A DNA stretch of 32,000 nucleotides from Fastidiosibacter lacustris. Lineage in GTDB: Bacteria > Pseudomonadota > Gammaproteobacteria > Francisellales > Francisellaceae. This document shows, piece by piece, positions 1 to 32,000 of the stretch. Positions within the stretch are counted from its first letter, which is position 1; every line of letters begins with the position of its first letter. Below the pieces are notes generated by a model that saw nothing but the letters and a program-made list of their open reading frames with translations, was not told the origin of the DNA and did no database searches. The stretch is taken from the NCBI RefSeq assembly GCF_003428155.1, contig NZ_QLIR01000006.1, forward strand, positions 1-32,000, read 5' to 3'. Both the position numbers and the translations under genes were made by a program.

Positions 1-292
1 AACACCAATAGCAACTTTTACTGATGGGAAAACGCACTGGCAAGAGAAGGTTGAATTGCTCAACCATATCTGACAAAAATCGCGTTTGAAAAATAGGCAA
101 CTGTCAGGTCAAGTCTAAACTTATACATTTAAAGATAGTGTTTATGATACTTCAAGGTGGAGGCAATACTTTGATTAGTTATGTGTTTGGTGATAACTAA
201 AGTAAATAATTCTGATCACGATTAAGTTTAATGCCATTAGCGCAAGTATGATATACACTTTGCAATTTTCTTAGCTTTATTATTCCCTTTAT

Positions 293-2452
293 CTAGTTTG
301 ATATAACAGGCTTTATTGACTTGATAAATTGGTAATTATTAGTGGCATCTAATGATAATTCCCATGTCATAGCACCTCCAAATTGGGGTTCATTTGAGAG
401 TGCTTTGTAAGCATTTGCCATGGCATTATATGGATCATCCTTATCAGCACCATTATAGACAGTCGCAGCACCAGCAGCACTTGCTGTGGCTGGTTGCCCT
501 GCTATGATTAAGGTGTTTTTAGGGGTGATCTTCTTCAAAGCATAAAAGCTGTTGATAATAAATTTAGCTGACGTTTGATCATAGCAACCAGCTTGAGTTT
601 TTGTACCTAAGCTACCATCCGCACAAACATAATTACCACCTGTATTATACTCTTGAACAAATAAGTAGTTAAATAAACCTTTCTCAATAGCGGCATTGTA
701 AACTTGATCTGTTTGAGTGTTAACATATTGTAGGGTACCACCAACGTTGTTTACCTGTGGTGCACCAGATATTATAATGTTTGGCATTTCAGCTTTAAGT
801 GCTTCGATAAACTCGACTAAATATTCTTTAGTGACATCTCTAGGTACAACTTCAAGGTCAAAGTCAATACCATCAAAATTGTATGTTTTTAGAAAACTGA
901 TAACTTGGTCTGCTACTAATTGAGTTGGTGCTCCAGCTGGATTAAATGTGTTACGTTCTCCACCTATAGAAGCAAGTACATACTTCAAGCCGTATTGCGT
1001 TTTTGCAAGTTCAATATCTGTTTTTATTTTCTCAATTACTTGTGGGTCACTGGCACTGTTATTCCAAGTGCTGTAGGCAAGGAAATGATCATCAACAAAT
1101 TTAACTGGTTTGCCTCCATCAACTATGATAAATGAAGGTAGAGCAATATTATATCCTTGTTTGGCTGCTTCAGAAATTTTTACCGGTTGATTCCAACTGA
1201 CAGGCATATAACCAGCGAGCACTCGGTTGTCTGGCTGATATTTAATTTTATTGCCATTAATAAGCATTGCATCGATAACGTTAAGGCTGTTAGCAACGTA
1301 TTTTTTTCCATCAACGTTGTAACTAGCTGGAGTGATAGTATAACTACCATATTCAGGGATCTTTATATCGTTATTATTAGATTTTAGTTGTTGAGATGCT
1401 GAGTAACCTTCACCTGCAATTGTAGCAATAGGCAATGGATTTGGAGAAGTTCCTTCGGCAAATTCTACCTGTGCCCCGATAGATTTTATTCCAATCGCTT
1501 TTTCATTAAATGCGATATTAAGCGGATAGTCACCTTTTTTATCTATGGTAAAACTGGATGGGGTTATTGTTGGTAAATAAGCATGCATGTCATAAACGTT
1601 GACAATTGTATCTACGGTAGCATTATAGTTGCCTTTACCAAGTTGTAACTTTGCCCCATTTTTACTGATGGTATAAGTTTTATCATTTAATTTTAATGGA
1701 AATTGATTGAAATCATTGAGTCCTGAAACTGTAACATTGAGTGTTCCAAGCGTTTGCGATTGGCAATAAGTCCAGCTGCCATCACCACTATCAGGTGCAC
1801 TATTTGTCCACCATTTTGCTTGCCAAATACCATTTTTGTAACTTACAAATGTATTGCCATCATAATGGTCATTTGGCCAAGCACTTGGTTTTTTCCATTC
1901 AGGTGCATCAGAAGGTACCTCACCTTTACATTGGGTGGCTGGTGCTGGTGGTGTGGGGGCTTCTTTATAACTTAATACAGGCGACTTACTTGTCTCTGTT
2001 ACAGTGTAATTTGTTGGTGAGACTTCTCCTGTTCCTCCTTCAAGTTTAATGGTGTAATCGCTGCCACCTTTGGCGTAAGTTAAAGTAACTTGATTGTTTG
2101 CAACTTTATGTATCCCACCATTTGGGTCAATGAACTCAATAATTGCGTTATTTGGTAGGTTATCAGGTAACGCAATGGTTAATGTTCTTTGCTGATCTAG
2201 TGGCTGAGGGTCAGATTTCTTTTCCCAAGAATTTGCACCATACATGCCAGATGGGCGATAAGCAGCAGATTGACACCATTCAGAATAAGGCCATGGTTTG
2301 CATTGATAAATAATTCCGTTATCAATCACTTCAGTCCCTGCTTTATAGGTTTTTAGTATCTCGGTTTTGTCTTCCCAAGGTTGCGGTGAAGCAATAGCAG
2401 TTGCTGTGCTAAATATTATTGAGATAGAGATAAGTTTTATTTTTGTTTTCAT
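293..2452 (-). CDS. Secreted GH18 chitinase (N-terminal chitin-binding modules, C-terminal catalytic domain)
   Basis: 719-aa ORF. Signal-peptide-like N-terminus MKTKIKLISISIIFSTATAIA. Two aromatic-rich chitin-binding-type modules (YKAGTEVIDNGIIYQCKPWPYSEWC; YKNGIWQAKWWTNSAP, CBM5/12-like). C-terminal GH18 catalytic signature FDGIDFDLE (DxxDxDxE). RBS AGAGGA (rc of 2460-2465) 7 nt before the ATG. Confidence 0.9.
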   Translation of the reverse strand: MKTKIKLISISIIFSTATAIASPQPWEDKTEILKTYKAGTEVIDNGIIYQCKPWPYSEWCQSAAYRPSGMYGANSWEKKSDPQPLDQQRTLTIALPDNLPNNAIIEFIDPNGGIHKVANNQVTLTYAKGGSDYTIKLEGGTGEVSPTNYTVTETSKSPVLSYKEAPTPPAPATQCKGEVPSDAPEWKKPSAWPNDHYDGNTFVSYKNGIWQAKWWTNSAPDSGDGSWTYCQSQTLGTLNVTVSGLNDFNQFPLKLNDKTYTISKNGAKLQLGKGNYNATVDTIVNVYDMHAYLPTITPSSFTIDKKGDYPLNIAFNEKAIGIKSIGAQVEFAEGTSPNPLPIATIAGEGYSASQQLKSNNNDIKIPEYGSYTITPASYNVDGKKYVANSLNVIDAMLINGNKIKYQPDNRVLAGYMPVSWNQPVKISEAAKQGYNIALPSFIIVDGGKPVKFVDDHFLAYSTWNNSASDPQVIEKIKTDIELAKTQYGLKYVLASIGGERNTFNPAGAPTQLVADQVISFLKTYNFDGIDFDLEVVPRDVTKEYLVEFIEALKAEMPNIIISGAPQVNNVGGTLQYVNTQTDQVYNAAIEKGLFNYLFVQEYNTGGNYVCADGSLGTKTQAGCYDQTSAKFIINSFYALKKITPKNTLIIAGQPATASAAGAATVYNGADKDDPYNAMANAYKALSNEPQFGGAMTWELSLDATNNYQFIKSIKPVISN

Positions 2453-2515
2453 AATTAAATCCTCTGTTTATAAAAATATGGGCAAAGAAGCTCGGGTTTA
2501 GTCAAAGTGTATTAG

Positions 2516-5284
2516 TTAATTAGCAGGACGCCAGACTGCATATGGGTTGTTGGCGTATTGAGCACTTGGTAAAGCGCCACCTTGAATGTACCATTGTGCC
2601 TTATAGAGCATGTGATCTAATGGATCAGTAACAACTTCGCCGCCTTTGTAAATTTTATTGCTATCCCAAGGTAAGCCTGGTTGATAAGGCGTCATATCTT
2701 CCCAGACATCAGACTGCCCTGGAATATCACCTTGCGTCCACCATTTTGCTTTATAGTCTATATTGTGGTATTGAACCATATTTCCTTGATAATAAACTTT
2801 ATCTTTTTGCCAAGTATCTTCACTAGGTTGATCTGATTGAGTCTTGAAGTTAATAGGATCTGATGATTTTGATATGCCCGCATCTGGTGCTGAAGCTATC
2901 ACGGTAACACTGTAGTTAGTATCTGGAGAAAGATTAGATAGTGCTTGATTTAGATGTTGAATATTGTCAATGTGTTTTTGGTCTGTATCTGAACTACCAT
3001 AAATAACTTCATATACAATAAGATGTGTTTGTGCAGTTTTTGCTTCGCTCCAACTAACTTGAGCGCTGTTTTTAGTAATGTTATTTGTGTTTACTTTAGC
3101 ATCCCAGTCAATCACAAGTTCTGCTTTTTGTGTTTTTTGTGAGACAGCCGGTGCTTTAAGTGGGGTAATACCTGTGCCTGGCACATTGGCTGTTACTTCA
3201 AAGGTATAGAGGGTATCTGATTTTAACCCCATTACTTTGAATTCAGTGTCAGTCGTGGCGTTTGTAGTAAGTTGTGATAACTTAATAGTTTTATAAACAA
3301 TGTAATTGTTACTATTTTCTTCTTTATAAGAAACAGTATATTCAATAGCGCTTCCATTCCCGCCTAAATAATGCGCAGGGTTCCACATTAGAGTCACAGA
3401 ACTAGCATCATAAGTTTTGACATCAACTTTAGGATTGTCCCAGCTAAGTTTGCCTTGAGTTTGTTCTGTGGTAAATGTGGTATTAGCTTGGTTTGGTTTA
3501 TAGCCGGTGGCGTTTGCACTAACGCTAACAGCATACTTAGTTGCTGCCGATAAATCATTAAGTGTATAACTAGTTTGATTTGTAATTCCTACAATCGTGC
3601 CGTTTAAACTAATTTGATAACTGATTTCAACATTATCCGCTTTTGCTTGAATCCAATTAAGTTTAGCACTACTGCTAGTAATATTGCTTGTCGTTAAGTT
3701 TGGTTGATCCCAGCTAACAGTTTGCTGTTGTGTATCATCACCAGGCACATTAGCTTGGCAATTATATAGTTTGCTTTGATTACTTAAATTAAACGTGCTA
3801 CATGTGCTTTGTAGTACATTAGTTGGAGTCGCCCAGTTGTTATCCCACTTACCAATTACAGCACGATCATAGCGTTGGTCTTTTAAAATATCCCACATGA
3901 TTATACCATCACTGATGCCTTTCATTTCATTTAGCATTTTGTTAACATCGGTCTTAGTAAGATATAAAGCATCTTGATCATTTTGTGGGTAACCTGGTTT
4001 GCCTACTTCAAATCCAAATGAGAGTTTGCCTTTAAGGTGATATTTAGCGGGTTTAATGATACCACTTGCATCAACAATTTCTTGACGTGGTGTATCAGAC
4101 TTAAGCCAGTTTTTATATTCATTCATATAAAAACTCACTTGTCCTACAAGGTCAGTTTTTCCAATATATTGCCCATCCTTTTTAGAGAGGTCATAACTCA
4201 TAACTGCCATCGAATCGAGCATATTAGCTGTATCAATGTCTTTGTGTGCAAGCTCATACATCAAACCTTTTAAATTGCCATGATACCAAGGTGCGCCAAC
4301 GTCATAAGTGGTATTTGGGTCCAAGCCCCATTTACTCATCATAATTGGTGTAGCACCAACAGCAGGTAAAGCAGCGGAAAGTTTTAAATTAGGATCAATC
4401 AATTCAATATAGTGATGAATTGTTTTAATGATGTCCCCAAATTTGGTAACTGTATCAGGCATAATCCCTGGACTACCTAGGCTGATACTTCCACCTTCAG
4501 TATAGGCGTAATCTTTACCGAAGTTATCAATTAATACATTGTAAGGGATGTCTTGATTTGGATATTCAATTGCTAATTGATTAGCTGAGTAACTATCAGG
4601 AACTTTCCATGTATGACTATTTAAATCTGCATGCCAAAACTCTTCGTAATCCAGATCGATTCCGGCGGCACCTAAATCATAGGTAAGTTTAACCAGATTT
4701 TCATAAGCTAATTGTGCCTGCGTTCTTGTAGCTTTGTCATCAAAGCGAGCAGCAACCTCTGGATTAGGGAAGGTGTCATATGTCGCATCTTTTGGACCAC
4801 AATCACCAGAAAGTCCCATAGCTCTTAGACTTTTAGGGTATAAAACAGGATCACAACTAAAGTTCCAGCCACCAACTGCAAGATAAGTATCTACACCTAA
4901 GTCATGCAATTGTTTTATATATGATTTCAATGTTGTAAAGTCAATTTTAGCTGCGGGGTTATTATGTTGTTCTTGAATCTTTTGCACGTCGGCTCGATCA
5001 CAAAAATAACCGAACAACCCAGTACAAGCAAGACTATATGATTGATAATTCATTAAGCTGGGTTGCACAAATGATAAAACAAGCTTATTGAAGTTTGTTC
5101 CTTTTTCCATTTTGATACTGTCAATAAGCGTTTTTAAGGCATTTAAATCAGCATAAGTTTGTCCTTTACTATCGCTTAAGTAGTAGGCAGTAACTTCAGG
5201 TGAATAAGTTTTTATATTATCTGCGTAAATTATCCCAGTTAAACTTACGGTGATTAAAGTGCTAAAGTATTTTATTTTTGACAT
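2516..5284 (-). CDS. Secreted GH18 chitinase (GH18 - 3x FN3 - 2x CBM5/12)
   Basis: 922-aa ORF. Signal-peptide-like N-terminus MSKIKYFSTLITVSLTGIIYA. N-terminal GH18 domain with catalytic GIDLDYEE (DxDxE). Three consecutive ~90-aa fibronectin-III-like repeats (VSWDQPN...TTFTT; LSWDNPK...EVTANVPG; IDWDAKV...INFKT). Two C-terminal CBM5/12-type modules (YHNIDYKAKWWTQG; HMLYKAQWYIQG). Confidence 0.9.
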   Translation of the reverse strand: MSKIKYFSTLITVSLTGIIYADNIKTYSPEVTAYYLSDSKGQTYADLNALKTLIDSIKMEKGTNFNKLVLSFVQPSLMNYQSYSLACTGLFGYFCDRADVQKIQEQHNNPAAKIDFTTLKSYIKQLHDLGVDTYLAVGGWNFSCDPVLYPKSLRAMGLSGDCGPKDATYDTFPNPEVAARFDDKATRTQAQLAYENLVKLTYDLGAAGIDLDYEEFWHADLNSHTWKVPDSYSANQLAIEYPNQDIPYNVLIDNFGKDYAYTEGGSISLGSPGIMPDTVTKFGDIIKTIHHYIELIDPNLKLSAALPAVGATPIMMSKWGLDPNTTYDVGAPWYHGNLKGLMYELAHKDIDTANMLDSMAVMSYDLSKKDGQYIGKTDLVGQVSFYMNEYKNWLKSDTPRQEIVDASGIIKPAKYHLKGKLSFGFEVGKPGYPQNDQDALYLTKTDVNKMLNEMKGISDGIIMWDILKDQRYDRAVIGKWDNNWATPTNVLQSTCSTFNLSNQSKLYNCQANVPGDDTQQQTVSWDQPNLTTSNITSSSAKLNWIQAKADNVEISYQISLNGTIVGITNQTSYTLNDLSAATKYAVSVSANATGYKPNQANTTFTTEQTQGKLSWDNPKVDVKTYDASSVTLMWNPAHYLGGNGSAIEYTVSYKEENSNNYIVYKTIKLSQLTTNATTDTEFKVMGLKSDTLYTFEVTANVPGTGITPLKAPAVSQKTQKAELVIDWDAKVNTNNITKNSAQVSWSEAKTAQTHLIVYEVIYGSSDTDQKHIDNIQHLNQALSNLSPDTNYSVTVIASAPDAGISKSSDPINFKTQSDQPSEDTWQKDKVYYQGNMVQYHNIDYKAKWWTQGDIPGQSDVWEDMTPYQPGLPWDSNKIYKGGEVVTDPLDHMLYKAQWYIQGGALPSAQYANNPYAVWRPAN

Positions 5285-5682
5285 GGCAAAATTCCTATTT
5301 TTTGTACTAATAAATAATTCATTGTGGATGGTTTACAATACTTCATTACAAACTAACTCTACTGTTCTGGTATGAATTGGCAAAGTAGTTTGCTGTGAGG
5401 TATGGAAATACGTACTAGCTTATCCATCACATAAAGTGTGAAAAATCATAATATAAAGTTGGTAAATCCTTTAGTAGATAAAATCGCTTTTTGTGTAAGA
5501 TAGTTGCTACTTTATGTTAAGAAATAATCCATTAATTAAGTAAAATAAATATCTTATATTGGTTTGAATTAATAGAGCATAATGTAGTATTTACATTTTA
5601 TTATTGTGTGCTGGATCTCTGGAAAAATGATTGATAACAGGTATATACTTAGCTTGGAATGCGAATATCGAGAAATTAAAAT

Positions 5683-7044
5683 ATGCAAATTTATGACGTA
5701 ATTGTTGTTGGCGCAGGTGTATCTGGGTTGGCTGCAGCCAATAATTTAATGTTAAACGGTTTTGATGTGCTTGTGGTTGAGGCACGTGATCGCGTAGGGG
5801 GGCGTATAAATAGCCAAGCTTTTGCTGGAGTTATAGTGGATTTAGGTGCTTCATGGATTCATGGTGTGCAAGAAAATCCAATCACACGCTTAGCGAAAAA
5901 GCATAATATTAGCACTTGGCGCTCACAAATGTGTGGTCCTTCACCGGACAATATTCTGCATAGAGAGATGTTTAATACTGAATTTAAGCGTTTGACCCAT
6001 GAGCAGAAGCTTAAAATTGCAAATTGGATGGCTGATTTTCTAGACTATTTGGAAACGGTACAAATAGATGAAGAAAGTCACTTAAAGTCGATTGCAGATT
6101 TAAAGCGACAGTTTATTTTAGAGCAAAATATTATAAAGGAAGATGAATCATATATTGATTATATTGCCGATACCTTATTTTTATATGAATATGCAATTGA
6201 AGCGAAAGATTTATCTGCTGAGAGTCACCACGCCGATATTGATTTTGCTGGTAGTGATAGGTTATTTCCTCAAGGTTATGCTCAAATTACCGATTTATTG
6301 GCTAAAAACTTAGTAATACAATTAAATGAACCTGTGCAAAGCATTGATTATAGTGGTGATCTGGTACAAGTGATCACAGCAGCTTCACAATATCATGCAA
6401 CATATGTTTTAGTTACAGTTCCTTTGGGTGTATTAAAGCATGCTGATATAGGTTTTAACCCTTATTTACCACAATCTAAGCGTAAATCTATAAGTCAGCT
6501 TGAAATGGGAATATTGAATAAAATTTACTTAGAATTTGAGGATGTATTTTGGGACAAAGAAGCTCAAAGTATTGCGTGCTTATCACCTGAACATCGCATT
6601 GCGCGTGAGATGATGAACTTTTATCCGCTAAGTCAAAAGCCTATTTTAATGGCATTTACAGCTGGTGTAGTTGCTAAACAACTAGAGCACCTTAGTGATA
6701 GAGAGTTAATTGCATTGGTAATTGATTCATTAAAGCATATGTATGGTGAAAATCTGCCTAATCTTAAAAATTACTGCATTACTCGTTGGCATAGCGATGA
6801 ATATAGTTATGGGTCTTACTCCTATTTACCAGTTGGGGTTAAAGCAAAACGTAGACAAAAACTGGGTAAACCTGTTGATAACAAGGTATTTTTTGCAGGA
6901 GAAGCGACTTCATTTTATTTTCCATCAACTGTACATGGTGCATTCTTAAGTGGCGTGCGATCAGCCTATCAAATTTTGCAGATTGATTTATTAACAGAGG
7001 ATGTGCGCAAGAAAACAGCAATTGTTGAAGATCCATATCTGTAA
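5683..7044 (+). CDS. Flavin-containing amine oxidase (polyamine/monoamine oxidase family)
   Basis: 453-aa ORF. N-terminal dinucleotide-binding motif DVIVVGAGVSGLAAA followed by VVEARDRVGGR. C-terminal flavin amine oxidase signatures WHSDEYSYGSYSY and VFFAGEATS. Confidence 0.85.
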   Translation: MQIYDVIVVGAGVSGLAAANNLMLNGFDVLVVEARDRVGGRINSQAFAGVIVDLGASWIHGVQENPITRLAKKHNISTWRSQMCGPSPDNILHREMFNTEFKRLTHEQKLKIANWMADFLDYLETVQIDEESHLKSIADLKRQFILEQNIIKEDESYIDYIADTLFLYEYAIEAKDLSAESHHADIDFAGSDRLFPQGYAQITDLLAKNLVIQLNEPVQSIDYSGDLVQVITAASQYHATYVLVTVPLGVLKHADIGFNPYLPQSKRKSISQLEMGILNKIYLEFEDVFWDKEAQSIACLSPEHRIAREMMNFYPLSQKPILMAFTAGVVAKQLEHLSDRELIALVIDSLKHMYGENLPNLKNYCITRWHSDEYSYGSYSYLPVGVKAKRRQKLGKPVDNKVFFAGEATSFYFPSTVHGAFLSGVRSAYQILQIDLLTEDVRKKTAIVEDPYL

Positions 7045-7188
7045 AAATAGTCTCTAACGTCAGCCTTTCGGTAATACTTTTCTAATACTGCTACTCATTC
7101 TATTTACATAAAGTTTGCTATAGAGTATTGCTTAATTTAAGGCTATACAGTAAATTTCAGACTTTTAAGTCAAAAATGGGAGAGAGAG

Positions 7189-8739
7189 ATGACAAAACAA
7201 GGCTTCATTAATAGGTCATTATCTGCAATTGAAACGGTTGGTAATAAACTACCACCACCAGCGATGCTGTTTTTTATGCTAACAATTTTTCTGATTGTCT
7301 TGAGTGTATTATTTTCTTGGCTTGATATTAAGGTTTTGAATCCAACAGTGCAAACTGAAGAAACTTATATTAGTGTATTTAATTTATTAAGTGCAGAGGG
7401 TATTCGTTATATTTTCAGTAGTGTTGTCAGTAATTTTGTCAGTTTTGCGCCGCTAGGGACTGTCTTAGTTGCCTTTATCGGTGTGAGTATAGCGGAGCAT
7501 TCAGGATTTATTAGTGCTTCAATTCGGGCAATAATTGGTAAAAGTAACCGTGCTACCGTAACCACAATTATTGTATTTGTGGGTGTTATGTCAAATACGG
7601 CAGGAGAATTGGGTTATTTAGTTATTATTCCCTTGGCTGGGGCGATTTTTCATGCTATGGGGCGTCATCCTATTGCAGGGATGGCAGCTGCTTTTGCGGG
7701 AGTTTCTGGTGGTTACAGTGCAAATCTTCTATTGGGAACTGTTGACCCACTATTAAGTGGCTTAACACAAGAAGCAGCGCATTTTATTAATCCAGAGTAT
7801 CGAGTGGGCGTAGAGGCTAACTGGTATTTTATGATTGCTAGTACATTTTTAGTTACATCTGTCGTAACAGTTCTTTCAGAGAAAATTATTGAACCAAGGT
7901 TAGGTAAATATCAAAATGGTGATGCACTGGATTCTGAAGAAAGAGCATTAGAGGCACAAATTCATCTAACAAAAATAGAGAAAAAAGGTCTATTTTGGGC
8001 GGTTATCTCAATCGTTATCTTATCATTAATCATTATTTATCTTGTTGTGCCAGAAGGAGCTATTCTACGCAACCAGAAAACAGGATTGATCACAAATTCT
8101 CCATTTTTAGATAGCATAGTATTTTTGATACTGCTATTTTTTGCTGTAGCCGGTATCGTCTATGGTTATACCACCAAAAACTTCAAAAATACTAAAGATG
8201 TGGTTAATGCAATGGATAAAACATTTAATACACTTGGTGCATACATTGTCTTGGTGTTTTTTGCTGCACAATTTGTTGCTTATTTTAAAGTCACTAATCT
8301 TGGTACAATTGTTGCAGTTGCTGGTGCGACAGCGCTTGAAAGCATTAATTTTACTGGTGTTTCATTGATGATTAGTTTTGTAGTTTTATCAGCATTTATC
8401 AATCTTTTTATGGGTAGTGCATCCGCTAAATGGTCAATGCTCGCACCCGTTTTTATTCCAATGTTCATGCTTTTAGGCTATTCACCTGAATTAGTTCAAG
8501 TTGCCTATCGTATAGGAGATTCAGCAACAAACATTATTTCACCATTACTGAGTTACTTTGCCTTGATTGTGGCATTTTTCCAGAAGTATGATAAAAACTC
8601 AGGCATTGGGACAATTGTCGCTACTATGTTACCTTACTCGATAGCTTTATTGATTAGCTGGAGTATCTTCCTTTATTTATGGGTATTCCTGTTTAACCTT
8701 CCAGTAGGGCCAGGGGTTAATTCGTTTTATACGGTTTAG
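7189..8739 (+). CDS. AbgT-family transporter (p-aminobenzoyl-glutamate transporter / MtrF-like)
   Basis: 516-aa, very hydrophobic multi-TM ORF. Length and N-terminal pattern (IETVGNKLPPPAMLFFML...) recognised as AbgT family. Purine-rich RBS GGGAGAGAGAG directly upstream of the ATG. Confidence 0.8.
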   Translation: MTKQGFINRSLSAIETVGNKLPPPAMLFFMLTIFLIVLSVLFSWLDIKVLNPTVQTEETYISVFNLLSAEGIRYIFSSVVSNFVSFAPLGTVLVAFIGVSIAEHSGFISASIRAIIGKSNRATVTTIIVFVGVMSNTAGELGYLVIIPLAGAIFHAMGRHPIAGMAAAFAGVSGGYSANLLLGTVDPLLSGLTQEAAHFINPEYRVGVEANWYFMIASTFLVTSVVTVLSEKIIEPRLGKYQNGDALDSEERALEAQIHLTKIEKKGLFWAVISIVILSLIIIYLVVPEGAILRNQKTGLITNSPFLDSIVFLILLFFAVAGIVYGYTTKNFKNTKDVVNAMDKTFNTLGAYIVLVFFAAQFVAYFKVTNLGTIVAVAGATALESINFTGVSLMISFVVLSAFINLFMGSASAKWSMLAPVFIPMFMLLGYSPELVQVAYRIGDSATNIISPLLSYFALIVAFFQKYDKNSGIGTIVATMLPYSIALLISWSIFLYLWVFLFNLPVGPGVNSFYTV

Positions 8740-8840
8740 CAATCCGACATTATTTTATAGTAATAGTAAAAAGTCTTTTAGTTTTCACGAAAAATCCCCT
8801 TATAATTAAGCCGTTTTTGTGACTGGAAAAGGGGATAGGT

Positions 8841-9701
8841 ATGAAGGTCTTGGTTGTATGTGCTGCTGTAACTTTTACTAACTTAGTTAATATAGGTTTT
8901 TCTAAATCAATGATTAATCAAAAAGTGACTATTACACAAATTAAAGATGTAGAACCTTACGTTGATAAATTAAGTCAAAAATATGGCAAGGATTCAGTAT
9001 GTATGGTTTATGACATTGACAATACATTGATTACCAACAATGGGAAATACGCAAGTGAAAGGTGGACATATTGGCAGCAAAGTGAAGGTAACCACCATGC
9101 TAAACATTTATTAAAAGACAAAAACGCAAATATTTATGATTTTTTAAATGCGGTGCGCTATTTTATAAATTACAGTACTGTAGAAAAAGATACAGTACAA
9201 ATTGTTAATAAATTACAATCAGACCATCGTTCAATTGCATTAACTTCAAGAGGATTTAGTGCAGAAGCAACTACATTAAGACAGCTGCGTTTTAATGGTA
9301 TTGATTTTACAAAAAATCCTATTGGCAGTAGGGAGTTTGATGCAAGCTTTTTAAATCAGAATAAATACAAAAATGATTACACAATGTATAGTAATGGTAT
9401 TCAGTATGCAGCTGGCGGAGATAAGGGAGAGCTTTTATATAATTTGATTAAAAAAGAGAGAGAAAAAACGGATAATCCAAATTTATGCCAAGCATTAATC
9501 TATATTGATGACACTAGTAGTAAAGTTGATATGATTGATAATAAATTAAAGAATAAATTTAGCTACTATGCTATTCACTACACCTATTTACCGGACCCTG
9601 AGGATAAAAATAATTGGCAACCAGATAATTGGCACAAAGAGTCTAGTAAAGTTCAGCAACTAGTTGATTTTTTAAACACTACATCACATTTAGCGCTTTA
9701 A
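8841..9701 (+). CDS. Exported HAD-superfamily-like protein of unknown function
   Basis: 286-aa ORF with hydrophobic N-terminus (MKVLVVCAAVTFTNLVNIGFS). HAD motifs occur in the canonical order: motif I YDIDNTL (DxDxT), motif II ALTSRG, Lys in GGDKGE, motif IV YIDDTS. I recall similar proteins as a DUF family restricted to Legionella/Coxiella-type bacteria; this is unverified. Confidence 0.6.
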   Translation: MKVLVVCAAVTFTNLVNIGFSKSMINQKVTITQIKDVEPYVDKLSQKYGKDSVCMVYDIDNTLITNNGKYASERWTYWQQSEGNHHAKHLLKDKNANIYDFLNAVRYFINYSTVEKDTVQIVNKLQSDHRSIALTSRGFSAEATTLRQLRFNGIDFTKNPIGSREFDASFLNQNKYKNDYTMYSNGIQYAAGGDKGELLYNLIKKEREKTDNPNLCQALIYIDDTSSKVDMIDNKLKNKFSYYAIHYTYLPDPEDKNNWQPDNWHKESSKVQQLVDFLNTTSHLAL

Positions 9702-9741
9702 ATTATTCGATAATATTATCTTTATTTAAATGTTAAAATAA

Positions 9742-9771
9742 TTCACCGCTATGTAGTGAGTGTGATAGAAT
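9742..9771 (+). promoter_or_regulatory. Possible sigma70 promoter for prfB-lysS (extended -10)
   Basis: TGaTAGAAT at 9763-9771 (TGn + TAGAAT), with TTCACC (4/6 match to TTGACA) 18 nt upstream at 9742-9747, about 40 nt before the prfB ATG. Pattern match only. Confidence 0.25.
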
Positions 9772-9810
9772 ATCGACCACTTTAATCATTGAACGTATTT
9801 TTATTCTGCA

Positions 9811-10906
9811 ATGGAAGTAAATAGCTATAAAACACAATTAAAAGATATGGGTGAACGCTTGGATATCCTGAGGAGGTATCTTTGACTTTGTACACAAAAA
9901 AGAACGACTCGATGAAGTACTGATGGAGCTTGAAAACCCGGCAATTTGGAACAATCCAGAGAATGCACAAGCCTTAGGGAAAGAAAAAAACACATTAGAG
10001 CTTATCGTGAATAATATTACCCAAATTGATAACGGTCTTGATGATGCATTAGAACTCATTGAGCTTGCGCAAGAGGCTGAAGATGAAAGTATTTTGCATG
10101 AGATTATTGCAGAAATACATTCTTTAGAGGGTTCACTTGCAAAACTTGAATTTATGCGGATGTTCAGTAATCCGATGGATCCAAATAACGCATTTTTAGA
10201 TATTCAATCTGGCTCTGGAGGAACAGAAGCGCAAGATTGGGCACAGATGCTGATGCGAATCTATTTGCGTTGGGGTGAAGCACATGGCTTTAAAACGGAG
10301 CTTATCGAAGTATCTGACGGTGATGTCGCGGGCATTAAAAGCTGTACGATTCACTTTGAAGGTGAGTATGCCTATGGTTGGCTTCGTACAGAAACAGGTG
10401 TACATCGTTTAGTACGTAAATCTCCTTTTGATTCAGGTAATCGCCGTCATACTTCATTTGCCTCGGTATTCGTTTCACCTGAAGTCAGTGACAATATCGA
10501 AATTGAGATCAATCCAGCAGATTTACGTATCGATACTTATCGCGCGTCAGGAGCAGGTGGTCAGCATGTCAATAGAACTGACTCAGCTGTACGCATTACT
10601 CATGAACCAACAGGGATTGTGGTGCAATGTCAAACGGATCGCTCACAGCACAAAAACAAAGATCAGGCGATGAAACAACTTAAATCAAAGCTCTACGAGC
10701 TTGAAATGCAAAAACGTAATGTAGAAAAGCAGGCTTTAGAAGAGTCAAAATCAGATATTGGCTGGGGTAGTCAAATTCGCTCATATGTGCTTGATCAATC
10801 TCGTATTAAAGATTTGCGTACTGGTGTTGAAAATACAAATACGCAAGCTGTTTTGGATGGTGATTTAGATAGGTTTATTCAAGCAAGTTTAAAAATGGGA
10901 TTATAA
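9811..10906 (+). CDS. prfB: Peptide chain release factor 2, expressed via programmed +1 ribosomal frameshift
   Basis: Frame 0 runs ATG 9811 to CTT 9880-9882 and encodes [24 protein letters not shown], followed by an in-frame TGA at 9883-9885. The +1 frame (GAC at 9884) continues as [34 protein letters not shown]..., which joins the 9923-10906 ORF. RF2 hallmarks are present: SPF (RKSPFDSG) and GGQ (GAGGQHVN). Confidence 0.95.
9871..9886 (+). promoter_or_regulatory. prfB +1 frameshift (recoding) site: internal SD + CTT TGA C
   Basis: AGGAGG TAT CTT TGA C at 9871-9886 has the same architecture as the E. coli prfB autoregulatory site (AGGGGG TAT CTT TGA C). Confidence 0.9.
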
Positions 10907-10928
10907 AAAATAAACTTAGGTAATGATA

Positions 10929-12467
10929 ATGGCAGAGCAAATTGAAGATAAAGTATTGACAAAAGAAGAAGTGCAAGTAGAAGAAAATAATCAAATTCAG
11001 GTGCGAAAGGAAAAACTAAAAGAGCATATAGCAAAAAATAATAGCATTGGTTTTACCAATGATTTTAAACCCAATGCAGTAGCTGCATGTTTACAGGCAA
11101 AATATGGCACAATGGAAAAAGCGGAGCTTGAAACACAACAAGATAAGCCGATTGTTAAAGTAGCCGGGCGTATTATGCTAAGGCGTGTTATGGGGAAGGC
11201 TTCTTTTATTACACTACAAGATATGTCTGGTCGCATTCAGGCTTATATTCGCAAAAATGACTTGCCAGAAGGTGAATACGAGCGTTTTAATGCACATTGG
11301 GACTTGGGCGATATTGTAGGCATTGAAGGAACAATTTTTAAAACGAATACGGGTGAGTTATCGGTACATGCAACAAACGTTAAGTTGCTGACTAAAGCGA
11401 TTCGTCCACTCCCAGATAAATTTCATGGACTTTCAGATCAAGAAATGCGTTATCGTCAACGTTATGTCGATCTAATGACCAATGAAGAAAGTCGTCGAGT
11501 ATTTAAAATACGATCAAAGATAATTCAATTTATTCGTCGATATTTTGACGAACATTACTTTATGGAAGTTGAAACTCCAATGATGCACGTTATCCCAGGT
11601 GGTGCTGCGGCTAAACCGTTTGCGACACATCATAATGCACTTGATATGCCACTTTATTTACGTATTGCACCTGAGTTGTATTTAAAGCGTTTAGTAGTCG
11701 GTGGTTTTGATCGTGTTTATGAAATTAATCGCAACTTTAGAAATGAAGGGTTATCTACGCGTCACAATCCTGAATTTACAATGATTGAATTTTATCAAGC
11801 CTATGCTGATTACAAAGATCTGATGGATTTAACCGAAGACTTGTTGCGTAAAATGGCACAAGAAGTATTGGGCATGACCGATATTCATTATCAAGGTCAG
11901 GATTTTGACTTGGCAAAACCATTTGTGCGTATGACTATGTTCGACGCTATATTGCACTTTAACCCTAAGATCACAAAAGAAGCATTATCTGACTTTCAAC
12001 AAGCCGTGTTGATTGCTAAAAAAATGAATCTCAAAATCGAAGCACATTATGGTTTAGGAAAGGTGCAAACCGCGATTTTTGAAGAAACAGTTGAGCATCA
12101 ATTGATTCAGCCAATATTTATTACCGAATATCCAGCGGAAGTATCACCACTCGCACGTAGAAACGATCATAATCCATTTATCACAGATCGATTTGAGTTT
12201 TTTATTGGTGGACGTGAAATTGCCAATGGCTTCTCTGAATTAAATGATTCAGAAGATCAAGCAGAACGCTTCAAAGAGCAGGTTGTAGCTAAAAATGCTG
12301 GTGATGATGAAGCTATGTTTTATGATGCTGACTATATTCGTGCCTTGGAATATGGCTTAGCACCAACCGCAGGTGAGGGTATTGGTATCGATCGCTTGGT
12401 AATGTTCTTCACCAATAGCGCATCCATTCGTGATGTAATCCTGTTCCCCCATATGAGACCTGAGTAG
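10929..12467 (+). CDS. lysS: Lysine--tRNA ligase, class II
   Basis: Collinear with E. coli LysS as I remember it (MAEQ..., [81 protein letters not shown]). The ORF track starts at 10923. The ATG at 10929 has better spacing to AGGT (10918-10921) and matches the MSEQ/MAEQ N-terminus. Confidence 0.95.
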
Positions 12468-12482
12468 AGAAGAAGGGAATAA

Positions 12483-13709
12483 TTAACGAGGCACTTTAAC
12501 AACAAACGTGCCTGCGATAATAATAGCAATAGCTGCAAGGTAAAACGGCAATAATAGATAGATGTTAACCAGCATCCCTAAAGTAAAAGCATTGATTGCC
12601 CAGGCAATCCCGAACACAGAGGTCGTTCCACCCATGATCACGCCTTGTTCATGAGTATCTACTTTGCTTGCGATGACAGACAACAATGCCGTATAAAATA
12701 CTATTTCTAACAGTGATCCGAAAAATGCACTAATAACCATAGAAGTTGGAGTGATCCAGATGGTACACACAATAATTAATGCTCCAATGAGAATAGCTGT
12801 TGTAATCATTGCTTGAATTGTATTTAATCTTTTTAGTACGACATTTTGAAAGTAAAGCGTTGAAGTAGCAAAACCCAAACTCATAATCACAAATACAAAA
12901 CCAATAGCAGCAGACTCAAAGTGGAGGGTCTGTGCCAGTACCAAAGGTAACGTTTGTGCGTAATAACCCCAACCGATTTGTAACATTAAAAAGGCAAGTG
13001 CAAGGATTTGTACGCGTTTGTCAATAAACATGATTCTGAAGCTAAATATTAGACTAAATATTTTAAGCTTTGTGGTTTTTTGAATACGATTGGTATAGGT
13101 TTCTGGCAAAAGCAACCAAACACTGAGTATATTAATTATCGATAAACCTACGCCAAACCAAAATGGGAGGTTGATCGCCTGATATTCTGTTTGTGCTAAC
13201 AATCCAACAACGGTTGTAATAAGTGGTCCCAAAACAAAGCCAATAGATGCAGAAAGCGTGATTAAGCTTAAGTTTTTTATTCGTTTTTCATCACTGGAAA
13301 TATCAAGAATAACAGCCTGAGCAATCCCAAAACTTCCACCAAAAAAACCACAAATAAAGCGGCTTAGCATAAAAATCATAAGCGATTGACAGTTAAGAGC
13401 AATAACCGATAACAGGTAAGCAACAGCTGTGCCAAGTAGCGAAACAAGAATTATAAGCTTGCGTCCATGAATGTCTGATAGTTTGCCTATGATCGCACTG
13501 CCAAGAAAAATACCTAAAGGCCAAAGTGCCATCGATAAACCATAATAAAAATTACGTACTGAATCAATTGTATCAATGTTAAAAAAAGGACTTTGTTTAG
13601 ACATCATGATCTCGGGAATAATAGGGAAAACAAGTCCTACTCCCATGACATCAATAACGATGGTTAGCATTAAAATGCTGATTAATAAGCGATTATTTGT
13701 TGTTTGCAT
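12483..13709 (-). CDS. MFS transporter (DHA1 / Tet-like drug:H+ antiporter type)
   Basis: 408-aa ORF, about 12 hydrophobic segments. MFS motif A-like GKLSDIHGRKLII after TM2. Confidence 0.85.
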   Translation of the reverse strand: MQTTNNRLLISILMLTIVIDVMGVGLVFPIIPEIMMSKQSPFFNIDTIDSVRNFYYGLSMALWPLGIFLGSAIIGKLSDIHGRKLIILVSLLGTAVAYLLSVIALNCQSLMIFMLSRFICGFFGGSFGIAQAVILDISSDEKRIKNLSLITLSASIGFVLGPLITTVVGLLAQTEYQAINLPFWFGVGLSIINILSVWLLLPETYTNRIQKTTKLKIFSLIFSFRIMFIDKRVQILALAFLMLQIGWGYYAQTLPLVLAQTLHFESAAIGFVFVIMSLGFATSTLYFQNVVLKRLNTIQAMITTAILIGALIIVCTIWITPTSMVISAFFGSLLEIVFYTALLSVIASKVDTHEQGVIMGGTTSVFGIAWAINAFTLGMLVNIYLLLPFYLAAIAIIIAGTFVVKVPR

Positions 13710-13751
13710 AAATCATTACCGATAAAAAATTCGTTTATTTATTTAAGTTTC

Positions 13752-13943
13752 TCAAGCATCAGCACCTGTTTGCTTGATTGAGATGCCACCAGTATAGTCT
13801 CCAACCTGACCATTTAGTCTAATAACTCTATAACAAGGGACAATAATTGAAATTGGATTTTTAGCATTGGCGGAACCAGCTGTAAAAGTTAAAGGTGTTT
13901 TATAAATTATTTTAGAGTATTTATTGTTTTCTCTCATCTTCAT
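13752..13943 (-). pseudogene. Remnant of methylated-DNA--protein-cysteine methyltransferase (Ogt/Ada C-domain)
   Basis: The 63-aa ORF holds only the active-site region: AGSANAKNPISIIVPCYRVIRLNGQVGDYTGG versus the canonical ...NP..I.IPCHRV....G.L.GY.GG. About 100 N-terminal residues of a normal Ogt are missing and the PCHR His is Tyr. Confidence 0.5.
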
Positions 13944-14158
13944 ATGCCATAAAGCTTATATTTTCAGTATTTTAAGCATTATCAATTTTTTTTGAAGGAT
14001 AACAAGTTTTGTATATTATAAAAATTGATTTTATTTTCAACGACTGCTGTTGATAATCAATAGAGGTTAACCTTTAGTCTCAAAAATATAGTTAGTTCAT
14101 CAGTCGAAATAAAGATAATATATTGGAAAGTAAGACACTTAAAACTTGCACAGTAAAA

Positions 14159-14650
14159 ATGAAAAAACTAAATAATACCCTCATTCAAAAAATGCTAATG
14201 GATGCGCACGCGTCGCCAAGGTTAAGGTCACACCATAATTTACATTCTGAGTTAAGTGATCCAGTCAACAGACTGTGTATAGCCTTAACAAAAGGCACCT
14301 ATATTCGTCCACATCGTCACTCCGAGTCACATAAATGGGAACTCATCTTAGCACTTAAAGGTCAAACAGCTGTTGTTATTTACGATGATAAGGGTGTGAT
14401 AATTGATAAGTTTATAATTGCACCAAATACTGATATGATGGGTTTTGAAATACCATCAAACACTTGGCATTCGTTTTATGCGTTGTCAGATGAGTCTGTA
14501 TTTTTTGAAGTAAAACCTGGACCTTTTGAGCCAACCCCTGAAACGGATTTTGCAAATTGGGCACCAAAAGAAAGCGAAGTTCATACCATTGATTTTCTAG
14601 CTTGGCAGTTTATTGCGGGACTGGGAGAGAAATATAGAGCTAAACCATAA
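14159..14650 (+). CDS. WbuC-family cupin-fold metalloprotein
   Basis: Pattern PRLRSHHNLH..DPVNRLCIAL..GTYIRPHRH....KWELILALKG..V.IYDD.G recognised as WbuC-type cupin. The ORF-track start at 14123 is TTG; the first ATG is at 14159 (MKKLNN). No strong RBS for either, so the start is uncertain. Confidence 0.65.
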   Translation: MKKLNNTLIQKMLMDAHASPRLRSHHNLHSELSDPVNRLCIALTKGTYIRPHRHSESHKWELILALKGQTAVVIYDDKGVIIDKFIIAPNTDMMGFEIPSNTWHSFYALSDESVFFEVKPGPFEPTPETDFANWAPKESEVHTIDFLAWQFIAGLGEKYRAKP

Positions 14651-15825
14651 TGCTTAAAACAGCGCTTCAAATTTTTTGTATATTTTTAAAGCTAGGGCTG
14701 ACTTCCTTTGGTGGTCCTATTGCGCATCTTGGCTACTTCCATCATGAGTTTGTTGATAGAAGGAAATGGCTATCTGAAAAAGCATATTTGGATGTGGTGG
14801 TGCTTTGTCAATTTTTACCTGGTCCTACTAGTAGTCAAGTGAGCTTTGCTATTGGTTTAAATCGTGCAGGTTATCTCGGAGGAATAGCCTCATGGCTTGG
14901 ATTTACTTTACCATCAGTCCTCATATTAAGTCTTTTTGCCTGGTTGATGGGTGCTAATCAATCTTGGGCTAATACAAGTGTTATTCATGGATTGAAAATT
15001 GTGGCTGTTGTCATTATTACACAAGCAGTTTATTCAATGAGTATAAAGATTTGCAATACAACTAAAACTATGGCAATTGCAATAGCAGCTACTTGTGTTG
15101 CTTTGCTTTTACCATTTGCTTGGGCGCAAGTTCTTATTATTCTTTTTGCTGCTTTGTTTGGAATTTTATTATTAAATCAAAATCATATGACTGGCTTAGA
15201 TTTTTTCTCATCAAAAATTAGTAAGAGAGCAGGAGCGCTATGGTTGATATCTTTTTTTATCTTGCTATTGGTGTTTCCAGTGTTGAATTGGCTGCAAAGT
15301 AGCAAACTATTAGAGTTGTTTAATATTTTTTATCAAACAGGTGCAATGGTTTTTGGTGGTGGACATGTGGTGTTACCTTTATTAGAGGCTAAGCTTGTCC
15401 AGACTGGATTGGTTTCTCAATCAGACTTTTTAGCAGGTTATGGCTTAGCGCAAGCAATTCCTAGTCCTTTGTTTAGCTTTGCTGCTTATTTAGGAGGAAT
15501 TATTGATACAAATAAACCGGTTTTTACAAGCTTAGTTTGCTTAATTGCAATGTTTTTATCAGGTTTCTTATTACTTATGGCTGTTTTACCGTTTTGGCAG
15601 CAAGTTTGTCAAAGGACAAAGGTACAAACAGCACTTAAAGGAGTAAATGCTGCTGTAGTTGGTTTATTATTAGCTGCACTGTATCAACCTGTATGGATAA
15701 GTAGTATTTTAAATACTAAAAGCTTTGTGATTGCTTTGATGTCATTTTGGCTATTACAGGGCTATAAATTAGCGCCTTGGTGTATTGTGGTATTTTGCGC
15801 TTTATGTGGTTGGTTGCTTTTGTAA
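14650..15825 (+). CDS. chrA: Chromate ion transporter (CHR family)
   Basis: 391-aa multi-TM ORF with the duplicated CHR half-motifs FGGPIAHLGYF (N-half) and FGGGHVVLPLL (C-half). Its start overlaps the upstream stop (TAATG at 14648-14652). Confidence 0.85.
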   Translation: MLKTALQIFCIFLKLGLTSFGGPIAHLGYFHHEFVDRRKWLSEKAYLDVVVLCQFLPGPTSSQVSFAIGLNRAGYLGGIASWLGFTLPSVLILSLFAWLMGANQSWANTSVIHGLKIVAVVIITQAVYSMSIKICNTTKTMAIAIAATCVALLLPFAWAQVLIILFAALFGILLLNQNHMTGLDFFSSKISKRAGALWLISFFILLLVFPVLNWLQSSKLLELFNIFYQTGAMVFGGGHVVLPLLEAKLVQTGLVSQSDFLAGYGLAQAIPSPLFSFAAYLGGIIDTNKPVFTSLVCLIAMFLSGFLLLMAVLPFWQQVCQRTKVQTALKGVNAAVVGLLLAALYQPVWISSILNTKSFVIALMSFWLLQGYKLAPWCIVVFCALCGWLLL

Positions 15826-15831
15826 CGTGCG

Positions 15832-16647
15832 TTAGAGAGCTTTAAAATTAAATAAACTCTGATCCAATAGTTGCGAAGGGGAAACTGATTTTAATGAAGA
15901 GAAAATAACTTCTTTTCTACCAGGAGTTTGTGCTTCCATATCTGTTAGCATTTCTTTAACTTTCTTGCGTTGAAGGTTTTCTTGAGCGCCACATAAATTG
16001 CAAGGAATAATCGGAAAGTTCATTTGTGCAGCATAAGTGATGATCTCCTCTTCGCTGACATATGCTAACGGGCGAATAACAATATTGCGACCATCGTCGC
16101 TTTTAAGCTTAGCTGGCATCGCTTTTAGTTGTCCATTGTAAAATAAATTTAAGAAAAAAGTTTCAACTATATCGTCTTTGTGATGACCAAGTGCGATTTT
16201 AGTTACCTTATTTTTGTATGCAAAATCGTATAAAATTCCACGGCGCATTCTAGAGCAAAGACTACAAGTCGTTTTACCTTCGGGTATAATCCGCTTAACT
16301 ACACTATAGGTATCACGCTCAATAATATGATATTCAATATCAAGTTTACTTAAATAGTTTGGTAGTACATCTTTTGGAAAGCCAGGTTGTTTTTGGTCAA
16401 GGTTAACGGCGATGATCTCAAATGAGATAGGTGCTTTTTTCTGTAAAATCAACAATAACTGTAACAATGTATACGAGTCTTTGCCACCAGATAGACAGAC
16501 CATAATTTTGTCATTGGCTTCTATCATATTAAAGTCTTCGATTGCAAGTCCAACCTTGCGCAAAAGACGTTTTTCAAGCTTTGGAAATGGTAAAGCAAGT
16601 AAATCTGTTTTAATTTCAGGAAGTTCAACTTGAATCATTTTGATCAT
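15832..16647 (-). CDS. ttcA: tRNA 2-thiocytidine(32) synthetase
   Basis: 271-aa ORF. PP-loop SGGKDS, Cys pairs [10 protein letters not shown] and CNLCG, overall TtcA-like layout. Confidence 0.9.
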
Positions 16648-16740
16648 AAGGTTAAGAGCGTTGCGCTATGATATCTCACTTATAAATCATTGAAAAGTTA
16701 GGACTTAAAGTAAAGCCGTCTGGAATAGACAAAATCTAAC

Positions 16741-17403
16741 TTACTTTTTTCTTACAATTGTTACGCCATCTCCTATCGGTAACAAGGAGGCGTCAACACG
16801 CTGATCATCTTTAATCATCTGATTGACCTCTCTAGTGGTTTGGATGCTTTCATTGACAACATTTGGATCGGCAACTTTACCATTACGTAACATGTTATCT
16901 AGTACCATAATGCCATTCGTTTTTAGCAGTTTATAACTTTTAGCATAGTAATCTAGATAACCTCCTTTATCAGCATCAATATAAATAAAATCAAAAGAAT
17001 TACCTTCATTTTGATCAATTAGTAGCTGTAAGGTATCGCTTGCTGGTGCAATTTTTAACTGAATCTTGTGAGCGACATTTGCCTGGTGCCAAAATGTTTT
17101 ATATTCATTTAGGTATTCATCGGTAACATCACAGGCGTAAACGATGCCATCTTGAGGCAAGGCTTCGGCAATCGCGAGTGTGCCAACACCTCGAAATACA
17201 CCAACTTCAATCGTTTTTTTTGCATTGATTAGTCTAATTAAAAGCTGCATAAAGTGAAGTTGTTCTGGTGCGGTGATCATTTGCGCATGTTGGTCTTGAC
17301 GTGCATGCTCAAATAACTTTTTTTGGATATTACTGTTTGTTGGAGTGTTATCTAAAATGTACTGATGAAGCGCTTGTTCTTTTAGCAAAGTGTCTAAACT
17401 CAT
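16741..17403 (-). CDS. Class I SAM-dependent O-methyltransferase (cation-dependent, caffeoyl-CoA/catechol OMT-like)
   Basis: 220-aa ORF. SAM motif I IEVGVFRGVGTLAIAEAL. FIYIDADKGGY is typical of this OMT family. Confidence 0.85.
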   Translation of the reverse strand: MSLDTLLKEQALHQYILDNTPTNSNIQKKLFEHARQDQHAQMITAPEQLHFMQLLIRLINAKKTIEVGVFRGVGTLAIAEALPQDGIVYACDVTDEYLNEYKTFWHQANVAHKIQLKIAPASDTLQLLIDQNEGNSFDFIYIDADKGGYLDYYAKSYKLLKTNGIMVLDNMLRNGKVADPNVVNESIQTTREVNQMIKDDQRVDASLLPIGDGVTIVRKK

Positions 17404-17597
17404 GATGAAAGTCTCCGTTACTTTTAATTTTTATGACTTAATTACTTTACCTATCTTGAGCGCAAATTTCTAGAAAGTTAGTTCTGGGTCATCAATGTGT
17501 AATTTCTAAATAATTATAAATTGTCTTTGACAATAAATTTGCTGTTTTGTAGACTCTTCGGGAATTTGGATTTGATGGGAAATTTAGAGGGAGATAA

Positions 17598-17987
17598 ATG
17601 GCTAAGAAGTTGGCACTTATTGGATTTGGTGCAGCTAATTTGTGTGTATTGACGCAATTGAACAAACACCTAAAATACAATGAGATTGAAATTGATATTT
17701 ACTCACCTTTAACAGGGGGGGGAGGTTTATTCGAGGCTTAGCCTATCAGGAAGATATAGATAAGTTGTTATTAAATCACCATCATAAATATATGTCTATC
17801 GACCTTGATGCTCCTGATGATTTTAGTTATTTGTGGAATAAAAGTTAATTATGCCACATCAGAAATTGCACCTAGGTTTTATGCAATTGGGCACTTAACC
17901 TGTGGCACTTTTTTATATACACAATCAATACCTCATTTGGCAAGCAGAGCTAAAACGATCGTTGAACATTTAATGGAGATAATATGA
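17598..17987 (+). pseudogene. Decayed FAD/NAD(P)-binding oxidoreductase gene (frameshift in G8 tract + large internal deletion)
   Basis: Strong RBS GAGGGAG, then ATG at 17598. The product MAKKLALIGFGAANLCVLTQL (GxGxxN Rossmann start) runs ...PLTGGGG to a TAG at 17739. One extra G would give TGGGRFIRGLAYQEDIDKLLLNHHHKYMSIDLDAPDDFSYLW (G.GLAY...LLN...MS motif of FAD-NAD(P)-binding proteins), ending at a TAA at 17846. Frame 0 then resumes with a C-terminal-looking piece, PRFYAIGHLTCGTFLYTQSIPHLASRAKTIVEHL. Its stop overlaps the next gene's start (ATGA at 17984-17987). Total coding is about 130 aa versus about 450-600 aa expected. Confidence 0.6.
17715..17722 (+). repeat. Homopolymeric G8 tract at the frameshift point of the decayed oxidoreductase gene
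   Basis: Direct reading: aaca GGGGGGGG aggttt. Confidence 0.95.
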
Positions 17988-19159
17988 AAGTAATTACTGG
18001 TGGCTGGAAAATAATATCATTTATTGATCTTATGAAATTAAAAATCAATGAAGATACTGTAGTAATGACAGAAAATAATCATGATTTACTCGTTCATCTT
18101 AAGTCGTTGAACATATTTAAAGACGTGATTGGGTATGATGATTATTATAACAATAACAGCGTTTTGCGCGATATAGAACAACTGCATCAGCAACAAAACA
18201 TTACCGATATTATTCCTCTTTCTGAGGCGGATATATTACGGATGGCTGATTTGCGCGATAAGTTAAACATTCCTGGACAACGTTATAAAGAAGCTTTATT
18301 ACTTAGAAATAAACAGCACATGAAAGATAGAGCGGCAAGTTATGGTTTGCACACGGTAATTCCTAAACCAGTTAGCAAACTTGACTTCAATTATCCGTTT
18401 GTTTTAAAAAGTGAAGATGGGGTGGGTAGTTACAATACCTTTATTATCACCAGCAAAGATGACTACGAGAGAGTTAAACATCTCATTACAGACAATTATA
18501 TATTTGAACCATATATAGAAGGTGATATGTATATAATTGATGGTCTTGTATCAAGAGGTAAGGCAATCTATATTAATCCAGGCAGGTATATCGGGACCCC
18601 ACTTAATTTTGTTGGTGGCAATACACAGTCAGTGATGCCACTTTTTGAATATCATCCCTTTTATGATCAATTATTGAGTTATGGTAAAAATCTGGTTGAA
18701 AATGTTTACCCTATGCCCACGCATAGTTGGTTTCATATCGAAGTATTTGTCGATAAAAATGGCTATATAACGCTATGCGAGATTGCTTGCCGAGCTCCTG
18801 GGGTCAACATTCCATTTAACTATAAACTTTCACATGATACAGATATTAATGTTGAACATATTAATTTGCACTACATTCACAATTATGTATGCCCACCAAA
18901 AGTAATCAAAAATTATAAAGTGGGTTCTATGTTCGTTCCACCTAAAGAGGGAAAAATATTGGCTAAACCAAGGCTTCCAGATAGTCAAAATATTATTGAT
19001 ATTGTAGATATGCTAAAAGTGAATCATCAATATGAAAAAATGAAAATGAGTAATGATCCAATTTATAGAATAGTATTCAAAGCAAAGTCAGATCAAGAAT
19101 TTGACTTTATTGTATCAGAACTTAATGAGTGGGCTAGAAATTTGTTATGGGTCAACTAA
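17984..19159 (+). CDS. ATP-grasp domain ligase (carboxylate-amine ligase type), full length
   Basis: 391-aa ORF. Central-domain Lys in PFVLKSEDGVGS, hinge FEPYIEGDMYIIDG, C-terminal Mg-ATP site FHIEVFVDKNGYITLCEIACRAPG. Confidence 0.8.
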   Translation: MKVITGGWKIISFIDLMKLKINEDTVVMTENNHDLLVHLKSLNIFKDVIGYDDYYNNNSVLRDIEQLHQQQNITDIIPLSEADILRMADLRDKLNIPGQRYKEALLLRNKQHMKDRAASYGLHTVIPKPVSKLDFNYPFVLKSEDGVGSYNTFIITSKDDYERVKHLITDNYIFEPYIEGDMYIIDGLVSRGKAIYINPGRYIGTPLNFVGGNTQSVMPLFEYHPFYDQLLSYGKNLVENVYPMPTHSWFHIEVFVDKNGYITLCEIACRAPGVNIPFNYKLSHDTDINVEHINLHYIHNYVCPPKVIKNYKVGSMFVPPKEGKILAKPRLPDSQNIIDIVDMLKVNHQYEKMKMSNDPIYRIVFKAKSDQEFDFIVSELNEWARNLLWVN

Positions 19160-20344
19160 ATGTTGAAAATGTTTAGAATTATCCTTGATAATCGTGATTA
19201 TAGATACTTTTGGTTTGTTAATTTGGGAAGTAATACAGCTATATGGATGCAAACCATGCTGTTTGGTATTCTTGTATCGCAATTATCAAGTTCTGCATTA
19301 ACTAACTCATTAGTACACGTTGCTGCAACGCTTCCTTTCTTTTTACTATGTTTTATTGCTGGCATTATCGGGGACAGATTTAATCAATATTGGGTTATGT
19401 TAATTTGTCAATGTGCGCTTTCAATTACAGCAGTTGCATGTGCAACAATTGGTTATTTAGGTTTTTTTAACACATTTAATTTAATTGTTATTACGTTTAT
19501 TTTTGCAAGTATTATGAGTTTTAGAATGCCAACCTCAGTTGCATGTGTTGCTTCATTAGTCAGAGTTGATCAAGTTGCGTATGCCTCAGTTTTAAATAAC
19601 CTATGCTTTAATATTTCACGAAGTCTTGGACCTGCTTTAGTAGGAGTGTTATTACTGGTTGTCACTGCTCCTACTATATTTATTCTAAGCACAGTCATTT
19701 TTTTGTTGCCTGTAATTTACTTTTACAGATATAGAAAGAAAAAAAGCCTTACAGTTAGCAGAACCAAAAAACTAGAGGGAATAAGTCAATACATTAAGGA
19801 AAAATATTTCATTTATTGCTGTCTGGATATAATGATAATTATGTTTTCTTCTAGTGCAGTGTTAGCATTGTTACCCTACTTTGTGAAATATAATTTGGGT
19901 GGTGATGAAATTGCACAATCAAACTATATGGCTTGTATTGGATTAGGAGCATTTTCTACGATATTTGTTTTGCCTGTTTTGATTAAACGATTTTCTCGTC
20001 AACAGAATGTATTAATTTGTTATGGTTTAACCATATTTTCAACACTGTCATTTTTATTTTATAAATATGAAGATGAATGGGTAATTGCCATCAACTATTT
20101 TATATGTGGTCTTGCTTGGTCGATGTCAATATCGCTCATAAATGCAATGATTCAAGAACGTTATAGAGGGGAAATTGCAGCAAGGGTTATTGCTGTATAT
20201 TTTATGATGATGTACATAGGACAAGCGGCAGGAAGCTTGTTTTTTGGCGCGATATCTGAGTATTCAATGTTGCTGGCATTTGTAGTTGCATTAAGCATAC
20301 TGGTGCTGAGTATACTTACACGATATATTGGCGTTCGGATTTAA
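19160..20344 (+). CDS. MFS transporter, EntS-like (MFS_3 'transmembrane secretion effector' type) exporter
   Basis: 394-aa multi-TM ORF. It starts at the nucleotide after the ATP-grasp stop. N-terminal pattern RDYRYFWFVNLGSNTAIWMQTMLFGILV ... GIIGDRF matches the EntS/MFS_3 family pattern. Confidence 0.8.
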   Translation: MLKMFRIILDNRDYRYFWFVNLGSNTAIWMQTMLFGILVSQLSSSALTNSLVHVAATLPFFLLCFIAGIIGDRFNQYWVMLICQCALSITAVACATIGYLGFFNTFNLIVITFIFASIMSFRMPTSVACVASLVRVDQVAYASVLNNLCFNISRSLGPALVGVLLLVVTAPTIFILSTVIFLLPVIYFYRYRKKKSLTVSRTKKLEGISQYIKEKYFIYCCLDIMIIMFSSSAVLALLPYFVKYNLGGDEIAQSNYMACIGLGAFSTIFVLPVLIKRFSRQQNVLICYGLTIFSTLSFLFYKYEDEWVIAINYFICGLAWSMSISLINAMIQERYRGEIAARVIAVYFMMMYIGQAAGSLFFGAISEYSMLLAFVVALSILVLSILTRYIGVRI

Positions 20345-20393
20345 GCTTATTGAGACCATAACTGATGCCAGAGCACCTGTGGAAGATTAACTC

Positions 20394-20466
20394 ATAACAG
20401 GTATTAAAAAAAGAAAACCAAAACCAAGAAAAAAGACGATTTGATCAAATACAGATAACAGGTATT
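20394..20466 (+). repeat. 12-bp direct repeat ATAACAGGTATT x2 (61-bp period) upstream of the Rab-like ORF
   Basis: Exact copies at 20394-20405 and 20455-20466. A related GATAACAGGTAT lies at 5633-5644 upstream of the amine oxidase gene. Confidence 0.8.
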
Positions 20467-20537
20467 CTTTTATTTTACGTACTAATATAACATCTTATCC
20501 TTGTTGATTTTTAATTTAAAACATAGGAAAAAATAAA

Positions 20538-21530
20538 ATGAAAAAAGTACTTTTTATACATAACTCATCAAATGAAGATGATAAACAATTAGTTACAAAA
20601 TTAGGTTTTGACAGTCAAAAGCTTCAGACCATCGGGGTTGATTTTGTAAAAAAAAGTGATATGCAAATATGGACAACCGTAGGTGTAGAACGATTTGAAA
20701 CTATATCTCAATCCTATCTTCAAAATACAGCTTTACTTGTTTTTTCGCCTAATATATCCGTTCCCAATGCGGAAGAATATGCTAAAAAAAATTCAGTACC
20801 ATCCTTGCATTTACAAAAAGGTGATCAAAATCTTTCCGGAAATAATCTGATAGAGTTAATGCAAGAGGCGCTTGATCCATTAACAATACAAAAAAACTTA
20901 TCAAATTTTTTACTCAACAAGTCTTATCTAAGCAAAACACACAAAGGTGAACCTCTAATTAAAAACTCTGGACTAATCGCTACAAGTGTTTTGCCATTCC
21001 TAACAAGGCAATCTACTGATAAAAAAATGTTAGCGGAACTTCAAAAGAAAAACCATGAAATTTTAAAAAACGGATCACCAGCCAATAATATTGAACAAAA
21101 ATTAACCAATTTGCTGCAATTTATACACTCACATACTGCCGTGCCAGAAGAGGTCAATAGTCAGTTAAGCACATACACATATAAACTAGAACACGCTGGT
21201 CAAACGTATAATGTGCCATGGAGCGTAATGCAGGCTTACGATCCTAAATCAGCAGGCAATTACGACAGTACAATGGTAATAAACCGATTAAAACAAGATT
21301 TAGCAAAAGTCAATGCTAGTGACATTATTGCACAAAAACTTCTTTCGCCAATGTATGGTGTATTATGGAATAATAAACATGGAGTCTCTACAGAATATAT
21401 AGAAACTCTAAAATCTTCGAATGCACTTTATAAAGAGATAAAATACTCAGATAAAAAAGAAAGTAATAATCACTGTTTTACAATATTTTCAAAAAATAAT
21501 AATAACCAAAATATTGAAAACGTGTGTTAG
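20538..21530 (+). CDS. Hypothetical protein with degenerate Rab-like small-GTPase N-terminus (pseudo-GTPase) and unknown C-terminal region
   Basis: 330-aa ORF with RBS-like AGGAAAAAA upstream. Residues 3-69 align with Rab1-type GTPases: KVLFI(HNSSNEDD), TIGVDF (RabF1, exact), MQIWTTVGVERFETISQSY versus [19 protein letters not shown]. The P-loop GxxxxGKS and DTAGQ are not conserved. No similarity recognised for residues ~110-330. Confidence 0.7.
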   Translation: MKKVLFIHNSSNEDDKQLVTKLGFDSQKLQTIGVDFVKKSDMQIWTTVGVERFETISQSYLQNTALLVFSPNISVPNAEEYAKKNSVPSLHLQKGDQNLSGNNLIELMQEALDPLTIQKNLSNFLLNKSYLSKTHKGEPLIKNSGLIATSVLPFLTRQSTDKKMLAELQKKNHEILKNGSPANNIEQKLTNLLQFIHSHTAVPEEVNSQLSTYTYKLEHAGQTYNVPWSVMQAYDPKSAGNYDSTMVINRLKQDLAKVNASDIIAQKLLSPMYGVLWNNKHGVSTEYIETLKSSNALYKEIKYSDKKESNNHCFTIFSKNNNNQNIENVC

Positions 21531-21584
21531 TACAGATCAGTCTAATGCAAGGTGATTAACAATCGAATATAACTGATACTCAGG

Positions 21585-22787
21585 TTAACTCATCCTCTTA
21601 GTGTTACTGATAATTGCCAAAATTAAACCTATTGCTGTTAAAATAGTACCAACCCAGTTAGGCGAGGTATAACCTAAACCAATTTGAATGGTAAAACCTC
21701 CTAGGAAAACGCCTAAAGCAGTTCCTAAATTAAATGCAGCAATGTTGGCTGCCGAAGCTAAGGTTGGTGCTCCCTCAGCTTTGTTTAGTATGTATTTTTG
21801 TAACGGTGAAACAAGTCCAAAACCAATCGCGCCTAATAAAAATAAAGTAATTGCCGCGGGAATTTTATAATGTGCAGTAAACACAAATATTCCGAGCAAA
21901 ATAGCTAAAGCCGTTAATAAACCATAAATAGTCGTTATCAACGCTTTGTCGGCAGCTCTACCTCCTAAAATATTCCCGATGACTAAGCCAACTCCATATA
22001 TTCCCAGCAGCCAACCTACAGCATAGGGAGTGTAGCCTGCAACATAGAGCATCATCGGCGCCACATAGGCAAAAGATGCCAGTAGTCCGCTAAACCCTAC
22101 CGCTGTGACCAACAATGCCATCCATACCTGTGGACGTTTAAAAACTGCCAACTCGTGTCTTAAACATGTTTTTGGAACAATCGTATGACTTGGAAGAAAT
22201 GCTAAGATACCTATTAAACCAATTACTCCTAATACTGAAATCACCCAAAATGATGAACGCCACCCAAAGTGTTGCCCTAATAACGTCCCCATTGGCACAC
22301 CTATCACATTCGCTAGAGTCAGTCCTGTGAACATTAATGCTATTGCTGTCGCGCTACGATTTGGTCCTACCATGCTTGCAACGACAACTGCTCCAATTCC
22401 AAAAAATGCCCCATGGCAAAATGCTGAGAGAAAGCGTCCAACCATAAGGATAGCAAATGTGGGTGCCAAGGCTGATACTATACTTCCTGTAATAAACAAG
22501 ACCATTAGGGATACGAGTACTTTTTTACGCGAGATATGAAGTGTTCCCGCTGTAAGTAATGGTCCTCCAATTCCAACGCCCAGTGCGTACCCTGATGTCA
22601 CAAACCCTGCAACAGGTATGGTAATATCAAAATCATTTGCTAAATTCGGCAATAATCCTGTCGTTACAAATTCTGTCGTTCCAATGGCAAAAGAACAAAT
22701 TGCCATCATTAACAAAGCCACACCAATTGAATATGATTCCATTTGTAAATCCTCTGATTGGGCTAACATTATTGTCGACTTTGACAT
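21585..22787 (-). CDS. MFS transporter (DHA1, sugar/purine-nucleoside efflux-like)
   Basis: 400-aa ORF, about 12 TM segments. GRFLSAFCHGAFFGIGAVV and FGWRSSFW are typical of the YdhP/AraJ/NepI-like group. Confidence 0.85.
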   Translation of the reverse strand: MSKSTIMLAQSEDLQMESYSIGVALLMMAICSFAIGTTEFVTTGLLPNLANDFDITIPVAGFVTSGYALGVGIGGPLLTAGTLHISRKKVLVSLMVLFITGSIVSALAPTFAILMVGRFLSAFCHGAFFGIGAVVVASMVGPNRSATAIALMFTGLTLANVIGVPMGTLLGQHFGWRSSFWVISVLGVIGLIGILAFLPSHTIVPKTCLRHELAVFKRPQVWMALLVTAVGFSGLLASFAYVAPMMLYVAGYTPYAVGWLLGIYGVGLVIGNILGGRAADKALITTIYGLLTALAILLGIFVFTAHYKIPAAITLFLLGAIGFGLVSPLQKYILNKAEGAPTLASAANIAAFNLGTALGVFLGGFTIQIGLGYTSPNWVGTILTAIGLILAIISNTKRMS

Positions 22788-22809
22788 GAATGACTCCTCT
22801 TTTAGTCAA

Positions 22810-23595
22810 TTACAAAAGTCCTCGAAGTACACCACCGTCTACACGCACAGCGGCACCAGTCGTTGCTGAAGCCTTATATGAGCATAAGTACACAACCATA
22901 TTTGCTACTTCTTCAGCTGAAGTCATGCGACCTAATAATGATGTCGATCTAGCCTGTTTTATAAACTCTCGGCTAGCTTCTTCGAGCGTAAGCGCTGGAT
23001 CTGGCACCATCTCACGAATAAACTTCTCAACACCTTCGCTTAACGTTGGACCGGGTAATACACTGTTGACAGTTACCCCATTGCCAGCCACCGTTTCAGC
23101 AAAACCTCGTGCAATTGCCAATTGCGCTGTTTTCGTCATGCCGTAATGCACCATTTCTGGCGGGATCTGTATGGCAGATTCGCTGGATATAAAAACTACA
23201 CGCCCCCACTGTTGCTCAATCATGTTAGGAATATAATGTCTTGACAGCCTGATACCGCTCATTACGTTAATAGCAAAAAATTTTTCCCATTCAGCATCGC
23301 TTATTTCAAACACAGGTTTTGGTTCAAAAACTCCTGTGTTGTTGATGAGTATGTCTACATGCGGAATTTTTGCGAAAAGTTTCTCACAGCCAGCTGAGGT
23401 GCCAACGTCTGCTGCAATACCACGAACGCGTTCTTGTGTAGAAAATAATGTTACTGCTGCTTCAACTCTTTTATCTGTACGACCATTGATAATAATATCA
23501 GCGCCAGCGTGATGAAGCGCTTTTGCAATAGCAAGTCCTATACCTGCTGTTGACCCGGTGATTAAAGCAATACGTCTGCTCAAGTCGATGATCAT
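22810..23595 (-). CDS. SDR-family oxidoreductase
   Basis: 261-aa ORF. TGSTAGIGLAIA (TGxxxGxG), NNTG, catalytic Ser...YGMTKTA (YxxxK). Confidence 0.9.
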   Translation of the reverse strand: MIIDLSRRIALITGSTAGIGLAIAKALHHAGADIIINGRTDKRVEAAVTLFSTQERVRGIAADVGTSAGCEKLFAKIPHVDILINNTGVFEPKPVFEISDAEWEKFFAINVMSGIRLSRHYIPNMIEQQWGRVVFISSESAIQIPPEMVHYGMTKTAQLAIARGFAETVAGNGVTVNSVLPGPTLSEGVEKFIREMVPDPALTLEEASREFIKQARSTSLLGRMTSAEEVANMVVYLCSYKASATTGAAVRVDGGVLRGLL

Positions 23596-23613
23596 AAAAT
23601 TTCTTCTCCTTAA

Positions 23614-24405
23614 TTAGTATACGACCGGTGTAATTCCACCATCCATGGTGAAATTCGCGCCAGAAATAAAATTAGCTAGATCAGAAGCTAAATAGAGTGC
23701 GAGATAGGCAACCTCTTCTGGTTTACCTAATCGACCAACTGGGATTTTTTGTGCTTCGACATATCTTTGTAATGCTGTCTCACGATCAACACCATATTGT
23801 CTTGCCAAGACATCTGCCAAACCACCCGCTTTATCATAAATTGCTGTTCGTATAAACCCAGGTGATAACACATTAGAACGAACTCCTCTAGCAGTAAATT
23901 CATTGGCGATTGTTTTTGATAGCATCGTAACCGCAGCCTTAGAAACGCTGTAATCAGGTAGTTTCGCATTAGGCATACGCCCAGCCTCAGAAGCCGTATG
24001 TAACAACACTCCTTTGCCTTGTTTCAACATATACGGAATTATGGCTCTTGATGCACGAACATAGCCTAATACGTTCAAATTTAGCGTGGTCAACCACTCT
24101 TCATCCGTAATATTCAAAAATCCAGATCGAGATCCAGCTATCCCCGCATTGTTAAACAATACATCGATTCTATTAAATTCTTTCACAACGTCATCAGTGA
24201 GTTTAGTGACCTGTATCTGATCTGTCATATCAACTTTCATGGGAATAATTTGCCCTAATGCGTGTAACTCATTTAACGCATCTGGATTAATATCTACGCC
24301 AATAACAATAGCACCTTCAGCAAGAAATGCTTTTGCCGAAGCGTAACCAATACCAGAACCAGCCCCAGTGATAATTACTACTTTATTTGTTAGATTAAAA
24401 TCCAT
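23614..24405 (-). CDS. SDR-family oxidoreductase
   Basis: 263-aa ORF. TGAGSGIGYASA, NNAGIAG, catalytic Ser...YSVSKAA (YxxxK). Confidence 0.9.
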   Translation of the reverse strand: MDFNLTNKVVIITGAGSGIGYASAKAFLAEGAIVIGVDINPDALNELHALGQIIPMKVDMTDQIQVTKLTDDVVKEFNRIDVLFNNAGIAGSRSGFLNITDEEWLTTLNLNVLGYVRASRAIIPYMLKQGKGVLLHTASEAGRMPNAKLPDYSVSKAAVTMLSKTIANEFTARGVRSNVLSPGFIRTAIYDKAGGLADVLARQYGVDRETALQRYVEAQKIPVGRLGKPEEVAYLALYLASDLANFISGANFTMDGGITPVVY

Positions 24406-25714
24406 TGTTCGATCCTTGAGCGTGAGTAATCATTTCATTATAGTGAACAACTATCTTGGCATTCTTGGCGACATAATAGTTAGGCGCAGAGTAAGCAATC
24501 GTTGCAAAATCAATTGTACCTCGATTTTTAAAGTCGCCAATTGCGATCCTTGCCACGGATTCATCGGATACCCGCCATTTAGCAAAGACCCCATTTTTTA
24601 TATCGATAGCTTTGTAGTAAAACACACCTTGCCACGGCCATGGACCGCGTAATCCAACCAAGAACTCATCGTCACCATCACCATCAAAATCAGCGCATAG
24701 CACTTGATGACCAGGACCTTCCCCATTTTCATTAGGATCGCCAAAAACATCTAATATTACCCTACTCCATTCAGCATCAGCACCTGGCTTACCATCTGAC
24801 TTGTAATAAACCGCAACTGTATTACCATGGAAAGGCTCAAGTGCAGCGACATACGCAAATGAGTCGTTTCCTATGCGTCCTACATCCATGTCACCTGAAC
24901 CTTTGAAAGATGTTCTTTCAAATTGTGTCAACTCACCAGTGCCAATAAGTTTGCATTGCCATTTTTTAATATTTTCATCGTAGTAAAGCCAAGTAACACC
25001 TTCATCTGAAGCAAGGATAATAGAGTCTAGATTAGAGTTTGGAATAAGCTCTGACTTTATTTCCGCACCATGAATCATTCTAAAACTACTGTGATTGATA
25101 GTTTGCATTGACCATTCTTTAGCAGTATGTACATCGTCAGGTTGTGTGAACATAACTACAGGAAGAACAGCATGTACACTTTCTCTGGCAACAATAGGAA
25201 ATCCCAGAATCTCCAGTCTGTCAGTCTGCGTGAAATGACCAATTCTTAAACGATGCATACCTGTTGTACGACCAACATAGTGTCGTTTCCAACGTTCTTT
25301 TACATCAGCATTTTGACCAGGATTCTCAATCCAATCAATCTTGCCACCTGAGGTATCTGCATCATGTATTGTGCCAACAGGACCATAAAGTTCATAGCAT
25401 ACCAGAATATCTGGATAGCCATTACCTGTTATATCAGCGTAAGCACCACCTACCGGCATTCTAATTTTGTCAACTACTAAATGTTTTTGCCAATCAGGAT
25501 TTTTATACCAGTAGATTTCACCTAAAGTCAAACCGTAGCCAAATAAGTCTATCTTACCGTCTTGGTTTATGTCTAAGGCTTCTAACCAATACCCATCACG
25601 CAAATTCTCTGCTACGATCTCTTTGGTAAATTTAGGCACAAAACCTGCTTTGGTTGCTTGATCGTTTAAAAACTTTGTAAAGTCACCTACTGTTTTATCC
25701 GTTAGTGTTGCCAT
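24395..25714 (-). CDS. Cytoplasmic FG-GAP/VCBS-repeat beta-propeller protein
   Basis: Asp-rich FG-GAP-type loops DINQDGKIDLFGYG, DITGNGYPDILV, CADFDGDGDDEFLVG, IGDFKNRGTIDFA. No signal peptide or TM segment. The ATG at 25714 (MATLTDK) has RBS GGAGAGGAG 8 nt upstream and is preferred over the ORF-track start at 25759. 11-nt overlap with the downstream SDR. Confidence 0.75.
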   Translation of the reverse strand: MATLTDKTVGDFTKFLNDQATKAGFVPKFTKEIVAENLRDGYWLEALDINQDGKIDLFGYGLTLGEIYWYKNPDWQKHLVVDKIRMPVGGAYADITGNGYPDILVCYELYGPVGTIHDADTSGGKIDWIENPGQNADVKERWKRHYVGRTTGMHRLRIGHFTQTDRLEILGFPIVARESVHAVLPVVMFTQPDDVHTAKEWSMQTINHSSFRMIHGAEIKSELIPNSNLDSIILASDEGVTWLYYDENIKKWQCKLIGTGELTQFERTSFKGSGDMDVGRIGNDSFAYVAALEPFHGNTVAVYYKSDGKPGADAEWSRVILDVFGDPNENGEGPGHQVLCADFDGDGDDEFLVGLRGPWPWQGVFYYKAIDIKNGVFAKWRVSDESVARIAIGDFKNRGTIDFATIAYSAPNYYVAKNAKIVVHYNEMITHAQGSNNGF

Positions 25715-25770
25715 TACTTTTTCTCCTCTCCTACTATCTGAATTATTTGAATTCTTCACTACAGCTATAT

Positions 25771-26925
25771 CTATGCTACGCAGTATTGGGTATTTTTGAT
25801 CCCCCCCTCTAGAAGTGATAACACACGCTCTTCAGCCGTGAAAATAGAAGTTAACTTTGATGAGAAAACATGAATAAACCTGTTATGACGTGACTTATCA
25901 CAAAACACCAATAATGGACGAGTGTCACTAAGGTCTCTTACTTTTGTTTTCAGTGCCAAAATATGGTCGATTACTTCAAACTCATCCAAAAAGTGCGGAT
26001 AGAATTTGGCTATGTCCTCAATGATATTATCTGTAACTTCTCTGAGCTGTTTTAATGGCAATCCTTTGTGCAAAGCTTTTCGAGCTTCATCGATATCATT
26101 AAACTGTTGATAACTGGTATATTGAACATGGAATATCTGAAAGAGCTGATGATCTCGATATTTTCTATACTGAAGTGGAATATCTGCATAACCATATGGC
26201 TCTAAGCTTGGATATGTACCATCAAATATTCCAAAGCTTTCGTATGTACGTTCAGTTTTTAATTGCTTAGTTGCCACCAGCAGTGAAAAACATAAATCAA
26301 AATAGTGCTGGTGTTTGCCAGAAATGTACTGAAATGCTTGATTATACGTACAGTTAATAACAAAGTCATAGGGTGTATTATCTACCTGAATTAATTCATC
26401 ATCCAACACTTTCAAATCGTTGACGCGTCTATTTAATTTCAGTCGAACGTTACTTTCATTCAGTGCTCTTTTAAACCAAGCTTTTGCTTTATCAACCAAC
26501 AATATAGCCTCATGCACTCGGAAACCACCTTCAACGTTGGCAAAACCTAGTTCAGTTAGCTGAGAGAATGTGAGTTCTTCAATTTCCAATCCGGTACCCT
26601 TCATAATTGTTTTCATAGTTTTATAATCAATTAGGGTTTTATCATCATTTGCCACACAAAATATTTTTGAGTTGTGTGAAGCATAACTAACTAAATTTGG
26701 ATAATGAGCGATGAATCTTGCTTCATCAATCTTGCACATTTCTCTCGTAACTCCTGAGCGAGGGTAGTGATATCCTTTATGAATTCGGTAAGAATTATGT
26801 GTGGATGCTCCAGAAAAAATATCATCCGCCATGTCATATAAATCTATTGAAAATCCTTTCGCCCTTAAGGAAAGCGCTAAATGACAGCCATATATTCCAG
26901 CACCAATAATTGCCATTCTCATCAT
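25771..26925 (-). CDS. FAD-dependent oxidoreductase (DAO-like)
   Basis: 384-aa ORF. N-terminal MRMAIIGAGIYGCHLALSL ... DLYD dinucleotide fold, then GASTHNSYRIHKGYHY. RBS GGAGGA 5 nt upstream. Confidence 0.8.
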   Translation of the reverse strand: MMRMAIIGAGIYGCHLALSLRAKGFSIDLYDMADDIFSGASTHNSYRIHKGYHYPRSGVTREMCKIDEARFIAHYPNLVSYASHNSKIFCVANDDKTLIDYKTMKTIMKGTGLEIEELTFSQLTELGFANVEGGFRVHEAILLVDKAKAWFKRALNESNVRLKLNRRVNDLKVLDDELIQVDNTPYDFVINCTYNQAFQYISGKHQHYFDLCFSLLVATKQLKTERTYESFGIFDGTYPSLEPYGYADIPLQYRKYRDHQLFQIFHVQYTSYQQFNDIDEARKALHKGLPLKQLREVTDNIIEDIAKFYPHFLDEFEVIDHILALKTKVRDLSDTRPLLVFCDKSRHNRFIHVFSSKLTSIFTAEERVLSLLEGGIKNTQYCVA

Positions 26926-27258
26926 AACAGTCCTCCATAAACTTGATCAAAGGTTTACTATTTGTCTGTTTTAAATTGTAACACTTAGATTTAGGTCGCA
27001 ATCACATAATACATCAATTCTCTCTCCTGTAGTTATAACTCCTATCTTAATATATCGTTTGAGTAGCGCTTTCTCCCATATTGGATAATCGCTTAGTTAA
27101 CAACAATCTTAATTATAATCAAGCGACAAAGATGAGTACTATTTGTTAGAAATTTTATTGCAAAGAATTTACTTAATCATCAGTGAAAAAAATTATATCT
27201 TTACGGTGGTATTTTGTTGTTATTATATTGTTATCTGGATTTTTTTGGATCGTATATT

Positions 27259-27471
27259 ATGAACTTGGAACACAGAATTCTAATCGCTTTATTTAAAAAG
27301 CGAACAATGTCATTGAGTGAATTAAGAAGAAGTTTTCATAGAGTGAAACTCTCTGATAGAGATGTTGCACTGAGTACTTTACATGAGCAAGGATATATAA
27401 TTTGCGAACGCAGTCTAAGCAAAACGAGTAGCAAGATCATAACCATTTACAGAATATCTAATATGTATTAG
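27259..27471 (+). CDS. Small (70-aa) possible winged-helix DNA-binding protein
   Basis: The first ATG of the 27214 (TTG) ORF is at 27259. RILIALFKKRTMSLSELRRSF ... LHEQGYIICE ... ITIYRIS resembles a MarR/PadR-like wHTH. Weak RBS and no family recognised. Confidence 0.35.
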   Translation: MNLEHRILIALFKKRTMSLSELRRSFHRVKLSDRDVALSTLHEQGYIICERSLSKTSSKIITIYRISNMY

Positions 27472-27490
27472 TCTAGATATAATCTGACAT

Positions 27491-28204
27491 TCATCTTGAC
27501 TTAGATGAGGTTGCCTGTTTTGTATATTTAAACATATTGACCACATGATGCAGACCATTGCTACTCACTACATCGACTACATATTCGTCACCATAAATAA
27601 GCTTTTGAACCAAAACTTCTTGATTTATGTTGCCAGAATAATCAACTTTACCTAATAAGTTCTCACAGGCAGTTCTAATTTCATTTTCATTATGACAAAA
27701 ATGAACACCTTCCGTGCCAAATGACATTATTGGTTTGACAACAATGTCTGTTAACTTTTGAGTTTTTATCCACTCAAGTATTTGATCAATAGATGATGAT
27801 TTAAAAGATGGAATATGGCAAATACCGTCATTCCGTAGCTGTTCCATCATCAGATATTTATCTCTTCTTGCACGACTCTTTTTCACATCATTAGGTGACA
27901 GATTCCAGCAATTGGATAATACGTCAAATACAAGTACACCAGGCTCTGAGCCACAGACAATGTATTCTGGCGGACCTCCAAGCACACGTTCAATTTCAAT
28001 TATCATTTCATCAATAGAGTCATTTAGCGTAAAAATCTCTGTAAAATCAGTCTTCCTAAGACCTGATAAAAGAAGCTGTGGTAATTTTGTATTTGTGATT
28101 AACGCCAAACAATTGTAGCCATATTTCTGTTTGATTCTTTCGGAAAATTGTGCCCCACTTGAAAATGGGTCTACTATGAGTACTGTTGGTCTGATAGAAG
28201 ACAT
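27491..28204 (-). CDS. ATP-grasp protein, N-terminal + central domains only (C-terminally truncated?)
   Basis: Pre-ATP-grasp and central domain features: TVLIVDPFSSG, RRDKYLMMEQL, IVVKPIMSFGTEGV, LVQKLIYGDEYVVDV. It stops after about 237 aa with no Mg-ATP E-x-N/R motif. The ATG at 28204 (MSSIRP) has RBS GAGAGG and lies 4 nt after the MFS stop; it is preferred over the ORF-track start at 28249. Confidence 0.65.
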   Translation of the reverse strand: MSSIRPTVLIVDPFSSGAQFSERIKQKYGYNCLALITNTKLPQLLLSGLRKTDFTEIFTLNDSIDEMIIEIERVLGGPPEYIVCGSEPGVLVFDVLSNCWNLSPNDVKKSRARRDKYLMMEQLRNDGICHIPSFKSSSIDQILEWIKTQKLTDIVVKPIMSFGTEGVHFCHNENEIRTACENLLGKVDYSGNINQEVLVQKLIYGDEYVVDVVSSNGLHHVVNMFKYTKQATSSKSR

Positions 28205-28208
28205 GGCA

Positions 28209-29405
28209 TTACCTCTCAACTTGATTTGTTTGTTCTTTCTCTTTGACAAAATACAATGCTATCGCACCACACAATGCCATAATTGCAGAATAGATTAGCG
28301 CTTTTGCCCAATCTTGGTTTTGAAATAACTCACCGTAAATCATCGCAGCAAAAGCCCCACCAAGATAGAATGACAATTGCCTAATACTGGAAGAGATTAA
28401 TATACGATTATTATCAAAGCCAGAGATTGTTAATGTGTCGAGCAATGGCATCAATGCGTAATTAAGTATCAAACGCCCAAAATAAAGAGAGATGAACACA
28501 GCAAATGGTAATAATAATGACTGTAAAAGTAACACTGAAAAGGTTATCACCCCAATTAGCAACAATATTCTTTTAAGGTTGTATTTTTTGACGAGAACAG
28601 GTGCACACAAAGCACCGAATATACTAACTATTTTATCTAAACCAAGCACTGCAGAAGCCTCGGTCACATCTAACGAATATGCCTGGTTGAATAAAATATT
28701 GGCAAATCTAAAAACCAAAGTAATAGATCCACCCAATAAAAACGCTGCGATAAATAGCATTAATAAATTACGCCATTCCAAAGCATTCGGAGTATTGCCA
28801 AATGCCGTTTTATCTTCTAATTCTCTAACACCATTAACAGAATGAAAGCGAACAAACACCATAAGCAGCGCAGATAGAGATGCCACCAATAAAACACCGC
28901 AGTAGTTATACTGTGGTTCAAATGGAGAGTATTTAGTTACTATTACAACAATAAATGAGGCTAGCATTGCAGCGCCCAGGTAAAAAACAAAAAAGTAGCT
29001 GAACATTTTTGTTTTATTATCACCTGCATGTGCGCCAAACAATGAATTACCCGTTGATAAGACTGCTATCATTCCTGATAATATCAATCCTAGGGCTATA
29101 GAGTTTGAATTAACAGTGGTACAAAATGGCAAAGCCAGAAATGAAATGGCATATACAATTGACGATATCAATAATAATTTTTTTACTGAAATCTTTCTAC
29201 TCGCGATCATTAGAGGGACTACCGCCGCAGACATCATAAACATAGAAAAAGCGTAAATTTGTCCAGTACCTACTTTGTCAATGTTGTTTGCCTCTAAATA
29301 GAAATTATAAACTGCATCAAACAGACCATTACTGAATCCCATAACCCCTGTTGCTAGCAAAAACAATTGTACCGGTCTATCAAAGGTAAAAAATAATTTA
29401 ACCAT
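28209..29405 (-). CDS. MFS transporter
   Basis: 398-aa ORF with about 12 hydrophobic segments. AGGAA RBS upstream. Embedded in the AurF-like operon. Confidence 0.8.
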   Translation of the reverse strand: MVKLFFTFDRPVQLFLLATGVMGFSNGLFDAVYNFYLEANNIDKVGTGQIYAFSMFMMSAAVVPLMIASRKISVKKLLLISSIVYAISFLALPFCTTVNSNSIALGLILSGMIAVLSTGNSLFGAHAGDNKTKMFSYFFVFYLGAAMLASFIVVIVTKYSPFEPQYNYCGVLLVASLSALLMVFVRFHSVNGVRELEDKTAFGNTPNALEWRNLLMLFIAAFLLGGSITLVFRFANILFNQAYSLDVTEASAVLGLDKIVSIFGALCAPVLVKKYNLKRILLLIGVITFSVLLLQSLLLPFAVFISLYFGRLILNYALMPLLDTLTISGFDNNRILISSSIRQLSFYLGGAFAAMIYGELFQNQDWAKALIYSAIMALCGAIALYFVKEKEQTNQVER

Positions 29406-29439
29406 CGCAGCAATTCCTAATTATTTACATTTATAAGTG

Positions 29440-30006
29440 TCAGATTTTGTATCCATTTTTTGCCTCAAGATTGTTACCTGAGAGTGTGACAATCAGCTGC
29501 TCTCCCATCAGCCATTCTCCATATCCTGCTGCAGTATTAATGTGCCCTGCATTTTCAATCATCACAGAATCAGAACCCCATGCCTTTGAAAAAACCAAGG
29601 CTCTATCTACAGACAGATATTCATCATTATTGCTATAAACAACAGTCGAATTGAATGATAACTTCTTCAAGGGAATTGGTCCTTGAATTTTAATTTCATT
29701 TGGAGCATGACTTGATTCAACGTCAGCTGGAGCAACCAGTAGTGCCCCAGTCACCCGTGAATTGGTATACTTCGCTGCCCATTGAGCAATAGTGATCGCG
29801 CCACAACTATGACCAACAAGAAACATCTCACTGGAGACTGATTCAATCGTTTTTTGTAGACCATCAATCCATTTATCGCGCACTGGACTTTCCCAGTTTT
29901 CTTGCTCGATGCGGACTACGTTTTTGTATTTTTTCTCTATGATCGATTGCCAATGCTCAGGTCCTGAATTCGTATATCCTGGAACAATGATGATCGTTGT
30001 TGTCAT
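29440..30006 (-). CDS. Small alpha/beta serine hydrolase (YdeN/RBBP9-like)
   Basis: 188-aa ORF. N-terminus TIIIVPGYTNSGPEHWQS, nucleophile elbow LVGHSCG, C-terminal ENAGHIN (His). The start overlaps the upstream stop (ATGA at 30003-30006). Confidence 0.75.
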   Translation of the reverse strand: MTTTIIIVPGYTNSGPEHWQSIIEKKYKNVVRIEQENWESPVRDKWIDGLQKTIESVSSEMFLVGHSCGAITIAQWAAKYTNSRVTGALLVAPADVESSHAPNEIKIQGPIPLKKLSFNSTVVYSNNDEYLSVDRALVFSKAWGSDSVMIENAGHINTAAGYGEWLMGEQLIVTLSGNNLEAKNGYKI

Positions 30007-30818
30007 AATGCGTTACTCCTCATTGTTTCTAATTGGTTTATTGTTAAATTTATACCAAATTTGTTTTTAATTAAGCAAAAGATATCTTCTTCACTATCTA
30101 TATCTTGTGTACTAATAAGGGTGTCTTTTACTTCAGTATATGTTTTATTACGAATGCTTATTCTGCCATTTTTTGTTGGTAAGCTTGCTACTCGATTTGT
30201 TTTCAATAGACTCTTATTTGATGTCATTGTGTAATGGTATGCCATTTCAATATCTTCTGATGTTGCTAAGTGATCATAAAAACTGTAGATCACCTCCCAA
30301 TCAGCGTCAGGTTTGATGTTTTCTTTTATAGATACAATCCATCCATAAATATTATTTTTTTGGATTTTAGTTGAATGAAATGAATACTCCGCGACTGTAC
30401 CATGTTTTAGTAAGATCGGCATTCTTGGACCCTTGGCACCGAAGCCAATATCAAATAACCAGTTTTGACCTTCCAGTTCAACAATGAAAATTTGATGCGT
30501 AGCAGGAGTTAAAACTGGCGTATGGACTCTTGCCAGATATTTCCTGTATTTAAAACCAATTTCATCAAATGCATTTGCCATAAGCATACAAGTTTCAAAG
30601 CAAAGTCCGCCTTTCTTTTGCCTTATTATTCTGTCACTAATGAAGTCGTGATTTAAGCCAAATTTTTGATTAAATTGCATTTCAAAATTTTCGAATGGCA
30701 CATTATAAATGTGTGCTTTATGCAGCATAAATAGCCCTTCTTTATTGGCTTCAATTGGCTGATTAATATTTATTCTTTCTAAATACTGCTTTATGTTAAA
30801 AATCACAACCATCTCCAA
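30003..30818 (-). CDS. Arylamine N-acetyltransferase (NAT) family protein
   Basis: 271-aa ORF. The Cys-His-Asp triad sits in NAT context: KKGGLCFE (Cys), ATHQIFIVEL (His), WLFDIGFG (Asp, 15 residues after His). The ORF-track start at 30818 is TTG and abuts the upstream stop; an alternative ATG lies at 30812. Confidence 0.8.
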   Translation of the reverse strand: MEMVVIFNIKQYLERININQPIEANKEGLFMLHKAHIYNVPFENFEMQFNQKFGLNHDFISDRIIRQKKGGLCFETCMLMANAFDEIGFKYRKYLARVHTPVLTPATHQIFIVELEGQNWLFDIGFGAKGPRMPILLKHGTVAEYSFHSTKIQKNNIYGWIVSIKENIKPDADWEVIYSFYDHLATSEDIEMAYHYTMTSNKSLLKTNRVASLPTKNGRISIRNKTYTEVKDTLISTQDIDSEEDIFCLIKNKFGINLTINQLETMRSNAL

Positions 30819-31904
30819 CTAATGTATTATTTCCAGATCATTCTTATGAAAATAGGACGCGATATCGCAGCCCAATCCCTCAGCAAGCTTGACAGGTCCA
30901 CTATAGTCAATAGTGTCAATCTGCTTTGTTTCTAGTTCGCTAATTTCACTAAGCATTTCCCTGTGGTTTGGAAAATTAATTTCATTCAGGACGAATCCCC
31001 ACAATCGCAACTCTTTGGAGGCAAACCATCTGATCGCACAAGGTAGCATGCTTAAGTAATATTCTTGTTGCTCTTTACTCAAGTTTGGGAATATTTTTTT
31101 CATGATTCCCGTGAATAAATTCGCGTGAGCAAGCTCATCTTTGCGGTGTGCGTCTATGGTCATTCTGCAGAAACTATTTATGCTCATATCTTTTGATAAG
31201 ACATCAAGGTACGAACTTATTAATGTTTCTGAAACACTTGCAGTTGCCAATCTGAGAAGCATGTTTTTTTGTTGATCATTTTGTTCGTTTATAACTTTTT
31301 TCTGTGAAAAAATTAAATCGTATTCTGGCAGAACAATTTTTCCCAAATTTCTTTCAACAGAGACTATGTTGCAGGCATTAACCGCCATGAGTGTGTGATA
31401 AGTCTCATCAACATAGGTTTCAGAAGCAATCTTCTTTGACAGGTAGTCTGTTGCCCCAGGGATTTTTTCTAGTATTATTGCTTCTAATACCGGATTGATG
31501 ATTTCTACTTCTATATGTATTGTTTTTTGATTATAAATAATCCATGCCCATGATAGGACATGTGACTTAAATTCCTTAGATGCGCTCTGCCAATGTGGGT
31601 GGTGATAGAAAGGTAGCAGTGTTTCATTGTAATCCTCTTTTCCATTATCGAAACATGCTTGGTAAGCATCATTGCTCTTGTCATTTTTAACTACAGCTCG
31701 TTTTTCCCAATGCTTTGAAAGCATATATAACGTCTTTTCAATGATATTTGCTGTTGGTGAATTACGATTATTCTGAGAACTCCCCATTTCTTCTATATCC
31801 CTTTTGTTTTCTGGGTTTAAGAGGAGTGCTTCATCACCCTCTATCCCAGTATTTGCCATGCTTGTGAGTATTCTTGGAGAGTTTTCAGAACTATTGTTCG
31901 ACAT
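30819..31904 (-). CDS. AurF/CmlI-like diiron arylamine N-oxygenase
   Basis: 361-aa ORF. Carboxylate/His ligand pattern: E (HIEVE), 35 residues on ExxH (DETYH), 59 residues on E (SVSETL), 27 residues on HxxxExxH (DAHRKDELAH). This reproduces the seven-ligand spacing I recall for AurF (E101, E136, H139, E196, H223, E227, H230). RBS GAGG upstream. Confidence 0.75.
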   Translation of the reverse strand: MSNNSSENSPRILTSMANTGIEGDEALLLNPENKRDIEEMGSSQNNRNSPTANIIEKTLYMLSKHWEKRAVVKNDKSNDAYQACFDNGKEDYNETLLPFYHHPHWQSASKEFKSHVLSWAWIIYNQKTIHIEVEIINPVLEAIILEKIPGATDYLSKKIASETYVDETYHTLMAVNACNIVSVERNLGKIVLPEYDLIFSQKKVINEQNDQQKNMLLRLATASVSETLISSYLDVLSKDMSINSFCRMTIDAHRKDELAHANLFTGIMKKIFPNLSKEQQEYYLSMLPCAIRWFASKELRLWGFVLNEINFPNHREMLSEISELETKQIDTIDYSGPVKLAEGLGCDIASYFHKNDLEIIH

Positions 31905-32000
31905 ATGTTTACCTCATGGAATTGTTATTACAGCCTGCTATTTTTACTCTTCAATGAAGCATCTAAATCCCTTGTGCAATTATATATGGTTTTATAATAT

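Follow-up and report, generated by a model that had tools for sequence, protein, structure and literature searches.

The locus considered here raises the question of why a bacterium should encode a Rab-like protein from which the elements for binding guanine nucleotides appear to have gone, and what such a protein might do. The gene lies at 20538..21530 on the + strand of the window, by which we mean the whole 32,000-nucleotide stretch of the Fastidiosibacter lacustris contig NZ_QLIR01000006.1 that was analysed; the source bacterium is Fastidiosibacter, not Legionella. In keeping with the intact frame claimed in a first-pass annotation of this DNA, the ORF listing gives a complete ORF of 330 codons plus stop, with an ATG start and an AGGA about 11 nt upstream, whose 330-aa product combines a pseudoGTPase, a helical linker, a new C-terminal domain and a polar tail. 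Its sole annotation at NCBI is that of an identical 'hypothetical protein [Fastidiosibacter lacustris]'. The GC content of the gene is 31.8% (GC3 24%) against 36.2% for the window, and the 20501-21500 bin, with a GC of 0.313, is the minimum of the window profile, though marginally so, in agreement with its earlier description as one of the most AT-rich stretches. An upstream ATP-grasp/MFS_3 pair runs in the same direction across a gap of 193 nt, and a downstream MFS gene is convergent across 54 nt; within the window the neighbours are transporter and metabolic genes, with no effector island there.

The Rab-like pseudo-G domain, as delimited by hhalign, PDB profile search, AF2 and Foldseek, spans residues 1-113 (20538..20876, +), from beta1 to about alpha4. 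A phmmer search of PDB with the single sequence recovered Rab1B at E=9e-5, with Rabs accounting for 60/60 among the matches listed, and in Pfam the Roc (E=8e-5) and Ras (E=2.5e-4) models both fell slightly below their gathering scores. A profile of the four-member family reached a best E of 8e-8 against PDB, with 184 matches at E<=0.01, the best 60 of which are Rabs. When aligned with hhalign to a Rab alignment, the family gave a probability of 98.3% and E=2.3e-14, residues 3-74 corresponding to Rab1b 10-91; the confident coverage is of beta1-beta4, and the half of the G domain that follows gains no support from it. This E-value is far beyond chance and bears out the Rab family-specific blocks that had been read in the N-terminus. 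Chance similarity is rejected on it together with the Rab-specific profile scores, and generic small-GTPase similarity is rejected as well: on test sequences entered by hand, the family profile gave 35 bits to Rab1b, 3 bits to Ran and ignored HRas and RhoA. The AF2 model of residues 1-113 (pLDDT 71-84) displays beta1-beta5 and about four helices, without beta6/alpha5, and in Foldseek it retrieved only Rab/Arf-type G domains, with E down to 4e-5 and probability 1.0, at low TM-scores of 0.3-0.4. The first refuting condition set at the outset, no significant profile match and an unrelated fold, thus does not hold: the profile search found a significant Rab-specific match and the fold comparison matched only small GTPases. 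Sequence comparison confirms that the homology of this domain of about 113 aa is with Rabs in particular among the GTPases. No one Rab paralogue could be singled out; searched singly, the sequence leans towards Rab1B/Rab35, and the profile, with scores that hardly differ, towards Rab9/Rab3/Rab1.

As to the motifs for nucleotide binding, HNSSNEDD at residues 8-15 (20559..20582, +) replaces the P-loop GDSGVGKS in both the MAFFT and hhalign alignments, leaving no Gly, Lys or Ser/Thr in register with the G1 pattern GxxxxGK[S/T]; the P-loop loss reported earlier accordingly stands. The stretch MQIWTTVGVERFETISQSYLQN (residues 42-63; 20661..20726, +), delimited by hhalign and MAFFT, comprises beta3, a dead G3 and switch II (RabF2-F4); in it TTVGV stands for DTAGQ, as had been recognised, and the G3 pattern DxxGQ is lost. 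For G4, the statement that no NKxD is visible needs correction, since MAFFT aligns LHLQKGD with LLVGNKSD and so places QKGD (residues 93-96; 20814..20825, +) after beta5 as a vestige of NKxD, with the pattern itself gone. Relative to Rab1b, the beta2-beta3 hairpin lacks 8 residues, again as first described. With the P-loop Lys/Ser, G3 Asp/Gln and G4 Asn all lost, we infer that neither binding nor cycling of guanine nucleotides is to be expected.

These losses are not peculiar to the window copy. In the Cysteiniphilum orthologue, which is 51% identical overall, HNSSNEDD and IWTTVGVER are invariant; the P-loop position of the standalone relatives reads HSTTNEND (P0017) and HDSSNKAD (P0018), and the G4 position in relatives NAGE, NEND or SKND, with QEND in L013. 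An intact P-loop in orthologues would have marked the present copy as a pseudogene; none is intact. Over the whole gene dN/dS is about 0.31; taken separately, the N-terminal domain gives 0.35 and the C-terminal domain 0.24-0.30, at a dS of about 1.25. Since the dead motifs are conserved and recur in standalone relatives, and dN/dS is about 0.3, we regard these proteins as a selected pseudoGTPase family rather than as products of decay: they unite G-domain homology and lost G motifs with conservation under selection. A switch that is dead yet conserved in turn implies a function via binding and not via GTP cycling.

The surface presented to Rab partners has fared differently in different members. 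The switch I/RabF1 signature TIGVDF (residues 31-36; 20628..20645, +) is, in the alignments, the exact match that it had been taken for and is intact in this copy; in relatives the position reads INGIDF, PIGIAY or TTGVDM. The switch II/RabF2-F4 block MQIWTTVGVERFETISQSY, at residues 42-60, was likewise correctly identified. The Rab signature blocks RabF1-F5 of Pereira-Leal and Seabra reportedly read IGVDF, KLQIW, RFRSIT, YYRGA and LVYDIT; here RabF1 is exact, the others are partial (F2 MQIW, F3 RFETIS, F4 SYLQNTA, F5 LLVFSPNIS), and from one member of the family to another the blocks diverge. The Rab1b triad F45/W62/Y77 has its counterpart in F36/W45/Y60, and Rab1b S76 and Y77 are matched by S59 and Y60, positions at which the Cysteiniphilum orthologue has Q/M. 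Hence, the proposal that the Rab interaction surface is retained holds for the window copy, where it is complete, but not for the family as a whole, in which only the Trp (W45) is invariant. A Rab prenylation motif (CC, CXC, CCXX...) is absent from the C-terminus: the window protein finishes in ...NIENVC, with one Cys as its last residue, and the Cysteiniphilum orthologue in ...SYHLK.

Beyond the pseudo-G domain, residues 114-184 (20877..21089, +) form a predicted helical linker of low confidence (AF2 pLDDT <50), which may hold remnants of beta6/alpha5 (GEPLIKNSG vs GIPFLETSAK); the phmmer alignment crosses it to Rab1B residue 172, whereas hhalign lends that half no support. The segment AEEYAKKNSVPSLHLQK, first assigned to beta6/SAK, is a better fit to alpha3/beta5 (AF2 helix 77-84 and strand 89-91; MAFFT). 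The linker leads to a new alpha/beta domain, residues 185-303 (21090..21446, +), of a helix, a beta-hairpin and five helices, delimited by exhaustive hmmsearch, alignment A2 and AF2, the last of which models this unit of about 120 aa with a pTM of 0.72 and a core pLDDT >85. That the remaining ~220 aa resemble nothing recognisable proved right in Pfam and PDB; none of the 10 C-terminal-domain sequences scanned against Pfam gave a match, and neither did a profile search of PDB sequences or comparisons of the domain with PDB folds and BFVD (viral folds). Exhaustive hmmsearch did recover P0003-P0008 and P0012 at E from 1e-10 to 1e-71, such that the domain occurs on at least five other orphan proteins with unrelated N-termini, from Fastidiosibacter/Nebulobacter, Cysteiniphilum and Caedibacter taeniospiralis, all the proteins found in the search being confined to Fastidiosibacteraceae. 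The family of Fastidiosibacteraceae defined here through alignment A2 is marked by LTxLLxF[IV], YTY, Yx[VL]PWSxMxAY, GLKxDL and SPMYG..NN..GV[ST], all of which the window protein has. In paralogues of 456-574 aa, an OTU/Cys-protease-like N-terminus (NNNDCLLIAIGRL...HNGAHYSN) was considered and dropped as unsupported by Pfam and PDB profile search. Metagenome scans returned only an already known contig with the C-terminal-domain profile and no match with the pseudo-Rab profile.

The protein closes with a polar, disordered tail, residues 304-330 (21447..21527, +), a candidate secretion signal. Within it, FTIFS (residues 314-318; 21477..21491, +) provides a hydrophobic-Phe-[N/D/S] motif 15 residues before the end, and the same motif lies at -15 to -22 in non-homologous island proteins, among them the AnkX-like, 1004-aa, 427-aa, 402-aa and LepB_N-like proteins (Fisher p=3.5e-4 for a motif defined post hoc, after the data had been viewed).

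Paralogues carrying the C-terminal domain cluster with LepB_N-like proteins, of which the Cysteiniphilum one matches Pfam LepB_N at E=1e-22; in a strain at 99.4% ANI, a gene for the type IVB secretion protein DotD (PF16816) lies about 10 kb away from the cluster. In Cysteiniphilum litorale an AnkX-like FIC gene precedes the pseudo-Rab orthologue by 17 nt, and the two genes are co-directional and 17-18 nt apart both there and on an independent metagenome contig. The AnkX-like product matches AnkX at E=8e-10 (residues 33-273 vs AnkX 28-278), its best match in a PDB search is 6SKU, and its FIC motif reads HPYRDCNCRTFV against HPFRDANGRTFV in AnkX; it differs from AnkX in having DCNCR for DANGR, with Cys at two motif residues, and in being without ankyrin repeats. 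AnkX of L. pneumophila is a FIC phosphocholine transferase of Rab1/Rab35, and LepB a GAP for Rab1 that has a lipid kinase domain at its N-terminus; their homologues are island neighbours of the orthologue or the paralogues and not homologues of pseudo-Rab. Together these neighbours point to what would be a shared toolkit directed at Rabs and phosphoinositides. 'Candidatus Nebulobacter yamunensis', an obligate Euplotes endosymbiont to which F. lacustris is essentially identical, encodes a 100% identical protein at the same locus. Endosymbiont identity, the clustering with DotD and LepB_N-like genes and the AnkX-like neighbour thus back the label of candidate effector circumstantially. As for the secretion machinery, Icm/Dot components (IcmE plus others) have been reported in Caedibacter (PMC7297999) and icmO in Cysteiniphilum (PMC10228398); export in F. 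lacustris is uncertain, as TXSScan detected neither virD4 nor virB5 in it (PMC9837558).

Since a conserved dead copy of a Rab is fused to a domain shared with effector-like proteins, the product is most likely injected into a host. We propose, with a confidence slightly short of even, that it is a translocated modular effector, in which a nucleotide-independent Rab look-alike occupies a Rab partner of the host. Briefly, the protein would be exported into a protist host, probably through the Dot/Icm-like type IVB system of Fastidiosibacteraceae, with the polar tail and its hydrophobic-Phe-[N/D/S] motif as the putative export signal. Its N-terminal domain, which descends from a eukaryotic-type Rab and still bears the Rab signatures of switch I, the interswitch and switch II (F36, W45, Y60), would act as a permanently nucleotide-free Rab look-alike on a Rab-binding partner, most plausibly a GEF and otherwise GDI/REP or a Rab effector. 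GEFs bind nucleotide-free Rabs tightly. Such occupancy would block or divert one trafficking step, while the C-terminal domain, common to the paralogous island proteins, might serve for localisation or as an adaptor. A bolder version, which we consider doubtful, is that of a whole family of secreted 'frozen' Rab mimics trapping a host GEF or regulator of the Rab1/Rab35 type alongside the AnkX-like transferase: the acidic, Ser-rich HNSSNEDD loop would substitute for the nucleotide, and delivery and positioning would rely on the C-terminal domain and tail signal common to the whole effector set.

An unlikely alternative turns the architecture around, with the C-terminal domain as the active module, either an enzyme or a binder of host proteins or lipids, and the pseudo-Rab as its targeting device or scaffold, such that the protein would be a Rab-addressed carrier and not a sequestering inhibitor. 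The C-terminal domain is indeed the better conserved half by dN/dS, with long invariant blocks; it folds confidently in AF2, and is joined to several different N-terminal modules, with a tandem duplicate in P0004. However, it has no enzyme fold or sequence match. In alignment A2, Tyr, Asn, Leu, Pro and Gly make up most of its invariant residues, alongside one Asp, and the set of conserved His, Cys, Glu or Arg residues that hydrolases/transferases typically have is missing. Moreover, as the standalone pseudo-Rabs P0017 and P0018 are devoid of the C-terminal domain, the pseudo-Rab domain must have a function of its own.

Distinctly improbable in our estimation is that the pseudo-Rab is devoted to the AnkX-like FIC protein, much like a meta-effector or antidote. 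As a non-modifiable substrate mimic it would keep the enzyme inactive while still in the bacterium or tune it once in the host. AnkX binds Rab1b via switch II (PDB 6SKU; PMC10115812) and phosphocholinates Rab1 at Ser76 within it (PMC10115812); the close, co-directional spacing of the two genes and the Q/M of the Cysteiniphilum orthologue at the AnkX target Ser76 and Tyr77 positions would suit such a partnership. Against it, the window copy retains Ser59/Tyr60, a coiled-coil gene occupies the place of the AnkX-like gene in C. halobium, and none is seen near the pseudo-Rab locus in F. lacustris/Nebulobacter; a word-indexed search, of limited sensitivity, returned AnkX-like homologues from Cysteiniphilum only and none from F. 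lacustris. The putative export tail shared by the AnkX-like protein and the pseudo-Rab also speaks against this reading.

We give very little credence to the view that the gene is a functionless, decaying remnant of a horizontally acquired Rab, a possibility entertained in the first-pass annotation. To be sure, every G motif is lost, the gene is GC-poor and an isolated singleton within the window, and a metagenomic relative has an in-frame TAA within the linker, at the position of P153, in three assemblies. As this stop separates the two modules, one lineage at least can do without the fusion. Nevertheless, the frame is intact in four genomes, there is but 1 synonymous nucleotide difference from the endosymbiont strain, dN/dS is about 0.3 and not the value of 1 foreseen under relaxed selection, at a dS of about 1.25, and the 'dead' motifs do not vary from one genus to the other and reappear in two more lineages. 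Finally, small Ras-like GTPases exist in prokaryotes and the pseudo-Rab family is found only in bacteria, but native descent from an MglA/Rup-type GTPase, or chance similarity, with no eukaryotic Rab link, is scarcely tenable given that the top PDB matches are all eukaryotic Rabs, that the Rab-family signatures IGVDF, QIW and ERF.TI..Y are present, and that the profile scores (on the test sequences entered by hand) single out Rab1b over Ran, HRas and RhoA.

The translocated Rab look-alike that we favour finds its closest counterpart in the Rab-domain proteins of Legionella, which are proven Dot/Icm substrates (Gomez-Valero et al., bioRxiv 10.1101/350777) and have been described as nearly unique to that genus (bioRxiv 10.1101/350777). 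The Legionella effectors (e.g., Llo1716/Llo3288 of L. longbeachae) resemble the pseudo-Rab in having a domain derived from a eukaryotic Rab, often fused to other modules, and in coming from bacteria that are associated with amoebae or protists and have a type IVB system, a putative one in the case of Fastidiosibacter. They differ in bacterial family (the pseudo-Rab is from Fastidiosibacteraceae), in fusion partner (a U-box, F-box or ankyrin module instead of the new domain) and in translocation, which is shown for them and predicted for the pseudo-Rab. Further, the Legionella Rab domains reportedly keep Rab structural features, whereas the P-loop, G3 and G4 of the pseudo-Rab are destroyed and the dead motifs conserved. 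In this last respect the pseudo-Rab resembles the eukaryotic pseudoGTPases, such as the pseudoGTPase domains of p190RhoGAP and CENP-M, which have a G-domain fold without nucleotide binding. Both have degenerate G1-G5 motifs and a G-domain-like fold selected as an interaction module, but the eukaryotic proteins are endogenous scaffolds, while the pseudo-Rab comes from a bacterium, derives from a Rab and seems to break off after about beta5/alpha4. A third comparison is with dominant-negative, nucleotide-free Rab mutants of the Rab1 N121I type and with Rab:GEF complexes (2EQB, 2OCY, 4LHX), which expose a nucleotide-free Rab surface as is predicted for the pseudo-Rab. Three such nucleotide-free complexes (2eqb, 4lhx, 2ocy) are among its best eight Foldseek matches, as is one GDP-bound Rab8:GRAB complex (4li0); because the E-values are nearly flat, the likeness to the nucleotide-free state is statistically indistinguishable from that to other Rab structures and can be taken as suggestive at most.

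In evolutionary terms, these observations extend eukaryote-derived Rab modules to the Francisella-related Fastidiosibacteraceae, and bring to light an uncharacterised domain common to a set of orphan proteins, along with a candidate export motif. They also place AnkX and LepB_N modules of the Legionella type in bacteria whose genomes are nearly the same and whose ways of life extend from free living to obligate endosymbiosis in ciliates. The family could offer concrete handles on how such bacteria steer the membrane traffic of protists, and a 'nucleotide-free Rab' of natural origin as a reagent. Were the bolder version with its frozen mimics true, it would be the first pseudoGTPase effector, and the C-terminal domain and tail a new system of effector module and signal outside Legionellales.

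As to the expression of the gene, an Rfam search of the window gave no match, and a promoter/terminator scan around the gene yielded nothing exceeding shuffled expectation. In the 193-nt upstream intergenic region, however, ATAACAGGTATT occurs twice without mismatch, at a spacing of 61 nt (20394..20466, +). With up to one mismatch allowed, this element occurs 4 times in the window against 0.43 expected; it is also conserved in L012 and is possibly the site of a regulator.

The pseudo-Rab gene is, as the first-pass annotation had it, an open reading frame of 330 codons (20538-21530); it lies on the forward strand, begins with ATG and is preceded by an AGGA some 11 nt before the start. NCBI lists the identical protein under Fastidiosibacter lacustris (Thiotrichales, Fastidiosibacteraceae) as a 'hypothetical protein', a label explained by the Pfam Roc and Ras models both falling just below their gathering scores. 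In a single-sequence search against the PDB, all 60 hits listed for the protein were Rabs, led by Rab1B (E=9e-5), then Rab35, Rab43, Ypt6, Sec4 and Rab8, and on such comparisons of sequence we conclude that its N-terminal domain is a Rab derivative. Motif mapping bore out the earlier description of this domain: the P-loop position (residues 8-15) reads HNSSNEDD for GDSGVGKS, the DTAGQ position reads TTVGV, the beta2-beta3 hairpin is 8 residues shorter, and TIGVDF (residues 31-36) is intact. An 11-letter segment, ERFETISQSYL, replaces its Rab counterpart; F36, W45 and Y60 are the counterparts of the F45/W62/Y77 triad of Rab1b, and S59 of its Ser76, the target of AnkX (PMC10115812). The annotation had seen no NKxD; NKSD itself is indeed absent, but its position aligns with QKGD (residues 93-96). 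Unlike Rab GTPases, the protein is without G1, G3, G4 and prenylation motifs, and is therefore not to be classed as one; it answers instead to the definition of a pseudoGTPase at the sequence level, a word absent from the 15 best-ranked literature matches on bacterial Rab effectors. The nearest known proteins are the Rab-domain Dot/Icm effectors of Legionella, which have been described as quasi-unique to the genus and as retaining structural features of Rabs (bioRxiv 10.1101/350777).

Tentatively, and with slightly less than even confidence, we propose, as the reading with the best support, that the pseudo-Rab is a translocated effector. Once inside the host, its nucleotide-independent, Rab-derived domain would act as a Rab mimic, in the simplest case of the nucleotide-free form to which GEFs bind tightly, and would thereby sequester a host partner of Rabs or misdirect it, with the C-terminal domain common to the island paralogues contributing a localisation or adaptor role.

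This C-terminal domain (residues ~185-303) recurs with E of 1e-10 to 1e-71 on proteins with unrelated N-termini: (i) a 592-aa protein of F. lacustris (P0012/P0021); (ii) a 574-aa (P0007) and a 451-aa protein (P0004; L016 10001-11356) of Nebulobacter, the latter with two tandem copies; (iii) P0005/P0019 of Caedibacter taeniospiralis; and (iv) P0006, P0008 and the 462/466-aa proteins of Cysteiniphilum. The earlier remark that the remainder of the protein resembles nothing recognisable stands for Pfam, PDB sequences, PDB folds and BFVD, none of which holds a match, but not for these orphan proteins. AF2 modelling from a 10-sequence alignment (pTM 0.72, core pLDDT >85) predicts a helix, a beta-hairpin and five helices. 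Tyr, Asn, Leu, Pro and Gly make up most of the invariant residues, together with one Asp, which we tentatively read as pointing to a binding domain rather than an enzyme. A rival reading, unlikely yet worth keeping in view, would make the C-terminal domain the working part of the protein and leave the pseudo-Rab to serve only as an address. Two standalone pseudo-Rabs are without this domain: P0018 (174 aa; L010 8001-8525, CP073743.1, a Thiotrichales genome), with HDSSNKAD and SKND at G4, and P0017 (196 aa; L007 668-1258, a metagenome), with HSTTNEND and NEND at G4. The 3.2-Mb genome of P0018 places orphan genes, an IS3 transposase and a 2252-aa giant protein beside it. Similar repeats (PSIRMAF/Y...DDQK.FDLLLAK) precede each domain copy in P0004, and the 456-574-aa paralogues (P0006/P0007/P0019; L005 7065-8453) share an N-terminal module, NNNDCL...HNGxHYSN, whose Cys-protease look, judged by eye, finds no support in Pfam or the PDB and is not claimed here.

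In Nebulobacter, the 592-, 574- and 451-aa paralogues adjoin a LepB_N protein, and a DotD gene lies some 10 kb away, at the locus edge (L015 1-51). LepB_N proteins (PF18640; L005 9054-10649, L003 27-1658, L015 13957-15570; the L005 copy, from C. halobium, scores Pfam E=1e-22) adjoin C-terminal-domain paralogues in the islands of Cysteiniphilum and of Nebulobacter/Fastidiosibacter alike. In Cysteiniphilum this same island runs on from the LepB_N protein through orphans of 1004 and 355 aa to a coiled-coil or AnkX-like gene, followed by the pseudo-Rab orthologue and then an OmpR-type regulator. The slot before the orthologue holds a coiled-coil protein in C. halobium; in C. litorale and on a metagenome contig it holds an AnkX-like FIC protein (411-aa gene; L003 6199-7434 in C. 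litorale; L001 98-1018), with the orthologue 17-18 nt downstream. This FIC protein matches AnkX residues 28-278 (phmmer, E=8e-10), with the motif HPYRDCNCRTFV against HPFRDANGRTFV in AnkX; it has no ankyrin repeats, and its Pfam Fic match (E=0.005) does not reach the threshold. The pseudo-Rab might also be pictured as a dedicated regulator of this enzyme or as a mimic of its substrate; the adjacency speaks for such a reading, S59 and the coiled-coil occupant in C. halobium speak against it, and we judge it improbable. As for delivery of the proposed effector, Icm/Dot components are reported in Caedibacter (PMC7297999) and Cysteiniphilum (PMC10228398), and in F. lacustris TXSScan gave a T4SS without virD4 and virB5 (PMC9837558).

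Polar tails close both the pseudo-Rab and non-homologous island proteins, and in them a hydrophobic-Phe-[N/D/S] triplet stands 15-22 residues before the C-terminus: FTIFS in the pseudo-Rab (21477-21491), and EFSLFN, MLFN, SMFN, KMFN and TLFN in ORFs of the relatives' loci L003, L004, L005 and L015. It is carried by every protein with the C-terminal domain and by the AnkX-like, 1004-aa, 427-aa, 402/403-aa and LepB_N-like proteins. P0007 has EFSLFN at its very end although the C-terminal domain is internal there; thus, the motif is positional. A conservative count places the motif in 6 of 10 island families and in 3 of 48 other ORFs (Fisher p=3.5e-4, for a motif defined post hoc). Because it was defined after the data were seen, its possible role as a secretion signal is offered as a hypothesis only.

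An exhaustive profile search of 1.84 billion representatives yielded 16 proteins and no more. C. litorale and C. halobium have full-length orthologues of 337 aa at 51% identity. Were the gene a decaying remnant, the first-pass annotation reasoned, orthologues might keep an intact P-loop or dN/dS might approach 1; instead, HNSSNEDD and IWTTVGVER are letter-identical in the Cysteiniphilum orthologues, and dN/dS between Fastidiosibacter and Cysteiniphilum is ~0.31 (N-terminal domain 0.35, C-terminal domain 0.24-0.30; dS ~1.25). Values for C. halobium against C. litorale or the metagenome copy are 0.29-0.35, and that for C. litorale against the metagenome copy is 0.67, from 11 substitutions only. 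A caveat is an in-frame TAA in the linker of a metagenomic relative (L013 238-240; also L014), at the position of P153, which divides the two modules into separate ORFs in three independent assemblies. As judged from these substitution patterns, pseudo-Rabs are a selected family and not debris, and decay is a very improbable account of the gene. The L013 relative has a C-terminal domain 66% identical and, as in Cysteiniphilum, an OmpR-type regulator downstream.

A profile of four family members found 184 PDB sequences at E<=0.01 (best E=8e-8), the best 60 all being Rabs, and hhalign aligned residues 3-74 with Rab1b 10-91, beta1 through beta4 (98.3% probability, E=2.3e-14), upholding the original claim of Rab likeness; past beta4, where this match ends, conservation of the second half of the G domain was not detectable. 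The same profile gave Rab1b 35 bits, Ran 3 bits and HRas and RhoA no match; hence, the resemblance is Rab-specific. The AF2 model of residues 1-113 (pLDDT 71-84) has the order beta1-alpha1-beta2-beta3-alpha2-beta4-alpha3-beta5-alpha4, and Foldseek matched it to small GTPases only (E from 4e-5, probability 1.0), with TM-scores kept low (0.3-0.4) by the poor remainder of the model; the predicted structure supports Rab descent more weakly than the sequence does. Against this backdrop, a non-Rab origin or chance similarity is scarcely credible. A small share of the probability falls to functions outside the readings given here.

In the window, the pseudo-Rab has ordinary neighbours: an ATP-grasp/MFS_3 pair 5' across a 193-nt gap, a convergent MFS_1 gene and two SDRs 3', and transporters, RF2, LysRS and chitinase-like genes farther out. 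The gene is AT-rich, as first noted, at 31.8% GC (GC3 24%) against 36.2% for the window. 'Candidatus Nebulobacter yamunensis' (JAMBMW), an obligate endosymbiont of the ciliate Euplotes with a genome at 99.38% ANI to F. lacustris, has the same protein and gene order with 1 synonymous nucleotide difference. An Rfam search found no family, and a promoter/terminator scan gave signals not above shuffled expectation. The exact 12-mer ATAACAGGTATT occurs twice in the intergenic region upstream of the gene (20394-20405 and 20455-20466, 61 nt apart), and one-mismatch copies lie at 5634-5645, just 5' of an amine oxidase gene, and at 25421-25432; with 4 matches against 0.43 expected in the window, it may serve as a binding site for a regulator. 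The window also contains two separate gene pairs of ATP-grasp and MFS transporter (17984-20344; 27491-29405, reverse strand), and the second, adjoining genes for an AurF-like N-oxygenase, an arylamine N-acetyltransferase and a serine hydrolase, may form with them a small-molecule biosynthesis cluster. Two large, probably secreted proteins are encoded at 293-5284 on the reverse strand, one of 719 aa with a GH18 domain and the other of 922 aa with three Fn3 repeats and a CBM5/12 chitin-binding module, and a DUF2608 protein (E=3e-30) at 8841-9701.

What the first reader, a model, noticed from the sequence alone, without database searches (positions are those of the whole stretch)
27491..31904. 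Compact AurF-like N-oxygenase / arylamine N-acetyltransferase / serine hydrolase / MFS / ATP-grasp operon: candidate undescribed N-oxygenated arylamine (nitro-aryl or aryl-hydroxamate) pathway
Seen: five co-directional minus-strand ORFs with essentially no intergenic space. The TAG of the first abuts the next start, there is an ATGA overlap at 30003-30006, and the remaining gaps are 34 nt and 4 nt. ORF1 has the E / ExxH / E / HxxxExxH ligand set with AurF-like spacing, including the extra third His that distinguishes N-oxygenases from ordinary diiron enzymes. ORF2 has an NAT Cys-His-Asp triad in the correct context. ORF3 is a GHSCG serine hydrolase, ORF4 an MFS and ORF5 an ATP-grasp.
Established: AurF/CmlI enzymes oxidise aryl amines stepwise to hydroxylamine, nitroso and nitro. 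NATs acetylate arylamines and N-hydroxy-arylamines. N-hydroxylation plus N-acylation is the chemical logic of hydroxamates. ATP-grasp ligases form amide bonds without NRPS machinery.
Inference: an NRPS/PKS-independent route that makes and exports an N-oxygenated and/or N-acetylated aromatic amine, possibly amino-acid conjugated. The product could be a metallophore, a signal or a toxin. I know of no characterised cluster with this exact gene combination, and none from an intracellular-type AT-rich gammaproteobacterium.
Basis: partly seen in the sequence, partly recalled or inferred. Interest (0 to 1): 0.85.

Follow-up and report, generated by a model that had tools for sequence, protein, structure and literature searches.

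The report
Decayed relative of PNP-2 antibiotic cluster
The five genes are real, but they are a rearranged and partly broken relative of an antibiotic gene cluster already known from Pantoea (PNP-2, product structure unreported in what I read), so this is not an undescribed pathway.

Summary
All five minus-strand ORFs, their tight junctions and the catalytic motifs are present as described. The window comes from Fastidiosibacter lacustris.

Three points change the interpretation.
1. ORF5 is only the 5' half of an ATP-grasp L-amino-acid ligase. It matches residues 1-230 of 429, and the catalytic C-terminal half is absent from the window.
2. The gene set is not unprecedented. NAT, Ser-hydrolase, MFS, diiron oxygenase and ATP-grasp, plus a ferredoxin reductase, form the six-gene PNP-2 cluster (pnp2A-F) of Pantoea agglomerans. 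[quoted passage not shown] No structure for its broad-spectrum antibiotic is given in the papers I could read. The window proteins are 44-54% identical to the Pantoea/Serratia NAT, hydrolase and MFS. Gene order differs (D-A-B-C-F'), and no reductase gene is found.
3. The oxygenase has all seven AurF-type ligands. However, it groups with homologues that sit beside glutamine amidotransferases or asparagine synthetases (a DnfA/TsnB7-like context), not with AurF/CmlI. An arylamine substrate is therefore unsupported.

Verdict: a divergent, decaying PNP-2-like cluster, of moderate-to-low interest.

The parts
30819..31904 (-). ORF1: ferritin-like diiron oxygenase of the AurF family (PF11583), the counterpart of pnp2D. 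It is 361 aa from ATG 31904, which has a GAGG ribosome-binding motif; NCBI annotates 346 aa.
   Evidence: Pfam 8e-43. Best solved-structure matches are CmlI 5hyg (2.4e-39) and AurF 3chh (8e-30), with all seven ligands aligned. E132, E167, H170, E226, H253, E257 and H260 are invariant across 18 homologues. It is 63% identical to the L001 orthologue but only 32-34% to Pantoea/Serratia Pnp2D-type proteins and 24% to the Streptomyces cluster oxygenase.
30003..30818 (-). ORF2: arylamine N-acetyltransferase-family protein, the counterpart of pnp2A. The probable true start is GTG 30806.
   Evidence: Pfam PF00797 3.5e-44. Best solved-structure match is Salmonella N-hydroxyarylamine O-acetyltransferase 1e2t (6e-20). 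The Cys73-His108-Asp123 triad is conserved. It is 44-47% identical to the Pantoea/Serratia cluster NAT and 40% to the Streptomyces one. NCBI names it 'arylamine N-acetyltransferase family protein [Fastidiosibacter lacustris]'.
29440..30006 (-). ORF3: small alpha/beta serine hydrolase of the YdeN/RBBP9 family, the counterpart of pnp2B. Its start overlaps the ORF2 stop (ATGA).
   Evidence: Pfam PF06821 1.7e-55. The only solved relative is 3bdv, an 'uncharacterized protein DUF1234' (3.7e-25). The GHSCG, NNDEY and AGHIN motifs are present. It is 49% identical to the Pantoea/Serratia protein.
28209..29405 (-). ORF4: MFS transporter, presumed exporter, the counterpart of pnp2C.
   Evidence: Pfam MFS_1 5.4e-21. 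It is 53-54% identical over 387 aa to the Pantoea/Serratia cluster MFS and 71% to the L001 orthologue.
27491..28204 (-). ORF5: 5' remnant (237 aa from ATG 28204) of an ATP-grasp L-amino-acid ligase, the counterpart of pnp2F. The C-terminal catalytic half is missing.
   Evidence: It aligns to residues 1-230 of the 429-aa L001 orthologue (66.5% identity) and to residues 6-230 of the 419-aa Pantoea protein. Homology ends at 27515 ('KYTKQ'), followed by 7 unrelated codons and TGA. The full-length orthologue matches NCBIfam PRK07206 (2.8e-88), dapdiamide A synthase DdaF (3e-50) and the PDB 'L-amino acid ligase' 30vh (8.6e-47).
26926..27490 (.). AT-rich (30% GC) stretch that replaces the 3' half of the ligase gene. 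It carries a small plus-strand ORF (27214-27471) and marks the downstream boundary of the cluster.
   Evidence: No residual similarity to the ligase in any frame. No IS-like repeats. The small ORF has only a sub-threshold match to the ORF80 DNA-binding family (1.4e-4, 21.7 bits against a cut-off of 95) and no Pfam or PHROG hit.

Best explanation
Window 27491-31904 is a divergent, partly decayed relative of the PNP-2 antibiotic biosynthetic gene cluster (pnp2A-F of Pantoea agglomerans Tx10).

Shown here:
- A conserved four-gene core (NAT-like acyltransferase, small serine hydrolase, MFS transporter, ATP-grasp L-amino-acid ligase) travels together with a PF11583 diiron oxygenase.
- This association occurs in Fastidiosibacter, an uncultured relative, many Enterobacterales and actinomycetes.

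The version in this window differs in three ways:
- The oxygenase gene comes first (order D-A-B-C-F').
- No dedicated ferredoxin-reductase gene (pnp2E) is present.
- The ligase gene is cut to its N-terminal 55%.

Inferred mechanism for the intact system:
1. The diiron enzyme N-oxygenates a small carboxylate-bearing amine or amide precursor. It draws electrons from Pnp2E or from a housekeeping reductase.
2. The NAT-family enzyme transfers an acyl group to the N- or N-OH function. This either forms a hydroxamate-type group or protects the warhead.
3. The ligase adds an amino acid, giving a peptide-like 'Trojan horse' compound.
4. The serine hydrolase trims or deprotects the product.
5. The MFS protein exports it.

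Inferred for F. lacustris: because the ligase lacks its catalytic C-terminal domain, the pathway is most likely non-functional, or at best stops before the ligation step.
For: Source organism: ORF1 and ORF2 are 100% identical to F. lacustris proteins.

Conservation of the gene set:
- The same five genes occur in the same order, with a full-length 429-aa ligase, on two metagenome contigs (63-71% identity).
- NAT homologues at 40-50% identity sit in NAT-hydrolase-MFS-AurF-Fer2-ATP-grasp clusters in Pantoea and Serratia, and in AurF-Fer2-NAT-hydrolase-MFS-ATP-grasp in Streptomyces.
- In the metagenome scan, all 11 loci whose NAT is at least 43% identical carry those partners as far as the contig reaches. 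NATs at 32% identity or below have none.

Identification as PNP-2:
- The Pantoea six-gene block on plasmid pCFSAN047154_1 spans 5,785 bp.
- The literature gives PNP-2 as six genes and 5,784 bp, lists strain CFSAN047154 as a carrier, and describes Pnp2A as a NAT homologue and pnp2E as a ferredoxin reductase. [quoted passage not shown]

Ligase truncation.

Reductase dispensability: no reductase homologue is found in the window. Naturally truncated pnp2E is reported in Proteus and seen in L048, so a dedicated reductase may not be required.
Against: - The Tx10 reference sequence (MN329808.1) and the Robinson et al. 2020 paper were not available to me. The link therefore runs through strain CFSAN047154 and secondary citations.
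- The oxygenase is only 31-34% identical to the Pantoea/Serratia one. It was never its sister in 200 NJ bootstrap replicates, so that component may not be orthologous.
- Gene order differs and pnp2E is absent. By the criteria of the 2024 Pantoea survey (all genes present and syntenic), this would not count as a PNP-2 cluster.
- The window ends 96 nt upstream of ORF1, so a reductase or regulator just beyond it cannot be excluded.
- No structure for PNP-2 is given in the papers I could read, so every chemical step above is inference.
- The truncation could in principle be an assembly artefact.
Confidence: 0.8

Rival explanations
1. One reading: a complete, functional and previously undescribed five-gene pathway. 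It would oxidise an arylamine such as PABA to hydroxylamino, nitroso or nitro forms, N-acetylate it, couple it to an amino acid and export it.
For: All seven AurF-type ligands are present, including the extra His typical of N-oxygenases (PMC13061610). The NAT triad is intact, and the closest solved relative is an N-hydroxyarylamine O-acetyltransferase. A basic residue (K127) occupies the position of AurF Arg96; that Arg96 binds the PABA carboxylate is from my own knowledge of the AurF structure, and the alignment is.
Against: The ligase is truncated. The gene combination is already published as PNP-2. ORF1 is closer to homologues linked to amidotransferases and asparagine synthetases than to AurF/CmlI. 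It scores 109 bits against a 620-bit cut-off for the NCBIfam AurF model. No arylamine-forming genes lie in or beside any version of the cluster.
Confidence: 0.07
2. A mobile xenobiotic-detoxification or resistance cassette, not a biosynthetic cluster. The NAT would acetylate toxic aromatic amines or hydrazines, the hydrolase and oxygenase would modify them, and the MFS would pump them out.
For: Bacterial NATs are classically detoxifying enzymes (PMC11213898, abstract). The Enterobacterales copies lie in low-GC islands next to integrases, umuC and Tn7-like tniABQ genes.
Against: [quoted passage not shown] A DdaF-like L-amino-acid ligase is conserved in the intact versions examined and has no obvious role in detoxification.
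Confidence: 0.05
3. The four intact genes still work in F. lacustris and make and export an unligated N-oxygenated or N-acylated small molecule. The missing ligase step would be dispensable, or supplied in trans, for example by the distant ATP-grasp-like ORF at 17984-19159.
For: ORF1-ORF4 have intact reading frames, intact catalytic residues and preserved translational coupling. A second ATP-grasp-like ORF coupled to an MFS gene lies 8 kb away. Cluster GC equals window GC (0.361 against 0.362), which suggests long residence.
Against: The second ATP-grasp is only about 25% identical over 134 residues, with sub-threshold Pfam scores. A related lineage (L043/L044) has lost the 5' third of the oxygenase gene, including the first ligand Glu, so this cluster type appears to be decaying. 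The closest relative of F. lacustris described in the literature is an obligate ciliate endosymbiont (PMC9837558 abstract).
Confidence: 0.15

Closest known systems
PNP-2 (Pantoea Natural Product 2) biosynthetic gene cluster, pnp2A-F, P. agglomerans Tx10 (GenBank MN329808.1; Robinson et al. 2020, Microbiol Res 237:126479, known here through PMC11213898, PMC11350110 and PMC7744662)
   Same: The same protein families are present: NAT homologue, YdeN-type serine hydrolase, MFS transporter, PF11583 diiron oxygenase and DdaF-like ATP-grasp ligase. The NAT-hydrolase-MFS block is collinear and tightly packed. Identity is 44-54% for these three proteins, and 50-52% for the ligase of the uncultured relative.
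   Different: The oxygenase gene is first instead of fourth, is only 31-34% identical, and is not the sister of Pnp2D in the tree. No pnp2E ferredoxin reductase is present. The ligase is truncated to 237 aa. The host is a Thiotrichales bacterium, not one of the Enterobacterales. Antibiotic production is untested.
AurF / CmlI arylamine N-oxygenases (aureothin and chloramphenicol pathways)
   Same: Same Pfam family and the same 4-Glu/3-His diiron ligand set. These are the best matches among solved structures.
   Different: Only 27-29% identity. They fall outside the group containing ORF1 in 137 of 200 NJ bootstraps. ORF1 is far below the NCBIfam AurF cut-off. The genomic context contains no PABA or p-aminophenylalanine pathway.
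DnfA/DnfB/DnfC (Alcaligenes 'dirammox') and TsnB7/TsnB9 (trichostatin hydroxamate formation): AurF-family enzymes reported to N-hydroxylate the amide of glutamine
   Same: The closest homologues of ORF1 outside its own cluster type (32-42% identity) are flanked by a class-I glutamine amidotransferase in 23 of 31 loci. A Fer2/FAD reductase is present in 10 of 31, and an asparagine synthetase in 5 of 31. This is the gene company described for DnfABC and TsnB7/B9 (PMC11160463).
   Different: No amidotransferase or asparagine synthetase is present in the window cluster. I could not obtain reference DnfA or TsnB7 sequences, so the relationship rests on gene context only.
L-amino-acid-ligase 'Trojan-horse' antibiotic clusters (dapdiamide ddaA-I with DdaF, bacilysin, tabtoxin)
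   Same: A small NRPS-independent cluster with a DdaF-like ATP-grasp ligase (3e-50 to the NCBIfam DdaF model for the full-length orthologue) and a dedicated MFS exporter.
   Different: The warhead chemistry is different and unknown. The ligase in this window is a fragment. The comparison of pathway logic rests on my own knowledge of these systems, not on a test made here.

Membership tests
PNP-2 biosynthetic gene cluster (pnp2A-F) | pnp2A: NAT-family gene | tested here: met
   ORF2 is 44-47% identical over about 260 aa to the Pantoea/Serratia cluster NAT. Pnp2A is described as a NAT homologue.
PNP-2 biosynthetic gene cluster (pnp2A-F) | pnp2B alpha/beta hydrolase and pnp2C MFS immediately downstream of pnp2A | tested here: met
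   ORF3 is 49% and ORF4 is 53-54% identical to the Pantoea/Serratia proteins. Order and tight spacing are the same.
PNP-2 biosynthetic gene cluster (pnp2A-F) | pnp2D diiron oxygenase, orthologous and in fourth position | tested here: inconclusive
   Same Pfam family and ligands, but 31-34% identity, a different position in the operon, and never sister to Pnp2D-type sequences in 200 NJ bootstraps.
PNP-2 biosynthetic gene cluster (pnp2A-F) | pnp2E ferredoxin-reductase gene | tested here: not met
   tblastn with the Pantoea, Serratia and Streptomyces reductases finds nothing credible in the window (best E = 0.034). The L001 relative also lacks it. Caveat: the window ends 96 nt upstream of ORF1. 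pnp2E is also naturally truncated in Proteus and in L048.
PNP-2 biosynthetic gene cluster (pnp2A-F) | pnp2F full-length ATP-grasp ligase | tested here: not met
   Only residues 1-230 of about 420-430 are encoded.
PNP-2 biosynthetic gene cluster (pnp2A-F) | Production of the broad-spectrum antibiotic | not testable with these tools
   Needs culture overlays or heterologous expression.
AurF/CmlI-type arylamine N-oxygenase | PF11583 fold with E, ExxH, E, HxxxExxH (seven ligands) | tested here: met
AurF/CmlI-type arylamine N-oxygenase | Groups with characterised arylamine oxygenases and not with other PF11583 branches | tested here: not met
   27-29% identity to AurF/CmlI against 32-42% to amidotransferase-linked homologues. 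AurF and CmlI fall outside the group. 109 bits against the 620-bit cut-off for NCBIfam diiron_AurF. The tree is a rough NJ tree and lacks DnfA and TsnB7 references.
AurF/CmlI-type arylamine N-oxygenase | Oxidises an aryl amine to nitro | not testable with these tools
   Needs an enzyme assay.
Arylamine N-acetyltransferase (NAT, PF00797) | NAT fold with Cys-His-Asp triad | tested here: met
   Pfam 3.5e-44. C73/H108/D123 align to the Salmonella NhoA triad.
Arylamine N-acetyltransferase (NAT, PF00797) | Acetyl-CoA-dependent acetylation of arylamines or N-hydroxyarylamines (as opposed to amide-synthase or other acyl transfer) | not testable with these tools
   Solved relatives include both true NATs and amide synthases such as GdmF. 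The acceptor is unknown.
ATP-grasp L-amino-acid ligase (DdaF / PRK07206 type) | Complete three-domain ATP-grasp including the C-terminal catalytic domain | tested here: not met
   ORF5 stops at profile position 230 of 416 and at position 88 of 160 of the Pfam ATP-grasp_4 model. The full-length orthologue covers positions 3-409.
DnfA/TsnB7-type amide N-hydroxylase system | Adjacent glutamine amidotransferase or asparagine-synthetase partner | tested here: not met
   None in the window cluster or in L001. Such partners are present only next to the more distant homologues.

The most novel reading that the evidence does not exclude
The Fastidiosibacter-type clusters (oxygenase-NAT-hydrolase-MFS-ligase, with no reductase) would be a distinct low-GC lineage of the PNP-2 family. 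In this reading, the variable diiron oxygenase was drawn from the branch linked to glutamine-amide N-hydroxylases. The family would then make a hydroxamate-type (N-hydroxy/N-acyl) amino-acid antimetabolite, not a nitro-aryl compound. In F. lacustris the four intact genes would still produce and export the unligated warhead.
Probability: 0.12. Interest if true: 0.55.

Novelty: new variant of a known kind. Interest (0 to 1): 0.3.

Why it matters
PNP-2 is a broad-spectrum antibiotic. No structure or mechanism for it is given in the papers I could read, and standard genome-mining tools miss its cluster.

The nucleotide-level survey of 2024 found the cluster only in Enterobacterales. The protein-level comparison here places relatives in Thiotrichales (this window plus two uncultured lineages) and in Streptomyces, Kitasatospora and Lentzea. 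It also separates two layers of the cluster:
- a conserved core of NAT, hydrolase, MFS and ligase;
- a diiron oxygenase that has been exchanged or has diverged fast, and a reductase that can be absent.

That may help anyone trying to solve the PNP-2 structure or define a detection rule for this cluster class. The copy in this window is probably a dying one, so it is of little use as a source of the compound.

Tried and rejected
- Exact-sequence look-ups of the window's own ORF1, of the NCBI versions of ORF1 and of the NAT found no contig on record. I could therefore not see beyond the window's end.
- The single genome-contig scan, run with an oxygenase alignment, returned 31 loci. None carried the NAT, hydrolase, MFS or ligase. 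For a while this wrongly suggested that the cluster was nearly unique. The NAT search was what revealed the conserved cluster.
- The third homology search, with an 18-sequence oxygenase alignment, did not retrieve an Alcaligenes DnfA or a labelled TsnB7. The DnfA-like placement therefore remains a context-based inference.
- Literature searches combining AurF, ATP-grasp, N-acetyltransferase, N-oxygenase and Pantoea found nothing relevant. The diazo/Dob3 paper concerns an unrelated cluster. The link to PNP-2 came from 'Pantoea' plus 'arylamine'. The primary PNP-2 paper is not held.
- The PHROG scan of the small ORF and the repeat search around the truncation point gave no sign of a mobile element. 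The promoter and terminator scan found fewer promoter-like sites than in shuffled sequence and nothing informative.
- UGA read-through would not rescue ORF5, because a TAG follows five codons later.

Full report
**What is in the sequence**

The region 27491-31904 carries five co-directional minus-strand ORFs. Pfam assigns them as follows:
- ORF1: AurF family PF11583, E = 8e-43.
- ORF2: arylamine N-acetyltransferase PF00797, 3.5e-44.
- ORF3: Ser_hydrolase PF06821, 1.7e-55.
- ORF4: MFS_1, 5e-21.
- ORF5: ATP-grasp_4 and ATP-grasp_3, 1e-8.

There is an ATGA overlap at 30003-30006, a 34-nt gap and a 4-nt gap, each preceded by a Shine-Dalgarno-like motif. One refinement applies. ORF2 most likely starts at GTG 30806, which has GGAG 6 nt upstream and matches the orthologue's N-terminus and NCBI's 267-aa product. 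This leaves 12 nt after the ORF1 stop.

The catalytic residues are present:
- ORF1 carries E132, E167/H170, E226 and H253/E257/H260. These align with the seven AurF ligands.
- The NAT has Cys73-His108-Asp123.
- ORF3 has GHSCG.

The window is from Fastidiosibacter lacustris (Thiotrichales). ORF1 and ORF2 are 100% identical to proteins of that species.

**The ATP-grasp gene is a fragment**

ORF5 reaches only position 88 of 160 of the Pfam ATP-grasp_4 model and position 230 of 416 of NCBIfam PRK07206. A metagenome contig (L001/L002) carries the same five genes in the same order at 63-71% identity, and its ligase is 429 aa long.

The window matches residues 1-230 of that protein. Homology stops at about 27515 ('KYTKQ'). 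Seven unrelated codons and a TGA follow. No frame downstream and no other part of the window encodes the C-terminal half. Reading through the TGA would not help, because a TAG follows five codons later.

The replaced stretch (26926-27490) has 30% GC and holds only a small opposite-strand ORF with no credible family match. I saw no IS-like repeats there.

The full-length orthologue is an L-amino-acid ligase. It matches PRK07206 at 2.8e-88, DdaF at 3e-50 and the PDB 'L-amino acid ligase' entry at 8.6e-47. The part missing in this window includes the catalytic C-terminal domain.

**The cluster is conserved, and it is known**

Searching with the oxygenase alone gave few close relatives. The 31 genome loci it found had none of the other four genes.

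Searching with the NAT was decisive. Homologues at 40-50% identity occur in Pantoea agglomerans, Serratia marcescens, Xenorhabdus, Ewingella, Enterobacter, Providencia and Streptomyces. All five homologues whose surroundings I read lie in clusters with the same partners:
- NAT, Ser_hydrolase, MFS, AurF, Fer2-reductase, ATP-grasp in Enterobacterales.
- AurF, Fer2, NAT, Ser_hydrolase, MFS, ATP-grasp in Streptomyces.

In a metagenome scan, all 11 loci with a NAT at least 43% identical had these partners as far as the contig reached. NATs at 32% identity or below had none.

Identities between the window proteins and the Pantoea/Serratia (and, after the slash, Streptomyces) proteins are as follows:

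| Protein | Pantoea/Serratia | Streptomyces |
|---|---|---|
| NAT | 44-47% | 40% |
| Hydrolase | 49% | 43% |
| MFS | 53-54% | 44% |
| Ligase (L001 copy) | 50-52% | 40% |

The Pantoea six-gene block on plasmid pCFSAN047154_1 spans 5,785 bp and carries only generic annotation. The literature identifies it:
- A 2024 survey of microbial NAT genes states that the NAT on these P. agglomerans plasmids matches Pnp2A. [quoted passage not shown]
- A 2024 survey of Pantoea antibiotic clusters lists PNP-2 (P. agglomerans Tx10, MN329808.1) as six genes and 5,784 bp. It names pnp2E a predicted ferredoxin reductase. It lists CFSAN047153 and CFSAN047154 as carriers. It reports 148 strains in six Enterobacterales genera, and a cluster GC of 41.9% against a genome GC of 54.6% (PMC11350110).
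[quoted passage not shown] None of the papers I could read gives a structure for PNP-2. The primary paper (Robinson et al. 2020) is not held.

**How the window's version differs**

- Gene order is oxygenase-NAT-hydrolase-MFS-ligase, not A-B-C-D-E-F.
- No reductase gene is found in the window or in L001. The window ends only 96 nt upstream of ORF1, however.
- A dedicated reductase may be dispensable. pnp2E is truncated in Proteus and in metagenome locus L048.
- The cluster's GC (0.361) equals that of the window (0.362), so it does not look like a recent import.
- A third lineage (L043/L044, 51-70% identity) has the same oxygenase-NAT-hydrolase order. There the oxygenase gene has lost its first ~137 codons, including the first ligand Glu. 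This cluster type thus shows decay in two of three lineages. That fits the host-associated biology reported for the F. lacustris / 'Ca. Nebulobacter' group (PMC9837558 abstract).

**What the oxygenase is likely to do**

ORF1 is a genuine seven-ligand ferritin-like diiron oxygenase, but it is not close to the arylamine enzymes:
- It is 27-29% identical to AurF and CmlI. It is 32-42% identical to a set of homologues from Motilimonas, Colwellia, Shewanella, cyanobacteria and Burkholderiales.
- It scores 109 bits against the 620-bit cut-off of the NCBIfam AurF model.

The conserved neighbours of those closer homologues are:
- a class-I glutamine amidotransferase in 23 of 31 loci;
- a Fer2/FAD reductase in 10 of 31;
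- MOSC and MarR proteins;
- in five loci, an asparagine synthetase.

That is the gene company reported for DnfA/B/C and for TsnB7/TsnB9. In those systems, AurF-family enzymes N-hydroxylate the amide of glutamine (PMC11160463).

In a neighbour-joining tree, ORF1 plus its L001 orthologue and the Pantoea/Serratia Pnp2D-type proteins both fall inside this group. AurF, CmlI and the very divergent Streptomyces cluster oxygenase lie outside it (137 of 200 bootstraps). ORF1 was never sister to Pnp2D (0 of 200). Pnp2D joined the marine amidotransferase/reductase-linked group in 151 of 200.

So the oxygenase is the variable component of an otherwise conserved cluster, and an arylamine substrate is not indicated. 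This placement is provisional. I had no DnfA or TsnB7 reference sequence, and the tree is a simple distance tree.

**Most likely mechanism**

Shown: gene content, conservation, intact catalytic residues in ORF1-ORF3, and the truncation of ORF5. From the literature: the homologous Pantoea cluster is an antibiotic gene cluster that has been expressed in E. coli.

Inferred:
1. The diiron enzyme N-oxygenates a small amine or amide that probably bears a carboxylate. The invariant Lys127 sits where AurF has Arg96. That Arg96 binds the substrate carboxylate is my own recollection of the AurF structure.
2. The NAT-family enzyme acylates the N or N-OH group.
3. The ligase adds an amino acid.
4. The hydrolase trims or deprotects. 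Its only solved relative is an uncharacterised DUF1234 protein.
5. The MFS protein exports the product.

The acetylate-ligate-deacetylate-export order is an analogy with bialaphos and other Trojan-horse peptide pathways, taken from my own knowledge and not tested here.

In F. lacustris the ligase step is lost. The cluster is therefore probably inactive or makes only an unligated intermediate.

**Verdict**

It is wrong on novelty, on completeness and probably on the substrate class.

The finding is a new, rearranged and decaying variant of a known but chemically unsolved antibiotic cluster family. Its modest value is comparative. It extends PNP-2-like clusters beyond Enterobacterales and defines their conserved core.

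Noticed in passing
window 17984-20344 (+): A 391-aa ORF with weak, sub-threshold ATP-grasp matches (ATP-grasp_4 E=5e-5, 23 bits; about 25% identity to the PNP-2-type ligase over 134 aa). Its stop abuts the start of an MFS_3 'transmembrane secretion effector' transporter at 19160-20344. This may be a second ligase-plus-exporter pair.
   Followed up: partly
window 27214-27471 (+): A small ORF (70-85 aa) lies in the AT-rich stretch that replaces the 3' half of the ligase gene. Its only match is a sub-threshold hit to the ORF80 leucine-zipper DNA-binding family (1.4e-4, 21.7 bits against a cut-off of 95). It has no Pfam or PHROG hit.
   Followed up: partly
L043 2574-3248 and L044 1880-2554: In a third uncultured relative, the oxygenase gene of the same oxygenase-NAT-hydrolase cluster is 5'-truncated. 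Homology begins at ORF1 residue 138, so the first ligand Glu is missing. The gene sits directly downstream of tsf-pyrH-frr-uppS.
   Followed up: partly
L048 11521-11808: A metagenome PNP-2 cluster retains only the first ~94 of 321 residues of the ferredoxin-reductase gene pnp2E, between intact pnp2D and pnp2F. This matches the truncation reported for Proteus.
   Followed up: no
L045 1-3867; L038 16777-19880: PNP-2 clusters in Enterobacterales lie next to Tn7-like tniA/tniB/tniQ genes, or next to tyrosine integrases and umuC. This fits the horizontal spread reported in the literature.
   Followed up: no
L012/L021 (Motilimonas), L009-L013, L031-L032 and others, within about 6 kb of position 10000: A widespread, apparently uncharacterised gene set: an AurF-like diiron oxygenase with a Fer2/FAD reductase, a class-I glutamine amidotransferase (sometimes fused to AhpC/TSA), a ~450-aa protein with no Pfam match, MarR, MOSC/YiiM and sometimes flavohaemoglobin. 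It resembles dnfABC and may handle hydroxylamine or N-hydroxy compounds.
   Followed up: partly
window 21585-26925 (-): A separate minus-strand gene row downstream of the cluster: MFS transporter, two short-chain dehydrogenases, a protein with the aldos-2-ulose dehydratase beta-propeller domain (PF22301, 1.2e-55) and FG-GAP repeats, and a DAO-type FAD oxidoreductase. It may be a sugar or anhydro-sugar catabolic operon. It is absent next to the L001 cluster.
   Followed up: no
window 7189-8739 (+): An AbgT-family transporter (PF03806, 1e-198; the p-aminobenzoyl-glutamate / sulfonamide-efflux family) lies about 20 kb from the cluster. There is no evidence of a link.
   Followed up: no
window 20538-21530 (+): A 330-aa ORF with only weak Ras/Roc small-GTPase matches (E about 1e-4, at or below Pfam cut-offs). 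If real, this would be a eukaryote-like domain in a relative of ciliate endosymbionts.
   Followed up: no
window 9923-10906 (+): The release factor 2 (prfB) ORF starts at profile position 11 of the PCRF domain and is followed by lysS. The short N-terminal part is probably in another frame, as in the usual programmed +1 frameshift. I did not check this.
   Followed up: no
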